In this document: in pieces, positions 1 through 64,000 of the stretch
Numbering within the stretch: the stretch's first letter is position 1
How the letters are laid out: the number at the start of each line of letters is the position of its first letter
Origin: a virus
Reading direction: 5' to 3' (one strand)
DNA: 64,000 bases
Virus record (IMG/VR): IMGVR_UViG_3300044445_000018
Coordinates: 1-64,000 of that record
Made by a program: the position numbers and the translations under genes
The notes under the pieces: generated by a model
Databases searched by the model: none
Told to the model about the DNA's origin: nothing
The model's input: the letters and a program-made list of their open reading frames with translations, nothing else

Positions 1-23
1 TTCTTCTTGATGCTGACAGACAT
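1..23 (-). CDS. 5' end of a CDS that continues left of the window (MSVSIKK...)
   Basis: ATG at 23-21 (minus), 4 nt after GGAGCG. The N-terminus resembles the x-hydrophobic-x-hydrophobic-KK leaders seen in other genes here. Confidence 0.3.
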
Positions 24-58
24 AGTTCGCTCCTCGTGACGATAGGGGCGAACCTATA

Positions 59-94
59 CCAGGGACACTTCGGATGCTACCGTCATGTCCCTGG
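59..94 (-). other. Stem-loop between the polymerase stop and the next gene start
   Basis: CCAGGGACA (59-67) pairs with TGTCCCTGG (86-94). 9-bp stem, 18-nt loop, no clear U-run. Confidence 0.4.
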
Positions 95-116
95 TCGGAC
101 TTGAGCAAGAACCGCC

Positions 117-2513
117 TCAGGCAGCTTGCTTGATCTCCTTGAGATTGGCCATGTCGTAGCCAGCCTCGGCGTCAGCGGGGAAGTTCAGCACCGGGTCCCA
201 TCCCAGCTTGTGGAAGGGCAGGTTCATCATGATCTGCTGCGCCTGTCCCGCGCGCAGGGCCACCTGATCTTCGTCCACGTAGGCGATCATCGCGTCATGG
301 ACCATCCCGACGATGGCGATGTCGTCGTTGGCCCCGTAGTTGGCCTCGATCTCCGCGATGCTCCAGCACATCATGTCTGTCAGGGTGGACTGCACAGGCG
401 CGTTGATGGCCTGACGACGAGCGTCACTGCGGGCCTTCTGATCCCACGACTTGATGGCTGGCAGATGCCGGACACGGCCTAGCGGGGAGCGGACGTGCTC
501 GTACTTGCGCACGAAGTCTGTGATGGCGTCGTGGTAGCCGGGAAGGCCGGGGTAGAGGGCGAAGAACGCAGCGCGAATGTCCTCGGCCTCCTTAAGGGTC
601 AGCTTCAGGCCGTAGCCATTCCACGCGTATGCCTGGAAGCCTTCCGCCGACATGCCGTAGAGCAGACCGAAGTTGGCAGGCTTGGCACGGTCACGCATGA
701 GCTTGAAGAACCCGGAGACGTCGGGGTCCTCGCTGTCCTTCATCAGCAGGAACTCTTCGAGAGGCTTCCCGCACAACTGCGCCCCGGTCACGGCGTGGAG
801 ATCGAGCTTCTTCTCGTAGGCCGCGATCATCTGCTGTTCGTTGGCGATACACGCCACGACCCGCAACTCCCCTTGCGAGAAGTCGAGGTTGAGCATCTTC
901 TTGCCTTTGGGGGCGACGTAGCACTCTCGGATGCGCTTGGCCCACTTGGTCTTCTTGGGGATGATCTGGAACGCCGGGTTCTTGCAGGACAAGCGTCCGG
1001 TGGTGGTCCCGCTCTCAGTGTCGCCTGCCTCTTCGAAGTCGGAGTGCCCCAGGAAGTACGTCGGGTGGATCAGGCCGTCGGGACGGATATGTATTTGGAA
1101 GCCGTCCACGAAGGTTGAGCGCGTCTTGCTGGCCGTGTCCAGGGTGGTCAGAGCTTCCACCATCGCCTTAGCCTCGGGGACGTCCCCGAACTTGCGCAGA
1201 TGGGCCTTCGCCATGCTGGGCTCACCGGACTTGGCGGTGGTCTCCAAGGGCTTCAGGTCCAGGCCGCTCTTGCTGAAGAAGAAGTCCTTCAGGATCGACG
1301 GCAGCATGGGCGACTTGCCGGCTTGTAGCTGCTCGGTAATCCTGTCCCGGTACTTGATCTTCATCCGGGTCGGTAGAAGCTCGATACAGGTCTGCTCGCT
1401 GTTCTTGATCGCAGTCGAGAGGTCGTCCCGCAGGACCGCGAACTTCTGCTGGTCAATGTAGACCCCGCGACGCTCGACGCGCTCAAAGGCCCTGGCGGCG
1501 GGGTGGAGGATGGTCACGTAGAAGTCGGTCAGCTTGCCGTCTTCCGCGAGTTCGTTGCGCAATTGATTGCACACGCGTTGTGCGGCGTCGGTGTCACCCC
1601 CGGCATAGGTCAGGAAGTCGTCCCCTGGGGGGATCGTCTCCATCTTGCCCTTGTCATACTTGTCGTTGAACGCATCGTCGTAGCCGCCCATCTCGGTCTT
1701 GGTCTTGGCGAGATGGTTGAGGGAGTTGGAGCGGTTCTCGTCAAGAAGCGTGCCGGCCAACATCCCGTCGAACTTGAAGTTCGTGCATTCGATGTTCCAC
1801 TTCTTCCATATCCAGATCAGGTCGTACTTGAAGTTCTGACCCCGCGTCCTGACCATCGGCGAGTTGAGCAGCCAGTCGATTTGCGCGCCGACGTCTACCC
1901 CTGGTTCCTCGGGGACAGGGCTCTCGAACTTCGGGCCGCAGTAGAGCAGTTCCGCCATCCCGGCTTCGTCTGTGAAGCTGATCGAGACGATCTCCTTGTC
2001 GTCGTACCAGGGATAGAACCCCATCGTCTCGGTATCACACGACACGTCCTGAGGCTTGCCGGTCTCCGCGTATCGCTTCTTGATGCGCTCGATCATCGGC
2101 GCGTAGGACGCCACGTACTTGTAGGTGCCGATGGGAGGCTTGAGGCTGCCCGTCTTCAGGTAGCGGGCCGCGAGGCTGACGTCCCAGGTGATGGTCTGCT
2201 GCTCGTGGGGCTCGGAGGCCACCACATTGGGATCGAACGTCAACATGTAAAACCCGCCTTCGGGGGCGGGCAGTAGTTTCTCGCGGAGAGATGTGACGGT
2301 GCGGCCCTTCTGGGCTCGGCTGGCCTTCTGGAGTTCCGAGAGACATTTGCTCCCGCAGGCCAGGACGATCTCCCCGGCAGCGGGAACAGGGATTTCGCCA
2401 TCGACGTAGGCAACGAACTTGTGCTGGGGGGTCTCGGGGCGAAGGTCTTTGAGAGCGGCCCCGAGAGTACGGGTGATCGTCTGGGTATTGGCGGCAGTCC
2501 AGATAATGAGCAT
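117..2513 (-). CDS. polA: Family A (Pol I-type) DNA polymerase with 3'-5' exonuclease domain
   Basis: Exo I VSCDTETMG. Motif A DFSQGELRVVA, motif B RDRAKPANFGLLYGM, motif C MVHDAM. ATG at 2513, 6 nt after GGGAG; the track start at 2519 is TTG. Confidence 0.9.
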   Translation of the reverse strand: MLIIWTAANTQTITRTLGAALKDLRPETPQHKFVAYVDGEIPVPAAGEIVLACGSKCLSELQKASRAQKGRTVTSLREKLLPAPEGGFYMLTFDPNVVASEPHEQQTITWDVSLAARYLKTGSLKPPIGTYKYVASYAPMIERIKKRYAETGKPQDVSCDTETMGFYPWYDDKEIVSISFTDEAGMAELLYCGPKFESPVPEEPGVDVGAQIDWLLNSPMVRTRGQNFKYDLIWIWKKWNIECTNFKFDGMLAGTLLDENRSNSLNHLAKTKTEMGGYDDAFNDKYDKGKMETIPPGDDFLTYAGGDTDAAQRVCNQLRNELAEDGKLTDFYVTILHPAARAFERVERRGVYIDQQKFAVLRDDLSTAIKNSEQTCIELLPTRMKIKYRDRITEQLQAGKSPMLPSILKDFFFSKSGLDLKPLETTAKSGEPSMAKAHLRKFGDVPEAKAMVEALTTLDTASKTRSTFVDGFQIHIRPDGLIHPTYFLGHSDFEEAGDTESGTTTGRLSCKNPAFQIIPKKTKWAKRIRECYVAPKGKKMLNLDFSQGELRVVACIANEQQMIAAYEKKLDLHAVTGAQLCGKPLEEFLLMKDSEDPDVSGFFKLMRDRAKPANFGLLYGMSAEGFQAYAWNGYGLKLTLKEAEDIRAAFFALYPGLPGYHDAITDFVRKYEHVRSPLGRVRHLPAIKSWDQKARSDARRQAINAPVQSTLTDMMCWSIAEIEANYGANDDIAIVGMVHDAMIAYVDEDQVALRAGQAQQIMMNLPFHKLGWDPVLNFPADAEAGYDMANLKEIKQAA

Positions 2514-2526
2514 CAACAACTCCCGG

Positions 2527-2934
2527 TCAGGCCGGCACGACTGCCTCCTGCCACAGACGGTCTTTCTTCTTATGGAACAGCGCCACGGTCATGGGCTTTA
2601 GCGACGTCACAACGTCGGCAAGCGCAGGCGTTCCATCAAGGTTCTCGATGTGCTTGTGGAGGGGCTTAGCGCACTTCGCTTGGTCCAGCAAGATCAAGCT
2701 GGCGCGAATACGGCTGTCGAATCCTGCCAGCACTGCACAAGCAAGATTGCCCATCAGTGTTGCGATGACCATCACGCCGTCATCACTGATCATACTGGAC
2801 ACGACGTTGACAGTGACGGGCACTTCGATGCCCTCGATCTCGAAGGTGTGCGTCCGCATGCCGACGATGACGCCTTTGCTCACCATCAGTTCGGTCGCAA
2901 GCTGGTCGGCCAGGGTGTAGATGCTCGACTTCAT
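2527..2934 (-). CDS. hypothetical protein (135 aa)
   Basis: ATGA start/stop overlap with the upstream gene at 2931-2934. GC-rich third codon positions. Confidence 0.5.
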   Translation of the reverse strand: MKSSIYTLADQLATELMVSKGVIVGMRTHTFEIEGIEVPVTVNVVSSMISDDGVMVIATLMGNLACAVLAGFDSRIRASLILLDQAKCAKPLHKHIENLDGTPALADVVTSLKPMTVALFHKKKDRLWQEAVVPA

Positions 2935-3149
2935 GTCAGCTTCCAATCAATTTGCGGCTTGCTGTAGTCGGCGATCCACACGCCGAGGGTAACACCGAAC
3001 CACGTCGCGACGAACGTCACGTTCTTGTGCTCGGTGTTGTGGTTGCGGACCCGTAGCTGCAACGGCTTCGGGGACAGTCCTTTGAGGAGGCTGTCCATCT
3101 GAACAACGTCGCCTTCATCCAGGCTCTGCAAATCATCTTGCGTCAACAT
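2931..3149 (-). CDS. hypothetical protein (72 aa)
   Basis: ATG preceded by GGAGGG. Co-directional ORF. Confidence 0.5.
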   Translation of the reverse strand: MLTQDDLQSLDEGDVVQMDSLLKGLSPKPLQLRVRNHNTEHKNVTFVATWFGVTLGVWIADYSKPQIDWKLT

Positions 3150-3173
3150 GTGCCCTCCGTGGCCGTTACAGGA

Positions 3174-4079
3174 TTACTTGCCCTTGATCTTCTGAAGGTC
3201 GGGCAGGCCGCTGGTGATCTCGATCCCGAGACCCATGATCATGGCGCCCACGATCTTGCGAGCGACGTCGATGGTCGGCGCTTGGACATGCACAGACGCG
3301 TAACCCTTGCTGCCTTTGGGTTCGAGGCCGAGGGCGGCGAGGTTCTTGATGTGCTCCATGAACTTGGGGCCCTCGACGCGAATGGACAGGCTGGCGCCGT
3401 TGTAGCGAGCCGACATGCGGAGGTCGTCGCTGACGGCCACGACATAGTAGCGGCTGCCGCCTGACGTGCCCTGGGTGGGCTGGTAGAGCTTGGTGGCGTC
3501 GCGGAGCTTGATGGGCTCTGCGGTGGTCAGTTCCGACAGCGGGAACTCCCCAGCTTTGTCCACGGGCTGGCCGACAGAGACGGCGGCGGGGGAGGTCTTG
3601 ATGGTCTTGGCGGCGCCTGCCTTGAGCAGGGCGAGGGTGCCGTTCATGGTGGAAAAGTCCTCTGTTTCGATGATGAGCATGATGACTTGAACGACGTCGC
3701 TACAGACTTGCGTCTTCACAAGTTCGGAGGCGAGGCCGTTCTTGATATCTTGGATGGTCGCGTAGTTGATGGGGAGAGTGTGGATCGTGTAGCTCTCGCC
3801 GTCGAAGAACGTGGTCCCGCTGGTTGTGTGCGGGAAATACTCGAAGCGCAGACCCGAAGCCCCGGAGATGCACTTCACTTTCTTAGCGAGTAGTTGCTGG
3901 ATCAGGTCGGCAGGGACCCCGAGTTGCTTGAGCAGGCTGGGCTTCGGCTTATAGCCGGGTTTGGCGGCGGGTGCCTCACCCTTGATCTTGATGTTGACGG
4001 GCATTGGCTTGCTCTCGATTGGCTGGAAGAACGGGTGATTGTCGCTGTACGCGACACAGGTCTGTTCTGCCTTACCCAT
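3174..4079 (-). CDS. hypothetical protein (about 301 aa; start uncertain)
   Basis: The ORF is open to 4169 (TTG). ATG 4079 follows GGAGTGGAC, and GC3 rises only downstream of it. Alternative ATG at 4136. Confidence 0.5.
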   Translation of the reverse strand: MGKAEQTCVAYSDNHPFFQPIESKPMPVNIKIKGEAPAAKPGYKPKPSLLKQLGVPADLIQQLLAKKVKCISGASGLRFEYFPHTTSGTTFFDGESYTIHTLPINYATIQDIKNGLASELVKTQVCSDVVQVIMLIIETEDFSTMNGTLALLKAGAAKTIKTSPAAVSVGQPVDKAGEFPLSELTTAEPIKLRDATKLYQPTQGTSGGSRYYVVAVSDDLRMSARYNGASLSIRVEGPKFMEHIKNLAALGLEPKGSKGYASVHVQAPTIDVARKIVGAMIMGLGIEITSGLPDLQKIKGK

Positions 4080-4185
4080 GTCCACTCCGACGACTTTTGC
4101 GTCTTTAGGTATGGATTGGATGTTTGGTAAGGTCATGAACGTTTTTGACACTGTGACACCGTGGGTCAAGTGAAGTTAACTGCAC

Positions 4186-5010
4186 TCAGCGGGTCGGCCC
4201 GGCGAAGATGCTGCCTTCTGTCGTGAGCGGAGTGTAGACCTCGGGGCCCTTCGCGCGGGGCTTGCTGACTGGGCTGCTCTGGCGGTAACTGCCTTCCTTG
4301 GAGCCCGCGACCTTGGTGACGCCGAAGTGCTCGTGGAGGAAGTTGATCTGCCGGCTGCTCTCGACGGCCTTCTTGCAGTAGTTGGTGCGGACATACGTGA
4401 TGGCGTCAGGCTCCCCGAACTCGGACACGAGGGCTGCGAGGAAGGTGCCGGTGCGGCCATGACCGCCGATGCAGCCGCAGTGGACTTTGAGCCCCTTGTC
4501 CAGTTGCTCGCGGGTCCACTTGATCAGCTTCTTGAACTCGGCTGCGTCGCTGGGCGCGTCCATGTCGGTGATCTTGAACAGGAGTTCGGCACCCTTCTTC
4601 CAGGGCCAGTGCTTCTGTGTGAAGCGCATGCCGCTGTCGAAGCCGATGTACACGTCTGCGTCTTTCACGGACGGGGAGCAGCAGGAGCCGCCGAAAATCT
4701 GAAGGTCGCTGTTGGGGATCGCGAGCGCGGGGTGCGTCTCGTAACAGCGGAGGCTGGTAGTGCTGACCGACGACGACTTATGGCTACCCCACCGGCTGTC
4801 GCTGTCGAGGAAGTCACGGACGCTTGACCCGCCCTGGTTAGGACTGGTGCTGCCGAACTTCTTGGCCTCGGTCTCCTTGCTGAACAGGCGGTCGGTGAAG
4901 CCCTCGCTCACGTCCCCGCCGTAGGTGGCGGTCTTGGGGTAGCTCACGCTGCCACCGCGAATGGTGGCGCGGTCGCCGTGGATGGTGTCATTGAGATTTT
5001 TGCGAGCCAT
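4186..5010 (-). CDS. Cys-based (CX5R) dual-specificity/tyrosine phosphatase-fold protein
   Basis: P-loop HCGCIGGHGRTG, then YVRTNYCKKAVESSRQINFL (KAP/Cdc14-like arrangement). SD GGAGGG. Paralogue of 6203..6802. Confidence 0.65.
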   Translation of the reverse strand: MARKNLNDTIHGDRATIRGGSVSYPKTATYGGDVSEGFTDRLFSKETEAKKFGSTSPNQGGSSVRDFLDSDSRWGSHKSSSVSTTSLRCYETHPALAIPNSDLQIFGGSCCSPSVKDADVYIGFDSGMRFTQKHWPWKKGAELLFKITDMDAPSDAAEFKKLIKWTREQLDKGLKVHCGCIGGHGRTGTFLAALVSEFGEPDAITYVRTNYCKKAVESSRQINFLHEHFGVTKVAGSKEGSYRQSSPVSKPRAKGPEVYTPLTTEGSIFAGPTR

Positions 5011-5034
5011 GATAGTGCCCTCCGTGGCTGATGG

Positions 5035-6066
5035 TTACGCTGCGCGCAGGATTTTCTTGACGTGGAAGCCGGGGTAGATTTCGAGATGCGTCTTGGCGAA
5101 CTCTTCGGCTTCTGCCTTGGCTTTGGCCTCGGCAATGGCTTCTTGCTCGGCGGCCTTCTTTGCAGCGGCCTGGGCCGCGATAGCCGCTTGCTTCTCGGCT
5201 TCTGCCGCGTGCTCGGGGACGCCGTATTTCTCGGCCTGCATGAGCTTGTCGCTCGGGTACATCTTGACTGAGCCAAGTTGTTCGACGGTGTACCAGCACA
5301 CATGTCGCGGAAGATCGTACTTGTCGATCAGCCGTTTCATAAGCGATTCGAGTTGATCATCCACGAAGGGGTTGAGCTTCTTGTCGTAAATGACGGCTGT
5401 CGGGATTTGACCGGAACGCTGAATGTCGAGAAGACGGATCAGCTTGTCCCCGTTGTACATCCCGTACAGATGACCCTTGTTGAAGATCGGGCCGTTGTTG
5501 TGGGAGAGGGTCCAGATGGTGTCAAGCATCATCTCGGCACTGAATGTGCCGGTCACGAAGTTGACGAGGCAGTCGGTGACTTTGCCCCACGCCTTGCCGC
5601 CGTAGCCGCCGGGCCACGAGCAGTTGTAGAACATCCACTGCACGCACTTCGTCAGGTTGCCGATGGTCGTATTGGGTGGGGAGTTCTTCAGGTTCTCGTG
5701 GATGCCGTGCTCGCCCTTGCTGTTCTTCATGAAGTTCGCCATGGGAGCGCCAAACTTCGCCTTGATCTCATCGAACTTGTCGCTGAGGTTCTTGCAGTGG
5801 CGGGCCTCGCGAACGCAGATGATCAGCAGATAGTAGAAGGCGCGAGCAGACTTCTCGGTCATCTGTGCGTGGTAGTTCTTCACGAACTCCAGTTCCTCGG
5901 GAGGCAGGGGCTCCAGGGGATCGAAGTTCTGGGAGATCAGCGCCATGCCATGGTTCATGCCGTAGAACCACAGGGCCTCGTTCTCGGGGATCACGTTCTT
6001 GTTGGTCACGCTCTCCGTGTACAGGGCCATGCGGTGGACCACGTCAGCCGCTGGAATGGCCGACAT
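5035..6066 (-). CDS. hypothetical protein with C-terminal Ala/Glu/Lys-rich helix (343 aa)
   Basis: Long ORF. ATG 6066 (MSAIPAADV) chosen because the region upstream reads like off-frame Arg/Pro-rich sequence. No motif recognised. Confidence 0.5.
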   Translation of the reverse strand: MSAIPAADVVHRMALYTESVTNKNVIPENEALWFYGMNHGMALISQNFDPLEPLPPEELEFVKNYHAQMTEKSARAFYYLLIICVREARHCKNLSDKFDEIKAKFGAPMANFMKNSKGEHGIHENLKNSPPNTTIGNLTKCVQWMFYNCSWPGGYGGKAWGKVTDCLVNFVTGTFSAEMMLDTIWTLSHNNGPIFNKGHLYGMYNGDKLIRLLDIQRSGQIPTAVIYDKKLNPFVDDQLESLMKRLIDKYDLPRHVCWYTVEQLGSVKMYPSDKLMQAEKYGVPEHAAEAEKQAAIAAQAAAKKAAEQEAIAEAKAKAEAEEFAKTHLEIYPGFHVKKILRAA

Positions 6067-6171
6067 GTCCCGATGGGTGGTGAACACTCTGGATAGATGG
6101 TGCCGGAGAGTGTCTGTGGGGTCCGTAATGGGCACAGGAAGCCCCCTTTGGGGTTGAGGGGTGGAACGGTG

Positions 6172-6199
6172 AGTATGGCACAAAGGCCCCGTGGTGGAA
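6172..6199 (-). promoter_or_regulatory. possible sigma70-like promoter TTCCAC-16-CATACT
   Basis: Lies in the 136-nt gap upstream of 5035..6066. TGTGCCATACT resembles the early-promoter -10 regions. Confidence 0.35.
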
Positions 6200-6202
6200 G
6201 GT

Positions 6203-6802
6203 TTATTGCGGCTTGAAGTTCGTGTTGAACGAGCGGGCCACGTCGCCGAAGAACCGCCGGGTCTTGTGCCGCCACGCCCGCGCATGGATCAGGTGTGTGA
6301 TGGGCTTGATGTCGAAGTCGTTGACATAGGCCAACTGGTTCTCCGTCTCGACCGCATGGCTGTAGTAGTTCTTGCGGACGAACTGCACGGGGTCGGGGAT
6401 GCCCGCGCACTTGGCCATGATCGCGAGGAACAGGCCGGTGCGACCCATGCCACCCATACAGCCGACATACACGTCACGGCCGCCGAACGCCGCGTCGAAG
6501 GCGGTCAGCACAGCCGAGGCGACGAGGTCGTATTGCTCGGCGGTGGGGACTTGGAAGTCCACGATGGGAACGACGAGATCGGCGTGCTCCGGGACACGCT
6601 CCTGGCGGACACAGACGCCGAAGGTGTGAGGGTTGCCCTTGGGGTAGCCGTCGAAGGGACCCCCCGTGATGTGGACCTTCTGGTAAGCACCTGCGAAGCC
6701 GAATGACAGGGCGAGTACCCCGTTGGCGCGGGGGAAAGTGACCATCTCGGAGGCGATGTCACGCGAGCGGGGGGAACGAGCTTTGGCCATAGGTGCCCTC
6801 AT
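6203..6802 (-). CDS. Cys-based (CX5R) phosphatase-fold protein, paralogue of 4186..5010
   Basis: P-loop VGCMGGMGRTG, then FVRKNYYSHAVETENQLAYV. SD GAGGG. Confidence 0.65.
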   Translation of the reverse strand: MRAPMAKARSPRSRDIASEMVTFPRANGVLALSFGFAGAYQKVHITGGPFDGYPKGNPHTFGVCVRQERVPEHADLVVPIVDFQVPTAEQYDLVASAVLTAFDAAFGGRDVYVGCMGGMGRTGLFLAIMAKCAGIPDPVQFVRKNYYSHAVETENQLAYVNDFDIKPITHLIHARAWRHKTRRFFGDVARSFNTNFKPQ

Positions 6803-6820
6803 TGGCTGGGTGGAGAATGA

Positions 6821-6848
6821 ATTGTAGGGGATGGACCGGTCTTGTCCA
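6821..6848 (-). promoter_or_regulatory. sigma70-like promoter TGGACA-16-TACAAT
   Basis: Intergenic, upstream of 6203..6802. Confidence 0.5.
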
Positions 6849-6852
6849 ATGG

Positions 6853-7011
6853 CTACATCTGCTTCTGAAACACCGCGAGCAGGTTCAGCAGAGTGTTCTT
6901 CTGCTCGTTTCGGTCATGATCGAAGGGTAAGCTTTCGAGCACGTCGATCAGCGCCAGCACAGCGGCTTCGAGCAACAGATCGCGAGTTTCTTTGGGAACG
7001 TCGAACGGCAT
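6853..7011 (-). CDS. hypothetical small protein (52 aa)
   Basis: ATG 7011 preceded by GGGAGGG. The track start at 7047 lies inside the palindrome. Confidence 0.45.
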   Translation of the reverse strand: MPFDVPKETRDLLLEAAVLALIDVLESLPFDHDRNEQKNTLLNLLAVFQKQM

Positions 7012-7031
7012 TGCAGCGCCCTCCCTGGCTT

Positions 7032-7047
7032 GTGCAATTAATGTCAA
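7032..7047. promoter_or_regulatory. junction palindrome GTGCAATTAATGTCAA
   Basis: Contains the TGA stop of 7044..7244. 20 nt upstream of ATG 7011, with the SD in between. Confidence 0.85.
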
Positions 7048-7244
7048 ATCAGGTCGATGGACTTCACCTTGTTCCCATCGACCCGCAGGACGAACTCATC
7101 GAACCGCCGGTTGCCCAACGGATGCGTGAGATTGGCGGCCCGGCGTGCCATCCGTGCGAGACGGGCCGACACGTTGCCGCCGATCCCCAGGCGCTTGGCC
7201 TGGGTGATGGCTTGATCGGAGATGTCGAAGCCGTGGGCTTCCAT
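7044..7244 (-). CDS. hypothetical small protein (66 aa)
   Basis: TGATG overlap with the stop of 7244..7519. Confidence 0.45.
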   Translation of the reverse strand: MEAHGFDISDQAITQAKRLGIGGNVSARLARMARRAANLTHPLGNRRFDEFVLRVDGNKVKSIDLI

Positions 7245-7519
7245 CACACTTTCTCCCGCAGACACTCACCCCGCAGGATGCGGATGCTACGCGGAGCCGA
7301 CAGAGCGACACGGACAGTCGCGGACGGGGGCATGTCCCCGGCCGACACGAACACGTCGTCCATGATCTCGACAGCGTGTTCGTCGGTCACGGTGTGGAGC
7401 TTGCCGGTTCCGTCGTCGCGCAGGACGAACTCCATGTCGGCAACGATCTGTTGCACGACGAAACGGCGCTCACCCGCGACGAAGTCTTCGCCTTCACGCA
7501 GCGTCAATACCAGGGCCAT
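7244..7519 (-). CDS. CsrA/RsmA-like protein with an internal insertion of about 40 aa
   Basis: MALVLTLREGEDFVAGE resembles CsrA MLILTRRVGETLMIGD. TVRVALSAPRSIRILRGE resembles VRIGVNAPKEVSVHREE. ATG 7519 is 6 nt after GGAG. Confidence 0.4.
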   Translation of the reverse strand: MALVLTLREGEDFVAGERRFVVQQIVADMEFVLRDDGTGKLHTVTDEHAVEIMDDVFVSAGDMPPSATVRVALSAPRSIRILRGECLREKV

Positions 7520-7557
7520 GACAGTCTCCACACCGTTTCTTACTTCTATCTATCTGA

Positions 7558-9702
7558 TCAGGTCAGCACCTGAAAGACCGCATAGTCTGCGGGGGCTGCT
7601 TGCGGAACCACCTTGGTTTCGACCCCGGCTGTCTTGAGCATGTCTTGCAGCTTGGCCCACGCCTCGTCGCCGCCGATGATGTTGGCGATGAAGTCCTTGG
7701 TGGGTGCCCCCGCGCCGTTGAGAAGATCGGCCACGGTGGCGGGGGCTGTGCTGACGAATACGCCCCGAGCCGAGAGGGACTTGAGGGTCCCCTTCGAGAG
7801 AAGCGGTGCGTTGAGTATCGTCAGGCCCTTGAGAGCGTCTGTCGTCCCGAGGTTGATCACGTAGTCGATCACTGTCTTGGCGAACTCCCCGAGGGGCTTG
7901 GCCGTCTGGAACGCGTCGGCCAGGACACTGTCCTCGATATAGGCGAACGACTGCGGGTGCGCGAGATCGAGGATGGTGGTGGATGCCTTACCCCACTCTG
8001 CGATGCCGTCGATGGCCACTTCCATCTCGCTTTCGTCGTCCCACCAGTCGGCCGCGTGAAGCATGATGGGGCGGTCGATGTCCTCGGGGAAGCTCATGCT
8101 CTCCGCGTACCCCGTGATGGACTGAGCCCAGTGTCGCACAGTGTTGAGTTCGACACTGTCGGATGCGTCGATGATCGGCACGTTGCTCTCGGCCCACACA
8201 CGGCCGGTGGAGCCGCAGATGGTGAGCTTCGTGATCTTGGACTTCTGCATGTCGTGGATGTCGAGGCCGGTGCAGCCGACGACACACGGCTTGTCCATCG
8301 CTCTAGCCACGACAGCCGCGTGGCTGGTGGCGCCGCCGGTTGCAGTGAGGATGCCCTGGGCCTTGTTCATGCCTGCGATGTCGTCGGGGTCCGTCTCGTG
8401 GGTGACGAGGATCACAGGGTCCTTGGCAGACACCGCGTCGGCACTGGAGTAGACGGGACGGCCGACAGCCACGCCGGGACAGGCGGGGAGGCCGACAGCA
8501 TCTGGTGTGCCCTTGTACTTGGGGTCGATGGTGGGGCGCCGCATCAGCTTGAACTGAGCACGGGTGAGGCGCTTGATCGCGTCCTGGGGCACGATCTTGC
8601 CTTGCGTCACGAGGTCGATGGCGATCTTGAACGCGGCGAAGGCACTGCGCTTACCCACGCGGGACTGGAGGATGTAGAGCACACCGTCTTGCACGGTGAA
8701 CTCGATATCGACCATGTCGTTGTAGTGAGCCTCCAGATCACCGCAGACGACCGCGATCTTGTTGGCGATCACAGGCCACGGCGCAGGCATCTCCTGCATC
8801 TTCGTGATGTTGAGGGGGGTGCGGATGCCGGCCACAACGTCCTCACCCTGGGCGTTGGGTAGAAACTCGCCCATGATCACGTTTTCCCCGGTGGAGGGGT
8901 CGCGGGTGAAGAGGACGCCCGTGCCGGACTGGTCGTTGAGATTGCCGAAGACCATGGCCTGGACGTTACAGGCGGTGCCCATCGCCGGATCGATCTTGTT
9001 GATCTTGCGGTACTCGATAGCGCGGTCGTTGCCCCACGAGTTGAAGACGGCGCCGATGGCGGCTTTCAACTGTTCCTCGCGGGTGGCTGGGAACGTGTGA
9101 CCGACTGCCTTGGCGAACGCTTTCTCATACTCCACGACGACAACTTTGAGATCGTTTGCGCCGAGTTGCGTGTCCTCGGTAGCCCCGACGTCTTTCTTGA
9201 CCCGTGCCAACTGAAAGTCGAACACGCCCATGTCGATGTCGTATGCGGTAGAGCCGAGCATCTGAATGAGGCGGCGGTAGCTGTCCCACGCAGCACGCTC
9301 GCCGATGCGCTCGATCCACTCGTTGAGATTGTGGTGAGTGAGGCCGACGTTGAGGATGGTGTCCATCATGCCGGGCATAGACACAGGGGCGCCGGAACGA
9401 ACGGAGACGAGGGGAGCGTACCCCATGGTCTCCGTGAGCCACGCATCATGCTTGAGCACTTCCTGCATGAGCACGCTGACGAACTTGTGTTCTTCGGGAG
9501 ACCCTGCGCCGAACTTTGCGAGGATATCCATGAACTGGTTGCAGATGCGGGTGGTGATGCAGAAGGCCGGGGGCACGTTGAGCCCCATGTCAACCATGTC
9601 GTGGAGGCCCGCACCCTTACCCCCGAGGATGGCCTTCTTAGGGGCCTCCTCAGTGTAAGGAGTGCAGGACCCCTTCGCGATACGATAGAAGTTGGTATCC
9701 AC
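7558..9702 (-). CDS. PPDK-like dikinase: ATP-grasp + phosphohistidine swivel domains with a non-PPDK C-terminal ~200 aa
   Basis: Collinear with pyruvate phosphate dikinase through LGGKGAGL, VSVRSGAPVSMPGMMDTILNVGL, NAQGEDVVAGIRTP and TATGGATSHAAVVARAMDKPCVVG. No PEP/pyruvate TIM-barrel motifs follow. GTG start 5 nt after GGAGG. Confidence 0.8.
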   Translation of the reverse strand: MDTNFYRIAKGSCTPYTEEAPKKAILGGKGAGLHDMVDMGLNVPPAFCITTRICNQFMDILAKFGAGSPEEHKFVSVLMQEVLKHDAWLTETMGYAPLVSVRSGAPVSMPGMMDTILNVGLTHHNLNEWIERIGERAAWDSYRRLIQMLGSTAYDIDMGVFDFQLARVKKDVGATEDTQLGANDLKVVVVEYEKAFAKAVGHTFPATREEQLKAAIGAVFNSWGNDRAIEYRKINKIDPAMGTACNVQAMVFGNLNDQSGTGVLFTRDPSTGENVIMGEFLPNAQGEDVVAGIRTPLNITKMQEMPAPWPVIANKIAVVCGDLEAHYNDMVDIEFTVQDGVLYILQSRVGKRSAFAAFKIAIDLVTQGKIVPQDAIKRLTRAQFKLMRRPTIDPKYKGTPDAVGLPACPGVAVGRPVYSSADAVSAKDPVILVTHETDPDDIAGMNKAQGILTATGGATSHAAVVARAMDKPCVVGCTGLDIHDMQKSKITKLTICGSTGRVWAESNVPIIDASDSVELNTVRHWAQSITGYAESMSFPEDIDRPIMLHAADWWDDESEMEVAIDGIAEWGKASTTILDLAHPQSFAYIEDSVLADAFQTAKPLGEFAKTVIDYVINLGTTDALKGLTILNAPLLSKGTLKSLSARGVFVSTAPATVADLLNGAGAPTKDFIANIIGGDEAWAKLQDMLKTAGVETKVVPQAAPADYAVFQVLT

Positions 9703-9737
9703 AATGACCTCCGTGTCTGTATGTGGGTAACAGTTTT

Positions 9738-9765
9738 AATATAGCTGATGGGTCCGTGAGGGGAA
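9738..9765 (-). promoter_or_regulatory. possible sigma70-like promoter TTCCCC-16-TATATT
   Basis: Upstream of the dikinase gene. Confidence 0.4.
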
Positions 9766-9768
9766 GTG

Positions 9769-9894
9769 TTATTTCTTCTGGAAGTCTACCGGGCGCCGAG
9801 ACTTCGGGTCCTGGCTGAGCACCTTGGCGCCCTTCGATTGCTTCGGCTTCGCCGCCGTCTTCGGGGTCGGTTTCGGAAGGACGTGCGTCGTCAT
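9769..9894 (-). CDS. small Lys/Pro-rich protein (41 aa), not in ORF track
   Basis: MTTHVLPKPTPKTAAKPKQSKGAKVLSQDPKSRRPVDFQKK. TGATG overlap with the stop of 9894..10412. Strongly GC-rich third positions. Confidence 0.45.
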   Translation of the reverse strand: MTTHVLPKPTPKTAAKPKQSKGAKVLSQDPKSRRPVDFQKK

Positions 9895-10412
9895 CACGCG
9901 ATAGCCTTTTTCTGGTCGAGCCGCCGGGTGTAGCAGCCCTGGAACTGCGCACGAACGAGCATGTTCTGTGCAGTTGATTTCACTTTGGCGCGGTCGTGCT
10001 TGTAGTCAAGGAGGTCTCCCATGTCCTCGATCTCCGTGTTCACGAGCATGGCCACGAGCACCGCCATGTTGTCCACGTCGGCGAGGTAGCCTTCCTCCAC
10101 GAGCACGAGGATGAACTGCGCACAGCAGTAGAAGCCCTGGACAGGATCACTGGCGCCAACGTCGCGTAAGATCGAGACGGCGAGCCCGTCGATCCGCTTG
10201 GCCACGAGTACCATCCGTTCTTGCGGCAGGGTCGTAATAACAGCCTCGACGGCCTTGTTCAGCTTGTCCACGATATCGGGCCGAAATTGGTAGCCCTTGG
10301 TGTGAGCTTGATCGTGCATCAGGATCATCATGTGCGCGGGCAGGCACTGCTCCGTCACTGACAAGTCCGCCAGGGCGATCTGCTCCTTGTGGGTGAAATT
10401 CACGACGGTCAT
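9894..10412 (-). CDS. hypothetical protein (172 aa)
   Basis: ATG 10412 (MTVVNFTHKEQ). High GC3 from this point onward. Confidence 0.55.
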   Translation of the reverse strand: MTVVNFTHKEQIALADLSVTEQCLPAHMMILMHDQAHTKGYQFRPDIVDKLNKAVEAVITTLPQERMVLVAKRIDGLAVSILRDVGASDPVQGFYCCAQFILVLVEEGYLADVDNMAVLVAMLVNTEIEDMGDLLDYKHDRAKVKSTAQNMLVRAQFQGCYTRRLDQKKAIA

Positions 10413-10575
10413 AGCTTCCAAACTCCTGGGCGATCTCTTCTACGGCGGGGGTGTCGTAGGGGAGCGAGACCGTGTCCCCCTCGACGTAGTGCGAAACTCC
10501 GAGGTCGTCTAGTAAGTCCGCAAATTCGGACGCTGCACCATCGGAACCGTACCTATAGGTGATCCTTCGGTCCAT
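10147..10575 (-). CDS. questionable ORF: only the first ~54 codons (10413..10575) look coding
   Basis: Acidic N-terminal part MDRRITYRYGSDGAASEFADLLDDLGVSHYVEGDTVSLPYDTPAVEEIAQEF. The ORF then runs out of frame through 9894..10412 with low GC3 and no stop until 10147. Confidence 0.25.
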   Translation of the reverse strand: MDRRITYRYGSDGAASEFADLLDDLGVSHYVEGDTVSLPYDTPAVEEIAQEFGSYDRREFHPQGADRPGGLVSDGAVPARAHDDPDARSSSHQGLPISARYRGQAEQGRRGCYYDPAARTDGTRGQADRRARRLDLTRRWRQ

Positions 10576-12617
10576 CGTGTGTCTACCCCTTCCTTGAAGC
10601 GGTCCTGCCGCAGCTTCTCGACGTACGTGATGGACTTCTTGTGGGCCGTCCGCTGCTGTTCCTCCAGCGTCTTGGGGATTTGCCGGATCGAGACACCGTG
10701 CTTGACCCAGATTTCCCGACGCATGGTCAAGCCGTACACGACACCGGCCATCGCATCCGTCAAGTCCTTCGATCCGTTGGGAGGGTGGTCGATGACCCCG
10801 CTGGACGGGACAAGCTCCAACTGTGAGGCTTCCTTGATCGCCTTGATCTGCGGCGGACAGACGACACGCCCGTCATAGATCGCCTGTTTCAGCATGTCGT
10901 AGGCGAGGTTGTCCGTGTCCATTGACTGCGTGCCGGTCGTGAAGCCCTGGCCTGCCAGGATTTGCAGCATGTCCTTGGACTGGTGCGTGTCCGCCGAGAC
11001 CCACTTCAGCTTCACATGCTTGTTGACCATGTAGAGCATCCGGCGAATGCGCCCGTAGTCGATCTCGCCACCCTTGGGCGGCAGCACTTCGAGGATGAAG
11101 TCGAACTGGATGACGGGCAGGATTTCCTTCACGTCCCCGCGATCCACTTCCACGAACTTGGGCACGAACCCGCACGCGACCCCTGTGCTGTCCTTCGTGT
11201 CAGACAGATCGAGATGGGCGAAGCGCGGCTCCTCCTTGTGCATGAAGTGCTTCGGATACATGGCGATCTGGGACGTTACGAAGTCCCCCTTGTCCCGCGA
11301 CAGGACAGAGCGCACGAGGCCGAAGCACGCGGCGATGGCGTCGGTGTTGAGCATGAACGGGTGCATGGCCTGCGTTGCCACACCCACCACGTCACGCAAC
11401 TGCGTGAGCAAGTCCTTCTCCACGAACGCGGCCTTGAACTCGATGGGCACGGCGTGGACGAGATGCCGGTCCTCTTCCTTGAACTCCAGCGGGCTGTCCA
11501 CGAGGCGGGGCTTGCGGGTGCTGTCGCCGACGAAGACGTGGAACCAGAAGGGGTAGTTCTTGCCCCACCGTTCTTCCAGGGCCTCCGTCCGCGTGCCCCT
11601 GTAGAAGCCGAACCGCTCGGGTCTAAGCTCCCAGATGCGGCGGTCGTAGATGTAGATCGTCTTGTTGGTCTTGGCCTCGGCTTCCTTCTTGTCCGTGAAC
11701 TGGCCGGGGTAGTTTCGCGACGACACTAGACAGAGCATCCCCGGCAGCGCGCCTAGCTGGGCGAAGCGGGAGTTCCGGCGGGTGGCGATGCTCTCGTAGT
11801 TCTGGGTGGCCTGATCGTAGGTCTCGCCGTTCTTCGACTGCTTCGACTTCTCGACCACGGCCATGAAGTTGATCTCATCGATAATGCCCCCGATCACGTT
11901 CTGGCCGATAGCCGCCGTGTCCTGGCCCGAGATCGGCTTGATGATCATGTTGCGGGGGAACCGCATGTCGGTCTCACGGTCCTTCTGGTACGGGAAGTTC
12001 TCCTCGAACCAAGGCGAGTTCGACACCATGTCCCGCAGACGCTTGTAGTCCACGTCCTGCGCGACGTTCTTGTTGAGGGACTGGAGCACCATCAGGATTT
12101 CGGAGGACGGATCGAGATCGAAGGTCTCGTGCGGTTCCTCCATGCAGGCCAGCACATACTGCTGGTAGGCGATGGTGTAGATGGCCAGGGTGGTCTTGGC
12201 GACACCGATGGCGCCGGTCAGCACGGCCTCGACGTAGTCCCCCGAGTTGATCCTGACCCCGTGCTCGATGACCTTGGGCCACAGGATGCCGGGCTTGTTC
12301 AGATACTCGGGGCTCTCACAGAACGTGCGGAAGTCAACGGGAAGCTCGCGGTAGCCGATCTTCTCCTTGAGCTTCTTGCGCAGGTGTTTGATCGCGTCGA
12401 GGTAGTAGTCCAGCCGCTGCTGCTGGCTCCAGATCAGGTCTTCCTTGCGCTTGCGAAACTGGGGCTCCGACCCGTCCTGATAGTCCCCGACGTACCACTT
12501 GCCGAGCTTCCAGATGCGTTCCCCGATGGGGCCGAAGTTCTGGAGGATTTGCAGGCACGTCGTCAGTTGCAGGACAATGGGGTCTTGCTGCTTAGGCGAT
12601 GTCTTCGGCGGCTTCAT
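10509..12617 (-). CDS. terL: terminase large subunit
   Basis: 702 aa. Walker-A-like VLTGAIGVAKTT. C-terminal nuclease-like acidic segment AHLDLSDTKDSTG. Lies next to a small-terminase-like gene. Confidence 0.7.
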   Translation of the reverse strand: MKPPKTSPKQQDPIVLQLTTCLQILQNFGPIGERIWKLGKWYVGDYQDGSEPQFRKRKEDLIWSQQQRLDYYLDAIKHLRKKLKEKIGYRELPVDFRTFCESPEYLNKPGILWPKVIEHGVRINSGDYVEAVLTGAIGVAKTTLAIYTIAYQQYVLACMEEPHETFDLDPSSEILMVLQSLNKNVAQDVDYKRLRDMVSNSPWFEENFPYQKDRETDMRFPRNMIIKPISGQDTAAIGQNVIGGIIDEINFMAVVEKSKQSKNGETYDQATQNYESIATRRNSRFAQLGALPGMLCLVSSRNYPGQFTDKKEAEAKTNKTIYIYDRRIWELRPERFGFYRGTRTEALEERWGKNYPFWFHVFVGDSTRKPRLVDSPLEFKEEDRHLVHAVPIEFKAAFVEKDLLTQLRDVVGVATQAMHPFMLNTDAIAACFGLVRSVLSRDKGDFVTSQIAMYPKHFMHKEEPRFAHLDLSDTKDSTGVACGFVPKFVEVDRGDVKEILPVIQFDFILEVLPPKGGEIDYGRIRRMLYMVNKHVKLKWVSADTHQSKDMLQILAGQGFTTGTQSMDTDNLAYDMLKQAIYDGRVVCPPQIKAIKEASQLELVPSSGVIDHPPNGSKDLTDAMAGVVYGLTMRREIWVKHGVSIRQIPKTLEEQQRTAHKKSITYVEKLRQDRFKEGVDTRWTEGSPIGTVPMVQRPNLRTY

Positions 12618-13209
12618 GGTCGATCACTTTCCCCTTCTCGCCTGCGATGCGTGTGTCGGCAATGGCCAACAGCTTGTCAGCCTCTTCGGTCCATGTGAAC
12701 TGCCGGGTCTCGCCCTCTTCGTTCGTCACCATGCCATGCACAGTCTTCGGCGCCCGCTTCATGCCGATGCCGGTCTCCAACTGCATCTTGGAGAGTTCGG
12801 TGGTGGCTTCCTTCAGCAAGCGCAGTTCGTCGGTGGTCTGCTTCAGGAGGATGCCGCCGGGTAGGGACTGCTCTTTCAGCAGCAGCTTCTCCACGCGGGT
12901 CTTCTGGATCGTGCAGATCAACTCCATCTCGTCCAGGGCGATCAGCCGCTTGTGGGTGTTGGCGACGTTCTTGCCCTTCACCTTCTCCACGATTTCCTGC
13001 ACGACGGCAGCTTGCAGATCAACGGAGCGGTAGCGTTCGAGGTTCTTCTTGACCGAGCCCGGCTTGAGGTCCGTGAGTAGCCCCAGTTCCTCTTGCAGGT
13101 ACTTGGCCACGTTCGAGGGCGTATCCCCGCCCAGGAGCCGCTTGTTGACTTCCTCGACTACTGCGGGATCGAGGGTGTGGAGCCGTTTGAAGGCGACCTT
13201 CGAGGCCAT
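12592..13209 (-). CDS. terS: putative terminase small subunit / DNA-binding protein
   Basis: 205 aa directly upstream of terL and overlapping it. Helical N-terminus (TPSNVAKYLQEELG) followed by coiled-coil-like sequence. Confidence 0.4.
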   Translation of the reverse strand: MASKVAFKRLHTLDPAVVEEVNKRLLGGDTPSNVAKYLQEELGLLTDLKPGSVKKNLERYRSVDLQAAVVQEIVEKVKGKNVANTHKRLIALDEMELICTIQKTRVEKLLLKEQSLPGGILLKQTTDELRLLKEATTELSKMQLETGIGMKRAPKTVHGMVTNEEGETRQFTWTEEADKLLAIADTRIAGEKGKVIDHEAAEDIA

Positions 13210-13210
13210 G

Positions 13211-14161
13211 TCACGCCACTCCCTTCAGGCTGTCGAGATGATCCTTGGTCGGGGCCACGGCCATCTTCTTCGGGATCGTGACCATGCTGGTCTTCTTGAC
13301 CAGGGCCGGCATCGTGGGGGTCTCGCCTTGTGCAATTAATTGCAGAGCCGCCCCGACGACGTCGTCAATGGTGCGCTGCTTCTCGATGCACTGTTCCCCG
13401 ATCAGGTCGAGGGCCTTCATCGTCTTGCCTTCGATACGGAGCCACATGCTGCGCTGGCCGCCGTGATCGAACACCATGTAGCCGAAGGGCAGCGTGTCCC
13501 CGAACTTGGTGAACATCTCGTTGAGGAGCTTCGACAGCCCATCGACCGTCTTGATCTCCTTGGCGGCCTCCTTGAACTTGTCCTGGGAGGTCTTGTCGGG
13601 CAGCGCCTTGGCGGTCTGATTGATCAGCTTCTGCCACTCCTTGTCGTCGGAGATGGCGAACGCCTCCTGCATCACGTCAGGCCCGTAGACCTTCTCCAGG
13701 GACTGCACGAGGTCCATGAACGACTGCGGGTCCATCTTACCGTGGATCGCATTCATTCTGACGATCTGGAATTTCTCCGCGTCGTCATCGAAGTCTTCGG
13801 CCATGACGATGGTCACGGGGACTTCATCGAAGTCGAGGTACAGGGCGGCCTTCAGGCGGTGGTGGCCTCCGACGACACGGAAGCGGAGCGACTTGCTCGC
13901 GGCAGCCTTGGCGAAGGTCTCGGGGTCCTGCCCCGCCTTAGTCCAGACCTTCTCACACTCGGAGCGGTCGAGAGGACGAATGAGGATCGGGTCCGTCAAG
14001 CCCGTCTCTTCGATGTTACGACAGAGGTTGTTGAACTCTCGGTCGGACATCTTGTTGGGGTTCAGCGTATTCTCTTCGAGGAGAGCCGGTGCCAGGAAGC
14101 AACGGATGGTCTCCTTGGTTTTCTCAAAAGCGCCCACACCGGCCTCCGTGTCGCGGGACAA
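13211..14161 (-). CDS. ParB-like nuclease (ParB/Srx N-terminal) domain protein
   Basis: Motifs DPILIRPL and RVVGGHHRLKAA. Track start at 14161 is TTG; a GTG at 14137 follows GGAGG. Confidence 0.7.
   Translation of the reverse strand: MSRDTEAGVGAFEKTKETIRCFLAPALLEENTLNPNKMSDREFNNLCRNIEETGLTDPILIRPLDRSECEKVWTKAGQDPETFAKAAASKSLRFRVVGGHHRLKAALYLDFDEVPVTIVMAEDFDDDAEKFQIVRMNAIHGKMDPQSFMDLVQSLEKVYGPDVMQEAFAISDDKEWQKLINQTAKALPDKTSQDKFKEAAKEIKTVDGLSKLLNEMFTKFGDTLPFGYMVFDHGGQRSMWLRIEGKTMKALDLIGEQCIEKQRTIDDVVGAALQLIAQGETPTMPALVKKTSMVTIPKKMAVAPTKDHLDSLKGVA
13330..13345. promoter_or_regulatory. palindrome GTGCAATTAATTGCAG (intragenic)
   Basis: Perfect 14-bp core inside the ParB-like CDS (codes LQLIAQ), 121 nt upstream of the TerS-like start. 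Confidence 0.8.
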
Positions 14162-14197
14162 TTCCGAGACACTTCTACGGGGTGGGCGCTGTCTTTG

Positions 14198-14521
14198 CTA
14201 CTTCGTTGGTTCGCTACGGACCAGGGCCGCGTCCAGCTTGTGCTTGAGGACAGCCACGATATCGCAGATGTCGTACACGATCTCGTTGAAGATACGATCC
14301 GAGACCGCTTGCTGATCGAGCGGTTCGTTGATGTACTCCAGTTCGACGTCACGCTGTAGACGCACGTTGTACTGAACATTGACCGCACCGCCGGGGCCGA
14401 CGAAGCAGCGGATCATCTGCCACAACTCGTGGTCCTCCGCTTCGATCCGGTTCATGGCGGTGACGACTTCATCCCCGATGGGTTCTTCTCTGATGACCAC
14501 TTCCGTCTGATCGTCCGCCAT
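14198..14521 (-). CDS. hypothetical acidic protein (107 aa)
   Basis: ATG 14521 lies 1 nt after the dcd-like stop. Confidence 0.5.
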   Translation of the reverse strand: MADDQTEVVIREEPIGDEVVTAMNRIEAEDHELWQMIRCFVGPGGAVNVQYNVRLQRDVELEYINEPLDQQAVSDRIFNEIVYDICDIVAVLKHKLDAALVRSEPTK

Positions 14522-14522
14522 G

Positions 14523-15170
14523 TCACTTCTCCTTGGTCAGGGCCGCAAGGTGGTCTTTGTCCTCCGTCCAGATACCCGGTGCGCTCTCGAAGCGGGCACC
14601 GTGGGCGCCCTTGGTCTGATGCTGGTACTTCCCGTCGTAGGGGTTCTCCGCATCGGCGTCGAGCCAAGTGAAGATGAACTGGCAGACGGCGTCACCCTTC
14701 TTGTAGCTGACGACCTTCTCGGAGAAGTTCACCAACTCCAGCGTGGCGTTGCCGTGGAAGCCGGGGTCGAAGAAGGTATTGAACGCCGAAACGAAGACGC
14801 GAGCATAAGTGCTCTTGTCACAGACCGCTCCTCCGACGTCTGCTGGGAGATGGAAGTCTTCGACGGTGTACGCCAGCGCGTAGTGAGGCGGTTCGTTGCG
14901 GAGTTCGGACTGTAGGGCGGGTAGATCACGCAGCGCCCTCCACAGTCCTCGGATACTGGCGAAGTCCTGTCTCAGCAGCCAGTCTTTCCAGACGATGCCG
15001 GGGTGTCTCCCGAGAGTGAGGTCGTGATCGATGCTCGCATCGTAGCTCGCGTGACTGAGCCCCTTGCTGGCCCCGTTCACTCTGATCTTCTCGTTGAGGA
15101 ACGGCGAGATCAGCGGCACTTCCGTGTTCGTGCAGAGGTTGCGGATGCTCTGCCCTGTCAACTGCGTCAC
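14523..15170 (-). CDS. dcd: dCTP deaminase/dUTPase-fold protein
   Basis: FDPGFHGNATLELVN signature and SYDASIDHDLTLG. GTG start. Confidence 0.75.
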   Translation of the reverse strand: MTQLTGQSIRNLCTNTEVPLISPFLNEKIRVNGASKGLSHASYDASIDHDLTLGRHPGIVWKDWLLRQDFASIRGLWRALRDLPALQSELRNEPPHYALAYTVEDFHLPADVGGAVCDKSTYARVFVSAFNTFFDPGFHGNATLELVNFSEKVVSYKKGDAVCQFIFTWLDADAENPYDGKYQHQTKGAHGARFESAPGIWTEDKDHLAALTKEK

Positions 15171-15363
15171 GGGTCTGTTCCTCGAAGCTGTGAATATGCG
15201 TGTGGGGGAATGTCTTCAGGATGCCGTCTTCCGTATCGACGGCGAACAGCATGTAGCACCAGGGATGGTACTCGTTCTCCGCGTACTTGCTGTATTGCGG
15301 GTTGACGAGCCGCTTGCGCCGCTCGCCCCTGTGGTTCGTGTAGTCGATCAGCGCATACGTCAT
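14926..15363 (-). CDS. small ORF whose first ~63 codons (15171..15363) look coding
   Basis: MTYALIDYTNHRGERRKRLVNPQYSKYAENEYHPWCYMLFAVDTEDGILKTFPHTHIHSF. The frame then continues 245 nt into the dcd-like gene with low GC3. Confidence 0.35.
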   Translation of the reverse strand: MTYALIDYTNHRGERRKRLVNPQYSKYAENEYHPWCYMLFAVDTEDGILKTFPHTHIHSFEEQTRDAVDRAEHPQPLHEHGSAADLAVPQREDQSERGQQGAQSRELRCEHRSRPHSRETPRHRLERLAAETGLRQYPRTVEGAA

Positions 15364-15373
15364 CCCAAGTACC

Positions 15374-16834
15374 TCAGTTCTTGCTCAGGACACCCGGCGT
15401 ATTCGTGTCCTTCCAGCCAGCCATGTTCAGGTACACCTTGAGCAGGTGCGCGTTGGCTCGCTTGCCCACGGGGATGCCCTTGAACTGGGCAGCGTTCGTC
15501 ACGAATACACCCTGCTCCCGTGCGAAAGCCAAGGCGTCTATCGAGGTCTGTCCAGTCGCCTCGATCTTTGCCACGAGGTCTTTGTACATCTGCCCGCCGT
15601 CCGTCTGCTCCAGCCTCTTGCGGAGGTACACTTCCTGATCGTCCACGAGCTTCTTGACCACGTCCAGCGTCGGATTGTTGGCCGCGCTCTCCACGAGGTC
15701 TCGCCATGTCGTACTCTCCCACTGCTTGAACTTGGCCATCTGGCCTTTGTAGTCGGTCGCGAACTCCCGCACGATGGCATACGCCTCGACGTAGTCGTTG
15801 GCGCGGAAGGGGTAGTCCTTGCCGAGGAAGTCGGCCCACGGGTGCTTGGGCACGATCACGGGCACACCGAACAGCAAGGGCTCGTAGGTGGACAGTGAGA
15901 AGTCCTCCACTGTCGAGAGGTTAACCACGACGTGCGCTTTGCCCTTCAGGAGGGCGTGGAACTGATCGCGGTTGTTGTGCTGCACGTCCATGAAGTCGAT
16001 CTCGCCCACGTTGGACGAACCGCTGGAGGCCGAGTTCGTGGAGACGATGAAGTTCATCTGCTTCTTCGTCGTGACGTGCGAAATGGCGTAGTGGTCCCGG
16101 AAGAGTTCAGCCACTTCTTTGAAGTTGCGGGTCCCGGTCATCCGGCCTGCGAAAACGACGTTCAGTCCTTTCCCAGGCATCTTGATGGTATTCGTAGCGA
16201 GCCTGGAGAGCTTCACGGGGACGCACTCGTGTATGGTCTTCTGCAAATCGAGTGCCTTTGACGGCGTCAGCCACTGCTTGGCGATACGCATCACTTCGCG
16301 TTTCGACCAGAGGTTGTTGATGATCACCGCTCCAGCCGATTGGTAGGCTGCCAAGCTGGTCAAGTCCATGTTGCCTGAGGAGGCCCATGAGACCGTGTCT
16401 CGAAAAGAGAACACTGGCATCTCTTCCAGGCCGATAAACAGCCGTTGGGTCCCTTTGGGGTAATTCCCGACTTCCCGCCCGGCCACATTCCGCATGAAGG
16501 GCAGTTGCGAGATACGCGACGTGAGCACGACATCGAAGTCCCATACCGGTGTATCCCCTGGTGCGAGAATGTGGATGAGCGGGTCAGACAGCTTGAACTG
16601 TTCCTCGACACGGTCGGCTTGCAGGTACGGATACGGCACGAGATGCACGCAGTCCGGTCGGCGGTTGAGGAACTTCCATTCCTCTTCGTTGTTCTTCGAC
16701 GCCTCGGGGTACATCAGGTAGAAGAAGACGTCGTCGCTCTTGGCCCGCAAGCCTTCGATGATCTCCCACGCGAGGTAAGAGGTCGAGCACTTGTGCGCCT
16801 TGCCCGTGTAGATCGGGTCGATCAGGATTTTCAC
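15374..16834 (-). CDS. GT-B fold glycosyltransferase
   Basis: EDFSLSTYEPLLFGVPVIV (E-x7-E region). GTG 16834 after GAAAGG. The track N-terminus upstream reads as off-frame. Confidence 0.6.
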   Translation of the reverse strand: MKILIDPIYTGKAHKCSTSYLAWEIIEGLRAKSDDVFFYLMYPEASKNNEEEWKFLNRRPDCVHLVPYPYLQADRVEEQFKLSDPLIHILAPGDTPVWDFDVVLTSRISQLPFMRNVAGREVGNYPKGTQRLFIGLEEMPVFSFRDTVSWASSGNMDLTSLAAYQSAGAVIINNLWSKREVMRIAKQWLTPSKALDLQKTIHECVPVKLSRLATNTIKMPGKGLNVVFAGRMTGTRNFKEVAELFRDHYAISHVTTKKQMNFIVSTNSASSGSSNVGEIDFMDVQHNNRDQFHALLKGKAHVVVNLSTVEDFSLSTYEPLLFGVPVIVPKHPWADFLGKDYPFRANDYVEAYAIVREFATDYKGQMAKFKQWESTTWRDLVESAANNPTLDVVKKLVDDQEVYLRKRLEQTDGGQMYKDLVAKIEATGQTSIDALAFAREQGVFVTNAAQFKGIPVGKRANAHLLKVYLNMAGWKDTNTPGVLSKN

Positions 16835-16991
16835 GCGCTTGCCTTTCGGTAGACGCGCCAACCCCCATCGGTCTTGCGCGCAGTCTTGCGGTAGTCGATC
16901 CCCAGATGCGTGATGGCCTGGGTCAGTGTTCCGGGGTACTCGCGGATCGAAACGTACTGATCCGGCTCTCCGGGTGCTATAAGACAGCACA

Positions 16992-17486
16992 TCACGCGAG
17001 GGAAGAACATTGAGCCTCCTGCGTCAAGAAGCGTTTGCGGATACGAGAGCCGGGCACGTTCTTGCTGTTCTGGGACTTCGTGGCCCAGCGCAGGTTGCGA
17101 CGGCGACAGTCCAGGGTGTTCCCGTTGCGATGATCCCCGATGCGGTAAGGTCTCCGAGGGCCTTTCCACCGCGTGAGGATTTCACAGTGCAGGAACAGGT
17201 TCCCGTAGCGAGGACGTCCCGAAGGCAAGAACCCGTCGATCTGAACAGACCGGCGGGCATAGATGCCATCAGGGCGCTCTAGGGCGTTCATCCAGGGCAG
17301 GTACTTGCCTGACCCGTACGTGTGGCACCAGAGGAAGTCTTTGGCCCACACGTAGTCTTGGTAGTCGAGCAGGACGTTGAGGTCCCACCGGTTCGACAGG
17401 CAGATCGCGAAGGTCGCGTCCGGTGCCGGTTCCGTGTCCCACGTCCTGGGATCGAATGGATCAGCCAGTAGCAAGTCTTCGAACAT
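16992..17486 (-). CDS. HNH homing-type endonuclease
   Basis: GDHRNGNTLDCRRRNLRWATKSQNSKN. Free-standing, between the glycosyltransferase and methyltransferase-like genes. Confidence 0.75.
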   Translation of the reverse strand: MFEDLLLADPFDPRTWDTEPAPDATFAICLSNRWDLNVLLDYQDYVWAKDFLWCHTYGSGKYLPWMNALERPDGIYARRSVQIDGFLPSGRPRYGNLFLHCEILTRWKGPRRPYRIGDHRNGNTLDCRRRNLRWATKSQNSKNVPGSRIRKRFLTQEAQCSSLA

Positions 17487-17498
17487 GAGCCGCCCCGA

Positions 17499-17514
17499 GT
17501 GACGTTAATTGCAC
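17499..17514. promoter_or_regulatory. junction palindrome GTGACGTTAATTGCAC
   Basis: Abuts the TGA stop at 17515-17517. 12 nt upstream of the HNH ATG. Confidence 0.85.
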
Positions 17515-18198
17515 TCAGATCGGCTCGACTTGCAGCGCGAGACGGAAGGCGTACGGTTCGACCCCTTGCACGTCGGAGTAGCAGGGCACAGACAGAACCG
17601 ATGTCACCGCGAGGTTTTGGTCTGCCAGAACCTCACGATAGGCGGCGATAGCGTCTTCCTCGCTGATGATGCCGTGGGAGCCCACGTCGTAGAACGATGC
17701 TCGCGCTGCCATCCATTTCTTGTAGTTGAACTCGGCGTACTCGTCGTAGCCGTGGGACCCGACCTCCTCCTTGTTGTAGGGCCGCTTGTTCACGTACAGA
17801 ACGATCAACGCCTTGGGCTTGAGCATCCCCTTGATGTGCCGCAGCACGTCGAAGTGCTCGATATGAGCGATCCCGAACGCGTCGTTGTGAATGCCCTGGG
17901 GCGTGTCGATCACGACCATGTCGTACTTGTGGGTGCAGCCACCCATGCTGGTGTACGAACAGCCGATGATGATCTCACGCGGATTGAACTTCTCCAGGGC
18001 CGGACGGTGCTCGGCGTTCAATTCCCACAGGTCGAGGTTGTTGATCTCGGTGTAGTAACGGCTGACGGTGAGCGCCCCATCACGGGCGAACATGTCGAGT
18101 GCATCGGGACCGATCTCGTAGAAGCCGAACAAGGCGTCGAAGAACAGCTTCGCACTGAGCTTGTCCGCGCCGGTCACGTCACAGGTACGAATTTTCAC
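17515..18198 (-). CDS. Rossmann-fold methyltransferase-like protein (RsmD/DNA-MTase-like)
   Basis: Motif I-like LDMFARDGALT. Motif IV position reads VVIDTPQG rather than DPPY. Confidence 0.4.
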   Translation of the reverse strand: MKIRTCDVTGADKLSAKLFFDALFGFYEIGPDALDMFARDGALTVSRYYTEINNLDLWELNAEHRPALEKFNPREIIIGCSYTSMGGCTHKYDMVVIDTPQGIHNDAFGIAHIEHFDVLRHIKGMLKPKALIVLYVNKRPYNKEEVGSHGYDEYAEFNYKKWMAARASFYDVGSHGIISEEDAIAAYREVLADQNLAVTSVLSVPCYSDVQGVEPYAFRLALQVEPI

Positions 18199-18213
18199 GG
18201 GGGCTGTCCTCGA

Positions 18214-19260
18214 TTACGAGCGAAGGTGACGAAGGATTTCGTCGGTGGTTTGGCCTGCGTACATGCCCTCGTCAAGAGGCAAGCAAGCAAACATGGACGC
18301 GACAAGCTCCGCGCCGATGTATCTGCGCTCAGTCGTCAGGTTAAGCGCAGAGATCAACTGGTCGGAAGTCTGGTAGACATGCCCCGAGAACTTTTTGATC
18401 CCGAGACAATCTGCTTCGAGGCGATCCACCGGGTACTTGTACCAGTTGCGGTGGTGGGCTCTGGCGAAGCGGTTGATGGGCTGGATGATCTTGCCGAGTT
18501 GGTGAGCCGCTTCCTCCCGCTTCTCCAGAAGCTCGTTGAGGCGCTTCATCTGGAGGTAGCCGACTGCCGCCGTCCATTCATCCATGCGGAAATTGAAGCC
18601 TCCGCTGCGGTGGCGAAGCACGCCCTCCTTGTCCCGGTACTTCCCGTAGTTGCGGAACTCGCGGCAAGCCTGAAGGAAGTCGGGGTCGCGGCTCACGATG
18701 ATGCCCCCCTCACCCGCAGGCACGGCCTTGGTCGGGTAGAGGGAGAACACCGCACCCTTAGACATGCGGCCGGGTCCGAAGATGCTGTTGACCCTGACGC
18801 CGAGGACGTGGGCCGCATCCTCGAACAGGGGAATGCTGCGCGCCATACAATACGCTGCGATCTGCTCGTAGTGTCGAGAGATTTTGCCCCCAACGTGAGT
18901 GAGGATCACGGCCGAGGGCTGCACAGGTTGGACTTCGAGGTCGTTGACGCACATGGACAGGTCGTCCGGTGTACAGTCAATGGGGATGACGCTGTAGCCC
19001 GCTTCGATAGGCATGGCCCCGGTGGCGAAGAACGTGTTGACGGGGACCGCGACAGGTTTCCCCACCGCGACCCCCGACATACGCAACATGGTGTAGAGGC
19101 CGGTGCCTGCCGAGTTGACAGCGCAGGCGGGAATGCCGCCCCACGCCTCGACGGCCTCTTCGAGAAGCCTGACGTACTTGCCTTCTGTCAGGTGCCCCGA
19201 CAGCCTGATCTCGTCCCAGGCTGCATGGAGGTCTTTCGGATCGACACCGACCACGCTCAT
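18214..19260 (-). CDS. DegT/DnrJ/EryC1-type PLP-dependent sugar aminotransferase
   Basis: AVNSAGTGLY and FSLYPTKAVPAGEGGII (Lys region). ATG 19260 overlaps the upstream stop (TAATG). Confidence 0.8.
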   Translation of the reverse strand: MSVVGVDPKDLHAAWDEIRLSGHLTEGKYVRLLEEAVEAWGGIPACAVNSAGTGLYTMLRMSGVAVGKPVAVPVNTFFATGAMPIEAGYSVIPIDCTPDDLSMCVNDLEVQPVQPSAVILTHVGGKISRHYEQIAAYCMARSIPLFEDAAHVLGVRVNSIFGPGRMSKGAVFSLYPTKAVPAGEGGIIVSRDPDFLQACREFRNYGKYRDKEGVLRHRSGGFNFRMDEWTAAVGYLQMKRLNELLEKREEAAHQLGKIIQPINRFARAHHRNWYKYPVDRLEADCLGIKKFSGHVYQTSDQLISALNLTTERRYIGAELVASMFACLPLDEGMYAGQTTDEILRHLRS

Positions 19261-19442
19261 TACGCCACCTTCGTCAGCGAGTAGCCTTCGAGGTAGTCCG
19301 AGTGGGCCACCCCGCGCTCGTCGGTCCACACGACCTCGAACTTGTCGATGCCTTCGGGATCGCCGACGATGGTCATGATCGGGGCGGTCTCGTCGTCATC
19401 GTTGCGGCGAACGTGATCGCCGGGCTTGAACTTGTCGGCCAT
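19260..19442 (-). CDS. small protein (60 aa), YodC/DUF2158-like
   Basis: KFKPGDHVRR...PIMTIVG pattern. Confidence 0.4.
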   Translation of the reverse strand: MADKFKPGDHVRRNDDDETAPIMTIVGDPEGIDKFEVVWTDERGVAHSDYLEGYSLTKVA

Positions 19443-19444
19443 GG

Positions 19445-20395
19445 TCAGATGTCCTTTCCGTAGAAGCGCAAAGCGTTTGCGCGGTGGTCGGGGGAAAGCT
19501 GGTCGATGTACTCGACCGTTTTACGAATACTGTCCTCGAACGGGACGACGGGCAGGATGCCTTCGCCTTCCCAATAGGACATATCCGCAACCAGATTGAC
19601 GCCGGGCTTCTCGCCTTCGCGCATGGGCACGTTGACGATCTTGGACCCTTTGTCCTTGTAGCGGTACTTCTCGTTGACGATACGCAGGATGGTGTGCGCC
19701 GCGTCCTGGCACGAGATGGCCTTGCCCGAGCCCAGGTCCACGACATCGGCACGACGGCCGAGATTGCGACACGCATGGACGGTCAGGGCGGACAGGTCTT
19801 CCACGTCGATGGGGTCGATGGTCTGCGATCCGTCGCCGTAGACTTCGAGGTCGAAGCCGTACATGGCGAACAGGATCATCATGGGCAGGAACTTCCGCAC
19901 CGGGTACAGGTGCTGGTACGGGCCGACCGCGTTGAGCCAGCGGACGGTGGCCACTTCCATGTCGTACTTCTGCTGGTAGAGGCGGCCGACGAGTTCACCC
20001 GCGTGCTTGGTCAGCGTGTACGAGTTCTCGTCGTAGCCGTCGAAGTGAGGCTTGGCGACGTTGTAGACCCGCTTGACCCCGGCGAGACGGCACGCGTCCA
20101 TGACGTTGTTGGCGCCGACCACGTTGGTCTCACAGGCGAGGCTGGAGATCGCGATCAGTTCCGACGTGCCGAGGATGCCCGCCAGATGGTAGACCTCGTC
20201 CACGCCCTTGAGCGGGGCCAGCAGGGAGGACAGGTTGCGGATGTCCGCGTAGTGGAAGCTGGCCTTCGGCGGCATCCGAACCTGGGGCACCGCGACGTCG
20301 ATCAGGACAAGCTCGGTCTCGGGTTCGTACTTAGCGAACCACAGCATCAGGTTCGTACCGATGAAGCCTGACGATCCGGTGATGGCAACGCGCAT
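19445..20395 (-). CDS. NAD-dependent sugar epimerase/dehydratase (SDR)
   Basis: ITGSSGFIGTNL (GxxGxxG) and YTLTK (YxxxK). Confidence 0.8.
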   Translation of the reverse strand: MRVAITGSSGFIGTNLMLWFAKYEPETELVLIDVAVPQVRMPPKASFHYADIRNLSSLLAPLKGVDEVYHLAGILGTSELIAISSLACETNVVGANNVMDACRLAGVKRVYNVAKPHFDGYDENSYTLTKHAGELVGRLYQQKYDMEVATVRWLNAVGPYQHLYPVRKFLPMMILFAMYGFDLEVYGDGSQTIDPIDVEDLSALTVHACRNLGRRADVVDLGSGKAISCQDAAHTILRIVNEKYRYKDKGSKIVNVPMREGEKPGVNLVADMSYWEGEGILPVVPFEDSIRKTVEYIDQLSPDHRANALRFYGKDI

Positions 20396-20399
20396 GGGT

Positions 20400-21041
20400 C
20401 TATGCTTCCTTCAGATATTTGACATGATAGGCTTCGGCATACTCGGCTCCGCACTGACTGCCCCACACGCGAGCTTGTGCAATTAAGTTCACTGGTGAGC
20501 GGGGTCCTTCGGTGCGGCTCTCGGTGGTGTAGCAGGCCATCGCCTCGATCTTCTTGTCCATGACCTCCTGTGTCATGGGCAGGTAGAAAGAGGGTTGCCG
20601 CACAATACCGTCCAGAGCGAAGAACTCAAGGACGCGGTCGATCTTGCCGAGATTGATCGGACGCAGGGCAATACCACAGACGTGGTTCAGATGTCGATGG
20701 TCTTGATTAAGATCATCACCCGCCGGGATGATGACTTCATCCGGCTCGAAGTTCTTCAGAGCCCATTCGATCTTGCGCAGCAGATCGTAATAACCGACTT
20801 TTCCTGGCTCTCCTTCGGTAGAGGGGCGTCCTGCCGAGACCTCTACGAAATCGAGTAGCTTCTTGGCTTTGAGGAAGTCGGGATATTCCTGCTGCCAGCC
20901 ATCCTTCTGGCCGTGGAAGTACGCCCTGGTAAAGACGACGAGGACGAGAACGTCGATGCCTTCACGACGACGGGCCTGAATGAGGCCCGCGCATGAGATC
21001 GTCTCGTCGTCTAGGTGGGGGGCGATGATCAGCGTTCTCAT
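20400..21041 (-). CDS. PIG-L/LmbE family N-acetylglucosaminyl deacetylase
   Basis: IIAPHLDDETISCAG motif. ATG 21041 in ATGA overlap, 9 nt after GGAGGA. Confidence 0.75.
   Translation of the reverse strand: MRTLIIAPHLDDETISCAGLIQARRREGIDVLVLVVFTRAYFHGQKDGWQQEYPDFLKAKKLLDFVEVSAGRPSTEGEPGKVGYYDLLRKIEWALKNFEPDEVIIPAGDDLNQDHRHLNHVCGIALRPINLGKIDRVLEFFALDGIVRQPSFYLPMTQEVMDKKIEAMACYTTESRTEGPRSPVNLIAQARVWGSQCGAEYAEAYHVKYLKEA
20477..20492. promoter_or_regulatory. palindrome GTGCAATTAAGTTCAC (intragenic, near 3' end)
   Basis: Inside the deacetylase CDS (codes VNLIAQ), 82 nt upstream of the epimerase ATG. Confidence 0.8.
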
Positions 21042-21277
21042 GGTTTCCATTCCTCCATCTGTGTCAGCAAGGGTTCAGCCATTTTGAGGTAGTGCTGCTG
21101 TTCGAGCACAGTGGCCTGTACCCAGGCTTTGTTGCGCTCGTGCATGAGAAGAACACCCGCGACGTAGACTAATCGCCGGTTGCGCAGACGCTTTTTCTGA
21201 CCCTCTTTGCGGTTGCGCGGGACGAGAGGGCCGTTGAGGAGTTCGGCTCTGGTCGCGAGCTTCACTTCGCGGCCCAT
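21038..21277 (-). CDS. hypothetical basic protein (79 aa)
   Basis: Co-directional ORF that overlaps both neighbours by a few nt. Confidence 0.4.
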   Translation of the reverse strand: MGREVKLATRAELLNGPLVPRNRKEGQKKRLRNRRLVYVAGVLLMHERNKAWVQATVLEQQHYLKMAEPLLTQMEEWKP

Positions 21278-22386
21278 TTGCGCTTCTCGTTCAGGATGTG
21301 GATGTTGTCGTACACGATCTGGATGGTCTCAGGCGTGCATAGTTCGGGAGGCAGTCCCTTGCCGAGCATGAAGTTGTAGTCCTGAAACCACTTCATGTCT
21401 TCGAGGGTGGAGGACATGATGCGACGACTGACGCAGCCGCCCTCGGCAATGAAGATCAGCGCGCCCATGGGACCCTTGGTCTTGTCCCACGGGATCATGC
21501 TGAACTGCTCGTGCTTCGTGCAGAGGTGCGTGTGGAAGGCTTTGCTGGCCTTGTTGCCCTGCATCGTGTGCATGTCGAACGCATACGACGGGACGGACTT
21601 GATCTCTTCCACGGGCGGGTAGGCGTCGTCTTGTATGCTGTCGGCCTCGCTGCCGTCTGCCTCTTGGAACATCCGCATGGTGGGGAATAGCGCGAGGGAC
21701 ATGCTGTCGGCGGTACGCTCGAAACTGAGCATGGCAGCCCGTTGCCACGCCACGTCGTGCAGGTTGTCACGGATCACGAGCAGGGCTTCGGTCAGCGCCT
21801 CGATCCCGCCCCCGCGCAGTTTCTTCCGCAGCACACAGGCCGCGATGTAGGAGAACATCGGGTTGGTCGAGGCGAGCACTTGCAGAAGCACGCCCGTGTC
21901 CATGCTGGGCATCTGACGCCACATCTCGGGGTAGTCAGACGGGACTGGCCACGGGGGCTTGGGGTTGCCGTCCTTGTCGGTGCCGTCCGCCTGGATGTCA
22001 CAGCCGAGGGACAGTTCACAGCAGGAGCGGGTCTTGTCCGCGACACAGGCACGGGAAATGAGGCCCGCGTACAGCATCTCGGGCTCCATCTTGTCGCGCA
22101 CGGACTTGAGCGTGCATTGCGTGGAGTAGGCCACGAGGTCGGGATCGCCGAAGCCGATGTCTTCGATGATCATCGTGGCGAGACCCTGCCAGCAATACGT
22201 GTCGTCTGCCGTGTAGACGTACTCACCCATACGCAGGGCTGTCTGGATGTCGCCGCGTCGGATGGACTTCTGGAGGGCGGACTTGACCAGCCACTTGTTG
22301 TTGGCGTTGGACAGGGAACGAGGCGAAAACCCCGGTGCCTGGGCACAGAGGTCTTGCATCTCGTCATAGATGGGATCGTCTGCCAT
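21262..22386 (-). CDS. protein with MgsA/RarA C-terminal-like helical domain, no AAA+ module
   Basis: SALQKSIRRGDIQTAL...MIIEDIGFGDPDL resembles KSxRGSD...EDIGxADP of MgsA_C. Confidence 0.45.
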   Translation of the reverse strand: MADDPIYDEMQDLCAQAPGFSPRSLSNANNKWLVKSALQKSIRRGDIQTALRMGEYVYTADDTYCWQGLATMIIEDIGFGDPDLVAYSTQCTLKSVRDKMEPEMLYAGLISRACVADKTRSCCELSLGCDIQADGTDKDGNPKPPWPVPSDYPEMWRQMPSMDTGVLLQVLASTNPMFSYIAACVLRKKLRGGGIEALTEALLVIRDNLHDVAWQRAAMLSFERTADSMSLALFPTMRMFQEADGSEADSIQDDAYPPVEEIKSVPSYAFDMHTMQGNKASKAFHTHLCTKHEQFSMIPWDKTKGPMGALIFIAEGGCVSRRIMSSTLEDMKWFQDYNFMLGKGLPPELCTPETIQIVYDNIHILNEKRKWAAK

Positions 22387-22412
22387 GTCTGAGGGGTGCT
22401 CTGTGATTGAAC

Positions 22413-22781
22413 TTAGAGTGTATCACTATGGTCGGTCTGTGAAAGGTAAAAGTCGCTGTTGATGACCCAATGCTCGACAGTGACGTCTCTCCCCTCAGAC
22501 CGCAGCTTGGCCCCGAGCAGTTCTGCCAGGACCACGGAGCGGTGCTTGCCGCCGATGCAGCCGAAGCCGACTGTCTTGCCGTGACAAGCCGCAAGGTAGC
22601 CGCGCTGCACGAGGTCTTCTGTCTCCACGGCTTCCTTGACGTACGCCTGGACCTTGGGATCGAGGCCGTTCAGGTGGCGCAGCGCCGGATCGCTGTGCGG
22701 GTTGGGGAGGACGCGGCAGTCGATGCGCATGTCCACGATCTTTGGAGCCCCGAGGCGATAGCTGAAACTAACGATCTTCAC
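22413..22781 (-). CDS. stand-alone RapZ (YhbJ) C-terminal domain homologue
   Basis: VSFSYRLGAPKIVDMRIDCRVLPNPHSDPALRHLNGLDPKV and GCIGGKHRSVVLAELL match the RapZ C-terminal domain. No P-loop N-domain. GTGA overlap with the upstream stop. Confidence 0.75.
   Translation of the reverse strand: MKIVSFSYRLGAPKIVDMRIDCRVLPNPHSDPALRHLNGLDPKVQAYVKEAVETEDLVQRGYLAACHGKTVGFGCIGGKHRSVVLAELLGAKLRSEGRDVTVEHWVINSDFYLSQTDHSDTL
22417..22444 (-). promoter_or_regulatory. possible sigma70-like promoter TTTCAC-16-TACACT
   Basis: Overlaps the 3' end of the RapZ-like CDS. About 30 nt upstream of ATG 22386. Confidence 0.4.
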
Positions 22782-22966
22782 GCGGTCTTGTCCTTCTCGA
22801 TGATGCGCTTGAGCGCCGTATGGTTGCGACGGAGGATGGCTTTGGCAGCGTCGTCCCGCAGAAGCAATTGGGTCGGGATGATGAACTGACGGAACTTGCC
22901 TGTCGCTTTGTGGCGCAGCGTCGTGACGTCTCCGTTGCGGGTCAGGATGTAGTTGGCGTTTTGCAT
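22778..22966 (-). CDS. hypothetical small protein (62 aa)
   Basis: Strong SD AAGGAGGG upstream of the ATG. Confidence 0.55.
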   Translation of the reverse strand: MQNANYILTRNGDVTTLRHKATGKFRQFIIPTQLLLRDDAAKAILRRNHTALKRIIEKDKTA

Positions 22967-22991
22967 TGCTGCCCTCCTTGGTTGCCTTTTG

Positions 22992-23019
22992 AGTATAACC
23001 CCTAGGGACGTGGTGTGAA
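22992..23019 (-). promoter_or_regulatory. sigma70-like promoter TTCACA-16-TATACT
   Basis: The -35 overlaps the palindrome at 23015..23030. Confidence 0.5.
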
Positions 23020-23030
23020 GTTAATTTCAC
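23015..23030. promoter_or_regulatory. junction palindrome GTGAAGTTAATTTCAC
   Basis: Contains the TGA stop of 23027..23500. Confidence 0.85.
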
Positions 23031-23500
23031 TCGATGGCGTCGAAGGCGTCGTCCTTCACGTCGTTGAGCTTCACGCCCCAGGAAATCTGAGCAAGCCGAC
23101 ACGCAGCCCCGCGCACCGACAACGGGTAGTCGCCTCCCCGCAGCCGATACAATGACCCCGTTTCGAGGTCTTCCTGAGTGAACAGGTGCTTGTGTGGGTG
23201 TTCGACGTCTTCCCAGTTGTCGAGCATTTCCTTCGCGATCTGGTCGTACAGCGCGTCGGACAGCAGCGACTTGTTGTGGATGTAGTACAGGTAGCTGGCC
23301 ATGCAGAACCACGGCACGATAGCCATGGGTGCGAGCTTGATCGCCGCACGGCACTCACCGTCCAGCACAGGCTCCACACCGATTGGCGGCGCCGGTTTGG
23401 GCGCAGGCGGCATGATCGGCGCCTTCTTGGGTATGACGAGCGGTGCCGCCACGGGTACGGGAGGCGGGGCGGCGGTGCCCTTCTTGATGATCCTGATCAT
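23027..23500 (-). CDS. hypothetical protein: MIRIIKK leader + Pro/Ala linker + helical domain
   Basis: ATGA overlap at 23497-23500. The N-terminus duplicates that of 23497..23847. Confidence 0.5.
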   Translation of the reverse strand: MIRIIKKGTAAPPPVPVAAPLVIPKKAPIMPPAPKPAPPIGVEPVLDGECRAAIKLAPMAIVPWFCMASYLYYIHNKSLLSDALYDQIAKEMLDNWEDVEHPHKHLFTQEDLETGSLYRLRGGDYPLSVRGAACRLAQISWGVKLNDVKDDAFDAIE

Positions 23501-23847
23501 TTCTGGGGGAGGCTCCGGTAATGCTTGCCATTCATGCACTCTTGCGACTGCGCGGCATTGCAGGGCTTGATGTACCACTGCTTGCAGTGATCGCACTCCT
23601 TAGCCTTGGCGCCCGGCGGGGGCACGCCACCCCACCGCTTGATGCGCTCGGCATCAGTCAGATCGGAGTAGTGCGTGGGCTGGTTCCCAGAAATGGGCTT
23701 GGGAGGCGCCTTGGGCTTGATCGGGATGCGGAGGCCCCCGTTGGGGACGACAGCCGCTGGCGGGGCTGCTGTGGGGACTACAGGGGCCACGACAGGTGCC
23801 GCGATGGGCGGGGCTACGCCGGGGGTCTTCTTAATGATCCTGATCAC
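23497..23847 (-). CDS. hypothetical protein: MIRIIKK leader + Pro/Ala linker + Cys-rich C-terminus
   Basis: GTG start after AGGGAG. C-terminal CDHCKQWYIKPC. Confidence 0.5.
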   Translation of the reverse strand: MIRIIKKTPGVAPPIAAPVVAPVVPTAAPPAAVVPNGGLRIPIKPKAPPKPISGNQPTHYSDLTDAERIKRWGGVPPPGAKAKECDHCKQWYIKPCNAAQSQECMNGKHYRSLPQK

Positions 23848-23925
23848 GCCAGAACTCCCTGATTACGAAGATGGCCAGACACGAGGCGGGCGACGTCTCG
23901 CCTCTGCTCAAAGTCGGGAAAGGCT

Positions 23926-24264
23926 TCACCAGTGTCTGAGGTCATGTTGGGGGTCTCCTTGCAGGGGTCGAAAGATGATGAAGCGGAAGCACGCGCAGTC
24001 GGTCTGGCAGTCTTCCCGCCGGATGCGCTCCACATAGTGCTGTCGCACAGCCTCGTTGAGCACTTTGCGCAGCTTGTGGCTAGGCCAGAGACGGCCTGTG
24101 CGCTGTCGAACCCAGGTCGCCAACGTCGATTGCCCACACCCCTTGAGGAAGGCGTGGGTCTCGCGGTGATAGGTCAGACAGAGGTCGTACCACATGAGAT
24201 TGTCGGCAAGGTAGCCGTTCTCAGTGCGACAGCGGGAGGCGGAACGTTCCTGTCGGCGGCTCAT
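23926..24264 (-). CDS. hypothetical protein (112 aa)
   Basis: ATG 24264 abuts the palindrome. No SD seen. Confidence 0.4.
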   Translation of the reverse strand: MSRRQERSASRCRTENGYLADNLMWYDLCLTYHRETHAFLKGCGQSTLATWVRQRTGRLWPSHKLRKVLNEAVRQHYVERIRREDCQTDCACFRFIIFRPLQGDPQHDLRHW

Positions 24265-24521
24265 GTGCAATTAACTTCACTCGGGTCGAGAATGAAGACT
24301 TGCCCTTCTTGGCCGCCAAGCAGCCAGTCACCGCCTTCGTTTTGAATGGTCTCGCCGGGGTCGGGGCATGGGCCGTCTACTGTGTAACACCCGCTTGCAA
24401 CCCCGACAGGATCAGTTTTCTCGCGGTCTGCTATCCAGGCTTCAGCCTGCGTCAGGGTGGCTGTGTCGGCGACTTGCGTCAGCGTTGTGCCGCGCTCGTA
24501 CTTAATTCTGTAATGCGACAT
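24261..24521 (-). CDS. hypothetical protein (86 aa)
   Basis: ATG 24521. The C-terminal codons SEVNCT are encoded by the palindrome. Confidence 0.45.
   Translation of the reverse strand: MSHYRIKYERGTTLTQVADTATLTQAEAWIADREKTDPVGVASGCYTVDGPCPDPGETIQNEGGDWLLGGQEGQVFILDPSEVNCT
24265..24280. promoter_or_regulatory. junction palindrome GTGCAATTAACTTCAC
   Basis: Covers the last codons of 24261..24521 and is directly followed by ATG 24264. Confidence 0.85.
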
Positions 24522-24528
24522 CAAGCCC

Positions 24529-24813
24529 TCACTCGAACTCGGCGGATACGACAGAGACCTGAGTGATCTGTGCCCAAATCATGGAGCCTGCGAACACTTC
24601 GGGGTTCTCGATCAGCCCTTGCTCCAGGCAGCCTGCCATGGTCTGCGGAGAGACTTCGCTGAAGCCGCTGTCTTCGTGGTCGATGGGATCACTTCCGTGA
24701 GCCACAGCGGCGTCGGACATGGCCTTCAGTTCATCCTTGGTCTGCTGATCCATCTCCTTCTCTTCGATGTTGACCCGCAGCGTCACGAGAAGGGTCTTTC
24801 TGTCGAGCGTCAT
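24529..24813 (-). CDS. hypothetical protein (94 aa)
   Basis: ATG 24813 in ATGA overlap with the upstream stop. Confidence 0.45.
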   Translation of the reverse strand: MTLDRKTLLVTLRVNIEEKEMDQQTKDELKAMSDAAVAHGSDPIDHEDSGFSEVSPQTMAGCLEQGLIENPEVFAGSMIWAQITQVSVVSAEFE

Positions 24814-25085
24814 GATCTTTCCCATTCTGCACTTAGTTGCACGCCTTGTGTCTTCTTGAACCATCGGATCATGCGCTCCACGAATGAGCGATAGCGATCC
24901 CCACTCGCTATGTAGCTGCCAGATACGATGATCAGACTGGATGGCTCAGTAGCATTCTTTGCGTTCTCTTCTTCATCGGCGAGATAGCAAGGGCATCTCT
25001 TGCGCTCAACGACAGAAGCTTTGAACCGCATCATCTGGTGAGGCGTGACCCGAGGACATGCGTGTAGTTTGACAAGGTATCCCAT
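24810..25085 (-). CDS. hypothetical protein (91 aa), locally lower GC
   Basis: ATG 25085 is 5 nt after GGAG. Confidence 0.45.
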   Translation of the reverse strand: MGYLVKLHACPRVTPHQMMRFKASVVERKRCPCYLADEEENAKNATEPSSLIIVSGSYIASGDRYRSFVERMIRWFKKTQGVQLSAEWERS

Positions 25086-25105
25086 GACCACTCCGTGAGG
25101 TTAGT

Positions 25106-25121
25106 GTGCAATTAGCTTCAC
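25106..25121. promoter_or_regulatory. junction palindrome variant GTGCAATTAGCTTCAC
   Basis: Centre is TTAG. Contains the TGA stop of 25118..25420. 20 nt upstream of ATG 25085. Confidence 0.75.
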
Positions 25122-25420
25122 TCTTCGGGAACGATGCTTGTTGACCCGGAAGCGAACGCAGACAGTGCGTCGCGAACACGGGTCAGTGCTTGCTTGTCCG
25201 TCTCCCGCAGAGGCTCGTAAAGAAGGTCCGAGATGGCTTTGACAGCCAAGCGAGCGTCGCCTTGGCAAAGTGCGTGCTCTCTACTCTCATCGTAACTGGT
25301 GCTCACGGTTGTCTCCTGTTGTTCGAGGATGTGGTTCGCCGCCTTGTAGAGCGCCCGACCGCCTCGGCTGAGGATGCTGCTCTGCGGATCGATGTGAAGG
25401 GTGACGCCACGCTTGCTCAT
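25118..25420 (-). CDS. hypothetical protein (100 aa)
   Basis: ATG 25420 is 5 nt after GGAG. Confidence 0.45.
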   Translation of the reverse strand: MSKRGVTLHIDPQSSILSRGGRALYKAANHILEQQETTVSTSYDESREHALCQGDARLAVKAISDLLYEPLRETDKQALTRVRDALSAFASGSTSIVPEE

Positions 25421-25422
25421 GA

Positions 25423-25719
25423 TCACTCCGTCAGGTTGGTGTGGTTGGGCTTGCCGCCGCCGAAGAACTTGAGTTGGCCGCCAGCAATGTCGCCGGGCGT
25501 GATGAGCACGGGGCCTTGCTTGTGGAGTTGGCCGACAGGGAAGCTCTGAGCGTCAGGGTGGTGCGCGCCGACAGTCACACGACGATGGATGGGCGCGAGC
25601 ACGTTGGAGCACGGCGCGGTGCGCTGCTCGGTGGACAGGTCGGGCATGAAGTTGGGACGACGCTTGCCGTGCTTGGCACGAAGGGCGGCGATCTCTGCGG
25701 CACGCTTGGACCACTTCAT
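25423..25719 (-). CDS. hypothetical basic protein (98 aa)
   Basis: ATG 25719 after AAGGAGGGG. Has its own promoter and terminator upstream. Confidence 0.55.
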   Translation of the reverse strand: MKWSKRAAEIAALRAKHGKRRPNFMPDLSTEQRTAPCSNVLAPIHRRVTVGAHHPDAQSFPVGQLHKQGPVLITPGDIAGGQLKFFGGGKPNHTNLTE

Positions 25720-25755
25720 AATCCCCTCCTTGGGATGGAATGAAGGTGAGCCTGT

Positions 25756-25783
25756 AGAATAGAGGATGTGCCGGGGATGTAAA
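25756..25783 (-). promoter_or_regulatory. sigma70-like promoter TTTACA-16-TATTCT
   Basis: Immediately downstream of the terminator at 25787..25818. Confidence 0.6.
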
Positions 25784-25786
25784 GGT

Positions 25787-25818
25787 AAAAGCAAAGAACC
25801 CAGCCGGTGAGGGCTGGG
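25787..25818 (-). terminator. intrinsic terminator
   Basis: Minus strand CCCAGCC-loop-GGCTGGG followed by TTCTTTGCTTTT. Confidence 0.7.
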
Positions 25819-25839
25819 CTCCGAGGTCAGACTACTTGA

Positions 25840-26202
25840 TCAGCCGTCGTCATCGACAAGGCGGTACATGGCCGCCACGAACATGCTCTTGGCCACGTCG
25901 GGGTGGTCGGCCGGAACGAGTTCCCAGGTCCCCGGCGTCTCCCCGCGTTCCAGCCTGAACTTCTCCAAGATCGAGGTCGCGAACTTGACCCCTTCCTCGA
26001 ACGTGCCGGTGGCGACCCGTCCCTCGGTGATCTTGTCGATGTACAGTTGGTTCGAGAACGTGGGCCCCGCCACCGTCGCGAGTTCGTTGGTGGAGCACAT
26101 GTGTCCCCGCGTGACCGGTGCCTTGGTCCGCAGGATTTCGATGCAGCCGTCCACCCCCTTCGTGAACGCGCTGACCTTCGGGGCTACTCGGACTTTTCCC
26201 AT
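25840..26202 (-). CDS. hypothetical protein (120 aa)
   Basis: ATG after GGAGAG. Confidence 0.5.
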   Translation of the reverse strand: MGKVRVAPKVSAFTKGVDGCIEILRTKAPVTRGHMCSTNELATVAGPTFSNQLYIDKITEGRVATGTFEEGVKFATSILEKFRLERGETPGTWELVPADHPDVAKSMFVAAMYRLVDDDG

Positions 26203-26214
26203 GGTCGTCTCTCC

Positions 26215-27489
26215 TTACGCCGCCTTCTGGGGCGGGATCGTGGCGCGCTGCTCGGCAGTCATGTTGGACGTGAAGCCCGAACCCCAGATGGTCGTGACTT
26301 CGTCGTTCGTCAGGAGACGGCCGAGAATGAACTCGCAACACAGCCGCTGGAAATCGCGATAGTCCATCGAGAAGTTCAGCAGGCGGTTGTTGAACGGAGA
26401 CTGGTAGCTGCCCGCATCGAAGAACGCGGCGCTGCTGGCGCGGTAGTCGAGCACCTTGCCGACGATGTCGGACTTGCAGGTGGGTCCCCAGGCGTAGGCA
26501 TGGCAGGACTGGCCATGGTCGGCGCCGAAGTTGCCGTTCTCGCGCATCGTGCGGTGGAACTCGGTCATGGTGGTGAGCATCACGCGCTGGGAGTTGCCGC
26601 TCTGCTCCATGTCGTAGATGAAGGCTTCGATTGCGTCCGAGAACGTCGCCATCATCAGCGCATGACGGCGAGCGCCACGCGGGGTGTTGATCGAGCCACC
26701 GGCATCGGAGTGGTGATCCCAGCCGTCGTAGTCACAGCAGATGTACCGGGCCGGCACGCCTGCGATGATCATCCGCGCCGCGTCCCGCAGCTTCTGCGAC
26801 CAGCTATCCGAAGGATACTTGGGCGCATTGGCGTTGAGGTCCGAGGGCGTCTGAGCGGGGACCGGAAGCGAGCCGAGACCTTCGTTGGTGTCGAGCATCG
26901 CCATTGCCGTGGCGCGACCGGTGACGGCCTCCACGTTGGTCGCCGAGGGAGCGGCCTTCATGAACTTCTTGGCCAGGGCCACCGGCTCGGGCAGCAGAAG
27001 CGGGACGACGCTCTTGGTGGACGCGTACGTCGAGACAAGACCGATGACAGACCGGGTCGGCGCGTTGCCGAGCGAGATCAGATCGAGAGGCGTCGCGACC
27101 GGCGGCTTGAAGAGGCCGGCGAACCGGTTCATGTAGCCCGAGTTCAGGAAGTTGTAGTTGACGCCGCCGCAGTCGATGCGGCCCTGCTCGTAGAAGTGCG
27201 AGCGGGTGGCGGCCGGCGTGCCGAGGGTGAAGAACGCCGTCATCGCGTAGGACGGGTGGTTCCACCGATTGGTCATGGCCTTGAAGCGGGTGTTGAGCCC
27301 GTAGCCCTTCTGGCCTTCCAGTTCGATGGTGTCCGCAATCGCTGCGTGCGAGTTGGGGAAGCGGTTGGCCGAACGGTAGTCGTCCAGCCAGGAGACGCCG
27401 GGGATCGACTTGTGGGCGACGATCTCGTTCGTGCCCATGGCTGCACCACGGCGGAAGATGCAGACTACGATACGCTGGTCGTTTGCCAT
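26215..27489 (-). CDS. DUF1501 (sulfatase/alkaline-phosphatase-like) family protein without Tat signal
   Basis: VVCIFRRGAAMGTNEIV, TRSHFYEQ, GWDHHSD and TEFHRTMRENGNFGADHG match DUF1501 landmarks. The protein starts directly at the mature domain. Confidence 0.75.
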   Translation of the reverse strand: MANDQRIVVCIFRRGAAMGTNEIVAHKSIPGVSWLDDYRSANRFPNSHAAIADTIELEGQKGYGLNTRFKAMTNRWNHPSYAMTAFFTLGTPAATRSHFYEQGRIDCGGVNYNFLNSGYMNRFAGLFKPPVATPLDLISLGNAPTRSVIGLVSTYASTKSVVPLLLPEPVALAKKFMKAAPSATNVEAVTGRATAMAMLDTNEGLGSLPVPAQTPSDLNANAPKYPSDSWSQKLRDAARMIIAGVPARYICCDYDGWDHHSDAGGSINTPRGARRHALMMATFSDAIEAFIYDMEQSGNSQRVMLTTMTEFHRTMRENGNFGADHGQSCHAYAWGPTCKSDIVGKVLDYRASSAAFFDAGSYQSPFNNRLLNFSMDYRDFQRLCCEFILGRLLTNDEVTTIWGSGFTSNMTAEQRATIPPQKAA

Positions 27490-27501
27490 AGATCAGGGTC
27501 C

Positions 27502-29298
27502 TTAGGCTGCGTAGAAGGAGAGGTCGATGCTGGTCACAGCGCGGAACAGTTGCTGGAGCTTCTTGCGAAGCGCCTCGCTGTTCCAGTCGGTCACAGTATC
27601 GAGCGGCATGGCCAGATGGTCGTACAGCGTCTGCAACTGGGCCGCAGTGCCACGATCTCCGAACCAGTAGTGGTTGATGTCCTCGATCAGCTTGCGAGGC
27701 GTGTTGAGCCCTCGACCCTGTAGGTAGCCGGTGTAGTTCACACAGAACGACGCTTGGTTGTTCTGGTTGTTCGGCAGAGAGAAGCCGGTGCGGTAAGCAC
27801 GTTCCGCAAGGTGTCCCGGTGCGAGCCAGTAATCCGGCACGTCGGGGAAGCCTGCGGGCGTCTGGTACGTCAGCGTGTTGTACTCTTCCTTCTCGCAGTA
27901 GCCCTTGATGATGGCCACGTCGCGCTCGGAGAAGAAGCCTTCGCCGAAGTAGTTCAGGAACTTCGCCCAATACTGGATCGGGGTCGAAGTCCGCTTCGCG
28001 GTCGAGTAAGAGCCGCAGAAGTCCTCCGAGAAGAACAGGACGCGGAGCACCTGGGCGATCTGGTCGGGGGCCTTGGCGGTCTCCACCCACTTGTCGATCA
28101 TCTTCTCGCGGAGAGCCGGGCTCGGCTTCACGCCCATGAACCAGATCGCGATCTTGGTACACATGAAGCGGGCGGCGGGCCGATGCGTGGCGAGCATGTC
28201 GATGAACAGGCTGGCCTCGGGGCAGAGGTAGTAGCCTTCGACACCGCGACCCTGCTTCGCAGAACTGAACTCGAAGCCGGGGAAGAAGGTGAAGAACTTC
28301 GGGTCGTGGTCGTGTAGCTTCGGCCAGTGCCAGCCAGTCTGCTGGTGCGAGTTGTACTGGTGGACGCCGGTCGCGTTGTTCCAGTAGATCGCAGGCTCGT
28401 CTTCGCCGAACTGCTTGTCACCCCGCGTGTACGGCCCACGGATGTGCAGCGGGTCGTCATCGATCTTGAAGCCGGCCTCGTCCTTCTTGATTGTCCGCGT
28501 GCCCTGTCCCGAGAAGAGGCGGGTACATTCGATGACGTCCACCACCTGATCGTAGTGCGGAGGCTCGTCTTCGTCGCCGATGCCGAGGAAGAACAGTTCG
28601 AGCACTTCGCGGCCCAAGTTCTCGTTCGGGGCACCTGCGATGTTCAGGTAGTTGTCCATGAAATACTGGAGAACGGCGGTGCGGAGGAAGTGCTTGCCGA
28701 GTTCCGCCGCGTTGCCGAGGCCCTTCTTGAAGCAGGCGTCATCGAACGCCGTCAGACCCGCGAACCGCGTGTTGGCGCGGATTTGGTAGCCGGTCACGAA
28801 GTGGTTCACCCAGAACTCGTGCATCATGGACTGCACGTTCTGACGGCTACCCGCGAGACGGGCGACGTGAAGGGCCTGCGGTCCCAGGTCGTCCGAGAAG
28901 TGGTAGTCCACCATCTCGAAGCCGAGAGGCCACGTCTGGTACTTCCGCTTGGTGTTGACGTCGTGGAACGCCGGGTTCAACTGCCGGTCGATGTACTGCT
29001 CGACGCCGAGAGCGATGATCTCAGCTTCGTCCTGCGGGCCGCCGAACGCGATCCGATCACGGGTCCGCGCAACACTGGGAACGAAGGCCGGACGAACGCT
29101 GGCCGACTGCACGATATCGGTCACATTGGTGATCTTGGGCGACGAGCCTGTGACGTTGGTAGCTGTCTCGATGCAGCGAAGACGACAACCGACGTCGTCG
29201 CCCACGGGGATGTAGGTCAGGTTGGTGGCGCCTGGAATGGCGGTCCAGGGCTCACCAGACCCGAAGTTGTCTCGCTGCCACTGACGGGTGATCTGCAT
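27502..29298 (-). CDS. DUF1800 family protein with an N-terminal Ig-like half-repeat shared with the fibre protein
   Basis: MHEFWVNHF and NENLGREVLELFFLGIGD...YDQVVDVIECTRLFSG match DUF1800. The N-terminal RQWQR..IPGATNLTY..DVGCRLRCIETATNVTGS matches repeats in 29373..31739. Confidence 0.7.
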   Translation of the reverse strand: MQITRQWQRDNFGSGEPWTAIPGATNLTYIPVGDDVGCRLRCIETATNVTGSSPKITNVTDIVQSASVRPAFVPSVARTRDRIAFGGPQDEAEIIALGVEQYIDRQLNPAFHDVNTKRKYQTWPLGFEMVDYHFSDDLGPQALHVARLAGSRQNVQSMMHEFWVNHFVTGYQIRANTRFAGLTAFDDACFKKGLGNAAELGKHFLRTAVLQYFMDNYLNIAGAPNENLGREVLELFFLGIGDEDEPPHYDQVVDVIECTRLFSGQGTRTIKKDEAGFKIDDDPLHIRGPYTRGDKQFGEDEPAIYWNNATGVHQYNSHQQTGWHWPKLHDHDPKFFTFFPGFEFSSAKQGRGVEGYYLCPEASLFIDMLATHRPAARFMCTKIAIWFMGVKPSPALREKMIDKWVETAKAPDQIAQVLRVLFFSEDFCGSYSTAKRTSTPIQYWAKFLNYFGEGFFSERDVAIIKGYCEKEEYNTLTYQTPAGFPDVPDYWLAPGHLAERAYRTGFSLPNNQNNQASFCVNYTGYLQGRGLNTPRKLIEDINHYWFGDRGTAAQLQTLYDHLAMPLDTVTDWNSEALRKKLQQLFRAVTSIDLSFYAA

Positions 29299-29325
29299 AG
29301 TCTGCGCCTCGCGCTAGGGTGCTTC

Positions 29326-29357
29326 AGACGAAGAAACCCCCCGCCGTGAGGCGGGAG
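29326..29357 (-). terminator. intrinsic terminator after the fibre/adhesin gene
   Basis: Minus strand CTCCCGCC-TCAC-GGCGGGGG followed by TTTCTTCGTCT. Confidence 0.6.
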
Positions 29358-29372
29358 GCTCCTGGGGTTGGC

Positions 29373-31739
29373 TTAGGCGCCAGCGGTGCCGTAGTACGAG
29401 CGGGTCGAGGCCAGCATCTTGGCATCGTCCGAGGCCGAAGGCTTGGTGGCGAAGCGGCCGATAGCGGCGATGCCGTTGACCGACGTAGTGGACCCGCCGA
29501 TCTGGAGCTTGCCGCCCTGCACCAGAGCCGGAGCCGTGGTGCTGGTCGCCGGAGCGCCGCCGTCTACGACGATGGTCGTTCCAGCAGCGTCGAAGTCCAC
29601 GGCGATATAGCCGAGGGTTCCTGCCGCCAGCGCCGCCGCTGCCGTGTTAAGGACCGAGCCGCCTTGCTTCAGGGTCTGCACGAAGTGCGTTCCGTTGAAG
29701 CGGACGTGACCCGCGCCTGCCACGGTGCCGCGCACGAGATCGCCGTTACCCGACGAGCGGTGATCGGCCACAATGCGGTAGGACATGGTGGTGTTGCCGG
29801 GGTCGATGTCGATGCTCGGGCTGGAGTGCGCTACGCCGGGGATCGGCATGATCGCCCGGTTGTTCTTGAGCACGATGGCACCGGCCGACACGATCTTGGG
29901 CTGTGCGCCGGACGGGAAGGTCAAGTCCTTGCCGTTGCCTGACTGATCCTTGACCGAGACGATGTACCCCTCACTGGCCGTCACGCGACCCGTGAAGTTC
30001 AGCACAGCGTCGAAGTCGAGGATGTTGGCCGCATCCCACCCGAACTCAGCTTCCAGGCCATCGGCACGACGGATGCGGACGTAGTTGCCCGAACCCATGT
30101 TGGCTGCCGAACGCCGCAAGCTGATCCAGAACTCGGGCTTCTGATCGAGGGTGTCGAGCAGGAAGGCGGCGCTGGAGGCCACGGGGATCGTGATCGGACC
30201 GAGAATGGCCGAACCCGACGTGTCGGTGACGGTGATCTTCACGGTGTCGTAGGTGCCCGCCGTGGTCGGTGTGCCGGTGATGGCGCCGGTCGTGGACGAG
30301 AAGTTCATGCCCGGAGGCAGGGTGCCCTCGAACGTAAAGCCCTTGGTCGAACCATTGCCGCCCGTGACCGCCGGGGTGAAGGTGTAGGCGGACCCGACAG
30401 TGGCGTTGCCAGGGGTGCCACTGATTGCCAGCGGAACGACGGCTGCGGCCACGTTGATGCTGAACGCCGGAAGATCGGCAGTGGCGCCGGCCGCGTCAGT
30501 CGCACGGATGATGATGTTCGCGTAGTTCTGCGCCGAACCCGTAGCCGAACCGCTGACAGCACCCGTATCTACGTTCAGGCTGATGCCCGGCGGGAGAGGG
30601 TTGCTGACGACGCTGTACTTGTAGGGGCCTTGGCCGCCCGCCGCAGCCACCGAGAAGCCACCGTAGGCCGAACCGATGGTCGCCGAGGTCACGGGCGAGC
30701 CCGAGATCGACAGCGCAGAACCCGCCGCGAGGACGGGAGCCGTGGGATCGGAGGTCCGGCTGGTCGAGCCGCCCGCGTTGGTCGCCGTGACGGTACAGGT
30801 GATGGCCGCGTTGAGATCGGCGGCCACCAGCGTGTAGGTGGTCCCGGTGGCGTCGGCGATGTTCGTGCCGTTCCTCTTCCACTGACGGGCGAAGCTCGTC
30901 GGGTTGTTGTCCCAGGTGCCGTTGGAGGCGGTCAGCACCTTGCCGACCTGAACGGTGCCGGTGATGATCGGACGCGACGTGAACACCGGAGCCGCCGGGC
31001 TGACGGTGCCGGTTTCGCCGGAACTCTCCGAACCGGTGCCTGCCGCGTTCTGGGCCGTGACGATGACGGTCAGCACGGCGCCGACGTCTTCCGGGGTGAG
31101 GGCGTAGGTCGGCTGGACAGCACCGGCAATCGGGATGCCGTTGCGGCGCCACTGGTAGCCGTAGGCGCTGGGGGTATCCGACCACGTTCCCGACGTGACG
31201 ACCAGGGTCTGGCCCTGCTGCGGGGTGCCGGTGATGACGGGCGGGGCGATGTTGGTGGGGGCGAACAGTTCCTGCGCGTCGAGCACAGTCACCGTCACCT
31301 GCTTGGTCACGAACTGCGAGAGGTTGCCGGCCGTCGCGCACTTCACGGTGCAGATGTACGAGTTGTTCATGTCCCGGTCGGCCGGGTTCTCGAAGTCCAC
31401 GTTCAGCGCGGGAATGAACTGGAGGATGTCGCCGTCGATCAGGAACGCCGCGTAGTCATCGTTGAGGCCGGGGACAAGAGACCACACCACGTTCGGCTTG
31501 TTGGCGACAAGCTGGGTACGGAACAGCGAGTTCTCGGGGACTGCGAAGGCGCTGCCGATGGCGATGACGGGCGCGGTGTTGTCGGACGGATTGATGCCGA
31601 TGGCCAGGGCGAGGTCGTTCAGACTGCACTCGCCGTAGTTGCCATCGTCGGTGGCAGACGACTTGCTCGGGTCACGGAGCACGAACCGGTGGTTGAGGCC
31701 GGGAGTGATCGGGTTCTGGAAGGGTTGCTTCTGGGCCAT
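29373..31739 (-). CDS. multidomain adhesin / tail-fibre-like protein (788 aa)
   Basis: Cadherin-like N-domain, two Y-QW-R-NG..I-GAT..TY Ig-like repeats, LPPG(I/M)..TGA(V/I)(S/T)G Ig repeats, and a C-terminal lectin/LamG-like region. Confidence 0.6.
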   Translation of the reverse strand: MAQKQPFQNPITPGLNHRFVLRDPSKSSATDDGNYGECSLNDLALAIGINPSDNTAPVIAIGSAFAVPENSLFRTQLVANKPNVVWSLVPGLNDDYAAFLIDGDILQFIPALNVDFENPADRDMNNSYICTVKCATAGNLSQFVTKQVTVTVLDAQELFAPTNIAPPVITGTPQQGQTLVVTSGTWSDTPSAYGYQWRRNGIPIAGAVQPTYALTPEDVGAVLTVIVTAQNAAGTGSESSGETGTVSPAAPVFTSRPIITGTVQVGKVLTASNGTWDNNPTSFARQWKRNGTNIADATGTTYTLVAADLNAAITCTVTATNAGGSTSRTSDPTAPVLAAGSALSISGSPVTSATIGSAYGGFSVAAAGGQGPYKYSVVSNPLPPGISLNVDTGAVSGSATGSAQNYANIIIRATDAAGATADLPAFSINVAAAVVPLAISGTPGNATVGSAYTFTPAVTGGNGSTKGFTFEGTLPPGMNFSSTTGAITGTPTTAGTYDTVKITVTDTSGSAILGPITIPVASSAAFLLDTLDQKPEFWISLRRSAANMGSGNYVRIRRADGLEAEFGWDAANILDFDAVLNFTGRVTASEGYIVSVKDQSGNGKDLTFPSGAQPKIVSAGAIVLKNNRAIMPIPGVAHSSPSIDIDPGNTTMSYRIVADHRSSGNGDLVRGTVAGAGHVRFNGTHFVQTLKQGGSVLNTAAAALAAGTLGYIAVDFDAAGTTIVVDGGAPATSTTAPALVQGGKLQIGGSTTSVNGIAAIGRFATKPSASDDAKMLASTRSYYGTAGA

Positions 31740-31752
31740 TAAGGTCGGTTCC

Positions 31753-32406
31753 TTATGCGACTTTGAGGAGGGGAGTGCCGTCCACGTTCAGCAAGACCGT
31801 CCCATCGACGTTCTTGAGGACGTTGTCGTTGACCGGCTGCTCGATGGGGGTGTTGGCGGTCTGCATGTAGACCGTCTGGGAGATGGGTCCTTTCCCGCTG
31901 GTGTTGAGCGCCGTCACCCGGAAGCGGTAGGTCGTGCCTTCCGCGAGCCCGGTCACAGTGCAATTAACGTCACTCGTGCTGGCGACGAAGGTCGTCCAGG
32001 GGGACGAGCCGCTGCTGCGCCGGTACTCGACCTTGTATCCGGCCGGGGTGCCGCCGCGCTTCGGGGGCTTCCACGCCAGCGCCACGGACTTCGTGGTGAT
32101 GCTGACGGCACGAAACTCATCGACCGGGCCCGGCATGGGCACGTCGGACGCCACGGTGTCCGTGGTGAAAGCGATGATGGTGGTGGGGGCGAACTTCGCC
32201 TTGGCGAAGACCTTCTGACCGGGGAAGTTCACGGGCAGGTTGGGGAGACGATTGTCGAGGGTGAGCCCGTCTCGCGACGTGGCATCCGGCATCGTCTGGC
32301 CGATGTAGACAAGGACGGGGTTAGCGTCTGTCAGGGTGAGCGTCACGGGAGAAGTCCCGAGATCGACCCACGCACCTGGGATCAGGTTCTTTTTCGCGGT
32401 TGACAT
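31753..32406 (-). CDS. fibronectin type III domain structural protein
   Basis: VSITTKSVALAWKPP...YKVEYRR...TVTGLAEGTTYRFRVTALN. ATG 32406. Confidence 0.6.
   Translation of the reverse strand: MSTAKKNLIPGAWVDLGTSPVTLTLTDANPVLVYIGQTMPDATSRDGLTLDNRLPNLPVNFPGQKVFAKAKFAPTTIIAFTTDTVASDVPMPGPVDEFRAVSITTKSVALAWKPPKRGGTPAGYKVEYRRSSGSSPWTTFVASTSDVNCTVTGLAEGTTYRFRVTALNTSGKGPISQTVYMQTANTPIEQPVNDNVLKNVDGTVLLNVDGTPLLKVA
31958..31973. promoter_or_regulatory. palindrome GTGCAATTAACGTCAC (intragenic)
   Basis: Inside the FN3 CDS (codes SDVNCT), about 220 nt upstream of the fibre gene start. Confidence 0.8.
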
Positions 32407-32435
32407 ACAGGGGGACCTCGTCTTGGGACAGTGCG

Positions 32436-32464
32436 TCCGTACGAAGCCCCCCATTTTTTGTCAA
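32436..32464 (-). promoter_or_regulatory. possible promoter TTGACA-17-TACGGA
   Basis: Intergenic, upstream of the FN3 gene. Confidence 0.35.
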
Positions 32465-32494
32465 TTTGCGGTCGCCCATTTGGCCCGGCTTTGA

Positions 32495-32845
32495 TCAGGT
32501 AGCCGCCTGTGCGAACACTTGTATTTTGGTCCCAGGGGACAATGGATCAGGCTCGTACCCTGCAAGATCAAGTAGACTAACAACGGTGGCCATCTTGGCC
32601 CGCGACTTCCTGACGATGAACTGGCAGCCGTTTTTGGTCAGCGATCCGTTGACGATGGTGACGTTGATCGTGCGGTTGTCCGCGTCAGCGATGCCTTGGG
32701 CCCACACGCGCGGAGGGGCGGTGAACAGTCCATCAGGAAAAGTCACCGTCACCAGAGCCGTCGTTGCGACAGCGATGCCTTCGCCGGTCCAGAGCGCGGG
32801 CGCTGGACCTTTCAGGTTGGAGACCTTCTTGATGGTCAGAGGCAT
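32495..32845 (-). CDS. tail-fibre-like protein sharing its N-terminal anchor with 32845..33117
   Basis: MPLTIKKVSNLKGP N-terminus. TAATG overlap with the upstream stop. Confidence 0.5.
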   Translation of the reverse strand: MPLTIKKVSNLKGPAPALWTGEGIAVATTALVTVTFPDGLFTAPPRVWAQGIADADNRTINVTIVNGSLTKNGCQFIVRKSRAKMATVVSLLDLAGYEPDPLSPGTKIQVFAQAAT

Positions 32846-33117
32846 TACTGAACCTCGAACCAGTCTCCTGTGGTCGTGTTCAGCCAGCTATCGCCGACGA
32901 TGGCTGTATCGAGGAACGTGCTGGGGGGATCACCGGCTCCCGACGAGTGACGGGTTCCGCGTGTTCCCGGAGGTCCAGCAACGGTGCTGTCCGATCCCTT
33001 GAGACTGGCGAGCCACTGAGCACGACTTCCTGTGAAGCCTGCGGCGACGGCAACGGTATAAGCATCGTCGCCGGGAGGGCCTTTAAGGTTCGAGACTTTC
33101 TTCATCGTCACGGGCAT
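32845..33117 (-). CDS. short collagen-like tail-fibre-like protein
   Basis: MPVTMKKVSNLKGPPG N-terminus, GPPGTRGT, and C-terminal GDSWLNTTTGDWF. Confidence 0.5.
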   Translation of the reverse strand: MPVTMKKVSNLKGPPGDDAYTVAVAAGFTGSRAQWLASLKGSDSTVAGPPGTRGTRHSSGAGDPPSTFLDTAIVGDSWLNTTTGDWFEVQ

Positions 33118-33385
33118 CGGACATCTCCATCATGTAAACGTCGCCCGTCTTGGCATCGAACGAATACTGGTTCGAGCCGAGAAGGACTTCGGACGGTGTG
33201 AGGGGGACGGCGATGGTACTGTCGGGGGTCAGACCGGTCGCACTGACATAGAGGGTTTGAGAAGGATCGAGGTCAGTTGCTTTATGCCACGCCACCACGG
33301 CGAGCACTTGCTTGCCGCCGACATTCAGCACGGCAAGGTCTGGGACCATTACAGAAGGATAGGTGACGGGTCCGGGTCCTGGCAT
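33083..33385 (-). CDS. hypothetical protein (100 aa)
   Basis: Co-directional ORF with a 35-nt overlap with the next gene. Confidence 0.45.
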   Translation of the reverse strand: MPGPGPVTYPSVMVPDLAVLNVGGKQVLAVVAWHKATDLDPSQTLYVSATGLTPDSTIAVPLTPSEVLLGSNQYSFDAKTGDVYMMEMSDARDDEESLEP

Positions 33386-33394
33386 GGGAACCTC

Positions 33395-33802
33395 CTAGTA
33401 TCGGAGGACACGGACAGTGGAGGCTTTGCCCGACGCTGTCACCCCGAACATGGCACGCTGCGTCCGACCCAGACGGTCCTGAGTGAAGGGTTGGCCTGGA
33501 CGGAGCGGGTAGCCCTTCTCGGGTGTCACGTCATCACCACCGAGCCAGATGGTCTCCTGGCCGTCGTTCAGCACAACGCTGAAGACGAAGTCGGTGTACC
33601 CGAACAGGATGGGTGTCGGGTCGTCGGTGACAGGTAAGGCGTCGGTGAACACGTCGTTGTCAGACGGAGGCGCGTCGCTGGCAGCAACACCAGGGACAGT
33701 GACGAGGGCGTAAGCCCCGCTCTCCAGTCTGTGCAGGGCCATGGGGACTGGACGTCCGTTGAAGACGTTCAGTACGAGGATGGTTTCCTCTCCGGTTTCC
33801 AT
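33395..33802 (-). CDS. hypothetical protein (135 aa)
   Basis: ATG 33802 lies 5 nt after the terminator U-run. Confidence 0.5.
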   Translation of the reverse strand: METGEETILVLNVFNGRPVPMALHRLESGAYALVTVPGVAASDAPPSDNDVFTDALPVTDDPTPILFGYTDFVFSVVLNDGQETIWLGGDDVTPEKGYPLRPGQPFTQDRLGRTQRAMFGVTASGKASTVRVLRY

Positions 33803-33803
33803 A

Positions 33804-33829
33804 GCAAAACCCCGCCGGTAGCGACGGGG
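33804..33829 (-). terminator. intrinsic terminator after the XRE gene
   Basis: Minus strand CCCCGTCG-CTAC-CGGCGGGG followed by TTTTGCT. Confidence 0.65.
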
Positions 33830-33859
33830 CTGGATAACATAATCGTGAATAAAATCAAC

Positions 33860-34165
33860 CTAGCGGGGGAATGTGAAGCCCGCAATCAGTGCAGCAGCAA
33901 TGCGACTTCTCTGCGTAGGATCAGCCTCTGCTTTTAGACGCTTCGTCCTGACCTCCTGCAATGTCTCGGTCGGCTCTGCTTCTAATTCGTAACCTAGATA
34001 CTCAAGTACAGTCTCGATGATCGTGATGTCACCGCCGCCGTCTTGCTCGATACGGCGTAGTGTAGACCTGTTGACAGACGTGGCCGATGCAAGCTGTCGT
34101 TGAGACAACCCTTGCTGCATCCGCAGATCGACAATCAACTTGCCCCAGAACATCGGATCGGCCAT
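33860..34165 (-). CDS. XRE-family helix-turn-helix transcriptional regulator (101 aa)
   Basis: QGLSQRQLASATSVNRSTLRRIEQ HTH. ATG 34165 lies 11 nt after the GNAT stop. Confidence 0.75.
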   Translation of the reverse strand: MADPMFWGKLIVDLRMQQGLSQRQLASATSVNRSTLRRIEQDGGGDITIIETVLEYLGYELEAEPTETLQEVRTKRLKAEADPTQRSRIAAALIAGFTFPR

Positions 34166-34176
34166 GACGTCTGCCC

Positions 34177-34605
34177 TCAGAACTGGAGAACGTGGGTCTT
34201 GGTCTTGGGCGCCATCTTCAGGGCGTACGTCGCGTGGGTCATCTCGGCGTTGCCGAAGGACATGTCCACGACAATCCGGTTGATGCCTGCCTTCCGCCCG
34301 ATGAACTTCAGATGCTCGAACATTTGCCGGAAAGCGCCCTGACGACGGCTGGTCTGCTCGACGTAGGCTAGGGTGACTTCGTAGGAACGGTGATCCATCT
34401 GCTCGTACGTCAGGATACCGACGATGTCCTTGGCCTTGGCGTCGATAGCCAAGATCGCAGGGCTGTTCAGATCGACAGGATACAGACCCTCGGGCCAATG
34501 CTCCAAGCCCGCCTGCATGATCTCGTGGCAGCCCTCGTAGACGACAGACGCACCCTGCGACGAGCCAACGTGATCGACGTCTACGATAGTGAACTTTTCC
34601 GACAC
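34177..34605 (-). CDS. GNAT family N-acetyltransferase
   Basis: VTLAYVEQTSRRQGAFRQMFEHLKFIGRKAGINRI (motif A). GTG 34605 is 5 nt after AAGGAGGG. Confidence 0.6.
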   Translation of the reverse strand: MSEKFTIVDVDHVGSSQGASVVYEGCHEIMQAGLEHWPEGLYPVDLNSPAILAIDAKAKDIVGILTYEQMDHRSYEVTLAYVEQTSRRQGAFRQMFEHLKFIGRKAGINRIVVDMSFGNAEMTHATYALKMAPKTKTHVLQF

Positions 34606-34625
34606 CGTGACCCTCCTTGGCCTTA

Positions 34626-34641
34626 GTGCAATTAATGTCAT
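34626..34641. promoter_or_regulatory. junction palindrome GTGCAATTAATGTCAT
   Basis: 7 nt upstream of the GNAT SD. Confidence 0.85.
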
Positions 34642-34691
34642 TCCTGACTTAGGACCCGACTGCGTGCGTGTCAATCGGGTCCGTGGGATTG

Positions 34692-34976
34692 TCAGGCGGC
34701 TTTTACAGGAAGGCTCCAGGCTTCGATGAAACGCTCGACATGGTCGAACTTCATCTCCAGGCGCTTGAAGCCAGTATCCCGCTTGAGCATTTCTTCCCGC
34801 GTAGCCAGTAACAGTTCGCGAATGTCGGGCTTCTCAACTACACCGTCAACTGTAACCTTGATGCTGACGTTGATTTCCTTGCCGGACTTCACGAGAACGC
34901 CTTGAACTTCTTCGTGCTCCGTAGCGACGATTGTGTCACCGGCTTCGTTGAGCGACAGAACCCAGATACGCTTCAT
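34692..34976 (-). CDS. hypothetical protein (94 aa)
   Basis: ORF-track ORF with an ATG start. Confidence 0.5.
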   Translation of the reverse strand: MKRIWVLSLNEAGDTIVATEHEEVQGVLVKSGKEINVSIKVTVDGVVEKPDIRELLLATREEMLKRDTGFKRLEMKFDHVERFIEAWSLPVKAA

Positions 34977-35046
34977 AGGGGGTGCGCCTCCTTGCGCAAA
35001 AAAGCGCCCCAGGTTGCCCCAGGACGCTCGTTACAGTCTGGAAGGA

Positions 35047-35376
35047 TCAGGAACGCTTGCCGGTGACTTGCGGGGCGTCAGCGGGCTTCCCAGGCGCCGG
35101 AGCGTCCTGTGCCGGCTGCACACGCCCGTCCTGAATGATGGGGGCTGCATCGGTCGGCGAGGAACGGGCCGCGCCCTCGGACTGGTTCACGCCGTCCTTG
35201 GCGATGGGCTGCCCCGCCGCCTCCTGAGCCGATGCCTCGGCGAGCTTGCGCTGCTGGTTGGCGCGGCGCTGGAAGCAGTCGGCGAGGATGTGGGCCGGGA
35301 CGCCGGTCGCCGCGCCGATGATGCTGTCGAGCGCGTCTTCGACACCGCGATACGCTTCCTGAAAATTCTGGGACAT
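35047..35376 (-). CDS. hypothetical protein (109 aa)
   Basis: ORF-track ORF with an ATG start. Confidence 0.45.
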   Translation of the reverse strand: MSQNFQEAYRGVEDALDSIIGAATGVPAHILADCFQRRANQQRKLAEASAQEAAGQPIAKDGVNQSEGAARSSPTDAAPIIQDGRVQPAQDAPAPGKPADAPQVTGKRS

Positions 35377-35439
35377 GGGACCGTCTCCTGTTATGCGGCC
35401 GGGGCCGGGGGGTTAACCTACACTATGAGATCGCTACAG

Positions 35440-36453
35440 TCACTCGTCTTCGTCGGATATAGGACTGTTACCCGGCGGGACTAGGGTCGAGGCGACCTCG
35501 AAATCGGGATCGCTGGGCTGGAGATCGTAGCGGTCGATCTTGTACCCCTTGGCGCGGAGCACCTTGACCTGTTGGGGGGTCGGCTTGTGGGTCGTCCAGT
35601 CTCCTGCCAGCGTGCCGGGGACTTCGCCCATCGTGTACCACAAGGCGCCGCGATAGCCCCCACGCAGCTTGGCCCAGCCAAGAGCATCGAGCCGCTTCTC
35701 CGACGTGCCGATAATGCTGCTGGCGGTGTAGCTGTGACCGCTGCTATCGCAGCCGTAGAAGGTGCCATCCGGGGCGAGCCAGCCGGTGTCTGAGGTCTCG
35801 TCACAGGTCGCTGGGTCGTCGTAGAACATGTCCCAGTTCTGGGCGATCTGTGTCTTGATCACCTTGTCGGTCACTCTTTTCGGGGAGCCGCCGCCCGCCG
35901 AGTTGTAATAGTAGTTCCGCTTCTCGTCGTACTGCCACCACGTCTGCACGCCGAAGTTGTCGAGCAGGTGGAAGGTCAGGGCCTCTTCGCTGTTGTGAGC
36001 CCACAGGCGGTAGACGTTCTCACCCTCCGCGCCGACGTTGTACGCGACGATCTCGAAGTGGAAGTCCCCGATGTCGATGGGCACGTTCTCCGGTCTGGAG
36101 ATGTACAGCGCGTCGCCGTTGCACAGATACCGCTCGAACACGACGCTCGCGAAGCCGTTGTGACAGGGCCGGGCGATGATCATGCAGTCCAGACGCTCGA
36201 TCTCTATCCAGTCCGTGGTGGCGTCGAGGATTTTGATGTCCGGTACGCACGCCTGTTCCTTCGGGTAGAGGTCGTACGCTTTCACGTCGAACCCCTTGTC
36301 CCGCATCTGTCGGGTGAGGCAGCCCATGCCCGCGCCGATGTCGTGGAACTGCTTGTGCCGCCAGGGCAGCTTGTTCAGAAACTCCCAGAAGTTCTCGTTG
36401 GGTTGGAAGAACACAAGCCCGCCCTTGAACATGAAGTCTGCGATCTGATCCAT
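35440..36453 (-). CDS. SAM-dependent methyltransferase domain fused to an unknown C-terminal domain
   Basis: Motif I FHDIGAGMGCLT, then DVKAYDL. The C-terminal ~170 aa has no recognised motif. Confidence 0.5.
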   Translation of the reverse strand: MDQIADFMFKGGLVFFQPNENFWEFLNKLPWRHKQFHDIGAGMGCLTRQMRDKGFDVKAYDLYPKEQACVPDIKILDATTDWIEIERLDCMIIARPCHNGFASVVFERYLCNGDALYISRPENVPIDIGDFHFEIVAYNVGAEGENVYRLWAHNSEEALTFHLLDNFGVQTWWQYDEKRNYYYNSAGGGSPKRVTDKVIKTQIAQNWDMFYDDPATCDETSDTGWLAPDGTFYGCDSSGHSYTASSIIGTSEKRLDALGWAKLRGGYRGALWYTMGEVPGTLAGDWTTHKPTPQQVKVLRAKGYKIDRYDLQPSDPDFEVASTLVPPGNSPISDEDE

Positions 36454-36454
36454 G

Positions 36455-36712
36455 TCAGTCTCCGAGAGGAAGGAGGGCGATGGCCGACAGCATCAACTTA
36501 CGCCGAGCTTTGTCGGACGCAACTGCTACGGCGATGCTCATGTAAATCGGAGCCGGGCACTCGTCGGGAGGGCACTGCTTGTCGGGGCGCAGCGCGAACG
36601 CCGCGTTCTGCAACTGCTGCCCGAGCTTCACGATGGCTGGGTTTAGCTGGCAGTTGCGCTCGTAGTCGTCACGCACACTCGGCGGGGTGTGCTTGGGGAG
36701 TTTGAAAGCCAT
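36455..36712 (-). CDS. hypothetical protein (85 aa)
   Basis: ATG after AAGGAGGG. Own promoter at 36800..36827. Confidence 0.5.
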   Translation of the reverse strand: MAFKLPKHTPPSVRDDYERNCQLNPAIVKLGQQLQNAAFALRPDKQCPPDECPAPIYMSIAVAVASDKARRKLMLSAIALLPLGD

Positions 36713-36799
36713 GATTGCGCCCTCCTTGGCGGCTTACGAAAGTGCCCAACACATCCCCAGGCTGCGATGTTGGGGGATGGTTGGGGTGGTGATGAAGTG

Positions 36800-36827
36800 A
36801 GATTAGAGGAAAGTGCAAGGGTGTAAA
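36800..36827 (-). promoter_or_regulatory. sigma70-like promoter TTTACA-16-TAATCT
   Basis: Intergenic. Leader of about 85 nt to ATG 36712. Confidence 0.6.
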
Positions 36828-36834
36828 TAGGGTA

Positions 36835-37005
36835 TTATCGAGGACCAAAGTTGATGATGACTTCCGCCCCCCAGCCCGCGATCACGTACAGGATGCAGAT
36901 CAGGAACAGCCAGCGCGTGTCCCCGCACATCTGGTTCACCTTCATGACGTACCAGAAGATCAGCAACATGGTGAAGACGAGCAGGGCGACTTGATCGAGC
37001 GGCAT
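36835..37005 (-). CDS. small membrane protein (56 aa)
   Basis: MPLDQVALLVFTMLLIFWYV... has two hydrophobic stretches. ATG 4 nt after AGGAGGG. Confidence 0.5.
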   Translation of the reverse strand: MPLDQVALLVFTMLLIFWYVMKVNQMCGDTRWLFLICILYVIAGWGAEVIINFGPR

Positions 37006-37016
37006 GACGCCCTCCT

Positions 37017-37032
37017 GTGAAATTAATGTCAT
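37017..37032. promoter_or_regulatory. junction palindrome GTGAAATTAATGTCAT
   Basis: Contains the TGA stop of 37029..37139 and abuts the SD of 36835..37005. Confidence 0.85.
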
Positions 37033-37139
37033 TCCTCGGGGATGACGTAGGACAGCATGATAAACAGGACGAGCCCGACAAGCACCACCATCCAGATCAC
37101 GTCTGCGTGCTCACCGAGCCGCACGAGCCACTTGTTCAT
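37029..37139 (-). CDS. small membrane protein (36 aa), not in ORF track
   Basis: MNKWLVRLGEHADVIWMVVLVGLVLFIMLSYVIPEE. ATGA overlap with the upstream stop. Confidence 0.45.
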   Translation of the reverse strand: MNKWLVRLGEHADVIWMVVLVGLVLFIMLSYVIPEE

Positions 37140-37567
37140 GGCTTCCTAGCCTTCTTTCCGAGCACCACGTCGAGCGGTCCCCTGATCTGGGTCATGAGCA
37201 TCCGCATGTGGTCCCACACGCGCTTCTGCCGGTCGTTGTACGCGTCGGTAATCCCGTCCCGCTCCTTCACCTGCTGGCAGGCCAGGATTTCCTCACAGGT
37301 GTCGTGCATCTGCACGGTGAGCGCGGCGCCGGCCACGAGGGCGTGCCCCTTGGTCAGCAGGGCCTCCACGAGGATGCGGGTCTGATGGTCTCCCTCGGCG
37401 AACCCTAGTGTGAACACCAGCCGACCGTCTGCATCCACGACCTTGTAGAAGTCCACCGGCCCGTCTTTCTGCTTGGGCTGCGGCTTCATCTTCCACTGAT
37501 TGGATTTGCCGATCTGCGTCATGAGTTGCAGATCATCCAAGATCGAGGCGGCGGTCGGCTGGCTCAT
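37136..37567 (-). CDS. hypothetical protein (143 aa)
   Basis: ORF-track ORF with an ATG start. Confidence 0.5.
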   Translation of the reverse strand: MSQPTAASILDDLQLMTQIGKSNQWKMKPQPKQKDGPVDFYKVVDADGRLVFTLGFAEGDHQTRILVEALLTKGHALVAGAALTVQMHDTCEEILACQQVKERDGITDAYNDRQKRVWDHMRMLMTQIRGPLDVVLGKKARKP

Positions 37568-37589
37568 GGGTCCCTCCTTGGAGCAGGTG

Positions 37590-37889
37590 TCAGAGGCGTT
37601 CGAGAACGGCAGCGGTGGTCGGATGGGGGCGATCCACGACGAGCGCCTTCACCATGACCCCGCCGTTTTCACGCTTGCAGGAGAACTGGACGTGCGCCCA
37701 GTGTCCGTCCTTGAGGCCGAGCAGCTTGGTCATGGCCAGGGCCGCTTCGAAGACAGACGCCGGGATGCTCTCGGTGGTGACGGTGATGGCCTGCTCGTCG
37801 CCCGGCGTCGTGGTCTCGATGTTGGCCTTGAGCAGGGTGTCCTGCGAGTAGAGCTTCGCGTTGAACGCGGCGATGTCGGTGTCTTTCAT
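37590..37889 (-). CDS. hypothetical protein (99 aa)
   Basis: ORF-track ORF with an ATG start. Confidence 0.5.
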   Translation of the reverse strand: MKDTDIAAFNAKLYSQDTLLKANIETTTPGDEQAITVTTESIPASVFEAALAMTKLLGLKDGHWAHVQFSCKRENGGVMVKALVVDRPHPTTAAVLERL

Positions 37890-37937
37890 AGGACGAACTC
37901 CGTCTTCGTGTACTTGATCAGGGTGAGGTTGCCGTCG

Positions 37938-38210
37938 CTACTTCTTCGGATGCTTGACGCCGGGCAGGGTCTTGAGCACCCGGCCGCTCTCCGCGTAGTT
38001 CTGGCGGTTGTAGAGGGCGCAGTAGAGTTCCTTGCTGGTGACACCGCTCTCTCCGACTTTCTTCAGCGTGACCTCCGAGAGGGTGCTGTCGATCCCGTCG
38101 TTGCGAAGCGCCGTCATGTGCCTCTCCGCGAAGACTTTGGTTGTGAACATCGCGTCCTCGAACATCCCCGTCCCGATGATGCGGTGCTGAACTTTGTAGA
38201 GCGTGGTCAT
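37938..38210 (-). CDS. hypothetical protein (90 aa)
   Basis: ATG after AAGGA. Confidence 0.5.
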   Translation of the reverse strand: MTTLYKVQHRIIGTGMFEDAMFTTKVFAERHMTALRNDGIDSTLSEVTLKKVGESGVTSKELYCALYNRQNYAESGRVLKTLPGVKHPKK

Positions 38211-38280
38211 GGTGGTGTCCTTACTAATGGAGAAGGCCCCTGTAGCAGCCTAAAACCGCCCCAGGAAGCCCTTTAACGTC

Positions 38281-38430
38281 CTACAGGGCCCACAGGGGCC
38301 TCAACGTGACCTTGACGGCCCTGGCGAGGATTGTTCCCCACTGGAGGACCGCCAAGTTGAAGAAGAACAGCATGTGGTAGACGAGGGACCCCATGATGAT
38401 CTGATTGAACAGCCGCCGTCGTGGGCTCAT
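38281..38430 (-). CDS. small membrane protein (49 aa)
   Basis: MSPRRRLFNQIIMGSLVYHMLFFFNLAVL. ATGA overlap with 38427..38597. Confidence 0.45.
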   Translation of the reverse strand: MSPRRRLFNQIIMGSLVYHMLFFFNLAVLQWGTILARAVKVTLRPLWAL

Positions 38431-38597
38431 CGCGTATACCACGAGACCGCAAGGGTGACAGCCCCGAGGGCAATGCAGAGCACCATGAAGGACTGCCCGA
38501 TCACGAACCTCCACCGAGCCGCGTTGCGCCGTTTGCGAGCCCTGATCAGCAGTTCCTCCCGCAGCATCGTCTTCAGTTCTTGGTCGAGGTCCATCAT
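38427..38597 (-). CDS. small membrane protein (56 aa), not in ORF track
   Basis: MMDLDQELKTMLREELLIRARKRRNAARWRFVIGQSFMVLCIALGAVTLAVSWYTR. ATGA overlaps at both ends. High GC3. Confidence 0.5.
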   Translation of the reverse strand: MMDLDQELKTMLREELLIRARKRRNAARWRFVIGQSFMVLCIALGAVTLAVSWYTR

Positions 38598-38920
38598 GTC
38601 GGGTTCTTTTTGTTAAGCGCGTTGGCGACTTCCGGGACCTCGTTGACAGGCCGCAGCCCAGAAAGCTCCTCGTCGGTCATCTCCGCGTCGTCGTCAGGCT
38701 CTGCCTTGGGGGCCTGGGCATCGGCCGCGTTCTGCGCAACGTTGAGCATGGACTGTTGCAGCTTGAGGGCGTCCGCTTCGAGCACGTACCCCGAGATCGA
38801 CATCGCGACCGGGACCATGGCCTGCCCGTTCACCTGAATGACCCGTTCCGTGAGGACGCGGGTCTGTAAGGCGACAGGGCTGGGGTTCTGTAGGATGGGG
38901 GTGGTGGGGCCTTCACTCAC
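38594..38920 (-). CDS. hypothetical protein (108 aa)
   Basis: GTG 38920 is 6 nt after GGAGG, in a GTGA overlap. Confidence 0.45.
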   Translation of the reverse strand: MSEGPTTPILQNPSPVALQTRVLTERVIQVNGQAMVPVAMSISGYVLEADALKLQQSMLNVAQNAADAQAPKAEPDDDAEMTDEELSGLRPVNEVPEVANALNKKNPT

Positions 38921-39060
38921 TGGAAACCTCCGAGGATGATCTTGAGGATGACGAAGCCGACCGGCCCGAGGGCCACGGCGACGAGCAGGGCGATGACGAT
39001 CCACTCGAACGTCTTGTTGCGCGGCGGATCGAGCGGGTCGTAATCAGGGTCGTCGTTCAC
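38917..39060 (-). CDS. small membrane protein (47 aa)
   Basis: GTG 39060 after AAGGAGG. TM stretch WIVIALLVAVALGPVGFVILKII. Confidence 0.45.
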   Translation of the reverse strand: MNDDPDYDPLDPPRNKTFEWIVIALLVAVALGPVGFVILKIILGGFQ

Positions 39061-39245
39061 GGGCGTGTCCTCCTTGTGACGGTGCGGACCAGGGTGAAGA
39101 CAATGGCGTACACGCTGTAGCTGCCCAAGAGCAACCATGCCCCGACTTCTCTGAGGGATGCTGGAGGGTCCCTGACCCGCGCGAATTTTTTTGGAGGGGA
39201 TTTGGGGGTGGGGTTCGGGGGGAACGCGCGCTCAGCCTTGCCCAT
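39057..39245 (-). CDS. small membrane protein (62 aa)
   Basis: ATG 39245. TM stretch WLLLGSYSVYAIVFTLV. Confidence 0.4.
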   Translation of the reverse strand: MGKAERAFPPNPTPKSPPKKFARVRDPPASLREVGAWLLLGSYSVYAIVFTLVRTVTRRTRP

Positions 39246-39549
39246 CTTTGAACTCCTTGAGAGCTTTGATGATGCTGCCACCCGTCACGAACCACATCTT
39301 GACCGTCTCCCCGTTGGCATTCCGAAACCGGACGACATTGCCATCGACCCGGTAACGGACGGCGCCTTCCGGGGCTCTGGTCGTCCATGCTTTGATCAGC
39401 ACTCCTTGGGGGCTGTCCAGTCTCAAGACGGTGAGCGACTGCCCGGCCTTGCAGGGCCCGTACTCGAACCCTCCGTTGAAGAAGGGGCTCACCATCCACC
39501 AGCTTCCCGACTTTGCTGCCGTGATGGCTGCCATGTTCGCTATCGCCAC
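39232..39549 (-). CDS. hypothetical protein (105 aa)
   Basis: GTG 39549 is 5 nt after GGAGGGAGG. Confidence 0.5.
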   Translation of the reverse strand: MAIANMAAITAAKSGSWWMVSPFFNGGFEYGPCKAGQSLTVLRLDSPQGVLIKAWTTRAPEGAVRYRVDGNVVRFRNANGETVKMWFVTGGSIIKALKEFKDGQG

Positions 39550-39572
39550 TGCGTCCTCCCTCCGTCGAATGG

Positions 39573-39689
39573 TCCCACCAATTTTCCCACCAATTTCCCC
39601 CTATTCCCAGGCTCAACACCCAGAGACAAGTTCGACGCCAATTCCCCCACCCACCGCCAGGGACAAGTTCCCGACCTTTCCCACCAATT
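39573..39689. repeat. dispersed direct repeats TCCCACCAATT (x3, plus one variant) with GACAAGTTC partners
   Basis: Copies at 39573, 39585 and 39679, with a variant at 39647. GACAAGTTC at about 39625 and 39662. All lie in a 277-nt ORF-free gap. Confidence 0.6.
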
Positions 39690-39826
39690 CCGGGCGCCTA
39701 GCGACGACGCCTCCCTCTGCAACTGGCTTCATCGTGCAAATTCACCAGACCTGCTGGCAGGCTGGCCTTCTCACTGCACCTGGGGGGCAGGGCTCCCGGC
39801 TGGGGGCCCCACCCTTCTGTCATCTG

Positions 39827-39976
39827 TCACTCAACAGCAGCAGCAACTGCCTCACGGACATCAGAAGGCATGCTATCAAGCAGGCCGATCAGGGCATCTG
39901 CCTTCTCACTGTCGCCCGCCTCAACGGCTGCTTCAATCTGGGCTACCATCATGTCGATCAGGTCTTGGCTGGTCAT
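39827..39976 (-). CDS. small acidic protein (49 aa), not in ORF track
   Basis: MTSQDLIDMMVAQIEAAVEAGDSEKADALIGLLDSMPSDVREAVAAAVE. Preceded by the conserved GGAAAAGGAGTTCC block. Confidence 0.5.
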   Translation of the reverse strand: MTSQDLIDMMVAQIEAAVEAGDSEKADALIGLLDSMPSDVREAVAAAVE

Positions 39977-40005
39977 GGGGAACTCCTTTTCCTTGACTAC
40001 GACTT

Positions 40006-40033
40006 ACCGTAGCACGGGACGACACCTTGTCCA
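40006..40033 (-). promoter_or_regulatory. early-type promoter P1 TGGACA-16-TACGGT
   Basis: Upstream of 39827..39976. Confidence 0.55.
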
Positions 40034-40184
40034 CCCAAATCGACCTTCGTCTGCCTATTCCCGTACACCGGACTAGCGTCCTGTCAGGCGGACTTGCTGT
40101 CTTCTCCCAGACATCTGCCTTCCATGCCTACGTCCTTCTCCCGACTACGCCTCCGTGACTTCTGACGGTCAGCGTCACACGTCA

Positions 40185-40200
40185 GTGCAACTAACTTCAC
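40185..40200. promoter_or_regulatory. palindrome variant GTGCAACTAACTTCAC
   Basis: Centre is CTAA. Intergenic, adjacent to the iteron array. Confidence 0.7.
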
Positions 40201-40213
40201 ACAGGCAGGCAGG

Positions 40214-40329
40214 CACCTAGCCTGCTCCACCTAGTCTGCTTCGTCTGGCCTGCATGCGCCTTGTCTGCAATCGCCTAGTCTGCATCGACCTAGCCTGCTT
40301 CGGCTAGTCTGCTTCTGGTCTAGTCGTCC
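40214..40329. repeat. tandem array of about 8 degenerate 14-16 bp units CCTAG(C/T)CTGC(T/A)TCG
   Basis: Units begin at 40216, 40230, 40244, 40259, 40274, 40289, 40303 and 40319. Confidence 0.8.
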
Positions 40330-40520
40330 AGGCCCAACGTCCAATCCCTGTACGTCTCGAACCTCGGGACATGCGGACGCTCGGCATACTGGCACACGAG
40401 GCTGATCGGCTCGACGTCCCCACACTGCATGCGGTACGCGCGGGCTTGCAGACGGGTACGGACTTCCCAGTACGCGACGGGGGAGGCGATCAGCAGGGCG
40501 GCGATGACGTACCAGAACAT
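40320..40520 (-). CDS. small membrane protein (66 aa)
   Basis: MFWYVIAALLIASPVAYW. ATG 6 nt after AAGGAAG. Confidence 0.45.
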   Translation of the reverse strand: MFWYVIAALLIASPVAYWEVRTRLQARAYRMQCGDVEPISLVCQYAERPHVPRFETYRDWTLGLDD

Positions 40521-40599
40521 GTCGGACTTCCTTCTATACATACGAGCGGGGGGATGGGGAGCACACTGACTTGCAGGGCTCCCCGAGGCTGTGCGGTCC

Positions 40600-40776
40600 T
40601 TACAGAGCAGCGTCCTCTCGGGCTTCTTCCTCCTCCTCGATCTCCTGCTTGGCCAAGTCCCAGGCTGCTGCACTGTCAGAGCAGCCCCTGAAGCGGGCGT
40701 AGTGGGCGATCTCCTCCTGCCACTTCGGGTCGGTCAGCATGGCGGCGGAACGGGCGGCGATCAGCTTGGCGGACAT
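40600..40776 (-). CDS. small acidic protein (58 aa)
   Basis: ATG 40776 after GGAAAAGGAGTTCC. Confidence 0.5.
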   Translation of the reverse strand: MSAKLIAARSAAMLTDPKWQEEIAHYARFRGCSDSAAAWDLAKQEIEEEEEAREDAAL

Positions 40777-40816
40777 CTTGGAACTCCTTTTCCGGGGGCT
40801 CGCTTGCCCCACGAGT

Positions 40817-40844
40817 ACGATGGCACAAGGGCAGGGACAGGCAA
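40817..40844 (-). promoter_or_regulatory. early-type promoter P2 TTGCCT-16-CATCGT
   Basis: GGTGTTTTT block directly upstream of the -35. Confidence 0.45.
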
Positions 40845-40861
40845 GTGAAAAACACCTGCCT

Positions 40862-40877
40862 GTGCAATTAACGTCAG
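40862..40877. promoter_or_regulatory. junction palindrome GTGCAATTAACGTCAG
   Basis: Contains the TGA stop of 40874..41128. Its centre is 28 bp from the P2 -35 centre. Confidence 0.85.
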
Positions 40878-41128
40878 TACCCCATGCGGGCGCGGCGGTC
40901 CTCGTACATCTGCTGGGCTTTCGTCTCGGCCGCCTGTTCCAGGCTCATCCTCTTCTGCCGCTGGGCGAGGCTGCGTTCGATCCGCTCCTCATCCAACTCC
41001 CGGTCGGTCGCCTCGGTCCTCAGGTACATCTCCCGCTCGCCGTACGCTCGGGCGCCCTGGGCGACTTTCGTCACGCTGTGGGTGCGGGCGGCTTGCTCGG
41101 CGAGGGCGCGGAGGGCAGCTTTGGTCAT
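40874..41128 (-). CDS. small charged helical protein (84 aa)
   Basis: ATG after GGAAAAGGAGTTTCC. Confidence 0.5.
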   Translation of the reverse strand: MTKAALRALAEQAARTHSVTKVAQGARAYGEREMYLRTEATDRELDEERIERSLAQRQKRMSLEQAAETKAQQMYEDRRARMGY

Positions 41129-41161
41129 CTGAGGAAACTCCTTTTCCCTGGGACTGACTTA

Positions 41162-41189
41162 ACGATGGCACAATGGCGACGGATGTAAA
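41162..41189 (-). promoter_or_regulatory. early-type promoter P3 TTTACA-16-CATCGT
   Basis: Directly follows the hairpin at 41195..41218. Confidence 0.55.
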
Positions 41190-41194
41190 GAGGA

Positions 41195-41218
41195 GGGGGA
41201 CCTTTTTAGGGGTCCCCC
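41195..41218 (-). terminator. GC-rich hairpin (possible terminator)
   Basis: GGGGGACC-CCTAAAAA-GGTCCCCC, then TCCTCTTT. Confidence 0.45.
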
Positions 41219-41228
41219 AACTAGGTAG

Positions 41229-41459
41229 TTATTCCCCGTCTGGGAGGGGGGAGAAATGGCACTGGAAGATGTCTGAGAGCCTTTCCACCAAATTGTGATC
41301 TGAGGAGATGGAGATGGTGTGGCTCTCCTGGGGGTCTATTCTGATGGTGACTGAGCCCCCTGTGGGGGGTGTGTTTTCCCCATCTGAGTTGATGTAGTCT
41401 GAGGCTTCTTGGGTAATGATGTCTAGGAACTGCTGAACTGTGATCTGGAAGGCTGCCAT
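41229..41459 (-). CDS. small protein (76 aa), locally lower GC
   Basis: ATG 41459 after GGAAAAGGAGTTCC. Confidence 0.5.
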   Translation of the reverse strand: MAAFQITVQQFLDIITQEASDYINSDGENTPPTGGSVTIRIDPQESHTISISSDHNLVERLSDIFQCHFSPLPDGE

Positions 41460-41490
41460 CTGGGGAACTCCTTTTCCTGGTGACACTTAG

Positions 41491-41518
41491 ACGATAGCCC
41501 CAGAGCAACTACTGTAAA
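41491..41518 (-). promoter_or_regulatory. early-type promoter P4 TTTACA-16-TATCGT
   Basis: Directly follows the hairpin at 41521..41545. Confidence 0.6.
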
Positions 41519-41520
41519 GA

Positions 41521-41545
41521 GGGGCCCGCCAAAAAAGCGAGCCCC
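41521..41545 (-). terminator. GC-rich hairpin (possible terminator)
   Basis: Minus strand GGGGCTCGC-TTTTTTG-GCGGGCCCC. Confidence 0.45.
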
Positions 41546-41556
41546 GTCGCCTTATT

Positions 41557-41742
41557 CTACTCCGGGATTTCCGTGTTGAGGCACGTAAAGAACACCGTGA
41601 ACCCCTCCTCCGTCCACATCACCTTTGCGTACTCCACCGCCTCCGCCCTATCTGCTGCGGAGATGATTGCAAACCGCCATTCCGGGTCTGCGTCTCCGAG
41701 GCTGCAAGAACCGTTCACCAAAAAAGTCTGCTCCGGCATCAC
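41557..41742 (-). CDS. small protein (61 aa)
   Basis: GTG/ATG start after GGAAAAGGAGTTC. Confidence 0.5.
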   Translation of the reverse strand: MMPEQTFLVNGSCSLGDADPEWRFAIISAADRAEAVEYAKVMWTEEGFTVFFTCLNTEIPE

Positions 41743-41771
41743 CTGAACTCCTTTTCCGTGTTGACCTCTAC

Positions 41772-41799
41772 ACGGTAGCCCAGGGTCTGCGCACGTAAA
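41772..41799 (-). promoter_or_regulatory. early-type promoter P5 TTTACG-16-TACCGT
   Basis: Directly follows the hairpin at 41802..41828. Confidence 0.55.
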
Positions 41800-41801
41800 G
41801 A

Positions 41802-41828
41802 GGGGACCCGCCTATTTGACGAGCCCCC
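41802..41828 (-). terminator. GC-rich hairpin (possible terminator)
   Basis: Minus strand GGGGGCTCG-loop-CGGGTCCCC, with G-U pairs. Confidence 0.4.
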
Positions 41829-41847
41829 GTCCTTTTGTCTTCTGGGA

Positions 41848-42255
41848 TCAGACCGCGAGGGCCTGGAGCTTGCGGTCCTTCACCCCACGCTCGGGCAGGG
41901 TCACTTCCCAGACACCGTCCGTCTCAGCCCAGGCGGTCAGGAGCCGCTTCTCGAACCAGCGCGGGCGGCCCCCGAACTCCGGGGTGATGATGTAGAGGGG
42001 CGTCTCCTTGGTGCCAACCGGGCACCGCAGGGTCATCGTCTTCACCCGAGGCAGGTCTTTCACCGTCTCGCCGGGGATCACGGTCAGTGCCGTGCAGGGC
42101 TGAGCGGCCAGTATCTGGACACCCGTGCTCTCGCTGAACTCGCTCACGATCTCCGGGGTGTGGAGCAGGATGGCCTGGGGCTGGCAGTCCGCATCGAACA
42201 GCTTGGCGTCGAAGGACTTGGCATTGCGGGAGAGGCTGATCTTCTTGGCGGCCAT
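41848..42255 (-). CDS. PRWFEKR-family early protein, paralogue 1 (135 aa)
   Basis: MTLRCPVGTKETPLYIITPEFGGRPRWFEKRLLTAW is shared with 43701..44072 and 44489..45052. Confidence 0.6.
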   Translation of the reverse strand: MAAKKISLSRNAKSFDAKLFDADCQPQAILLHTPEIVSEFSESTGVQILAAQPCTALTVIPGETVKDLPRVKTMTLRCPVGTKETPLYIITPEFGGRPRWFEKRLLTAWAETDGVWEVTLPERGVKDRKLQALAV

Positions 42256-42316
42256 GGTGGAAACTCCTTTTTCCGGTGGCTGGTGGGCTGGGGTGTTTCC
42301 CCGTTGCCCATGATTT

Positions 42317-42344
42317 AACGTAGACCCTGTGCGACTGCTGTAAA
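42317..42344 (-). promoter_or_regulatory. early-type promoter P6 TTTACA-16-TACGTT
   Basis: Upstream of 41848..42255. Confidence 0.6.
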
Positions 42345-42371
42345 GAGGTTTTTCGCTGGGTCTGTCGATTT

Positions 42372-42387
42372 GTGCAATTAATGTCAG
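42372..42387. promoter_or_regulatory. palindrome GTGCAATTAATGTCAG
   Basis: Its centre is 38 bp from the P6 -35 centre. Confidence 0.85.
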
Positions 42388-42492
42388 ACGCTGGAGGTCT
42401 GCTCGAAGGCTGCGTCTGCGGGGTCATAATTACGAATAACGTATACGGCTTCGCACGAGGGAGAGGGGCTGGTGGGCCCCTCCCGTCTTCTG

Positions 42493-42702
42493 TCAAATCC
42501 TGTTGATCACGCCCGCCTCCTCGGCGTCTTCCAGTACATTGTTGCAGAAGCGCATAAGTAGCTTGTCTTCCGGGTCCGTCTCGGTGGTCTCAATCTTCCT
42601 GCTCAAGGTGAAGGTCTCGGACCCGCCACCAATGGGGCTCACCGCGTAGAGGGCAACCTTGATGAGGAGCAATTCGCGATCCGTGAGGGTGATGGTCTTC
42701 AT
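42493..42702 (-). CDS. small protein (69 aa)
   Basis: ATG after GGAAAAGGAGTTC. Confidence 0.5.
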   Translation of the reverse strand: MKTITLTDRELLLIKVALYAVSPIGGGSETFTLSRKIETTETDPEDKLLMRFCNNVLEDAEEAGVINRI

Positions 42703-42746
42703 GTCCAGAACTCCTTTTCCGGGGTGGGGTTTGTTGCCCCACGAAT

Positions 42747-42774
42747 ACCGTAGCCCAGGCCCGGTGCATGTCCA
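42747..42774 (-). promoter_or_regulatory. early-type promoter P7 TGGACA-16-TACGGT
   Basis: Upstream of 42493..42702. Confidence 0.55.
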
Positions 42775-42791
42775 GGGAAATGTCGCCTCCC

Positions 42792-42807
42792 GTGCAATTA
42801 ATTGCAG
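42792..42807. promoter_or_regulatory. palindrome GTGCAATTAATTGCAG
   Basis: Perfect 14-bp core. Its centre is 28 bp from the P7 -35 centre. Confidence 0.85.
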
Positions 42808-42862
42808 ACGGGCCAGTTCGAGGGCTGCGTCACCGGCAGCATCTGGCGTGCCATTCCCAGGG

Positions 42863-42886
42863 CCCCTCCCTTTTTAGGGGGAGGGG
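42863..42886 (-). terminator. GC-rich hairpin after 42899..43141
   Basis: CCCCTCCC-CCTAAAAA-GGGAGGGG. Same loop as the hairpin at 41195..41218. No U-run. Confidence 0.4.
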
Positions 42887-42898
42887 TGATGAGTGACG

Positions 42899-43141
42899 TC
42901 AAACGTCAGTGGTCAGGGTCCGTAAGGTGAGATGGGTCCAGTCAATTATGGGTTGAAATTCTGAGACCTCCACCAACTCCCCAACTTCCAACAGCCGCAG
43001 GGCGTCAGGGTTTTGGGCCAGTTGGTAGTAGTCATTCTTTTTGAGCCACCGCTCCAGGCCCACGGAGGGGTGGATGATGGAGATGGCCTCGGCCCCCTCC
43101 TCGTTGAACCCGTAGAGAATGTGAGTGGTGATCTGGGCCAT
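42899..43141 (-). CDS. small protein (80 aa)
   Basis: ATG after GGAAACGGAGTTCC. Confidence 0.5.
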   Translation of the reverse strand: MAQITTHILYGFNEEGAEAISIIHPSVGLERWLKKNDYYQLAQNPDALRLLEVGELVEVSEFQPIIDWTHLTLRTLTTDV

Positions 43142-43185
43142 TTGGAACTCCGTTTCCAGGGGGGTTGTTTTTGCCCCCGTGATTT

Positions 43186-43213
43186 AACGTAACACGGGTG
43201 GTCGTCAGGGAAA
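43186..43213 (-). promoter_or_regulatory. early-type promoter P8 TTTCCC-16-TACGTT
   Basis: GGTGTTTTT block upstream of the -35. Confidence 0.45.
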
Positions 43214-43274
43214 GGGAAAAACACCTGCGTGCGCCTAAAAGATCATGCCATGTCGTGTGGTGTTTCTGCCTTCA

Positions 43275-43290
43275 GTGCAATTAATGTCAC
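43275..43290. promoter_or_regulatory. palindrome GTGCAATTAATGTCAC
   Basis: Lies in the ORF-free region 43225..43700. Confidence 0.85.
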
Positions 43291-43551
43291 TCGCCTGGGA
43301 AGGGTCTGGACGGCCCTGGACTGGGGGCGGGCCCAGGCATGAACCTTCGTTGACGGTCCTGTCAAATCTGCGACTGGCGTGCCCATACGGGCTTTGACTG
43401 GCCATTGACTAGCCTCCGAAGCTGCTAGGCTGCGCCTTCATGACGAATGTCGCCCAGCGTCAGGCGTCACCAAGTGACGATTGACGTCAAGCATCACACG
43501 GTGTCGTCATTCTTCATTCGTCACCAACTGCGTGCATACGTGCGTGCGCTC

Positions 43552-43614
43552 GCCTAGCCTGCTTCGTACGTGCATGCGCCTAGCCTGCTCCATACGCTCG
43601 TACGCCTAGCCTGC
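43552..43614. repeat. three exact GCCTAGCCTGC copies at 26-bp spacing
   Basis: Copies at 43552, 43578 and 43604. Confidence 0.85.
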
Positions 43615-43650
43615 ATTTTTCAGTTCGAAGGCTGCGTCAGGCGTCTGCGC

Positions 43651-43675
43651 ACAAAAACGGGACCCGAGGGCCCCG
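43651..43675 (-). terminator. intrinsic terminator after paralogue 2
   Basis: Minus strand CGGGGCC-CTCG-GGTCCCG followed by TTTTTGTG. Confidence 0.65.
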
Positions 43676-43700
43676 CCTTGCTTACTTCTGGTGCCTTGTG

Positions 43701-44072
43701 TCAGGCGATGTAGGCAGTCAGCTTCCGCTCTTTGACACCCCGCTCTGCCAGCGTCACCAAGTAGCTGTCACCGTCAGCCACCCATGCGGAGAGCAGGCGC
43801 TTCTCGAACCAACGGGGCTTCCCACCCATCTCCGGGGTGATGACATACAGGGGGGTCTCCTTCGTCCCGACCGGGCAGCGGAGCGTCACCATCTTCGGGG
43901 TGGGCTTGCGGGCCGGGGTGAGGTCGATCACGCCTTCACCGGGGATGAGGGCCAGGGCCGTGCCGGTGGGCTTGGGCTGGGAGAGGAACGCCGTGACGTG
44001 AGCGTCGTGCGAGAGGAGGGCCGCGTCGAACTTCTTGGCGTTCTTGGAGAGGGTGATGGACTTGCGAGCCAT
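43701..44072 (-). CDS. PRWFEKR-family early protein, paralogue 2 (123 aa)
   Basis: ATG 44072 (MARKSITLSKNAKKF) after GGAAAAGGAGTTCC. Confidence 0.6.
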   Translation of the reverse strand: MARKSITLSKNAKKFDAALLSHDAHVTAFLSQPKPTGTALALIPGEGVIDLTPARKPTPKMVTLRCPVGTKETPLYVITPEMGGKPRWFEKRLLSAWVADGDSYLVTLAERGVKERKLTAYIA

Positions 44073-44125
44073 GGGGAACTCCTTTTCCCGTTTGCCCTGG
44101 GAGGTGTTTCCCTTGGGCATGATTT

Positions 44126-44153
44126 AACGTAGCACTGGCCCGACTGCTGTAAA
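44126..44153 (-). promoter_or_regulatory. early-type promoter P9 TTTACA-16-TACGTT
   Basis: GGTGTTTTT block upstream of the -35. Confidence 0.6.
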
Positions 44154-44356
44154 GGGAAAAACACCTTCTTCTGTCGATTGACGATTGACGCCCAGCGTCA
44201 GTCTTCAGGCTGCGTGCGTGCGCCTCGTTCGAAGGCTGCGTCACCGTGACGAATGTCGTCAAGCATCAGTCGTCAGTGCTGACAAACAGCACCATCGTCA
44301 GGTTACATCTGCCGTCATCGTCATCTGACTGCGTGCGTACATACGAGCATGCGTGC

Positions 44357-44423
44357 GCCTTGTCTGCTTTTCGTGCGTGCGTCCGAGCGTGCGTACGCCT
44401 AGCCTGCATGTGCGCCTAGCCTG
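44357..44423. repeat. iteron-like copies (GCCTTGTCTGC, GCCTAGCCTGC x2)
   Basis: Copies at 44357, 44397 and 44413. Confidence 0.8.
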
Positions 44424-44431
44424 CTTCGCAC

Positions 44432-44458
44432 AAAAAAACCCCGCTCTTGCGAGCGAGG
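44432..44458 (-). terminator. intrinsic terminator after paralogue 3
   Basis: Minus strand CCTCGCTC-GCAA-GAGCGGGG followed by TTTTTTTG. Confidence 0.7.
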
Positions 44459-44461
44459 CTT

Positions 44462-44477
44462 GTGAAGTTAACTGCAC
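44462..44477. promoter_or_regulatory. palindrome GTGAAGTTAACTGCAC
   Basis: Between the stop at 44489 and the terminator hairpin. Confidence 0.85.
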
Positions 44478-44488
44478 TGGGTGGCTGG

Positions 44489-45052
44489 TCAGGCAGCCTG
44501 GGCGGGGACGCTGAGTTCGACCGCGTCGGTCTCGGGGCCCATGTGCTCGGTCTGCAACTCGATGGGCGCGGGCTCCTCGTTGGCCTTCGTGTCGAGTTGG
44601 GCGAGCAGGTGGCCCAGGCCACGCGAGGTCAGTTCCTTCGTGTTGCAGGTGATCCGCACACCACCCTGGATGGCCTCGGCACTGTCGAGGCGCTTGCGCT
44701 CGAACCAGCGGGGCTTGCTGCCGAGCACGGGGGTGATCACGTACTGGGCGGTCAGCTTGGCGCCGTCGATCTCCAGGGTGACAGTGCTGCCGTGCATCAC
44801 CTTCTGGGTGGGAGGCGTCTCGTTGATGATGTCGTCGGCCTCGTTCATGAGGTCCGTCGCCGCCGATAGGTTGTCGGAGGTCTCGCTCGAAGGCTGCGTC
44901 ACCGAAGCCGTCTCGACGCTGACCGGGTTGGAGAGCACGACCTCGTACTTGCCGTTGCTCTCGACCACGACGTACTGGGCGTCGGGGGTGGACTTCTTGG
45001 CCGCGATCTTCTGGGCGGTCTCGGCGGAAGCGTAGGACTTGATGACGGGCAT
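44489..45052 (-). CDS. PRWFEKR-family early protein, paralogue 3 (187 aa)
   Basis: C-terminal YVITPVLGSKPRWFERKRL. ATG after GGAAATGGAGTTCC. Confidence 0.6.
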   Translation of the reverse strand: MPVIKSYASAETAQKIAAKKSTPDAQYVVVESNGKYEVVLSNPVSVETASVTQPSSETSDNLSAATDLMNEADDIINETPPTQKVMHGSTVTLEIDGAKLTAQYVITPVLGSKPRWFERKRLDSAEAIQGGVRITCNTKELTSRGLGHLLAQLDTKANEEPAPIELQTEHMGPETDAVELSVPAQAA

Positions 45053-45112
45053 TGGGGAACTCCATTTCCCTCACCGCTGAACCCTGGGATGTGGGTGGCT
45101 GGTGATGCTTAG

Positions 45113-45140
45113 ACGATATCCTGTGTGCGGGGGCTGTAAA
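45113..45140 (-). promoter_or_regulatory. early-type promoter P10 TTTACA-16-TATCGT
   Basis: GGTGTTTTTT block upstream of the -35. Confidence 0.6.
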
Positions 45141-45157
45141 GGAAAAAACACCATTCT

Positions 45158-45173
45158 GTGCAATTAACTTCAC
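45158..45173. promoter_or_regulatory. palindrome GTGCAATTAACTTCAC
   Basis: 10 nt after the stop at 45184. Its centre is 28 bp from the P10 -35 centre. Confidence 0.85.
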
Positions 45174-45183
45174 AGCCCTTATG

Positions 45184-45489
45184 TCATTCCCCTTGCATGC
45201 GTGCGCGCTTCTTCGCGCGGCTGCGTGCGTTCATCTCCGACTGCGTCATCGGGCGGTCGCCGAGCGTCGGACGTCCGCGCTTCTTCGGGGCGGGCTGCGT
45301 GTCAGCGTGCGTGCGTGCCGCCCCATGCGTCCGCCTAGCCTGCTTTTCAGACGGGCGTGCATCCGAACTCGTATGCACCTGGCCTGCATCCTGCGGGCTT
45401 GCGGGCGTGGCTTCAGGCATAGCTGCATGCGCCTGGCCTGCATTTTTCAGGGCATTGTCGGCAGCGATCTGGGCAAGCGAGCGTATCAT
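45184..45489 (-). CDS. basic protein with AT-hook-like KKRGRP C-terminal region (101 aa)
   Basis: ATG 45489 is 6 nt after AAGGAG. The CDS contains three iteron-like copies. Confidence 0.45.
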   Translation of the reverse strand: MIRSLAQIAADNALKNAGQAHAAMPEATPASPQDAGQVHTSSDARPSEKQARRTHGAARTHADTQPAPKKRGRPTLGDRPMTQSEMNARSRAKKRARMQGE

Positions 45490-45501
45490 CTGCAACTCCT
45501 T

Positions 45502-45558
45502 TTCCTAACCATTTTCCTAATCATTTCCTAACCATGCGTCAAGCAATTTCCTAATCAT
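45502..45558. repeat. four copies of TTCCTAA(C/T)CAT
   Basis: Copies at 45502, 45514, 45525 and 45548, just upstream of the 45184..45489 start. Confidence 0.8.
45514..45542 (-). promoter_or_regulatory. weak candidate promoter TTGACG-17-TAGGAA
   Basis: Embedded in the TTCCTAAYCAT repeats. Confidence 0.3.
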
Positions 45559-45828
45559 TTCCGTTACGCCATGCACCTAGCCTGCATGGGCTAAGTGACT
45601 GATTTCATTCATGCAAACGTCCCATTTCCGGCATGCAAATCGGCCGCCGTCAAACTGGAGCGTACTGCGCCTACGGCGGGGGCTACTGGTTTCTATGGCT
45701 CTTGCAATAGCTACAGTTCTTCCGCCCCAACGTGCTTGGATTTTCCCTGGGCGGGGTGTACGGGCTTTTCCCGGGATTTTTCCAGGCTTTGGATACACGA
45801 ACGCCCCGGATTTGGGGTCCAGGGCGTT

Positions 45829-45844
45829 GTGCAATTAACTGCAT
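45829..45844. promoter_or_regulatory. palindrome GTGCAATTAACTGCAT
   Basis: 17 nt after the stop of 45862..46260. Confidence 0.8.
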
Positions 45845-45861
45845 GAGATCGTTTTGGTTTT

Positions 45862-46260
45862 TCAGCCTCCCGACTGCTGCCAATCCCTATCCAGACCATC
45901 GGTCTCTGCTGTGTCGTCCAGAGTTTCCCCGACCTCGGTCTGTCCCAGGAAACCGCGTCCCGGAGATGTCTTGCTAGTGAGGGTGCTTTTGCCTTGCAGA
46001 TAGCCGTTCTGGTAGGCTCTCTCCAGTCCCTCGAAGACACCCTGGATCGCCTCAGGTTCACCCAGGACAACGGCTCCCGGAAGTTCTCGGAACGCGGTCT
46101 GATGCTCGTACGCGTCTTCCTCAGTCTTGTACGTGAGGGTCAAGGGTTTCCCGCAAACTTGCAGGATTTGGAACCCGAAGGTGCGGGCAGTGTCGTCCGG
46201 CCCCACGGCATTGGGCGTGACGGGTCCGACGTAGGTAATAGGGGTGCCTCGTCTGGTCAT
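45862..46260 (-). CDS. hypothetical protein (132 aa)
   Basis: ORF-track ORF with an ATG start. Confidence 0.5.
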   Translation of the reverse strand: MTRRGTPITYVGPVTPNAVGPDDTARTFGFQILQVCGKPLTLTYKTEEDAYEHQTAFRELPGAVVLGEPEAIQGVFEGLERAYQNGYLQGKSTLTSKTSPGRGFLGQTEVGETLDDTAETDGLDRDWQQSGG

Positions 46261-46269
46261 GTGTTCTCC

Positions 46270-46518
46270 TTACGAGAATGGGCCTTCGGTGCGGGGCGCG
46301 TTGGCTTCATCCAGGGCGACACGATCCCGCTCCTCGACCAGGGCTGCACAGACGGCTCTGTCGATCTCACGCTCGATGTAGCGCGCCATGGTCACAACCC
46401 CGTCCACGGTGATGGTGCCGAAGGGCTGGTCTCGCTTGGAGATGATCTGCCCGCCTTGCTCCAGGGCCTTCTTGATGGCCTCGGCGTGACGGATGCTCTC
46501 GCTCACGGTATTGTCCAT
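46270..46518 (-). CDS. hypothetical protein (82 aa)
   Basis: ORF-track ORF with an ATG start. Confidence 0.5.
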   Translation of the reverse strand: MDNTVSESIRHAEAIKKALEQGGQIISKRDQPFGTITVDGVVTMARYIEREIDRAVCAALVEERDRVALDEANAPRTEGPFS

Positions 46519-46520
46519 AG

Positions 46521-47027
46521 TCAGCCTCCAAAATCGTTGCTGGCGTTGTCGAGCGCGATGTCTTGTTCACGCTCCTTGACCGCTGCTTCCACGGCGGTAT
46601 CGATGGTATAGATCAGTTCGGACATGTCCAACCACGCAAAGGCTGTCAGGCCCATATCTTCCAGGGCCAGAGGGTACGAACCCTCGGGATGCTGTGGGTA
46701 GAGCTTGCCGTGGTCAGCACAGGTGCAGACGATGGTCCTAATGTTCTCGGGCTCGTCCTTGTTGAAGGCCGCCACAGCCATCCGCTCATGAGGCCAGGGG
46801 GCCTTGTGCTCGGACATGGGGCGCCACTTGCCCAGCATGCCGTTGTGGGTCAGGAAGTCCACGGCGGCCCTGTCGAGGTCGTACAGGCCGTTGAGGACTG
46901 TTCCCCCGTCCTTGATCGGGGTGAAGGGCCCCTTGCCCTCCCGGTTGGGATCGTTGGGGTTCTTCTCGTCCTTGATCAGGGCGTCGAACAGCAACACCCC
47001 GAGGGTCTTCATGCTGGGCTCGTTCAT
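46521..47027 (-). CDS. hypothetical protein (168 aa)
   Basis: ATG 47027 is 5 nt after AAGGAGAG, in a TGATG overlap. Confidence 0.5.
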   Translation of the reverse strand: MNEPSMKTLGVLLFDALIKDEKNPNDPNREGKGPFTPIKDGGTVLNGLYDLDRAAVDFLTHNGMLGKWRPMSEHKAPWPHERMAVAAFNKDEPENIRTIVCTCADHGKLYPQHPEGSYPLALEDMGLTAFAWLDMSELIYTIDTAVEAAVKEREQDIALDNASNDFGG

Positions 47028-47209
47028 CACTTCTCTCCTTTGTAGCCTTGCTCGATCTTGTTGAAGAACGACCCGAACTCCTTGGGGTCGGTTGCGATCT
47101 TGTAGAGGATGACGGCCCCCATCCCCCAGATGCAGAGGATGATGACGAGTAGTCCCGCGTAGAACAGGTTGTGCCAGCGCGTGTCGATCAGGTGCTCGCG
47201 CTTACGCAT
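47027..47209 (-). CDS. small membrane protein (60 aa)
   Basis: TM stretch LFYAGLLVIILCIWGMGAVILY. GTGATG start region. Confidence 0.45.
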   Translation of the reverse strand: MRKREHLIDTRWHNLFYAGLLVIILCIWGMGAVILYKIATDPKEFGSFFNKIEQGYKGEK

Positions 47210-47757
47210 CACTTCACGAACCTGATCACAGCGTCTGCCTGCTTGCGGGCGGCATCAAGCTTGTCTTGCCACTCCTTACTCTCCCCAAGCATTTGCTCGT
47301 ATTCGAGGAGGTCGATGATGTCGGCCTCGCTCAGCCCGTCGTACGCAGAGACAAGAATTACCCACGCCATTCTCTCGCGACGCTCGTGTGCCTTTTCCTC
47401 GTCTGAAGCCCTGCGGCGCAGGTTCTTCGCGCTGAAGATGTGCAAGCTTTTGCGGTCATCCTCCACCACATAGCGACGCTGACCATCCCGCTTGAGGAAT
47501 GACGCCACGACGGTTCCGGGGAACAGGTACTCGCCCCCATTCTTCTCGACAGGCGTGGTGATGGGGAATGGGTCGTCGGGGTCGGTCAACAAGACCTGTG
47601 CGTCGAGCACAGGCATTTGAGCAAACTGCTCCAGAATACGTGCCGCCTCTTTGAGCGTGTCTTTGCTAATCTCGTCAGGGATGCGGGCGCGCTCTTTGCA
47701 CCTGTAGGCGACATCCTCAGCTTCCATCACGAGGTCATTGATTTTCTTACCGGTCAC
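47209..47757 (-). CDS. hypothetical protein (182 aa)
   Basis: GTG 47757 is 5 nt after AAGGAGG. Confidence 0.5.
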   Translation of the reverse strand: MTGKKINDLVMEAEDVAYRCKERARIPDEISKDTLKEAARILEQFAQMPVLDAQVLLTDPDDPFPITTPVEKNGGEYLFPGTVVASFLKRDGQRRYVVEDDRKSLHIFSAKNLRRRASDEEKAHERRERMAWVILVSAYDGLSEADIIDLLEYEQMLGESKEWQDKLDAARKQADAVIRFVK

Positions 47758-47917
47758 GCGGACCTCCTTGCTCAAAGCGGTTGTCTTGGACGCGGCCCGC
47801 CAGGGTGACGGGCTTGCGCTTGTTGGCCGAGGGTGCCGCGACCATGCGGTACACGTCCTTCAGGCACTCTCGATCAGACTTGGGCCGCACGTTGATGGAC
47901 TTGATCGTTCTGATCAT
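47747..47917 (-). CDS. small basic protein (56 aa), not in ORF track
   Basis: MIRTIKSINVRPKSDRECLKDVYRMVAAPSANKRKPVTLAGRVQDNRFEQGGPRDR. Very GC-rich third positions. Overlaps both neighbours. Confidence 0.45.
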   Translation of the reverse strand: MIRTIKSINVRPKSDRECLKDVYRMVAAPSANKRKPVTLAGRVQDNRFEQGGPRDR

Positions 47918-48209
47918 CTTCTCGCTCTGTGACGTCAGTAGACGGGTGGGGGCTGTCGAAGTCCCCGTGCCAAAGGTCCAGGCTCATGATCATCGTATGC
48001 CGGTGACGATCATTGACCGTCACTTTCTCGTACTGGCTCGGCTTAACCTCTGGTTTCGTGAATTGCAGCGCGCACGCGACAGCACTGTCGAGGTCACGGA
48101 AAGCCTGAGAAGTCGTCCCGCCCTCACGCGAGAGGGTGATGACGACGTAGCGAGCGGCGTCACGAGCCCATAAACCTCCCCCCACTTTCTTGAACCCGTT
48201 GTCGCTCAT
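47874..48209 (-). CDS. hypothetical protein (111 aa)
   Basis: ATG after AAGGA. Confidence 0.5.
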   Translation of the reverse strand: MSDNGFKKVGGGLWARDAARYVVITLSREGGTTSQAFRDLDSAVACALQFTKPEVKPSQYEKVTVNDRHRHTMIMSLDLWHGDFDSPHPSTDVTEREDDQNDQVHQRAAQV

Positions 48210-48222
48210 GATCTGTGTCCTT

Positions 48223-48238
48223 GTGACGTTAATTGCAC
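48223..48238. promoter_or_regulatory. junction palindrome GTGACGTTAATTGCAC
   Basis: 4 nt after the stop at 48243. Abuts the SD of 47874..48209. Confidence 0.85.
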
Positions 48239-48242
48239 ACGC

Positions 48243-48959
48243 TCAGCGCCAGCGACGGTTGGCCACTTCCCGCCGTAGTTCCTCGGAGACCTCGGTGGTC
48301 TTGTCGAGCATGGCCACGAGTTCGTTGTACTGGTCCTCGTTCACGCGCAGCAGGCCCGGTGAAGTCTCTGCCGAACCCAAGACGGCCAGGGCCCCATGCA
48401 GGTAGTTGGATAAGTCCAGGGCCTCCTCATAGGCATGGCGCAGTAACTGCTCGTGGGTGAGCTTGGAGTTCCCCAGGGTCACACCGTACTTCTTGACGCC
48501 AAGGCGAGAGCGGGATCGAAGGTCTTGCACCACGCCCTCGATCACGGTGTCCGCGCAGGGATCGTCGCCCTTGATCTGGTTGAGGCCGATTACAGGTCCC
48601 TGCTCGCTGGTCAGCATGTCCTTGGCCGACTGCTCGACATCCTGCATGGTGGGGGACTTAGGTGCGTCGTAGGCCCCGCACAGCACGAACACCATCATGG
48701 CATAATTGGCGACGTCAGCCGCACGCTTTACTACCTCGATGCGTGACTGCGCCTCGGTATGCCCGGTGTGTAGGTTCCAAGCGCCGATAGCGTCATCGAG
48801 CCTATAGTGGACGCGTTCGAGATGCTGCGAGGCGACATAGGGGCAGTCCCATTGCTCCCAGGTTTGCCCGTGGTACTTCTTGTCACCACGACGGAGGCGC
48901 CGCTCCATCTCCTGGGCGAACGCGAGGACTTCGGGGCGCAGCGTTAATGTCTCGGACAT
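48243..48959 (-). CDS. tandem MazG-like nucleotide pyrophosphohydrolase-fold protein
   Basis: Two helical repeats: VKRAADVANYAMMV, and KKYGVTL...HAYEEALDLSNYL. ATG 48959. Confidence 0.45.
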   Translation of the reverse strand: MSETLTLRPEVLAFAQEMERRLRRGDKKYHGQTWEQWDCPYVASQHLERVHYRLDDAIGAWNLHTGHTEAQSRIEVVKRAADVANYAMMVFVLCGAYDAPKSPTMQDVEQSAKDMLTSEQGPVIGLNQIKGDDPCADTVIEGVVQDLRSRSRLGVKKYGVTLGNSKLTHEQLLRHAYEEALDLSNYLHGALAVLGSAETSPGLLRVNEDQYNELVAMLDKTTEVSEELRREVANRRWR

Positions 48960-48969
48960 GATGGTCTCC

Positions 48970-49215
48970 CTAGCGAAAGGCGATGATGTAGCCGCGATCC
49001 CAGCCCGTACAGACAGCACCCTTGACGTGCCGTCCGCTGGGACTGGTGGCGCGAAAGCCGGTGGATCGTGTGTCGTTGTGCCCACACATCAGAACGTCGA
49101 ACCCGGTGATCTCGATGTCCGTGTAGCCTGCTTTGGTGAGGACACGACGAGCCGTGGGTTCATCGCTACAAGCAGACAGCGCGAGCACAGTCAGGATGAC
49201 AGCTACCTGCTTCAT
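48970..49215 (-). CDS. lipoprotein (81 aa)
   Basis: MKQVAVILTVLALSAC signal peptide with lipobox. Confidence 0.55.
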   Translation of the reverse strand: MKQVAVILTVLALSACSDEPTARRVLTKAGYTDIEITGFDVLMCGHNDTRSTGFRATSPSGRHVKGAVCTGWDRGYIIAFR

Positions 49216-49239
49216 GGCGACCTCTGTGTACAATGGATG

Positions 49240-49512
49240 TCAGTTCAGGGTGACTTCTGCCCCCGTCATCTCTGCGATCACGTCCCACTCTGCATGGGAC
49301 AGACCGTGGAGACGCACTTCGTACTGAGTACCGGGGCGGTAGACCACGATCTCTTCTCCGAGATGGGTGACAGTCTCGTACTCGATGTGACTGTCGCTGC
49401 CGTTTATCTGGTTGTCGATCATGACGGTCGCTTCGATAAACGCTGCGACCACGCTCCTGGCGGTGGCAAAGTTCTGAACTTTGTCGCCGTACACAATACT
49501 GTACTGGTCCAT
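49240..49512 (-). CDS. hypothetical protein (90 aa)
   Basis: ORF-track ORF with an ATG start. Confidence 0.5.
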   Translation of the reverse strand: MDQYSIVYGDKVQNFATARSVVAAFIEATVMIDNQINGSDSHIEYETVTHLGEEIVVYRPGTQYEVRLHGLSHAEWDVIAEMTGAEVTLN

Positions 49513-49517
49513 GAATA

Positions 49518-50501
49518 CTAGCCCTTTTCTGTGAGGGGTGGTGAGTTAACTTTACCTTGTTGGACGCCTTGGTAAATGAGGAATTGCGAGGGGACTGGCA
49601 CGTCATGGCCTGCCTCAGAATTGGTCCCCACCATGTCGAGGTACTTCCACAGCTTCAGCTTCCCGAGGGCCGGGGTCTTGATCGCCATGTTCCAGTGCTG
49701 CTTGACAAGGTCTTTGGCTATGAACGCGACGCTCGTCTTGGCGAGGTAGCACAAACCCCCGGCCGGGTTGTCGGGATCGATGTACTTGTAGAACTCAGGG
49801 GTCTCCCCCACGATCATGTCGAACGGCACCTTGAACAGGTAGAACTGAGGCGTGAATGCTTTTGGCGCTTTGTCTACCGTCTTGACGCCGACTAGATAGC
49901 TGCCGACCTGGGTTTTAGCATTAGGATCAATCGTCAGGACGCCGTTGTCGTCTATACTCACCCCTGGCGGATTGCCTTGCACCGACCACTTTGCCTTGCC
50001 CGTGTTACCTGTCTTGGTCTCCGTAAATGTCGGCTTGTAAACTCCCGGCTCGGTGGGGACGCCCGAGATCGTCATACCGTCGTCGCTGACCTCGACCCCT
50101 GGCGGGAGACCGGACCACTTGTACGTGTGACCGGTGGGCTCAGCACTCCAGGCACCCTCTCCCATGGTGGCAGGTTTGCCGGAAATCGTGGGTGCAGCAG
50201 CCCCCGTCACTTTTAGCGGGTCGTAAGGCGCGCTCATGGCGGGTTTGATCCCGGCATGGACGGTCGGCATAATGGGCTTCTTCTTGGGTGTCGGGATCAT
50301 CTTGGACTTTATGGCGTGGTCCGAGACGAGAGACTTGCCCGAGAAGGCGGGCTCGTCGCTGCCGGGGTCGATGCTGACCTCAGGCTCCTTCACCACCCAT
50401 CCCGCCGGGGTCTTCTCGACCCAATGGTGCAGGCCGGTCTTCTTGAACTTCTTCGCCGCGACTTGACTGGCGATCAGTTCGCTCAGGTAGGTCTTCTCCA
50501 T
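49518..50501 (-). CDS. hypothetical protein with Ig-like LPPGV..G..ISG repeats (327 aa)
   Basis: GLPPGVEVSDDGMTISGVPTEPGVY and NPPGVSIDDNGVLTIDP. Confidence 0.5.
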   Translation of the reverse strand: MEKTYLSELIASQVAAKKFKKTGLHHWVEKTPAGWVVKEPEVSIDPGSDEPAFSGKSLVSDHAIKSKMIPTPKKKPIMPTVHAGIKPAMSAPYDPLKVTGAAAPTISGKPATMGEGAWSAEPTGHTYKWSGLPPGVEVSDDGMTISGVPTEPGVYKPTFTETKTGNTGKAKWSVQGNPPGVSIDDNGVLTIDPNAKTQVGSYLVGVKTVDKAPKAFTPQFYLFKVPFDMIVGETPEFYKYIDPDNPAGGLCYLAKTSVAFIAKDLVKQHWNMAIKTPALGKLKLWKYLDMVGTNSEAGHDVPVPSQFLIYQGVQQGKVNSPPLTEKG

Positions 50502-50502
50502 G

Positions 50503-51120
50503 TTAGGCTTCCTTCGGTATGTGGAGGCGGGGCGCCTGCTTGGGGGTCTCTTGCTCGATGGCAGCCATAGCCATGGAATGGCCGAACGCGGGGTCCAGTT
50601 GTACTCCCGCTCTCCAGTACGTCACGGCGACGTAGGGCTGCCTCGGTTTGAAATACGAGGTCGTGGGCTGGGGAAGCTCTTTCGCTCCCGTGGTCATCAC
50701 CGCCACGAACAGTTCAGGCTGACCGGGGTCCTGGGTGTTGTCTGCCAGGATGTGTGCCGTCTTGTCGGACAGGGTCTGTGCGTCGATCCTGTGAGCGTAG
50801 GAGGGCATCGCCAGGAAGGGGCAGACTTGCAGGGCGTACTCCACGCACTCCTTGTGCATGGCAGGGTCCACGTAGGCCCCGTGAGGGTGGAAGGCTGACT
50901 TCGGCCCGCCCACGTACCAACGCCCGCGCAGCAACTTCTGACCGCAGATCGAGCAGCGATCCTCGCGGATAGCCTTGGCCCGCATGACGTCGGAGTTGAT
51001 CGTGAAGTGCGGTCGGCCCGTGCTGTCCCGGAACACGATGTACGGCACGGGGTAGCCCCGCCTGTCTTTCGACATGCCAATCATACGCACAGGGATGGCG
51101 ACGTTGAGGAACGGCTTCAC
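50503..51120 (-). CDS. hypothetical Cys-containing protein (205 aa)
   Basis: GTG 51120 is 6 nt after AAGGAG. CSICGQK...HKECVEYALQVCP. Confidence 0.5.
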   Translation of the reverse strand: MKPFLNVAIPVRMIGMSKDRRGYPVPYIVFRDSTGRPHFTINSDVMRAKAIREDRCSICGQKLLRGRWYVGGPKSAFHPHGAYVDPAMHKECVEYALQVCPFLAMPSYAHRIDAQTLSDKTAHILADNTQDPGQPELFVAVMTTGAKELPQPTTSYFKPRQPYVAVTYWRAGVQLDPAFGHSMAMAAIEQETPKQAPRLHIPKEA

Positions 51121-51132
51121 GATCAACTCCTT

Positions 51133-51148
51133 GTGCAGTTAATTGCAG
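51133..51148. promoter_or_regulatory. junction palindrome GTGCAGTTAATTGCAG
   Basis: 4 nt after the stop at 51153. Abuts the SD AAGGAG. Confidence 0.85.
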
Positions 51149-51152
51149 ATGG

Positions 51153-51839
51153 TCAGCCCTTAACGACGTGCTCGACGCCGCTTTCGAGGACGATCACGAT
51201 GCGGTCACACTGCGAGAGCAGGTATTGAGACACCGCACGGTAATTGCCGAAGTCCCGCATGTCCTTCTTATGATCGTCCACGTCAGCCCGAGTGAGACGC
51301 AGTTCGATCCTCTTGCCTTCTTGTCTGGCAAGCGAGCGAATGGTTCTGAACCGTTCCCCGATAGCGACGTCCGTGTTCCCGTTCTCGGACAGTTCCGCCA
51401 TCGTCACGACACGATGCTTGACGGTATCGGTCTTTGGTACGCGCGGAGTTCCCATCGGGCCGGGGTCGTCGCCGTGCAGACATTTGAACGTCATCATGGT
51501 CTGGATTTGCATCGCCCTGATGACTTCGAGCAGGCTCATGATCTGGAGGTTGTTCGCGACACACGTCAGCGATCCGAGGTCTCGGTTGTCCGCGATGCTC
51601 TGCGACTTGACGGTCAGTTCCTCGATCAATTGATCACAGAGGTCTTCGAGCTTCCAGCCGGTCGGGTAGCCCTGCTGCATCAGGACACCGGGGTACTCGT
51701 TCAGCGGTTTAACCCTGACGTCTAGGGTCCCTGGTCCCTTGAAATGCGCCTCGACCGCGTCTCGGGCGTACCCGACCGCCGTGTTGTCCATGTCGTTATC
51801 CACGGTGTCGAACGACACGACGTAAGCCAATTTGGTCAT
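51153..51839 (-). CDS. hypothetical protein (228 aa)
   Basis: ATG 51839 after AAGGAGAG. The track N-terminus upstream reads as off-frame. Confidence 0.5.
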   Translation of the reverse strand: MTKLAYVVSFDTVDNDMDNTAVGYARDAVEAHFKGPGTLDVRVKPLNEYPGVLMQQGYPTGWKLEDLCDQLIEELTVKSQSIADNRDLGSLTCVANNLQIMSLLEVIRAMQIQTMMTFKCLHGDDPGPMGTPRVPKTDTVKHRVVTMAELSENGNTDVAIGERFRTIRSLARQEGKRIELRLTRADVDDHKKDMRDFGNYRAVSQYLLSQCDRIVIVLESGVEHVVKG

Positions 51840-51841
51840 GG

Positions 51842-52159
51842 TCACTCTCCTTCTTCGAACAGGTTGACTTCGGTGATGGTTTCCATCCGCTGCACGATGC
51901 GCAGCGCATAGGGGTGCTTGCGAGCACGGATGAACGCCCACAGGTTCATGGCTGCCATCGGCGTGGCCACGATCATGCGCTCGCGGGCGAAGTCTATCCC
52001 GGTGTGGTTGACCACGCCAGGGAACTCCCGCAACTCCTGCCAGTCGGTGATGCACGTCCGCGCGCAATCACACCACTGCGGGTTGTTCATGCTGACGTTT
52101 AACATGGCCTGCACGACGTAGTACGTGGCGTCTCGATGACGGATGCGGTCAGACGACAT
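51842..52159 (-). CDS. hypothetical protein (105 aa)
   Basis: ORF-track ORF. Confidence 0.5.
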   Translation of the reverse strand: MSSDRIRHRDATYYVVQAMLNVSMNNPQWCDCARTCITDWQELREFPGVVNHTGIDFARERMIVATPMAAMNLWAFIRARKHPYALRIVQRMETITEVNLFEEGE

Positions 52160-52469
52160 AGTGGAGTCCCCAGCCTAGGGCCATGCCGATCAGCACAGCC
52201 GTGGTCATGACGGTGTTGTGGTGAGGAGCCCGCACGTACTTCTCGCGAATGACGCGGACAGTCTCGGGGACGGGCTCGGTGCCCTTGGACACAGCCATCT
52301 CGGGGGATGGTGTGGGGACGGTCTTGAGCACGGGGACGATGCGGATGTCCGCACTGTCGCTGATCTTGCCCGCCTTGACGAGGGCGCGGATGGCTTTGTC
52401 AGCCTTGCCGAAGTCCTCGTACTCGGTGGGCTGCCGCTTGCCGTCGATCTGAAGCTGAAGTGCGGGCAT
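52149..52469 (-). CDS. hypothetical protein with C-terminal TM segment (106 aa)
   Basis: ORF-track ORF. C-terminal VMTTAVLIGMALGWGL. Confidence 0.5.
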   Translation of the reverse strand: MPALQLQIDGKRQPTEYEDFGKADKAIRALVKAGKISDSADIRIVPVLKTVPTPSPEMAVSKGTEPVPETVRVIREKYVRAPHHNTVMTTAVLIGMALGWGLHYVV

Positions 52470-52702
52470 TAGCCGACCCGCATGAAGTGCTTGGCGGCGA
52501 TGGCTTCCATGTCGCGGAAGTCGCGGCCGTCGAGGTCGCCCACGTTGAACGACAGGATGTCCACGGCGTTGCGCAGCGTGGCGGGGTAGCCCGTCGCGTT
52601 GACGTAGAAGTCAATCTCGCGTTGCTGGACTTTGTAGCCGGTGTGCTCCTCGACGGCGAGGGCGGCGGCACGGGCGAGAGCGGGACGGAAAATGTTGGTC
52701 AC
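52469..52702 (-). CDS. hypothetical protein (77 aa)
   Basis: GTG start after AAGGAGGGG. Own promoter at 52740..52767. Confidence 0.5.
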   Translation of the reverse strand: MTNIFRPALARAAALAVEEHTGYKVQQREIDFYVNATGYPATLRNAVDILSFNVGDLDGRDFRDMEAIAAKHFMRVG

Positions 52703-52739
52703 AGGAAACCCCTCCTTGGGTTAGTGGAACCTGAGAATG

Positions 52740-52767
52740 AGTATAGGGGGAGGGGCGACAATGTAAA
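52740..52767 (-). promoter_or_regulatory. sigma70-like promoter TTTACA-16-TATACT
   Basis: Intergenic, upstream of 52469..52702. Confidence 0.65.
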
Positions 52768-52773
52768 GAAGGA

Positions 52774-52983
52774 TCAGACCTTCTGCGCCTTATAGCCTTC
52801 GAGGAAGTCGGCAGTACAGTGATCGCAGATGCGAAGGTCCCAAGGACCGTACCGCAAGCGGTGGCCCTTGGAACAGCGGACTGCCTGGACGTACTCAGCC
52901 CGCTCCTTGTTCGTCAGCTTCGTGAAGGCGAACTCGGAGAGGCCGTTACGGTCGAGCGATCTTGACGACATGCTGCACGCCAT
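52774..52983 (-). CDS. hypothetical small protein (69 aa)
   Basis: ORF-track ORF. Confidence 0.4.
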   Translation of the reverse strand: MACSMSSRSLDRNGLSEFAFTKLTNKERAEYVQAVRCSKGHRLRYGPWDLRICDHCTADFLEGYKAQKV

Positions 52984-53425
52984 CTTCGTCCATGTCGGAC
53001 AGTTCGACTTCTCGGGCCTGCCCGTTCTGCACGAAGTACGAGCGCGACCCCGACTTCACGAGAAAGCGGAGAGGCTTCTTCCCTTGATCGGTCGTGGCGT
53101 TGTAGAGGAACGCCGAGAACGGACCCTCCTGCCATGCCGCCGGAAAGCCGGGATCGACGTGACAGGTGATGACCTCCTGATCCACGGGAAAGGTCATGAC
53201 GACCTTGCACTTGTCGGGGCGCATCTCGGGGGGCAGGGCGTTGGGAGCCTCCTGAGACTGGAGCCACACGCAAGCGTAGTCATGGCACGACTGCGGCCGG
53301 GTCTCATATATCTTGCAGCCCTTACCGGGGTGCGTGTGCTTGCACCACTGGTTGATCGGCTTGTCGAACTCCTTGATCCCAAGCACCTTACAGCAGAGCG
53401 TGCAGGTTCCGCAGTCGCCAGCCAT
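52946..53425 (-). CDS. YkgJ-like CxxCxxCC zinc/iron-chelating domain protein
   Basis: MAGDCGTCTLCC at the N-terminus, with further Cys/His pairs. ATG after GGAAGGAAG. Confidence 0.55.
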   Translation of the reverse strand: MAGDCGTCTLCCKVLGIKEFDKPINQWCKHTHPGKGCKIYETRPQSCHDYACVWLQSQEAPNALPPEMRPDKCKVVMTFPVDQEVITCHVDPGFPAAWQEGPFSAFLYNATTDQGKKPLRFLVKSGSRSYFVQNGQAREVELSDMDEDGVQHVVKIARP

Positions 53426-53426
53426 T

Positions 53427-53633
53427 TTAGTCTTCCTTCCACACGAAGTTGACCGTATCACCGTCCGTCGCTGTGTGCCGCTGCTGCCGGTCAACGAGGC
53501 GGTACACGCCGGGCTTCATGTTGTGGGCTTTGGCATCATCGTATGCGCCGATGGCGAACGGGGGCAGGCTGAACTCCATCGCCCGGCTCTGTCCGTGCCG
53601 TGGCCCGCCTTGGTACGTGATGATGATCTGCAT
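53427..53633 (-). CDS. hypothetical protein (68 aa)
   Basis: ATG 6 nt after AAGGAG. Confidence 0.5.
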   Translation of the reverse strand: MQIIITYQGGPRHGQSRAMEFSLPPFAIGAYDDAKAHNMKPGVYRLVDRQQRHTATDGDTVNFVWKED

Positions 53634-53645
53634 GTCAGTCTCCTT

Positions 53646-53661
53646 GTGCAGTTAATGTCAC
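53646..53661. promoter_or_regulatory. junction palindrome GTGCAGTTAATGTCAC
   Basis: Contains the TGA stop of 53658..53858 and abuts the next SD. Confidence 0.85.
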
Positions 53662-53858
53662 AACTGGCCGATCCCGATCAGAACCAGCATGATCACCAGG
53701 GCCAGGGTGATGGCCCCTAGATGGATGTGCCAGATGAGGGCTAGGGGCTCCGTAGAAGGCCGTGGAGCGGCTTGAGGGGGTGTTGAGTAGGGATTGGTCC
53801 CTGTTACCTCCCTGAACGCCTTGTTGAACTCTGGACGTAGCTCTACCGGGTCGGCCAC
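53658..53858 (-). CDS. small protein with C-terminal TM segment (66 aa)
   Basis: GTG start after GAGGA. LGAITLALVIMLVLIGIG. Confidence 0.45.
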   Translation of the reverse strand: MADPVELRPEFNKAFREVTGTNPYSTPPQAAPRPSTEPLALIWHIHLGAITLALVIMLVLIGIGQL

Positions 53859-53865
53859 GGTGTCC

Positions 53866-54123
53866 TCACAGTTTGGCGAGATCGACGGTGAAGGTCTTCT
53901 TGCCGACCGGAGCGCGCTTCAGTTCGCCGGTCGGGAGGATGGCTGCGGCCACGCCCTTGTGATGGCGGATGAAGATAGCCGACTTGCCCCGGTACGTGCT
54001 GATCTTCTCGACGGACCAGCCGAGGCCGGTCACGTTAGTCACGCGCTCGGCCTGAATAGGCGTGCTGCGCTCAATGGCGATGTCGAGAAGCTCGGACTGC
54101 GACTGAACTCGGATGGTGCCCAT
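53866..54123 (-). CDS. hypothetical protein (85 aa)
   Basis: ATG after AAGGAGGG. Own promoter at 54162..54189. Confidence 0.5.
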   Translation of the reverse strand: MGTIRVQSQSELLDIAIERSTPIQAERVTNVTGLGWSVEKISTYRGKSAIFIRHHKGVAAAILPTGELKRAPVGKKTFTVDLAKL

Positions 54124-54161
54124 GATGCCCTCCTTGGCTGGGGTAGGTGTGACCTGGGATG

Positions 54162-54189
54162 ATCCTAGGGAAAATACGTCCCTTGTAAA
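54162..54189 (-). promoter_or_regulatory. sigma70-like promoter TTTACA-16-TAGGAT
   Basis: Directly follows the terminator at 54190..54220. Confidence 0.55.
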
Positions 54190-54220
54190 GAAGAAGCCCC
54201 CGCACCGTGAGGCGCGAGGG
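54190..54220 (-). terminator. intrinsic terminator
   Basis: Minus strand CCCTCGCGCC-TCAC-GGTGCGGGGG followed by CTTCTTCTTT. Confidence 0.6.
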
Positions 54221-54277
54221 CGTGAAGCTCAGTCACTTGGGAGGAAGGCCCCACCATAGTGGCGGGGCCGTCTTGTG

Positions 54278-55576
54278 TCAACCCAGATTGCCGTCCTCGG
54301 GAAGCTCGACGTTCACGACCACATTCGGGAACGCCGCCTCGATAGCGGCGAAGGCTTCCTCGACACCCGCCGCCTTGATCTGCTCGGCGAGGGACGGAAG
54401 CCCCTGGGCCTTGCCGCTGGCCTTGGCGTTGCCCGCGAGGAAGTCGAGACAGATGAAGTCGAGCGCCACGGTATCGACGGCGGTGCCGCTGTCCTTCTTC
54501 GCCTTCTCGATGGCGAGTTCGATGTTCTTCTTCTGGTCCTCGTGGACCTTGAAGGTCTTCGTGGTGACGGTGACGGCGGCGCCTTCCTGCACCTGGGCCG
54601 TGGTCTCGCCCTGGCTGGCCGCCGCCTTCTTGGCCGCCTTGACGCTGTCGATCAGTTGCAGGACCGTCTGGCTCTTGGCCAGTTCGACCCACTGATCCAC
54701 GTTCTCCGGGGTGATGACGTCCGCGATCTCCTTGAGCTTGGTCCAGCCGACGTCCTTGACGCTGTCCCAGGCGATCTTGTTCTCGACCAGGGCGTTGTAG
54801 ATGCCGACGTAGTACAGGGCCGTGCGGTACTGGAGGCCGTGGACCTGCTCGATGTACTCGCGGAAGGACGCGTAGGGGGCGTACCAGCCGTTGGACTGGA
54901 TCACCGCGAGGACGCCGCCGAGACGGAAGTAGGTGAGTTCAGTCTGGTCGTTCAGGATGGCCGCGAGTTCGAGCGCGTCCTTCTCCTTCAGGTTCTCGAC
55001 GTGGTGGGCGAAGTCCGCGATGGCGTCCTTGCCGGTCAGGTCCGCGACGACACCCGCCTTGGCCTTAGCCGGGGTGGTCTTGCCGCCCTTGGGCGCGGTG
55101 GCCGGCGCAGCGGTGGCAGCAGCGGGAGCAGCCGGGACTTCGGCAGCCACGGTCTCCGCAGCCGCTTCCGTGGTGGCCTCGGCCTCACCTTCGCCGCCGA
55201 ACATCTTCTTGATGATGGCTCGCTTCTCGGCGACCTTCATCTTGGCGAAGCCCTCGGGCATGTCCGCCTCGTAGCCGGCCTCCTTGATCATCTTGTCGAT
55301 CTCGGCGGACGACATCTTGTCCACGTCCACTTCCTGGGCCTCCTCGTTGACGGCCTCGGTGGTCGTCTCCGTGGCAGCCTCGGCGGCAGCGGTCTCGGCC
55401 GGGGTGGGTGTGGGGGTCTCGACCACGGGCGCGGTGGGCGCAGCGGCCTTGGTGCCGAACTTGATGCCGCCGGTCTTGGCGGGGGCAGCAGCCGGGGCCG
55501 GGGTGGCGGCAGCAGCGGGGACTTCGGCGGGCTTGGTCTTGCCCTTCAACAGCATAAGCGACGGGGAAGCGGTCAT
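54278..55576 (-). CDS. hypothetical protein: Ala/Pro/Glu-rich N-half, helical DNA-binding-like C-half (432 aa)
   Basis: ATG 6 nt after AAGGAGGA. No specific motif recognised. Confidence 0.5.
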   Translation of the reverse strand: MTASPSLMLLKGKTKPAEVPAAAATPAPAAAPAKTGGIKFGTKAAAPTAPVVETPTPTPAETAAAEAATETTTEAVNEEAQEVDVDKMSSAEIDKMIKEAGYEADMPEGFAKMKVAEKRAIIKKMFGGEGEAEATTEAAAETVAAEVPAAPAAATAAPATAPKGGKTTPAKAKAGVVADLTGKDAIADFAHHVENLKEKDALELAAILNDQTELTYFRLGGVLAVIQSNGWYAPYASFREYIEQVHGLQYRTALYYVGIYNALVENKIAWDSVKDVGWTKLKEIADVITPENVDQWVELAKSQTVLQLIDSVKAAKKAAASQGETTAQVQEGAAVTVTTKTFKVHEDQKKNIELAIEKAKKDSGTAVDTVALDFICLDFLAGNAKASGKAQGLPSLAEQIKAAGVEEAFAAIEAAFPNVVVNVELPEDGNLG

Positions 55577-55621
55577 GGTCCATCCTCCTTGATGCCCAAC
55601 GGGGGCTTGATGGGTGAGTTG

Positions 55622-55649
55622 ATGATAGAGGTTTGGCCGTCAATGACAA
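55622..55649 (-). promoter_or_regulatory. sigma70-like promoter TTGTCA-16-TATCAT
   Basis: Between the RuvC stop and 54278..55576. Confidence 0.5.
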
Positions 55650-55652
55650 CGG

Positions 55653-56189
55653 TTAGTTTGAAATTAACTGCATTTCCCCGACCACTTCGTTCTGGATCGT
55701 GGTCAGGTTTGTCAGGAGCCCCTTGTAGGCGAGGCCCATGACGGCCAGTCCGTAAGCGTCTGCGATGTCGTTGGAGGCGGGCTCGAAGCCCCACCGCTTG
55801 TAGACTTGCAGCATGACTTGGTCTTTGTCCGAGTTTCCCTTGCCTGTCACGAACCTTTTCAGTTCGCTGGCGCGGGGGTCGGCCCAGGAGAGGCCGTCGA
55901 GTTTGAGACAAAAGCGCAGAAGCCCTCCGAGTTCCACGAGGGGGATCACGGAGGACGCGTTCTTCATGTTCAGGCTGTAGCCCTCGATCACGATGACGTC
56001 GGGTTGCCACTCCGTAATGCGCTCCATGATCTCCGATACGATCCACTGAGCCCGGTCGATCCCCGCGAGCTTCTTGGGGACGAGCGTGCCTGCAAACAGC
56101 GTCTGAGGGACCTTGATCTTGTCGGCCGCGTAGAGATGCACGAGACCCGTGGCCTTAGTAGACGGGTCGATGCCGAGGGCCGTAGTCAT
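55653..56189 (-). CDS. ruvC: RuvC-like Holliday junction resolvase
   Basis: ALGIDPSTKATG, VIVIEGYS, VTGKGNSDKDQV and NDIADAYGLA. ATGA overlap at 56186-56189. Confidence 0.75.
   Translation of the reverse strand: MTTALGIDPSTKATGLVHLYAADKIKVPQTLFAGTLVPKKLAGIDRAQWIVSEIMERITEWQPDVIVIEGYSLNMKNASSVIPLVELGGLLRFCLKLDGLSWADPRASELKRFVTGKGNSDKDQVMLQVYKRWGFEPASNDIADAYGLAVMGLAYKGLLTNLTTIQNEVVGEMQLISN
55658..55673. promoter_or_regulatory. palindrome TTGAAATTAACTGCAT
   Basis: Covers the last codons (MQLISN) of RuvC, 2 nt before its TAA stop. Confidence 0.75.
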
Positions 56190-57103
56190 GCGTCGTTCCA
56201 CTCGTACTGCGGGGGATGTTTGCCGCTGAAGCACAGCGCCTTGCGGTCGCAGAACTGCGCACGCTTCACGTTGGCTGTCGAGCAGATGCCGTGGGGCATG
56301 GGCACTTGCTTGGCCCGGAACGCTTTGATCACGGCAGCCCGCAGAACGAGATGTTCGGTCTTCTCGTCGTTACGGTGGACGACATACTCCTTGAACGGGG
56401 AGAACTGGTCGGACAGGTTCCACGCCTTCAGATCGGGATCGAGGCAGCCGAAGCCGCCTTTGGTGGTGTAGAGGATGTCTCCCTTCTCCGTGTCGATCTT
56501 CCAGCCGTTGACGTTCGTGTTGAACCCGCTCTCAGCGATGATCCGCAAGTACAGGTTGGTCCGCAGCTTGTGCTCAGCCAGGGGCGCCACGAGACCCTTG
56601 AACTGATCCTTGTCCATCGTCTTGATCTCGGTCACACGAAGTAAGCCGGGAGCCACGATCCGCAGCATGTCGATGCCGCAGTCCGCCGCGTTGAGGCTCG
56701 ACTGGAACCGGCACTCGATGGGCTTGAACTTCTTACACCCGCACTCACACTGCTTGGGCCGGGCCTGGAACGTGTGGTTCTTCTCGCAGGCAAGACACTC
56801 CCAGTCCCCGATGCACTTGCCCATGTCGGCGAAAGCGTGGACGAGCCGGTCCTGAATGTCGTGGCCGATGTCGTACGTCACGACTTCCGAGGCCGTCAGC
56901 CACTCGTCCGCAGGTTTCGTCTGGCCTGCATCGTGAAGGGCGTAGTAGCGGGGACATAGCCCTTCAGCCTTAGTCAAGGCCGAGGCGTGAACCTTGGACA
57001 GAGACCGCGCTGGCTGTGCCCCGGTCAGGTGGCTGTGCAGTTGATACCGCATCGATCCCGTGGGGATGACAGCGGACAGCTTCTTGAGGAACGTCAATGC
57101 CAC
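56186..57103 (-). CDS. Cas4/RecB-like PD-(D/E)XK exonuclease with Cys clusters
   Basis: GIDMLR...RVTEIKT (D...ExK). One N-terminal Cys (LCPRYY) and C-terminal CSTANVKRAQFCDRKALC. GTG start after GGGAG. Confidence 0.6.
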   Translation of the reverse strand: MALTFLKKLSAVIPTGSMRYQLHSHLTGAQPARSLSKVHASALTKAEGLCPRYYALHDAGQTKPADEWLTASEVVTYDIGHDIQDRLVHAFADMGKCIGDWECLACEKNHTFQARPKQCECGCKKFKPIECRFQSSLNAADCGIDMLRIVAPGLLRVTEIKTMDKDQFKGLVAPLAEHKLRTNLYLRIIAESGFNTNVNGWKIDTEKGDILYTTKGGFGCLDPDLKAWNLSDQFSPFKEYVVHRNDEKTEHLVLRAAVIKAFRAKQVPMPHGICSTANVKRAQFCDRKALCFSGKHPPQYEWNDA

Positions 57104-57104
57104 G

Positions 57105-57923
57105 TCAGGCTCCCGATTTCTTGCTCAGAGCCAGCAACGTGCTCTGCGTGCCGATAAGCTGCGTGTGCAGCGACTGCATCTGTGTTTGCAGGGTATAGAT
57201 GTCTTTCGCCATCCCGTCGATCATATTCGTCAACTCGCCGAAGACATGTGCCGGAACAAACTCCATCGGAAGATCAGTGACTTTGCCGACAAGATCGTTC
57301 AGGGACATGGCAACGTTCCAGAGCATCATCCCGTTGTCAGCAGCCTGATTGATCATCCCCGGATTGACGCCCGAGACAGCCGGAACGAAGGGCTTCCACA
57401 CTTTGTCCTTGTGCGCTGGGAAGGGCGCGTAATTAAGCATCTCAGGCTCTTTCGGAAAGAACGTGAAAGGCTTTTCGTATGCCGGCTTGGAGTAGACGCC
57501 CGACATCTTCTCTTTGAGCTTTTCCATGTCGATGGAGACGGGCTTGTCGTATTCCGACATGGGGGTAATGTGGGGTTCGTCTTTTGGCAGCAGGTAGTCT
57601 TCGAGATAGAACGGCTTCTTCTCGGCGCTGTGCCCTTTGAGCAGGACGTGCTCGATGTCGGCTTGGATGCCTGCCTGCAACTTGTTGATCACGAACGCTT
57701 GCAACTGCTTGGTGCTGGAGTCGGTGGCTTGGTCGTGGAAGCTCTCCCCCAGCTTCATCTTACCCAGGTTTTCACTGTTGGCGTTGCTCGGCTTGTTGGG
57801 GTCGAACGGCCACCACGGATTGTCCGCCGCGTTGAGTTCAGGAAGCTCAAGCACCGCGCCGGGAATGAGCTTGGGGTAGCTCGTGTGTGCAGCTAATTTC
57901 ACCACGGTCTTGAGCCACCGCAC
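57105..57923 (-). CDS. hypothetical protein (272 aa)
   Basis: GTG 57923 is 4 nt after GGGAGGG. Confidence 0.5.
   Translation of the reverse strand: MRWLKTVVKLAAHTSYPKLIPGAVLELPELNAADNPWWPFDPNKPSNANSENLGKMKLGESFHDQATDSSTKQLQAFVINKLQAGIQADIEHVLLKGHSAEKKPFYLEDYLLPKDEPHITPMSEYDKPVSIDMEKLKEKMSGVYSKPAYEKPFTFFPKEPEMLNYAPFPAHKDKVWKPFVPAVSGVNPGMINQAADNGMMLWNVAMSLNDLVGKVTDLPMEFVPAHVFGELTNMIDGMAKDIYTLQTQMQSLHTQLIGTQSTLLALSKKSGA
57887..57902. promoter_or_regulatory. palindrome variant GTGCAGCTAATTTCAC (intragenic)
   Basis: Centre is CTAA. Covers codons 8-12 of 57105..57923. Confidence 0.7.
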
Positions 57924-57924
57924 G

Positions 57925-58440
57925 TCACCCTCCCTTGCGCTTGCTGATGTAGTGGATGCCGGGGGTCGCGTCGTAACGCCAGTCCCAGTAGTACCACGCC
58001 AGTTGCTCGTCCCCGACGCACACGAACTTCGCGGCGAAGGGCAGCTTGTCGAACACAGGAGCGAACAAGGGGTTGGCGTCGAGGCTGTGCTTGGCCAGCA
58101 GGAGGACCGCGCCGTCGTTCAAGTCCATGAGATCGAGAGCGTGTTCGACCCACTGTGTGTTACCGCACTGCTCGGGTCTGAGACGAGTGCAGATCAGCTT
58201 GATCGAGGGATCGACGTTATCGACGGCCAGGAGATCGTCCACGCCATCACAGGCTTCCCACTTGGGGCGCACGGTGTCGGTGGCCAGCACCTTGAACTCC
58301 CGTCTGCGAAGCACTTCCGTGATATGCCCTTCCCCGCAGAGCGGGTCCCAGACCACGGTGTCGAGGACAGGCAGGATGCCCTTGTCGAGCACCCGGTGAA
58401 CGATCCAGTGTTGCGTCACCACTCCGAGAGACATGCTCAT
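57925..58440 (-). CDS. methyltransferase-like protein with atypical motif IV
   Basis: Motif I VWDPLCGEGHI. The NPPY position reads LICTRLRPEQ. ATGA overlap at 58437-58440. Confidence 0.4.
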   Translation of the reverse strand: MSMSLGVVTQHWIVHRVLDKGILPVLDTVVWDPLCGEGHITEVLRRREFKVLATDTVRPKWEACDGVDDLLAVDNVDPSIKLICTRLRPEQCGNTQWVEHALDLMDLNDGAVLLLAKHSLDANPLFAPVFDKLPFAAKFVCVGDEQLAWYYWDWRYDATPGIHYISKRKGG

Positions 58441-58793
58441 TCTCCGACTAGCAATCGCCAGTCTGCTAAAGGGATACAGACCCATTCCCCGGATGGGACG
58501 GGCCTGCCGTCAGGATTGATGAAGGAGAGGGCCAGGGCCGGCGTCTTGCCTTCTGAGCGGGCTTCCTTGGCGATCTTGGCCAACCACTCGTGTTTGAGCC
58601 CCATAGAGGCCCCTTCCGTGGACTTGGCTTCCATGAGGACGGACCCGAGGTCGATGTCGCCCTTGGCCCCTTCCATGGCCCCGGAGGCCGGGCGTACCCG
58701 ACCCCCTAGTTTCTTGGCGAGGCGGGTTTCCGAGGCCCGACCTCCCTTGCCGATGGTGTGCTGACTGCGGCGGTCGAGGTACTTATTCGGCAT
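58437..58793 (-). CDS. PD-(D/E)XK (Hjc/resolvase-like) nuclease
   Basis: SGAMEGAKGDIDLGSVLMEAKST (D...EAK). Confidence 0.45.
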   Translation of the reverse strand: MPNKYLDRRSQHTIGKGGRASETRLAKKLGGRVRPASGAMEGAKGDIDLGSVLMEAKSTEGASMGLKHEWLAKIAKEARSEGKTPALALSFINPDGRPVPSGEWVCIPLADWRLLVGE

Positions 58794-59847
58794 CTCCGAT
58801 CCCGTTCTGCTCGCGCACGAACGAGATGATGGCTGCCCTCACTTCGTCCCCGAACGCCTTCTGGCCATAGATGCGATCCTTGAAATCGCTGATCTTGTCG
58901 TACTGGTCGCCGAGGATCGTGTACCCCTTGCCCTTCGCATTCGGTTCGAAGTGCCCGAAGTTCTTCAGATACTCGGAGATCGTGTTGAAGTCGTCGGTAT
59001 TGCCGACCGACAGCCCCTTGTGGGGCATGGTGATCATCGAGAACATGCCCGACGCGCCGATGATCGGGCACTTCCACTTCTTGACGACGAAGCTCACTTC
59101 CTTCGCCACCGGCATACTGTCGCTGATCTTCGTGTCCTTGACGTTCTTGCCGTAGACACGCAGCGAGATCGCCGCTTGATACTTGGGTGCGTTGCCTCCC
59201 GGCATCGTCTCAGGATCACCGAACATGACCCCGATCTTGAACCGGATTTGGTTGATGTAGAACAGGGTCGGCCGATACCCCTGCTTCTCAGCCTCGGCCA
59301 GCGCCGCTGTGGTCTTGCGGACGAGTTTGCCGGTGACGAGACCGGACCCGCCCACATTGGCCTTCTCGGCGCTGCTGTTGCTCTCCTGGGTGGTCACGAG
59401 GGCCGCGAGGCTATCGATGATGATGACCCCGATGTCCTCGGCCCCCAGGAGCCCTTCGACTTGATCGACCATCTGCTCTGCGTACGATGGCCGCATCACG
59501 ATCAGGTCGTCTACCTTGACCCCGAGCTTCGCCGCCCACGCTGGGTCGAAGCTGTGCTCTATGTCGAAGAAGACGTTCTTCTTCTCCGGGTAGATGCGCT
59601 GGTGCATCGCGACCGCCATGAGCGCGATGTTCGTCTTGCAGGAGCTTTCGGGCCCCCAGATGATGCTGGCCTTGCCCATCGGGAAGCCCCCGCCCAACGC
59701 GAGGTCGAGGGGGAACAGGCCGGTGGGCAGTCGAGGGGCGTTGGTCAGTTCGCCCCCGTAGGTGCCGATGTCGTCCCCACTGTCTTTCTTGAAGGCAGTG
59801 AGGAGACCATCGACAGAGGCTTTCTTGGCCTTATCGACTGCGGCCAT
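58783..59847 (-). CDS. recA: RecA-family recombinase
   Basis: Walker A WGPESSCKT, IIIDSLAAL, and INQIRFKIGVMFGDPETMPGGNAPKYQA. Confidence 0.85.
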   Translation of the reverse strand: MAAVDKAKKASVDGLLTAFKKDSGDDIGTYGGELTNAPRLPTGLFPLDLALGGGFPMGKASIIWGPESSCKTNIALMAVAMHQRIYPEKKNVFFDIEHSFDPAWAAKLGVKVDDLIVMRPSYAEQMVDQVEGLLGAEDIGVIIIDSLAALVTTQESNSSAEKANVGGSGLVTGKLVRKTTAALAEAEKQGYRPTLFYINQIRFKIGVMFGDPETMPGGNAPKYQAAISLRVYGKNVKDTKISDSMPVAKEVSFVVKKWKCPIIGASGMFSMITMPHKGLSVGNTDDFNTISEYLKNFGHFEPNAKGKGYTILGDQYDKISDFKDRIYGQKAFGDEVRAAIISFVREQNGIGDAE

Positions 59848-60099
59848 TTACTTGATCCGTTCGAAGCTGATGCTCTCGCCGTCAACACCGATGGAGTAAT
59901 CCGGGATATCCTCCTCGTCTCCCAGGGTCTCGAACTCGTCACAGATCAGCAGATAGCGGATGCTGTCCGTGAGCGGGTTCGGGGTCGCTGAGAGCACGAG
60001 GCACTGCCCGAAGATCGCCTTCACGATATCCGGGTGTTCGTCCATGGTGGCGACTTCGACGTCGAGGAAGCCGGACTTGCTGCGGTCGATGGCTGACAT
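59848..60099 (-). CDS. hypothetical acidic protein (83 aa)
   Basis: ATG 60099 is 9 nt after GGAGAG. The track start lies upstream of the palindrome. Confidence 0.45.
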   Translation of the reverse strand: MSAIDRSKSGFLDVEVATMDEHPDIVKAIFGQCLVLSATPNPLTDSIRYLLICDEFETLGDEEDIPDYSIGVDGESISFERIK

Positions 60100-60116
60100 G
60101 GTTTTGATCTCTCCGA

Positions 60117-60132
60117 GTGACATTAATTGCAG
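60117..60132. promoter_or_regulatory. junction palindrome GTGACATTAATTGCAG
   Basis: 11 nt after the stop at 60144 and 17 nt before ATG 60099. Confidence 0.85.
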
Positions 60133-60143
60133 AAGGGCTCGGG

Positions 60144-60632
60144 TTACTCGCCGGAACCCGTGAGGCCGGAGACGGCGGCTTGCATCTTCGTGTTGCACCA
60201 GCCCTCCACGAACTCGTACACTTCATCGATCTCGTCAGCGGCACACGGCACCGACAGGCTCACGCCGATGCGGGTGCTGTTGTAGTTGCCGAGGTTGTGC
60301 GTGTAGCTGGCATCCACGGTGATGCGGCAGAGAGCCTGCGCGTCGCTTGTGGCCTGGGCCGACGAGGGCGGAACGACGACCTTCTGCTGGGTCTGCTCCG
60401 TGTCCACGATGGTGCCCTTGTGGATGTTGTCCTTCGTGACGGTGGCGCTCCCGAGGATCGGCTTGCTGGGGTCGGCCTTCGCCGCTTCCGCCGGGGTCTC
60501 CTTCAGCACTTCGGCGACGGACTTCTTGCCGATCTGAATGCCGCCCTTCTTCGGGGCGGGGGTGTCCGCCGCCGTCACCGGAGCCGGGTCCTCGGCAGCC
60601 GGGGCGTCCTTCTTCTTGATGTTGATACCCAC
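60144..60632 (-). CDS. hypothetical protein with MGINIKKK leader and Ala/Pro linker (162 aa)
   Basis: GTG start 4 nt after AGGAGAG. Confidence 0.5.
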   Translation of the reverse strand: MGINIKKKDAPAAEDPAPVTAADTPAPKKGGIQIGKKSVAEVLKETPAEAAKADPSKPILGSATVTKDNIHKGTIVDTEQTQQKVVVPPSSAQATSDAQALCRITVDASYTHNLGNYNSTRIGVSLSVPCAADEIDEVYEFVEGWCNTKMQAAVSGLTGSGE

Positions 60633-60659
60633 TGGTCTCTCCTGAGTTACGAGATCGCC

Positions 60660-62024
60660 TCATGCAATCTCTTTGATCACGCAGCCAATCGACTTGTACC
60701 ACTTCAGCCGACTGTCCGCGTAACTCTCGAACACCGGACTGTCGGTATCGACGTAGTCCAGTACAACGATGGCAGCCTTGTTCTCGTATTCGCGTCGGAT
60801 GCGGCCGACGATCTGAATGACGTTCGAACGAGGCATTGCAAGGGAGCATGTGTCGAGCCAGGGGAAGTTCGTTCCCTCGGAACACATGGAGAAGGTGGTG
60901 AGCATGATCGGGCGGGCCAGAGCCTTGTCCCGTTCAGCAATCTCGGCCTTGGTCGTGGCTCCGATGTACTTGCCAATATCCTTACCAGGGATACCGAGCT
61001 TTACGCAAGCCCTGAGGATGTTGTCCAGATGCTCTAGGGTCGAAGAGAAGACCACATGCTTGCGGCCCTTCTGGTAGACGTCCAGGGTGTTCCTAGCGAT
61101 CAGCGCATTCCGCTCGTCGTTGTTGGCCAGCATCTTCTCCACATGGGCCGTCTTGCCGGCCGAATGCGGGACCTTGATGACGGAACGCTCGCCGGTCTCC
61201 TTGTTGACACGGATCGTCTTGGGGCACTTCCACTCGGTCTCGACCCGCAACACCTTCGGCACCATCAGTTCCGCTTCGGTCTGAGCACGAATGGGGCCGA
61301 TATGCGCGTTGAGCATCAGGTCTTTGCCGTCCTGCCTCTCCTTGGTGGCGGTGAGGCCGAGGCGGACGCGAGCCGGGAACATCCAGGCCACCTTGGAGAA
61401 GTGCTCTGCCGGGAGGCGGTGGCACTCGTCAAAGATGACCAGCCCGAACTCCTTGAATATCCAGTCGGGATACTTGCCTTCGCGAGACAGGGAGTGGATC
61501 AGCGCCACGCAGAACTTCGTGCCGATGATCTCGCACTTGTCCTGCCTGATCTCGCCGACCTCACTGGGTTTGATCCCGAGAAAGGTGGGGGCGTCGGCGA
61601 TCCACTGATCGTAGATGTCGGACTTGGTGGTGATGACCAGGGTCTTGCACTGGCGGACCCAGGCTGCCCGGTAGCCGAGCCACGTCTTGCCCCATCCGGT
61701 GTAGCAGCACACGAGGCCCGACTTGCCCGCTTTGATGAAGGCGTCCACTTCCTCCATCACGGCGACTTGGTTGGGCCGGGGTTTGGGCTCCTTGGGGAAG
61801 ACCGTCGCTACGCCGTCTGTCCTGGCATCCGTCATGCCGATGGGGCACAGGGCACGCGGCAGGTGGATGAAGTTGCCCTCGACCTTGTGCAGCGGCACGA
61901 CTTCGTCATCGAAGCGGCTCTTGAACGTGTACTTCTGGGCCAGCTTCAGATCGTACCCGTAGACGGCGGATGCACCGGTCTTGATCGGGACGGCTGTCGT
62001 AGCCAGTGTACGGATCGAGGACAT
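60660..62024 (-). CDS. superfamily 2 DEAD/DEAH-box (ResIII-type) DNA helicase
   Basis: Walker A YTGWGKTW, DEXH box VIFDECHR, and C-terminal helicase domain motifs. Confidence 0.8.
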   Translation of the reverse strand: MSSIRTLATTAVPIKTGASAVYGYDLKLAQKYTFKSRFDDEVVPLHKVEGNFIHLPRALCPIGMTDARTDGVATVFPKEPKPRPNQVAVMEEVDAFIKAGKSGLVCCYTGWGKTWLGYRAAWVRQCKTLVITTKSDIYDQWIADAPTFLGIKPSEVGEIRQDKCEIIGTKFCVALIHSLSREGKYPDWIFKEFGLVIFDECHRLPAEHFSKVAWMFPARVRLGLTATKERQDGKDLMLNAHIGPIRAQTEAELMVPKVLRVETEWKCPKTIRVNKETGERSVIKVPHSAGKTAHVEKMLANNDERNALIARNTLDVYQKGRKHVVFSSTLEHLDNILRACVKLGIPGKDIGKYIGATTKAEIAERDKALARPIMLTTFSMCSEGTNFPWLDTCSLAMPRSNVIQIVGRIRREYENKAAIVVLDYVDTDSPVFESYADSRLKWYKSIGCVIKEIA

Positions 62025-62034
62025 CGTGTTTCCT

Positions 62035-62066
62035 TACAGCAGAAGGGGACCGGTCGCCCGATCCCC
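62035..62066 (-). terminator. hairpin / possible terminator upstream of the helicase gene
   Basis: Minus strand GGGGATCGG-GCGA-CCGGTCCCC followed by TTCTGCTGT. Confidence 0.5.
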
Positions 62067-62077
62067 CGTAGGTATGC

Positions 62078-62200
62078 GCCTAGCCTGCTTGCGACAGGTT
62101 GTTCAGATGCCTCACGGCGTCTTGGTAGCGGTAGGTCGCAGCAGGGGAGACGTTCCCGAGAAGCGAGCGGGCAATATGCGGGCACGCCCGCCTAGCCTGC
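62078..62200. repeat. two exact GCCTAGCCTGC copies
   Basis: Copies at 62078 and 62190. The second lies inside CDS 62080..62439; the first straddles its stop codon at 62080-62082. Confidence 0.8.
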
Positions 62201-62439
62201 TTATCGACCGGGGTCTCGGTGACGGCGACCTTGTCGGTCTTCGGCTTGCGAGGAGCGCGAGGCTTCTTGGGTTGGGCCTTCACGAGATCGACCTGACCGT
62301 CAGTCTCGCCGAGTACGACATGGGCCGGGGCCACCTTCTTGGCACGGGGCTTGGGCAGCTTCTGCATCTCGGGGTCGGTCGGGGTGCGGGCGGTGGCAGT
62401 CTTGCCGAGCTTCTTGAGCTTGTCAGCCATCTCAGTCAT
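62080..62439 (-). CDS. hypothetical basic protein (119 aa)
   Basis: ATG after GAGGAAG. Confidence 0.5.
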   Translation of the reverse strand: MTEMADKLKKLGKTATARTPTDPEMQKLPKPRAKKVAPAHVVLGETDGQVDLVKAQPKKPRAPRKPKTDKVAVTETPVDKQARRACPHIARSLLGNVSPAATYRYQDAVRHLNNLSQAG

Positions 62440-62452
62440 GTCGCTTCCTCAA

Positions 62453-62468
62453 GTGACGTTAATTGCAC
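62453..62468. promoter_or_regulatory. junction palindrome GTGACGTTAATTGCAC
   Basis: 13 nt upstream of ATG 62439. Confidence 0.85.
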
Positions 62469-62534
62469 AAACCCCTAGGAGAGGGAGGGGGTGGAAAGAG
62501 TGTATCCCCTCCCCGCCCTATGGGAAGGGTTTTG

Positions 62535-63011
62535 TCAAAGGACGTGAGGCCACAACTGGCCTCTCGCGATCTTGTTGACCGTCGACTGATTGACCCCGAA
62601 CAGAACTGCGAGAGCAGCCCCGCCGTTGATAGGATTGCCTTTGACAAAACGCTTGCGTATCTCTCGCACGGTTTCTTCGGTCAGCTTTGCGTTATGGACT
62701 TTTTCGCCTCGGGTTTGGCGTCCCTTCGAGACGCTGTCGTCGTAATTCTCTTTCTTGGTTCCTGCGGACAAGTGCTGAGGATTGCAGCAGGGCCTGTTAT
62801 CACACGAATGAAGGACGCACGATCTCGCAGGCACTGATCCGCCTTCAGCACGGAAAGCGTAGACGTGAGCGCCGACAAGCTCACCATGAGCAACAGCGAA
62901 CAGACCGTAGCCGCTGCTCTTGTCAATCGCTGCGGTCCAGGGCCAGCAGGCTTCAGGCCCACCAGACTTGTCCACTTTGCTCCAAAAGCGTTCGGCTACG
63001 GTCTGCTTCAT
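62535..63011 (-). CDS. HNH endonuclease with C-terminal HTH
   Basis: CWPW...GYGLF...VLHSCDNRPCCNPQHL...GTKKEN, then a C-terminal NQSTVNKIARG helix-turn-helix. Confidence 0.8.
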   Translation of the reverse strand: MKQTVAERFWSKVDKSGGPEACWPWTAAIDKSSGYGLFAVAHGELVGAHVYAFRAEGGSVPARSCVLHSCDNRPCCNPQHLSAGTKKENYDDSVSKGRQTRGEKVHNAKLTEETVREIRKRFVKGNPINGGAALAVLFGVNQSTVNKIARGQLWPHVL

Positions 63012-63012
63012 A

Positions 63013-63861
63013 TCACAACTCCGAGGCCAGATCGGACTTGGACTTGTCCTTCATCCCGCTCTCGTAGCCGATGCCCGAGGGCTTCTTGCCCACACCGAGT
63101 TCGATCAGTTCATCCGGGGTGCGGTAGGACAGTTCGTTTTCGTAGTCGGCCGGCTGCACGTCGGTGAGGGGGATGTTGTACTTCGCCGCGAGTTCTTCGA
63201 GAGACTGCTTCTCCACAAACTCGAACGTGTCACCCACAGCCGCCGACTTGTCCCCGCCACGGCTCACGTCGAAGGTGCAGCCCACGAGGCCGCCGCGCTT
63301 GGCTGCCTGCTTCATCAGGGTCTTGTGGGTGGTCTTCTTGCAGGCGAACAGCTTGCGGGAGTTGGAGATGACCTTGCCCTGGTTCTTGCCGCTCTGAACT
63401 GTGTAGGGCGTGTGGTCGATCACAGTCAGGTAGACCATCATCGTGGACGGGCTGTCGCCACGCTCACAGAGAGGGCAGGCCACGGACTTGTCCGTGTCGG
63501 CCGTACACATGAAGTTCTCGGATCGGCCGTTGAGCTTGATCCGGTGCTCGTAACCGATGGTGACGTCGAGTAGACCGTCTGCGTCAAGGTCGCCGTCGAG
63601 GAAGGTGATCTTCCGCTCGGTGTCCTCGTTCATCCAGAAGCGGAACATCTTGCCGTAGCTCTCCTTCTGGAGATCGGCCTTGTGTTCCTCCTTCTTGACG
63701 GTCTCCCGCGCATCAGCGCCGCGCTTGAGAAACGAAAAGCCGCCAGCCTTCTTCGGCGGGGACGAACCCTGCGCCGGTAGGGCTGACGGCTTGTTGGTGG
63801 TGGAGGGGGCTGAAGGGGTCGCTGCGGGGGGAGCGGTCTTCTTGACGAAGTTGAAAGGCAT
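63013..63861 (-). CDS. putative gp32-like single-stranded DNA-binding protein
   Basis: KMFRFWMNEDTERKITFLDG...EH...F.C...CPLCERGD resembles the T4 gp32 Zn/OB core. Sits at the head of the replication module. Confidence 0.45.
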   Translation of the reverse strand: MPFNFVKKTAPPAATPSAPSTTNKPSALPAQGSSPPKKAGGFSFLKRGADARETVKKEEHKADLQKESYGKMFRFWMNEDTERKITFLDGDLDADGLLDVTIGYEHRIKLNGRSENFMCTADTDKSVACPLCERGDSPSTMMVYLTVIDHTPYTVQSGKNQGKVISNSRKLFACKKTTHKTLMKQAAKRGGLVGCTFDVSRGGDKSAAVGDTFEFVEKQSLEELAAKYNIPLTDVQPADYENELSYRTPDELIELGVGKKPSGIGYESGMKDKSKSDLASEL

Positions 63862-63933
63862 GTCGCTATCCGAGGGGTTCTGAGTGTTTCCAAGTTGTCC
63901 ATAGGACAGGACTAACCTAGCACACCCTAAACC

Positions 63934-64000
63934 CTAGTCAAGGACAAGATCGTCAAGATCGAAGTGCTCCCCGATGACTTCGGCAAGCTCCTGCACAGTC
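63934..64000 (-). CDS. 3' end of a CDS entering from the right (...TVQELAEVIGEHFDLDDLVLD)
   Basis: Open frame to the window edge, ending at the TAG at 63934-63936. Confidence 0.4.
   Translation of the reverse strand, partial: TVQELAEVIGEHFDLDDLVLD

Follow-up and report, generated by a model that had tools for sequence, protein, structure and literature searches.

A phage dikinase related to pyruvate phosphate dikinase that carries an orphan C-terminal domain and lies in a conserved phosphatase cassette beside PolA

The closest described relative of the protein analyzed here is pyruvate phosphate dikinase (PPDK, EC 2.7.9.1; structures 1DIK and 1KBL from C. symbiosum and 1VBG from maize), an enzyme of central metabolism in which an ATP-grasp domain and a swivelling phosphohistidine domain are joined through linkers to a PF02896 barrel. 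Other enzymes of similar catalytic logic use different acceptors. In rifampicin phosphotransferase (RPH; 5FBS, 5HV1), with the order ATP-grasp, rifampicin-binding domain and C-terminal His domain, the phosphate passes from the ATP-grasp domain via the swivelling His to a hydroxyl of a non-pyruvate acceptor held on a family-specific domain; in PigC/RedH and in phenylphosphate synthase/HpeHI-type dikinases, the phosphohistidine serves to activate small aromatic molecules at an oxygen, and in PigC and CTP-synthase-type chemistry O-phosphorylation provides either a leaving group or an intermediate in activated form. PEP synthase, which the earlier note on this DNA had placed among the enzymes with acceptors other than pyruvate, does not belong there because it does use pyruvate. 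Enzyme I (EI) of the PTS, which phosphorylates a protein, has a mobile domain homologous to that of the dikinases. To our knowledge, the only pairing of a His-dikinase with Cys-phosphatases is that of GWD with SEX4/LSF2 in the starch metabolism of plants; GWD has N-terminal CBM45 modules and its His domain precedes the ATP-grasp domain.

The window examined here, a 64,000 nt stretch of viral DNA (positions 1 to 64,000 of IMG/VR record IMGVR_UViG_3300044445_000018), contains on its minus strand a gene with a GTG start codon (7558..9702), correctly delimited in the earlier note, for a short-form dikinase of 714 aa. The deduced product comprises a nucleotide-binding ATP-grasp domain (about residues 1–350; 8653..9702, minus strand), delimited from Pfam PF01326, an alignment to 9pzl and invariance in 117 sequences; a swivelling phosphohistidine domain (PF00391) with T459-S460-H461 (about residues 400–505; 8188..8505, minus strand); a second inter-domain linker, VPIIDASDS...VRHWA, recognized by hhalign and phmmer (residues 506–530; 8113..8187, minus strand); and an orphan C-terminal alpha/beta domain (residues 531–714; 7558..8112, minus strand). 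The Pfam matches were to PF01326 (PPDK_N, E = 2.9e-44) and to the PF00391 mobile domain of PEP-utilizers (E = 2.5e-24, residues 427–500). The best phmmer matches among PDB sequences were PPDKs (E = 6.6e-121 to 1e-105), with alignments that stop at residue 487–528, and identity to PPDK is about 40–45% over residues 20–530. Collinearity with PPDK, previously set at the first ~510 aa, therefore holds and extends through the linker helix to around residue 530, as seen with phmmer and hhalign, so that the part unrelated to PPDK exists but comprises residues ~531–714, 184 aa instead of the ~200 aa proposed.

The phosphohistidine loop, GGATSHAAVVARAMDK, is read at 8290..8349 on the minus strand, with the codon for His461 at 8320..8322, and RVWAESNVPIIDASDS begins at residue 501. 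Residues T459-S460-H461 align with T453-S454-H455 of the C. symbiosum PPDK, and K29, R102, G111, D332, E334, Q346, and R348 correspond, in the 9pzl alignment, to its K22, R92, G101, D321, E323, Q335, and R337. The ATP-site and His-loop residues are invariant or at least 90% conserved in 117 homologs. Judging from these alignments, all the residues for the ATP-to-His step are kept in the phage protein, in agreement with the ATP-grasp motifs and phosphohistidine loop noticed earlier and contrary to the non-functional loop that would have refuted that proposal. With both shared domains, the linkers and an intact catalytic His, the dikinase is a member of the PEP-utilising/His-dikinase superfamily.

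The similarity to PPDK is lost after the linker. A Pfam scan of the whole protein did not detect PF02896, and none of 36 C-termini from the family matched it at E ≤ 1; likewise, a C-domain profile run against PDB sequences found no PPDK, PEPS, or EI. With hhalign, a profile built from 83 genuine PPDKs taken from genomes (barrel of 373 match columns) aligned only to 25 linker columns (residues 506–530, P = 0.0025), and the C-domain gave a score of 15.5 vs. 15.0 for the reversed control. A thin hhalign with three sequences had suggested a collinear likeness to the PPDK barrel (WWG~MFFG, LDLRxP~LLDPP, and AVPADYAAF~RVPIARLAAA), which was discarded because with the 83 PPDKs the linker helix alone aligns and the remainder scores like the reversed control. 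The barrel motifs RTEHMFF and FFSFGTNDLTQ and the catalytic Cys have no counterpart in the C-domain, whose core measures 131–229 aa across the family, whereas the PPDK barrel has roughly 340–370 aa. Foldseek with the isolated C-domain model (pLDDT 92) produced no match below E = 0.01, with PPDK, PEPS, and EI absent from the top 50, and fold searches found no significant match for the isolated domain in PDB or BFVD. The dikinase also falls below the PPDK equivalog cutoff of TIGR01828 (539.5 vs. 843.45 bits), covering profile positions 13–526 of 865. Thus, Pfam, hhalign with its reversed control and Foldseek support the previous claim that the C-terminus lacks TIM-barrel PEP/pyruvate motifs, and the profile and Foldseek checks did not yield the alignment to a PEP-utilising barrel that would have contradicted it. 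The confident full-length model (pLDDT 93.4, pTM 0.88) nevertheless matched PPDK structures in Foldseek with E ~ 1e-51 and alignments over 820–840 columns, which leaves room for a highly degenerate remnant of the barrel; replacement by an unrelated domain and degeneration beyond recognition cannot be distinguished for this C-terminus.

Whatever its origin, the C-domain is a maintained, family-specific orphan module. A search of its profile against 1.84 billion proteins retrieved just 136 matches, without any canonical-length PPDK among them; those checked have the dikinase architecture or are short fragments, and all eight matches of unusual length with any Pfam family contain the mobile His domain, plus PPDK_N where the N-terminus is present. 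When the C-terminus alone was the query, a word-indexed homolog search returned no match, which we attribute to low conservation and not to an absence of relatives. Identity among homologs is 23–40% in the C-domain vs. 46–55% for the whole dikinase, and conservation concentrates in W553-W554-(G), D579..P583, D591, L594, F598, L624, P704, and Y707, with an optional helical insert of ~50 aa around residues 655–695. The copy in the window deviates at two near-invariant glycines (G555D and G599Q). Conserved polar residues are few (D579, D591, and Y707), and a conserved basic residue of the kind usual in phosphate sites is missing. Four N-terminally extended members (P0270, P0304, P0335, and P0356) were considered as possible informative fusions and set aside, as their extensions have no match among the cassette proteins.

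The dikinase is the first gene of a cassette that continues, always on the minus strand, with genes for a CsrA-like protein, a Cys-phosphatase, an enzyme of unknown function and a second Cys-phosphatase. The CsrA-like protein (7244..7531, 95 aa), found in 59 of 61 loci, matches Pfam CsrA with E = 5.4e-5, below the cutoff, and is followed by a small conserved ORF without family match (7044..7265, 73 aa; 54 of 68 loci). Cys-phosphatase 1 (6203..6802, 199 aa), with the CX5R loop CMGGMGR and the general-acid Asp in PIVDFQVP, aligns to the archaeal DSPs 5z59 and 9e9l, whereas Cys-phosphatase 2 (4186..5010, 274 aa), with the loop CIGGHGR and the Asp in ITDMDAPS, has an N-terminus of about 100 aa without any family match; both retain the CX5R P-loop and the upstream general-acid Asp, and their Pfam matches (PTP-SAK/Tc-R-P) are just above cutoff. 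Between them lies a member of the phrog_20946 family (5035..6066, 343 aa from the M at 6066; the ORF as listed, from 6285, overlaps the upstream gene), with many invariant polar residues and an AEK-rich linker preceding a conserved C-terminal motif. Its profile gave only noise against PDB sequences and Pfam, and the matches included neither an aGPT-Pplase-type family nor any other known from DNA modification. The block continues, also on the minus strand, with two conserved proteins of unknown function, of 331 aa (phrog_25950; 3174..4169, 60 of 60 loci) and 139 aa (2527..2946, 50 of 50 loci), the latter just upstream of its downstream anchor, a family A DNA polymerase gene (117..2519) whose homologs are annotated as PolA in relatives. 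A promoter and terminator scan of the block yielded nothing above chance, and no cassette protein matched the PADLOC defence models.

The complete cassette, in the same order and strand (CsrA-like, PTP, phrog_20946, PTP), accompanies 59 of the 61 short-form loci, and the remaining two carry PTP and phrog_20946; conversely, none of seven viral loci with a true PPDK has any of these genes. The cassette order persists in Vibrio phages down to 34–38% dikinase identity, although there the second PTP is swapped for an unrelated gene. PolA is found downstream in 50/50 loci, whereas a TerL gene is upstream in just 31/60. Accordingly, the position between terL and two Cys-phosphatases highlighted in the earlier note is true for the window (TerL-like gene at 10509..12617), but the survey of homologs proposed there upheld the phosphatase link and not that to TerL; the link to PolA, absent from the note, is also conserved. 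A sugar-nucleotide/glycosyltransferase cluster occurs in the window and in relatives, although neighboring genes are not universally linked (DCD 10/49, GT 13/49). The more than 120 homologs listed derive from siphovirus genomes of ~80–100 kb from phages of Vibrio, Stenotrophomonas, Rhizobium, and Rhodobacter, and from many metagenomic contigs. All surveyed loci belong to one phage super-lineage and synteny may therefore partly mirror descent instead of functional coupling.

None of the known dikinases reproduces this combination. The phage protein shares with PPDK the ATP-grasp domain, the swivelling domain, both linkers and the ATP/His catalytic residues, and differs in the orphan domain that occupies the place of the barrel and in its context, a phosphatase cassette beside PolA. 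The short bacterial "PPDK" proteins NF004531/PRK05878 (534 positions), whose function is unknown as far as we know, also have ATP-grasp and mobile His domains without a full barrel; the dikinase matches NF004531 with E = 4.9e-123 over positions 19–488, with 411.5 bits, under the family cutoff of 456, and only ~46 model positions remain past the match, leaving no room for a C-domain of the phage size. RPH shares the catalytic logic and appears among the structural matches of the dikinase model; however, only the His domain matches its curated model (54.7 bits vs. a cutoff of 999), and its acceptor domain has no similarity to the phage C-domain. PigC/RedH gave weak NCBIfam matches and HpeI (9goj) a Foldseek match, in both cases with similarity that is only local, in the shared domains, and the acceptor domains of these dikinases are unrelated to the phage C-domain. 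GWD/PWD with SEX4/LSF2 offer the parallel of a His-dikinase and dual-specificity-fold Cys-phosphatases acting on one substrate, but the phage dikinase has the opposite order, ATP-grasp first, Pfam did not detect a carbohydrate-binding module in the full-length protein or in 36 C-domains of the family, and the cassette PTPs are more like small archaeal DSPs than like the plant glucan phosphatases.

The lack of a pyruvate site, the orphan C-domain and the constant company of phosphatases and phrog_20946 suggest that the dikinase probably phosphorylates a still unknown target. We therefore favor, with a probability of roughly 0.7, that it is a swivelling-histidine, three-domain dikinase with a non-pyruvate acceptor, and not a PPDK, in a cassette that serves phage replication or modification and not host carbon metabolism. 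ATP, bound by the ATP-grasp domain, would be attacked at its beta-phosphate by His461 of the mobile domain, a step strongly supported by conservation; His461 would thus carry first a pyrophosphoryl and then a phosphoryl group, the gamma-phosphate being passed to Pi or water. By inference, the mobile domain, on its two PPDK-type linkers, would then swing to a second site, either on the C-terminal domain or on a cassette partner, and phosphorylate the acceptor there on one of its oxygens. That phrog_20946 and one or two Cys-phosphatases would handle the product is inferred only from their strict linkage, as is the possible assignment of the whole cassette to phage DNA replication or a nucleotide/DNA-modification programme. 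Hence, the idea of a phage enzyme with an unknown target finds support as regards a non-pyruvate acceptor, whereas our analysis offers no evidence that the acceptor site lies on the C-domain.

Other explanations fit part of these data. The gene could be a genuine minimal PPDK, an auxiliary metabolic gene whose shortened C-domain is a four-stranded half-barrel still binding PEP/pyruvate, as implied by its database and GenBank names and by Chen et al. (2025; PMC12038007), who describe a four-stranded "TIM barrel" pyruvate-binding domain and dock PEP. The long full-length Foldseek alignments are compatible with this, as are the weak matches of the isolated C-domain, mostly assorted (beta-alpha) barrels; it is nonetheless highly improbable given the absence of PF02896 from all 36 C-termini, the 539 vs. 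843 bits, a profile-profile score equal to the reversed control, the 50 best structural matches of the domain without any PPDK, PEPS, or EI, C-domains of just 131 aa in some members, the missing barrel motifs, and true PPDKs on viral contigs that never have the cassette.

We also consider unlikely that the C-domain is only a structural remnant, for dimerisation or docking, and that the acceptor is a cassette protein, either through an ATP-driven relay from His~P to a Cys~P of the PTPs, comparable to that from EI to EIIB-Cys in the PTS, or through phosphorylation of phrog_20946; in both cases the system would be a phosphorelay instead of a kinase of small molecules. The scarcity of conserved polar residues in the C-domain, its very fast divergence, the distant clades that its HMM misses though the cassette persists, the existence of barrel-less bacterial proteins such as NF004531, the strict co-inheritance with Cys-enzymes and the homology of the mobile domain to EI, a protein phosphorylator, all speak for it; yet the C-domain is retained in all of the more than 120 listed homologs and its model is confident, the general-acid Asp of the PTPs is what is expected of hydrolytic phosphatases, and an HPr-binding-type subdomain is absent. 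By analogy with GWD and SEX4/LSF2, one dikinase and two DSP-like phosphatases might instead run a phosphorylation/dephosphorylation cycle on a polysaccharide or sugar-decorated polymer, from the host envelope or the glycosylated DNA of the phage, for which the aromatic-rich conserved positions of the C-domain, WW(G), F, and Y, and the nearby sugar cluster could be invoked. This appears quite unlikely, since no carbohydrate-binding module was detected, that cluster is only loosely linked to the cassette, Vibrio phages do without the second PTP, and the anchor is PolA.

Returning to the favored non-pyruvate dikinase, its acceptor, as yet unidentified, is perhaps a component of nucleotide or DNA modification. 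The fixed place by a DNA polymerase and a restriction-resistant member of the lineage make the cassette a candidate for a new DNA/nucleotide modification chemistry or for anti-defence: the DNA of a relative, Stenotrophomonas phage DLP3, resists 15 restriction enzymes (PMC7326821), and no conventional base-modification genes are annotated in this phage. A recent paper on glycosylated 5-hydroxycytosine (NAR 2026) was dismissed as irrelevant, because its "DLP3" is a different phage, one of Acinetobacter, and a dikinase is not mentioned in it. For an involvement in DNA modification there is only circumstantial evidence, namely the resistance of one relative and the neighboring sugar/dCTP-deaminase-like genes. 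Only tentatively, then, can we suggest an unrecognised ATP-driven hypermodification of nucleotides or DNA, a possibility we rate as rather doubtful, whereby the dikinase would O-phosphorylate a base or sugar oxygen, creating a leaving group or activated intermediate, phrog_20946 would carry out the substitution or the transfer, and residual phosphate would be removed by the Cys-phosphatases. If true, it would account for restriction-resistant DNA in phages without a thymidylate-synthase-type hydroxymethylase.

The gene is routinely annotated in databases and GenBank as the metabolic enzyme PPDK, and it counts, across dozens of phage genomes and in several papers, as an auxiliary metabolic gene with a stimulating effect on host glycolysis; this label is very probably wrong in the published phage papers, and neither the RcZahn paper nor the others contain functional data on the dikinase. 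The analysis also defines a widespread module, composed of a His-dikinase, Cys-phosphatases and two orphan proteins, which is available in cultured phages (RcZahn, DLP3/DLP5, and J26). In the same cassette, one of the Cys-phosphatases is mislabelled as "thymidylate synthase" and another gene as "pyruvate decarboxylase."

The window (~60% G+C) is part of a siphovirus genome of ~100 kb, and an identical dikinase protein is found on a 101,273-bp JGI contig (P0001). The closest cultured relatives, only distantly similar, are Rhodobacter phage RcZahn, Rhizobium phages RHph_TM16 and Y1_11, and Stenotrophomonas phages DLP5, DLP3 and Summit. Translation from a GTG at 9702 yields the full-length short-form dikinase (7558–9702, minus strand; 714 aa), whose N-terminus aligns with the family consensus. 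The public JGI call (P0001, 679 aa) begins at M36 (5′ end of the gene, 9597–9702, minus strand), dropping the conserved N-terminus with the GGKG (K29) motif of the ATP site. Long ORFs on the opposite strand, e.g., one of 420 aa at 7600–8862 (plus strand), lack independent support and were taken to be shadow ORFs of 60% G+C sequence, not genes.

Pfam matches in the dikinase are PPDK_N and the PEP-utilizers mobile domain, with no match to PEP-utilizers_C; PPDK sequences from PDB match at E = 6.6e-121, in alignments that stop at residues 487–528, and the His loop is present (His461 codon, 8320–8322). Because these lines agree, we confirm the earlier note's observation of an enzyme collinear with PPDK, with its His loop, but devoid of the PEP/pyruvate domain; as a refinement, the homology includes the second linker helix and stops near residue 530. 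Alignment to Clostridium symbiosum PPDK (9pzl, numbering as 1dik) equates K29 with K22, R102 with R92, G111 with G101, D332/E334 with D321/E323, Q346/R348 with Q335/R337 and T459/H461 with T453/H455; PDB entries 1jde, 2dik and 1ggo carry mutations at PPDK K22, R337 and T453. Among 117 aligned family members, each of the mapped ATP and His residues shows at least 90% conservation or complete invariance, both linkers tethering the swivel domain are kept, and the AlphaFold2 full-length model is confident (pLDDT 93.4, pTM 0.88). From these features, and without any measurement, we infer that the ATP-to-His half-reaction is very probably intact.

Conversely, a PEP/pyruvate barrel could not be detected in the C-terminal region. 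None of 36 family C-termini matched PF02896 at E ≤ 1, their profile retrieved no PPDK, PEP synthase or enzyme I from PDB sequences at E ≤ 10, and with the PPDK equivalog model the dikinase reached only 539 bits (cutoff 843), covering no more than positions 13–526 of 865. The region measures 131–229 aa across the family (median 165), as opposed to the ~340–370 aa of the PPDK barrel (373 match columns in the profile). A thin first hhalign comparison gave a collinear motif resemblance to the barrel, so before repeating the profile–profile comparison we retrieved 80 diverse, genuine PPDK sequences from genomes. The resemblance was not upheld: only a 25-column linker aligned (P = 0.0025), and once it was taken out the genuine barrel scored 15.5 and a reversed control 15.0. 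A separate, confident model of residues 487–714 (pLDDT 92.1) found nothing significant with Foldseek in PDB (best E = 0.014, TM ≤ 0.32), with PPDK, PEP synthase and enzyme I absent from the top 50 matches, nor did the C-domain in BFVD (best E = 0.019). The alignment to a divergent PEP-utilising barrel that would have refuted the earlier note thus did not materialize, given the reversed-control score and the Foldseek results.

It is very unlikely that the protein is a true minimal PPDK, the identity under which it circulates. The gene is listed as PPDK in papers on phages DLP3, DLP5, J26, LV6 and others, and in a 2026 preprint phage PPDK is counted among glycolytic auxiliary genes; Chen et al. 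(2025; PMC12038007) treated the phage protein as PPDK in their model, giving it a "TIM barrel" of four strands and docking PEP. We found no functional study of the phage short-form dikinase in the literature, where it is systematically mis-annotated. An unrecognisably degenerate barrel remnant cannot be excluded as the origin of the C-domain, because its modelled fold is alpha/beta, many of its weak Foldseek matches are assorted (beta-alpha) barrels, and full-length Foldseek alignments to PPDK span 820–840 columns. Even so, we infer, in the absence of an enzyme assay, that it is not a functional PEP/pyruvate site.

Searching 1.84 billion representative proteins with a C-domain profile returned only 136 matches, mostly at about residues 490–715 of 650–740-aa proteins, and recovered no canonical-length PPDK, PEP synthase or enzyme I. 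Ten matches of unusual length were scanned against Pfam: PPDK_N and the mobile domain occurred together in six, two 310-aa fragments had just the mobile domain, and two others of ~210 aa had no match; no further architecture appeared among the matches checked. The C-domain evolves fast (23–40% identity versus 46–55% for the whole dikinase), with conservation at a VPVIDxSD linker, W525, WW(G) 553–555, LD579xxxP583, D591, L594, F598(G), L624, P704 and Y707. Long members carry an extra helical segment of ~50 aa, and the window copy deviates at two near-invariant glycines (G555D and G599Q).

The short-form dikinase is widespread and lies in an uncharacterised conserved cassette. The gene order shared by cultured relatives, a bacterial genome and metagenomic contigs runs from the dikinase through one to three small ORFs, a PTP-like gene, phrog_20946 (~340–370 aa), a second PTP-like gene and several small unknowns to PolA and portal, and it is kept down to 34–38% dikinase identity. 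We fetched 80 viral loci and tabulated components with HMMs, counting only loci with enough downstream sequence. The full cassette occurred in 59 of 61 short-form loci, the other two (Vibrio phages J26 and SIO-2) having only PTP and phrog_20946, and a fifth gene unrelated to PTPs; all seven loci with true, barrel-containing PPDK lacked every cassette gene. The neighbourhood survey proposed in the earlier note thus bears out the link to the Cys-phosphatases but not that to terL: PolA lies downstream in 50/50 loci whereas just 31/60 had a detected TerL upstream, which makes the polymerase, and not packaging, the anchor of the block. In DLP3, TerL is 12 kb from the dikinase. These counts overstate independence, since the loci all come from a single phage super-lineage and include near-duplicates. 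Three unknowns of 331, 72 and 139 aa between the second phosphatase and PolA (2527–4169, minus strand), without Pfam matches, keep their position in 60/60, 39/50 and 50/50 loci, as steadily as the cassette does.

Directly downstream of the dikinase, a 95-aa protein (7244–7531, minus strand) resembles CsrA segments at its N-terminal LVLTLREGEDFVAG and C-terminal VRVALSAPRSIRILRGE, separated by a ~40-aa insert; its Pfam CsrA match (E = 5.4e-5) is below cutoff. Its J26 counterpart is annotated CsrA, and 59/61 cassette loci have kept the gene. phrog_20946 (321 homologues), for which we found no relatives in Pfam or PDB, appears to be an enzyme of unknown type, with many invariant polar residues; at the C-terminal end of its members, a low-complexity linker rich in Ala, Glu and Lys precedes a conserved F.VMPGV.VKKI...RAA motif that looks like a tethered docking element. 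Its listed 416-aa ORF in the window (5035–6285, minus strand) overlaps the upstream phosphatase gene, and translation probably starts at the ATG at 6066 (343 aa), matching the JGI call. The J26 fifth gene is named "pyruvate decarboxylase" without any Pfam support.

Both Cys-phosphatases (6203–6802 and 4186–5010, minus strand) resemble small archaeal DSPs and retain the CX5R loop (CMGGMGR and CIGGHGR) and the general-acid Asp. The PTP-like gene is labelled "thymidylate synthase / ThyX" in DLP5, DLP3 and SIO-2 records (13550–14338 in locus L003; 9425–9901 in locus L010), as is PHROG family phrog_17568; judging from Pfam, which gives a DSP-type Cys-phosphatase, this is a mis-annotation that has been propagated. 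Rival readings of the dikinase are a His-to-Cys or protein phosphorelay and a glycan cycle of dikinase and phosphatases like that of GWD/SEX4.

The evidence best supports a swivelling-histidine dikinase that passes its phosphoryl group to an acceptor other than pyruvate. The interpretation in the earlier note thereby holds up, resting on the conserved ATP-to-His residues and the undetectable barrel; the acceptor, still unidentified, is its missing piece. ATP would phosphorylate the swivel His, a catalytic logic backed by conservation; the phosphoryl group may then go to a site that the orphan C-domain provides, or to a partner from the cassette, and phrog_20946 and the Cys-phosphatases could handle the product, both steps being inferred. 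Within the superfamily, RPH, GWD and PigC are precedents for O-phosphorylation. Given these precedents, the PolA linkage and a restriction-resistant relative without known modification genes, the specific hypothesis that we find most attractive for this dikinase is a part in modifying nucleotides or DNA, on evidence that is circumstantial. DLP3 DNA was resistant to each of the 15 restriction enzymes tested, from which an unknown modification was inferred (Peters et al., 2020; PMC7326821). No hydroxymethylase, deazaguanine or dNMP-kinase genes are annotated in DLP3, and the one gene labelled "thymidylate synthase" there is the PTP-like gene.

A dCTP-deaminase-like gene and a sugar-nucleotide/glycosyltransferase cluster are likewise present in the window and its relatives, more loosely linked to the cassette than its own members are. 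In the window (14523–23354, all minus strand) these comprise a dCTP-deaminase/dUTPase-like gene (14523–15170), a weak GT4-"conflict" glycosyltransferase (15374–16990), an inserted HNH endonuclease (16992–17486), a DegT-type aminotransferase (18214–19329), an epimerase/dehydratase (19445–20395), a PIG-L deacetylase (20400–21050) and a RapZ C-domain protein (22413–23354). The cluster suggests that an amino sugar is made and transferred to an unknown target.

The whole block (ParB, TerL-like, dikinase, PTP, phrog_20946, PTP) is also present in complete genome records of bacteria, namely Nitratireductor (sp. OM-1, CP029208.1, 1–15431), Hyphomicrobium and Aquamicrobium, suggesting that this phage lineage also exists as prophages or phagemids; DLP5 reportedly persists as a phagemid.

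Follow-up and report, generated by a model that had tools for sequence, protein, structure and literature searches.

A predicted amino-sugar glycosylation module conserved among phages of alpha- and gamma-proteobacterial hosts

Organization of the locus

The window (the whole 64,000-nucleotide stretch of viral DNA analyzed here) carries eight minus-strand elements, from a PIG-L deacetylase gene to a dCTP deaminase-family gene (DCD), which the initial annotation described as contiguous and co-directional. All eight were recovered at the same positions (Table 1), and gene calls made independently on a 100%-identical public contig (101,168 bp) agree with every one of them. The module genes are closely spaced or overlapping. 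The promoter-like site upstream of their operon is one of only two found in 16.5 kb and is itself preceded by a strong terminator (25795-25822); no convincing terminator was found between this site (23019-22992) and TerL.

Table 1. Features of the module and its surroundings, in the direction of transcription.
Feature	Coordinates	Strand	Evidence or remarks
Promoter-like site TTCACA-16-TATACT	22992..23019	-	10/12 consensus matches; upstream of the module's operon
62-aa ORF, function unassigned	22778..22966	-	First gene behind the promoter-like site; stop overlaps next start
RapZ C-terminal-domain-like protein, stand-alone, 122 aa	22413..22781	-	PF22740 3e-26
374-aa all-helical protein	21262..22386	-	pLDDT 92; N-terminal ~110 aa resemble MgsA/RarA C-terminal domain
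79-aa basic ORF	21038..21277	-	pI 10.5
PIG-L/LmbE-family zinc deacetylase (core gene 1)	20400..21041	-	PF02585 44.2 bits, cutoff 28
Atypical extended SDR (core gene 2)	19445..20395	-	PF01370 94.5 bits
60-aa ORF, translationally coupled	19260..19442	-	GC3 0.89; called independently
DegT/DnrJ/EryC1-family PLP sugar aminotransferase (core gene 3)	18214..19260	-	PF01041 170 bits
RsmD-like class-I methyltransferase-like protein (core gene 4)	17515..18198	-	Weak profile matches: PH1915, RlmL, RsmD
HNH homing-endonuclease insertion	16992..17486	-	PF13392 1.3e-7; HNH_3 31.5 bits
59-aa ORF between HNH and GT	16831..17010	-	Overlaps both
Predicted retaining GT-B/GT4-type glycosyltransferase, GT (core gene 5)	15374..16834	-	AlphaFold pLDDT 90.6, EX7E; ~100-aa C-terminal helical extension
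dCTP deaminase-family protein (DCD)	14523..15170	-	PF22769 56 bits, 6.5e-15; phrog_1663 3.6e-37
107-aa acidic ORF, function unassigned	14198..14521	-	Gene call
ParB/Srx-fold "ParB-like nuclease domain" protein, GGHHR motif	13211..14137	-	phrog_26387 5.6e-67
205-aa protein, small-terminase candidate	12592..13209	-	Position upstream of TerL only
TerL, large terminase subunit	10509..12617	-	44-56% identity to annotated TerL of RcZahn, Summit, DLP3, TM16

Several of these genes lie outside the core. The RapZ-like protein scored 86 bits against residues 163-275 of NF003828 RapZ, and its gene, which precedes the module in RcZahn and TM16 too, is a frequent upstream neighbour. The 374-aa protein had structural relatives for its MgsA_C-like part only, and an assignment as AAA ATPase was rejected; its gene adjoins PIG-L in the window, RcZahn, KarBoss, L008 and L015, adjoins the SDR gene in TM16, and has no such adjacency in DLP3/Summit, L009 and L014. 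The 60-aa ORF is missing from the same position in RcZahn and Summit and is specific to the window's sub-lineage. None of the nine other genomes examined has an HNH gene at the module position (L014 has an unrelated one elsewhere). The 205-aa gene is kept beside TerL in RcZahn, TM16 and Summit, and TerL matches phrog_9 weakly.

Sugar-tailoring enzymes and glycosyltransferase

Family HMM matches passed for PIG-L, SDR, the aminotransferase, HNH and DCD, and an amino-sugar tailoring set with a glycosyltransferase, as first proposed, is supported as phage-encoded. The metal/catalytic motifs of PIG-L (HxDDE and NQDH) were invariant in eight orthologues, and the best named relatives were BshB1 and TT1542. 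The usual substrates of PIG-L enzymes are glycosides that have already been transferred rather than nucleotide sugars, so the deacetylase most likely performs the last step, outside the sugar-nucleotide synthesis in which it had originally been placed. The SDR retains both the NAD motif GxxGxxG and YxxxK. However, the DesIV segment STDEVYG aligned with an invariant AKPHFDG, together with a 12-residue loop deletion, such that Lys-Pro-His stands in place of the catalytic Thr and Asp-Glu pair. A canonical 4,6-dehydratase, part of the earlier epimerase/dehydratase assignment, was therefore rejected; the protein is probably a sugar-nucleotide oxidoreductase. Its identity among phages of different hosts is 57-73%, and the DLP3 orthologue is abundant in lytic virion preparations.

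In the aminotransferase, the PLP-lysine motif S.YPTK..P.GEGG was invariant, and the nearest relatives were PseC, ArnB and perosamine synthase, with scores that came nowhere near the equivalog cutoffs. The methyltransferase-like ORF, which has the conserved motifs FARxG, E59 and DxPQG, found no match in Pfam, NCBIfam or PHROG; its earlier assignment is backed by weak RsmD/RlmL-type profile matches and by fusion proteins. Distant relatives carry the domain joined to GT4 (P0199) or to WbqC (P0213), which suggests a sugar-related function; the protein probably methylates the sugar. These fusions also led us to reject "Erm", its annotation in DLP3.

The GT was under the Pfam threshold (GT4-conflict, 20 bits vs 26), although its modelled fold and an invariant EX7E motif (E310...E318) agree with the GT-B glycosyltransferase of the initial annotation and place it among predicted GT-B/GT4 enzymes. 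The top PDB folds in a Foldseek search were PglA, BshA, MshA and SenB, with SdgB also among the matches. The natural partners of BshA and MshA are PIG-L-family deacetylases working after transfer.

Conservation of the module and its ParB-like partner

Each of the 10 related genomes examined, which come from metagenomes and from phages infecting Rhodobacter, Rhizobium, Vibrio and Stenotrophomonas, shows the order PIG-L, SDR, aminotransferase, methyltransferase-like, GT, ParB-like, an arrangement far from chance. It is kept in ~100-kb siphophages, namely RcZahn, Rhizobium TM16/Y1_11, Vibrio KarBoss and Stenotrophomonas DLP3/DLP5/Summit, and in some 110 clusters from metagenomes, except that TM16-type phages are without PIG-L and methyltransferase. 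With such cultured relatives, the acceptor question is easy to test. The module is located in the lytic operon between replication and packaging genes, and the lineage keeps it as part of its syntenic core, not as a variable moron. GT homologues formed about 112 clusters; no contig that carried one exceeded 113 kb (many measured 92-112 kb) or was above phage size, and GT identity across alpha- and gamma-proteobacterial hosts is 40-57%.

Besides the five enzymes, we propose a sixth member, the ParB-like gene, which the initial annotation omitted. Its orthologues (37-54% identity) were directly or almost directly downstream of GT in 9 of 10 genomes: some have a small ORF or short gap between the two, and in the window they are separated by DCD and the 107-aa ORF; L009 and L014 also have it after GT, where no terminase comes next. 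DNA methyltransferases fused to ParB-N are among the matches of its domain as well. In contrast, the DCD and packaging genes, first taken as the module's context, are incidental, as is the HNH insertion. The DCD homologue of RcZahn (gene 88) is about 29 kb away from the module, and Summit and TM16 have no gene at this position. DCD itself, whose role is in nucleotide metabolism, scored 80.8 bits against TIGR02274 (cutoff 92.8).

Proposed pathway

The module may represent a six-gene, lineage-specific, cytoplasmic glycosylation unit active in lytic growth. No transmembrane segments were found in the module proteins; this, the single promoter-like site and the SDR orthologue in DLP3 virion preparations were counted for this reading. 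The genes present, their catalytic motifs and fold, how well they are conserved and how the operon is laid out were observed; from these we infer a substrate, step order, regiochemistry and acceptor, and the enzymology itself we regard as likely. The SDR would oxidize a host UDP-HexNAc, most simply UDP-GlcNAc, to a keto-sugar without 6-deoxygenation, which the PLP enzyme would transaminate and the methyltransferase would methylate, probably at the new amine. The retaining GT4 would then move the sugar onto an acceptor hydroxyl (or amine), after which PIG-L would remove the 2-N-acetyl group, giving a cationic methylated diamino-hexose. In TM16-type phages, without two of these enzymes, a simpler sugar is expected. 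Intact catalytic motifs in GT, PIG-L, aminotransferase and SDR, the BshA/MshA-like GT fold and the GT4/WbqC fusions were counted for this scheme.

Candidate acceptors

The pairing of GT4 with PIG-L is a hallmark of BshA/BshB, MshA/MshB and NeoM/NeoL-type steps. The module contains such a pair, and might make a soluble GlcN-glycoside like those formed on the way to bacillithiol, mycothiol or aminoglycoside pseudodisaccharides. Alternatively, it might modify a nucleotide signal in counter-defence; in either case there would be no macromolecular acceptor. The aminotransferase scored alike against 2-deoxy-scyllo-inosose and scyllo-inositol aminotransferases, and weak GT4-conflict matches were found in GT and 11 homologues. 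We consider this improbable: inosose synthase, cysteine ligase and other scaffold-forming enzymes were sought nearby and none was found, an SDR of the extended type suggests that the substrate is a nucleotide sugar, and the ParB-like linkage is left unexplained.

The authors of the DLP5 and DLP3 studies suggested envelope modification, and described the cassette genes of these temperate phages as membrane-modification morons. In lysogenic conversion or superinfection exclusion, GT would add the amino sugar to a conserved acceptor, lipid-linked or in the core, such as Und-PP-sugar or the LPS inner core, consistent with the activity of its top PDB neighbour PglA on Und-PP-linked sugar and of RfaG/WaaG-type GT4 enzymes on LPS core. 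A "protect amine, transfer, deprotect" logic is similar to the Arn (L-Ara4N) pathway. However, the module is core and syntenic within the lytic operon, has no membrane protein, flippase, Gtr-like component or TM segment, and its GT is well conserved across hosts with different envelopes. Confinement of the GT to phage-size contigs and widely missed NCBIfam equivalog cutoffs also show that this is not a host-like O-antigen cassette, and an envelope acceptor appears unlikely.

Because the hosts of these phages differ widely, the acceptor must be something that all of them share, and a phage protein would fit. Giant viruses decorate virion proteins with viosamine/bacillosamine-type sugars, some actinophages glycosylate capsid and tail, and mimivirus and mycobacteriophages provide precedent. 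The same pathway could decorate a tail tube, decoration or fibre protein, and would need no hydroxylated base; the promoter/terminator scan predicts a transcript that the module shares with packaging and structural genes. Among viral structures, GT is nearest to its own orthologue and next to Arthrobacter-phage glycosyltransferases (TM ~0.72, full length including the C-terminal extension), and protein O-GlcNAc transferases such as SdgB belong to GT4. Nevertheless, unmodified peptides covered 92% of the DLP3 major capsid protein, no Ser/Thr-rich tails were found in RcZahn and DLP3 head and tail proteins, and the ParB-like partner is again unaccounted for. To our knowledge there is no precedent in phages of Gram-negative hosts. 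We rate a virion protein acceptor as no more probable than the envelope.

Our own choice, by a small margin and at less than even confidence, is the phage's DNA, for which the ParB/Srx-fold partner would provide DNA binding, and the positive charge of the sugar would aid against nucleases and possibly also in packaging. The ParB-like partner in 9 of 10 genomes, the ParB-N/DNA methyltransferase fusions and residual DLP3/DLP5 restriction resistance were counted in its favour. Use of phage-encoded nucleotide-sugar genes in DNA glycosylation has precedent (PMC13326640). SmaI, ClaI, EcoRI, NdeI and XbaI reportedly failed to cut DLP3 DNA, in which we counted 68, 18, 7, 4 and 1 sites for them, respectively, and only 4 of 36 enzymes cut DLP5 DNA. 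Of the 15 enzymes listed as failing on DLP3, however, 10 have zero sites in the genome, which avoidance of 6-bp palindromes alone explains; besides, the same laboratory reported resistance for several unrelated Stenotrophomonas phages. This avoidance is extreme and lineage-wide: the window has 477 such palindromes vs 1073 expected (CGATCG 0/50, CTCGAG 0/35, CCGCGG 0/30), and the ratio is 0.35 in RcZahn and 0.56 in DLP3. It shows that the lineage has long been exposed to type II restriction, and counts against blanket base protection.

Also counted against DNA were the distance of GT from known DNA glucosyltransferases (TM 0.36-0.38), the GT family median pI of 6.3 and the acidic character of PIG-L and methyltransferase. 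The T4-like logic first suggested is defined by a hydroxylated base, which is lacking here: the reported lack of a hydroxymethylase-type gene in the window now extends to 76 of 101 kb, where searches for ThyA-type hydroxymethylases/hydroxylases, TET/JBP enzymes and ThyX found none, and this too was counted against DNA. Among relatives, a divergent ThyX-like gene (RcZahn, Summit, DLP3 gp107) was the only one of thymidylate-synthase type that could be confirmed. DLP3_141, a "thymidylate synthase" in GenBank, has a phosphatase domain according to the DLP3 paper.

Distribution and composition of the module

The window covers 64 kb of a ~101-kb phage genome, with all genes on the minus strand, and a public assembly contig of 101,168 bp (SRR35356176_110381) was 100% identical to it. 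Independent gene calls on this contig reproduced every ORF coordinate of the initial annotation, and HMM searches upheld its family assignments for the PIG-L deacetylase, extended SDR, DegT aminotransferase, HNH_3 protein and dCTP deaminase-family protein (DCD). When the glycosyltransferase (GT) was used as a tblastn query, only seven deposited phages were found to carry the cassette: Rhodobacter RcZahn, Rhizobium RHph_TM16 and RHph_Y1_11, Vibrio KarBoss, and Stenotrophomonas DLP3 (MT110073), DLP5 and Summit. Their cassettes contain the same genes in the same order as the window, which has in addition an HNH insertion found in this phage alone, a 60-aa ORF and DCD, and the module proteins were 40–73% identical to their orthologues in these phages. 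Except for TM16, which had neither the PIG-L nor the methyltransferase gene, the order PIG-L, SDR, aminotransferase, methyltransferase-like protein, GT was held across all ten genomes compared. A ParB/Srx-fold protein (orthologues 37–54% identical) followed the GT directly or nearly directly in 9 of the 10, and it did so also in two genomes with no terminase nearby. Because this adjacency was kept with or without a terminase, we counted the ParB-like protein as the sixth member of the module.

DCD and the packaging genes, which the initial annotation had noted beside the cassette, did not belong to the unit: DCD was ~29 kb away from the module in RcZahn and was not at this position in Summit and TM16, and the adjacency to the terminase was lost in some relatives. 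Non-conserved adjacency likewise removed the MgsA_C-like (374-aa) and RapZ-C-like proteins from the core; both are common, but not constant, upstream neighbours. One promoter-like site was located ahead of the block, and no convincing terminator was detected between the block and TerL. A PADLOC scan of the module and neighbor proteins assigned none of them to a defence system.

The GT family was tight (~112 clusters in a large protein collection), the longest contigs concentrated at 92–112 kb, and homologues occurred only on contigs of ≤113 kb, none above phage size. A host-like O-antigen cassette, which the initial annotation had considered as an alternative, is not consistent with this distribution. 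The same applies to seroconverting cassettes (GtrABC, O-acetylases), by which temperate phages also modify sugars: Gtr systems have membrane proteins, Und-P carriers and variable morons beside attachment sites, whereas the module is a core part of the lytic operon and all its proteins are predicted to be soluble (19-residue hydropathy maximum ≤1.47 for every protein). More generally, the host envelope is an unlikely acceptor. The PglA- and RfaG-like neighbors of the GT and the temperate lifestyle of DLP3 and DLP5 would suit it, but the module, besides being core to the lytic operon, has no membrane components and is conserved over alpha- and gamma-proteobacterial hosts.

Coordinates of the module, neighboring genes and compared genes (window positions unless a sequence is named; L001 and L013, RcZahn; L011, Stenotrophomonas DLP3)
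Feature	Coordinates	Remark
PIG-L deacetylase	20400-21041	module
SDR	19445-20395	module
DegT aminotransferase	18214-19260	module
Methyltransferase-like protein	17515-18198	module
GT	15374-16834	module; orthologues DLP3_102 and RcZahn gene 146
ParB-like protein	13211-14137	module
HNH_3 homing endonuclease	16992-17486	insertion
HNH_3 homing endonuclease	62535-63011	
DCD	14523-15170	
64-codon ORF, GT-DCD gap	15171-15363	
TerL	10509-12617	
TerL-DNA polymerase A block	7558-9702, 6203-6802, 5035-6135, 4186-5010, 3174-4079	
DNA polymerase A	117-2519	
374-aa protein	21262-22386	
RapZ C-terminal-domain protein	22413-22781	
DUF1501 (424 aa), DUF1800 (598 aa, 165 bits), He_PIG Ig-domain protein (788 aa), fn3-domain protein (233 aa)	26215-32454	
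DLP3_099	L011:17295-17975	orthologue of 17515-18198
RcZahn gene 141	L001:5205-6320	
GalE-like epimerase	L011:5887-6930	DLP3 gp76
GalE-like epimerase	L013:19629-20654	RcZahn gene 77, labelled 'UDP-glucose dehydrogenase'

Predicted activities of the module enzymes

An AlphaFold model of the GT (pLDDT 90.6, pTM 0.89) showed the two-Rossmann-domain GT-B fold and had 216 PDB matches at E≤1e-3, of which the top ones listed were all GT-B enzymes (PglA, BshA, MshA, SenB and OtsA). Besides, both glutamates of the EX7E motif in the C-terminal domain (E310 and E318) were invariant among 46 family members. The GT-B label was thus borne out by model and motif, although the protein missed the Pfam gathering scores (Glycos_transf_1, 17.5 vs 26.4 bits; GT4-conflict, 20.2 vs 26 bits). 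Eleven GT homologues carried a precomputed PF20706 match, and a profile search for distant homologues returned the same tight family and nothing beyond.

The deacetylase exceeded the PIG-L gathering score in Pfam (44.2 vs 28.2 bits), and its metal-binding motifs HxDDE (H9, D11, D12 and E13) and NQDH were invariant in 8 orthologues. The DegT aminotransferase scored 170.5 bits in Pfam, and the S.YPTK..P.GEGG motif, invariant across 9 orthologues, carried a lysine at the Schiff-base position, where dehydratase variants have His. By these motifs, the deacetylase, aminotransferase and GT have intact catalytic residues.

The SDR was the most conserved protein of the module (57–73% identity). It scored 94.5 bits against PF01370 and had the NAD-binding GxxGxxG (TGSSGFIG) and YxxxK (Y126-T-L-T-K130) motifs, and the classical catalytic Ser/Thr was missing. 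The initial annotation had named it an epimerase/dehydratase. However, in place of the defining S-T-D-E-V-Y-G motif of DesIV we found an invariant A-K-P-H-F-D-G accompanied by a 12-residue deletion, and the score against TIGR01181 was 75 vs 365 bits. Since the catalytic Thr is absent and so is the Asp-Glu pair, the protein is not a 4,6-dehydratase of the RmlB/DesIV/PseB/PglF type, and we read it as a probable oxidoreductase giving a keto-sugar for transamination.

The methyltransferase label fared less well. The protein had no match in Pfam, NCBIfam and PHROG, and what remained in its favor were weak RsmD/RlmL/RlmI-type profiles (PDB profile E-values 0.018–1; PH1915, RlmL and RsmD), a PADLOC mad2 match (2.7e-4), a 19-bit Cons_hypoth95 match in one distant relative, and the motifs FARxG, E59 and DxPQG, which correspond to a degenerate glycine loop and DPPY box. 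An exhaustive search with this query revealed a wider family of ~200-aa proteins with three informative relatives: a fusion to a GT4 glycosyltransferase, a fusion to a WbqC-like polysaccharide protein, and a protein named nucleotide-sugar epimerase/dehydratase. These relatives tie the domain to sugar chemistry. Its DLP3 orthologue, DLP3_099, is labelled 'Erm' (erythromycin-resistance rRNA methylase) in GenBank and in the DLP3 paper, where the published basis is solely an MIC shift in the lysogen. No Erm/RrnaAD HMM match was found for the window protein (Pfam) or for DLP3_099 and four other orthologues (NCBIfam, E≤0.1), and the sugar-linked fusions contradict the label. The antimicrobial-resistance annotation of DLP3_099 therefore looks unsupported, which corrects the public record on this point. 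For DLP3 and DLP5, two members of the lineage, use in therapy has been suggested.

Proposed pathway and comparison with known systems

The most economical route through these enzymes would have five steps. The SDR would oxidise a UDP-HexNAc to a keto-sugar, transamination would convert this to an amino-sugar, the amino-sugar would be methylated and transferred by the retaining GT, and the 2-N-acetyl group would be removed after transfer. This would be expected to give a methylated diamino-hexose with a positive charge. The last step is placed after transfer by analogy: to our knowledge, characterised PIG-L-family enzymes all deacetylate GlcNAc glycosides post-transfer (GlcNAc-PI, GlcNAc-inositol, GlcNAc-malate and N-acetylparomamine), and their partners are GT4 enzymes, the type that the module GT resembles. 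The module may work like a BshA/BshB- or aminoglycoside-type transfer-then-deacetylate pair joined to a Pgl/Pse/Arn-type oxidise-then-transaminate branch and a sugar methyltransferase.

In BshA/BshB, MshA/MshB and NeoM/NeoL, a hydroxyl first receives GlcNAc from a retaining GT4, and the 2-amine is then unmasked by a zinc deacetylase of the PIG-L/LmbE family. BshA and MshA, of bacillithiol and mycothiol synthesis, were among the top structural matches of the module GT, and BshB1 was the sole NCBIfam match of the deacetylase. Identity to these enzymes is only 10–14%, however, and the GT has a 100-aa C-terminal extension. In contrast to the bacillithiol, mycothiol and aminoglycoside systems, the module is confined to phages, lacks scaffold enzymes (inositol-phosphate-, malate- or 2-DOS-related) and includes the SDR, aminotransferase and methyltransferase as extra enzymes. 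That it makes a small-molecule product is, in our view, very unlikely.

The other half resembles PglF/PglE, PseB/PseC, Arn (L-Ara4N) and mimivirus UDP-viosamine synthesis, in which an SDR and a DegT enzyme aminate a nucleotide sugar, and PseC was the best match of the aminotransferase. It differs from them in that the SDR does not have the 4,6-dehydratase residues, every equivalog score falls 3- to 5-fold short of its cutoff, and a methyltransferase and a deacetylase take the place of the N-acetyl- or formyltransferase. The aminotransferase missed the NCBIfam cutoffs for PseC (141.9 vs 423.5), ArnB (69 vs 631) and WecE (48 vs 375). At equivalog level the module belongs to no characterised pathway, and none of its enzymes nears an NCBIfam equivalog cutoff. 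The deposited cassettes have been the subject of brief speculation (DNA or LPS modification) and have never been characterised; our literature search found no characterised modification in this lineage and no report resolving the role of the cassettes.

Candidate acceptors and restriction-site avoidance

Three acceptors are published or obvious, and none is proven. Besides the host envelope, a virion protein was considered. Such an acceptor has to be conserved across hosts, the module is housed in a lytic operon, and the closest viral folds to the GT are actinophage glycosyltransferases; yet the DLP3 capsid protein was recovered unmodified at 92% coverage, and no Ser/Thr-rich glycosylation tails were evident in the head and tail proteins of RcZahn and DLP3. 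Virion glycosylation thus appears improbable; if it does occur, phage virion glycosylation would extend to phages of Gram-negative hosts.

Phage DNA is tentatively proposed as a possible acceptor and ranks ahead of a virion protein and the host envelope, which we rate alike, and of a small-molecule product, which comes last. The observations that point to it are the ParB-like partner kept beside the GT, the frequent fusion of ParB-N domains to DNA methyltransferases, and the published restriction resistance of DLP3 and DLP5 discussed below; against it, the module enzymes are not basic and the GT is not close to known DNA glucosyltransferases. BFVD entries called DNA alpha-GT ranked 29th and 45th for the GT model with TM of 0.36–0.38. 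Known phage DNA glycosylation includes glucosyl-5hmC of the T-even phages, arabinosyl-5hoC of RB69 and Acinetobacter phage DLP3, and hexosyl-5hoC of Rhizobium RL38JI. These systems are similar to the module in that GT-B transferases, sometimes with nucleotide-sugar genes, are grouped with DNA-metabolism genes (PMC13326640), but they all start from a thymidylate-synthase homologue making 5hmC or 5hoC, usually with a dNMP kinase. No such base-making homologue or dNMP kinase was found in the part covered of the window phage, and its lineage strongly avoids restriction sites. The 'DLP3' in PMC13326640 is the Acinetobacter phage and not the cassette-bearing Stenotrophomonas phage of the same name, and was rejected as a characterised modification of the module lineage.

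The search for hydroxylated-base enzymes covered 76 of the 101 kb; viral and metagenome collections were scanned with exact patterns for the other 25 kb (contig bases 37,210-62,051), which are expected to hold structural genes, and no match was obtained. No ThyA-type hydroxymethylase/hydroxylase or TET/JBP was found in the 76 kb by Pfam (~90 window ORFs plus the called genes of the flanking 12 kb), and no ThyX by these searches or tblastn. This lack of a starting base is the main gap in the case for DNA. The initial statement that the window has no hydroxymethylase-type gene is hence borne out, and the wider check that it called for, of base hydroxymethylases and dNMP kinases, was negative for the 76 kb covered. 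Among the relatives, the only confirmed thymidylate-synthase-type gene was a divergent ThyX-like one; for DLP3_141 the labels are in conflict, 'thymidylate synthase' in GenBank and a phosphatase domain in the DLP3 paper. With a GT not close to DNA glucosyltransferases and no hydroxylated-base enzyme in the 76 kb, the module departs from the T4-like glycosylation logic suggested initially.

Further analysis of the DNA revealed extreme avoidance of 6-bp palindromes in the window, RcZahn and DLP3. The window contained 477 6-bp palindromes vs 1073 expected, and 27 of 64 were absent, 12 of them at 10–50 expected copies each (CGATCG, 0/50; CTCGAG, 0/35; CCGCGG, 0/30; CTGCAG, 0/27; also AGGCCT, AGATCT and CACGTG). 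GACGTC, TGATCA and GGCGCC showed no depletion. Non-palindromic hexamers had a mean observed/expected ratio of 1.0 (SD 0.2), and some of these words were missing as well (GGATCT/AGATCC, 0 vs 30; CACCTC, 2 vs 29). In complete genomes the palindrome ratio was 0.35 for RcZahn and 0.56 for DLP3. Avoidance of this strength implies a long history of exposure of the lineage's DNA to type II enzymes, and that argues against its blanket protection.

This bears on the published resistance, which comes from RFLP reports and is indirect evidence for modified DNA. DLP3 DNA was reported to be resistant to 15 enzymes, and in the DLP5 report only 4 of 36 enzymes cut. We found that DLP3 has zero sites for 10 of the 15 (BamHI, HindIII, KpnI, SphI, PstI, SacI, SalI, ApaI, SpeI and XhoI), so that the published inference of modified DNA rests on the remaining five (SmaI, 68 sites; ClaI, 18; EcoRI, 7; NdeI, 4; XbaI, 1). 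From the same laboratory, several unrelated Stenotrophomonas phages have likewise been reported as restriction-resistant. The evidence is far weaker than the published account suggests, and the record is corrected in that DLP3 'restriction resistance' is mostly a matter of missing sites. Some genuine modification of DLP3 DNA is possible and would need to involve C or G for SmaI to be blocked.

A more specific form of DNA glycosylation is doubtful but can be outlined. The ParB/Srx-fold protein would engage the DNA, which would be glycosylated without a thymidylate-synthase-derived 5-hydroxymethyl or 5-hydroxy pyrimidine, yielding a partial or sequence-limited cationic mark of methylated diamino-sugar beside site avoidance; the sugar could sit directly on an exocyclic amine, or on a handle from an unrecognised enzyme. 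Were DNA the acceptor, the module would provide the first example of an amino-sugar (cationic glycan) hypermodification of DNA, and also of a DNA glycosylation that does not start from a thymidylate-synthase-type base; its enzymes would be useful for DNA labelling. Whether the acceptor is DNA or a virion protein, the module marks a widespread ~100-kb phage lineage of soil, water and clinical bacteria, and the cultured members on hand (DLP3, DLP5, Summit and RcZahn) make the question of DNA or not answerable.

Neighboring genes

DCD matched PF22769 (56 bits vs 27) and was slightly under the TIGR02274 cutoff (80.8 vs 92.8), and the Dcd catalytic motifs (TLE / SxxAR) were represented by 'KSTYAR' and 'FDPGFHGNATLEL'. 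The 203-nt gap between GT and DCD had no significant RNA structure (z = -1.9). Within it lies a 64-codon ORF with coding-like GC3 (0.86), which runs up to the DCD start in the +1 frame and stays open for a further 81 codons. This ORF may belong to DCD as a frameshifted N-terminal extension, or it may be a small gene by itself.

The 374-aa protein is all-helical, with an MgsA/RarA C-terminal-like domain followed by a helical region without structural relatives. Modelling for an enzyme or base-modifying fold gave nothing but the MgsA_C-like helical domain, and the label 'AAA-ATPase' was rejected for this protein and RcZahn gene 141, neither of which has a P-loop domain. A short way upstream of the module is a stand-alone RapZ C-terminal-domain protein. 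In RapZ, this domain binds GlmZ RNA and glucosamine-6-phosphate, and a link of the phage protein to UDP-GlcNAc supply is speculative.

The block between TerL and DNA polymerase A, shared with RcZahn, DLP3, TM16 and a further relative (L015), encodes a 714-aa PPDK-like protein, two DSP-type phosphatases and two unknown proteins. The 714-aa protein has PPDK ATP-grasp and phospho-histidine domains (PPDK residues 13–526) and a differing 180-aa C-terminus. A dikinase with DSP phosphatases recalls glucan water dikinase with SEX4/laforin, and the block could be a further carbohydrate or nucleotide phosphorylation system.

Elsewhere in the window, the region 26215-32454 has four large genes that are unusual in phage, and no homologues of them were found among RcZahn genes 91 and 92. 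A second, canonical GalE-like UDP-hexose 4-epimerase (229 bits vs a cutoff of 262) occurs in DLP3, Summit and RcZahn and was not found in the 76 kb covered of the window phage. Two HNH_3 homing-endonuclease genes were present in the window, and one of the small ORFs scanned had a CsrA-family Pfam match (5e-5).
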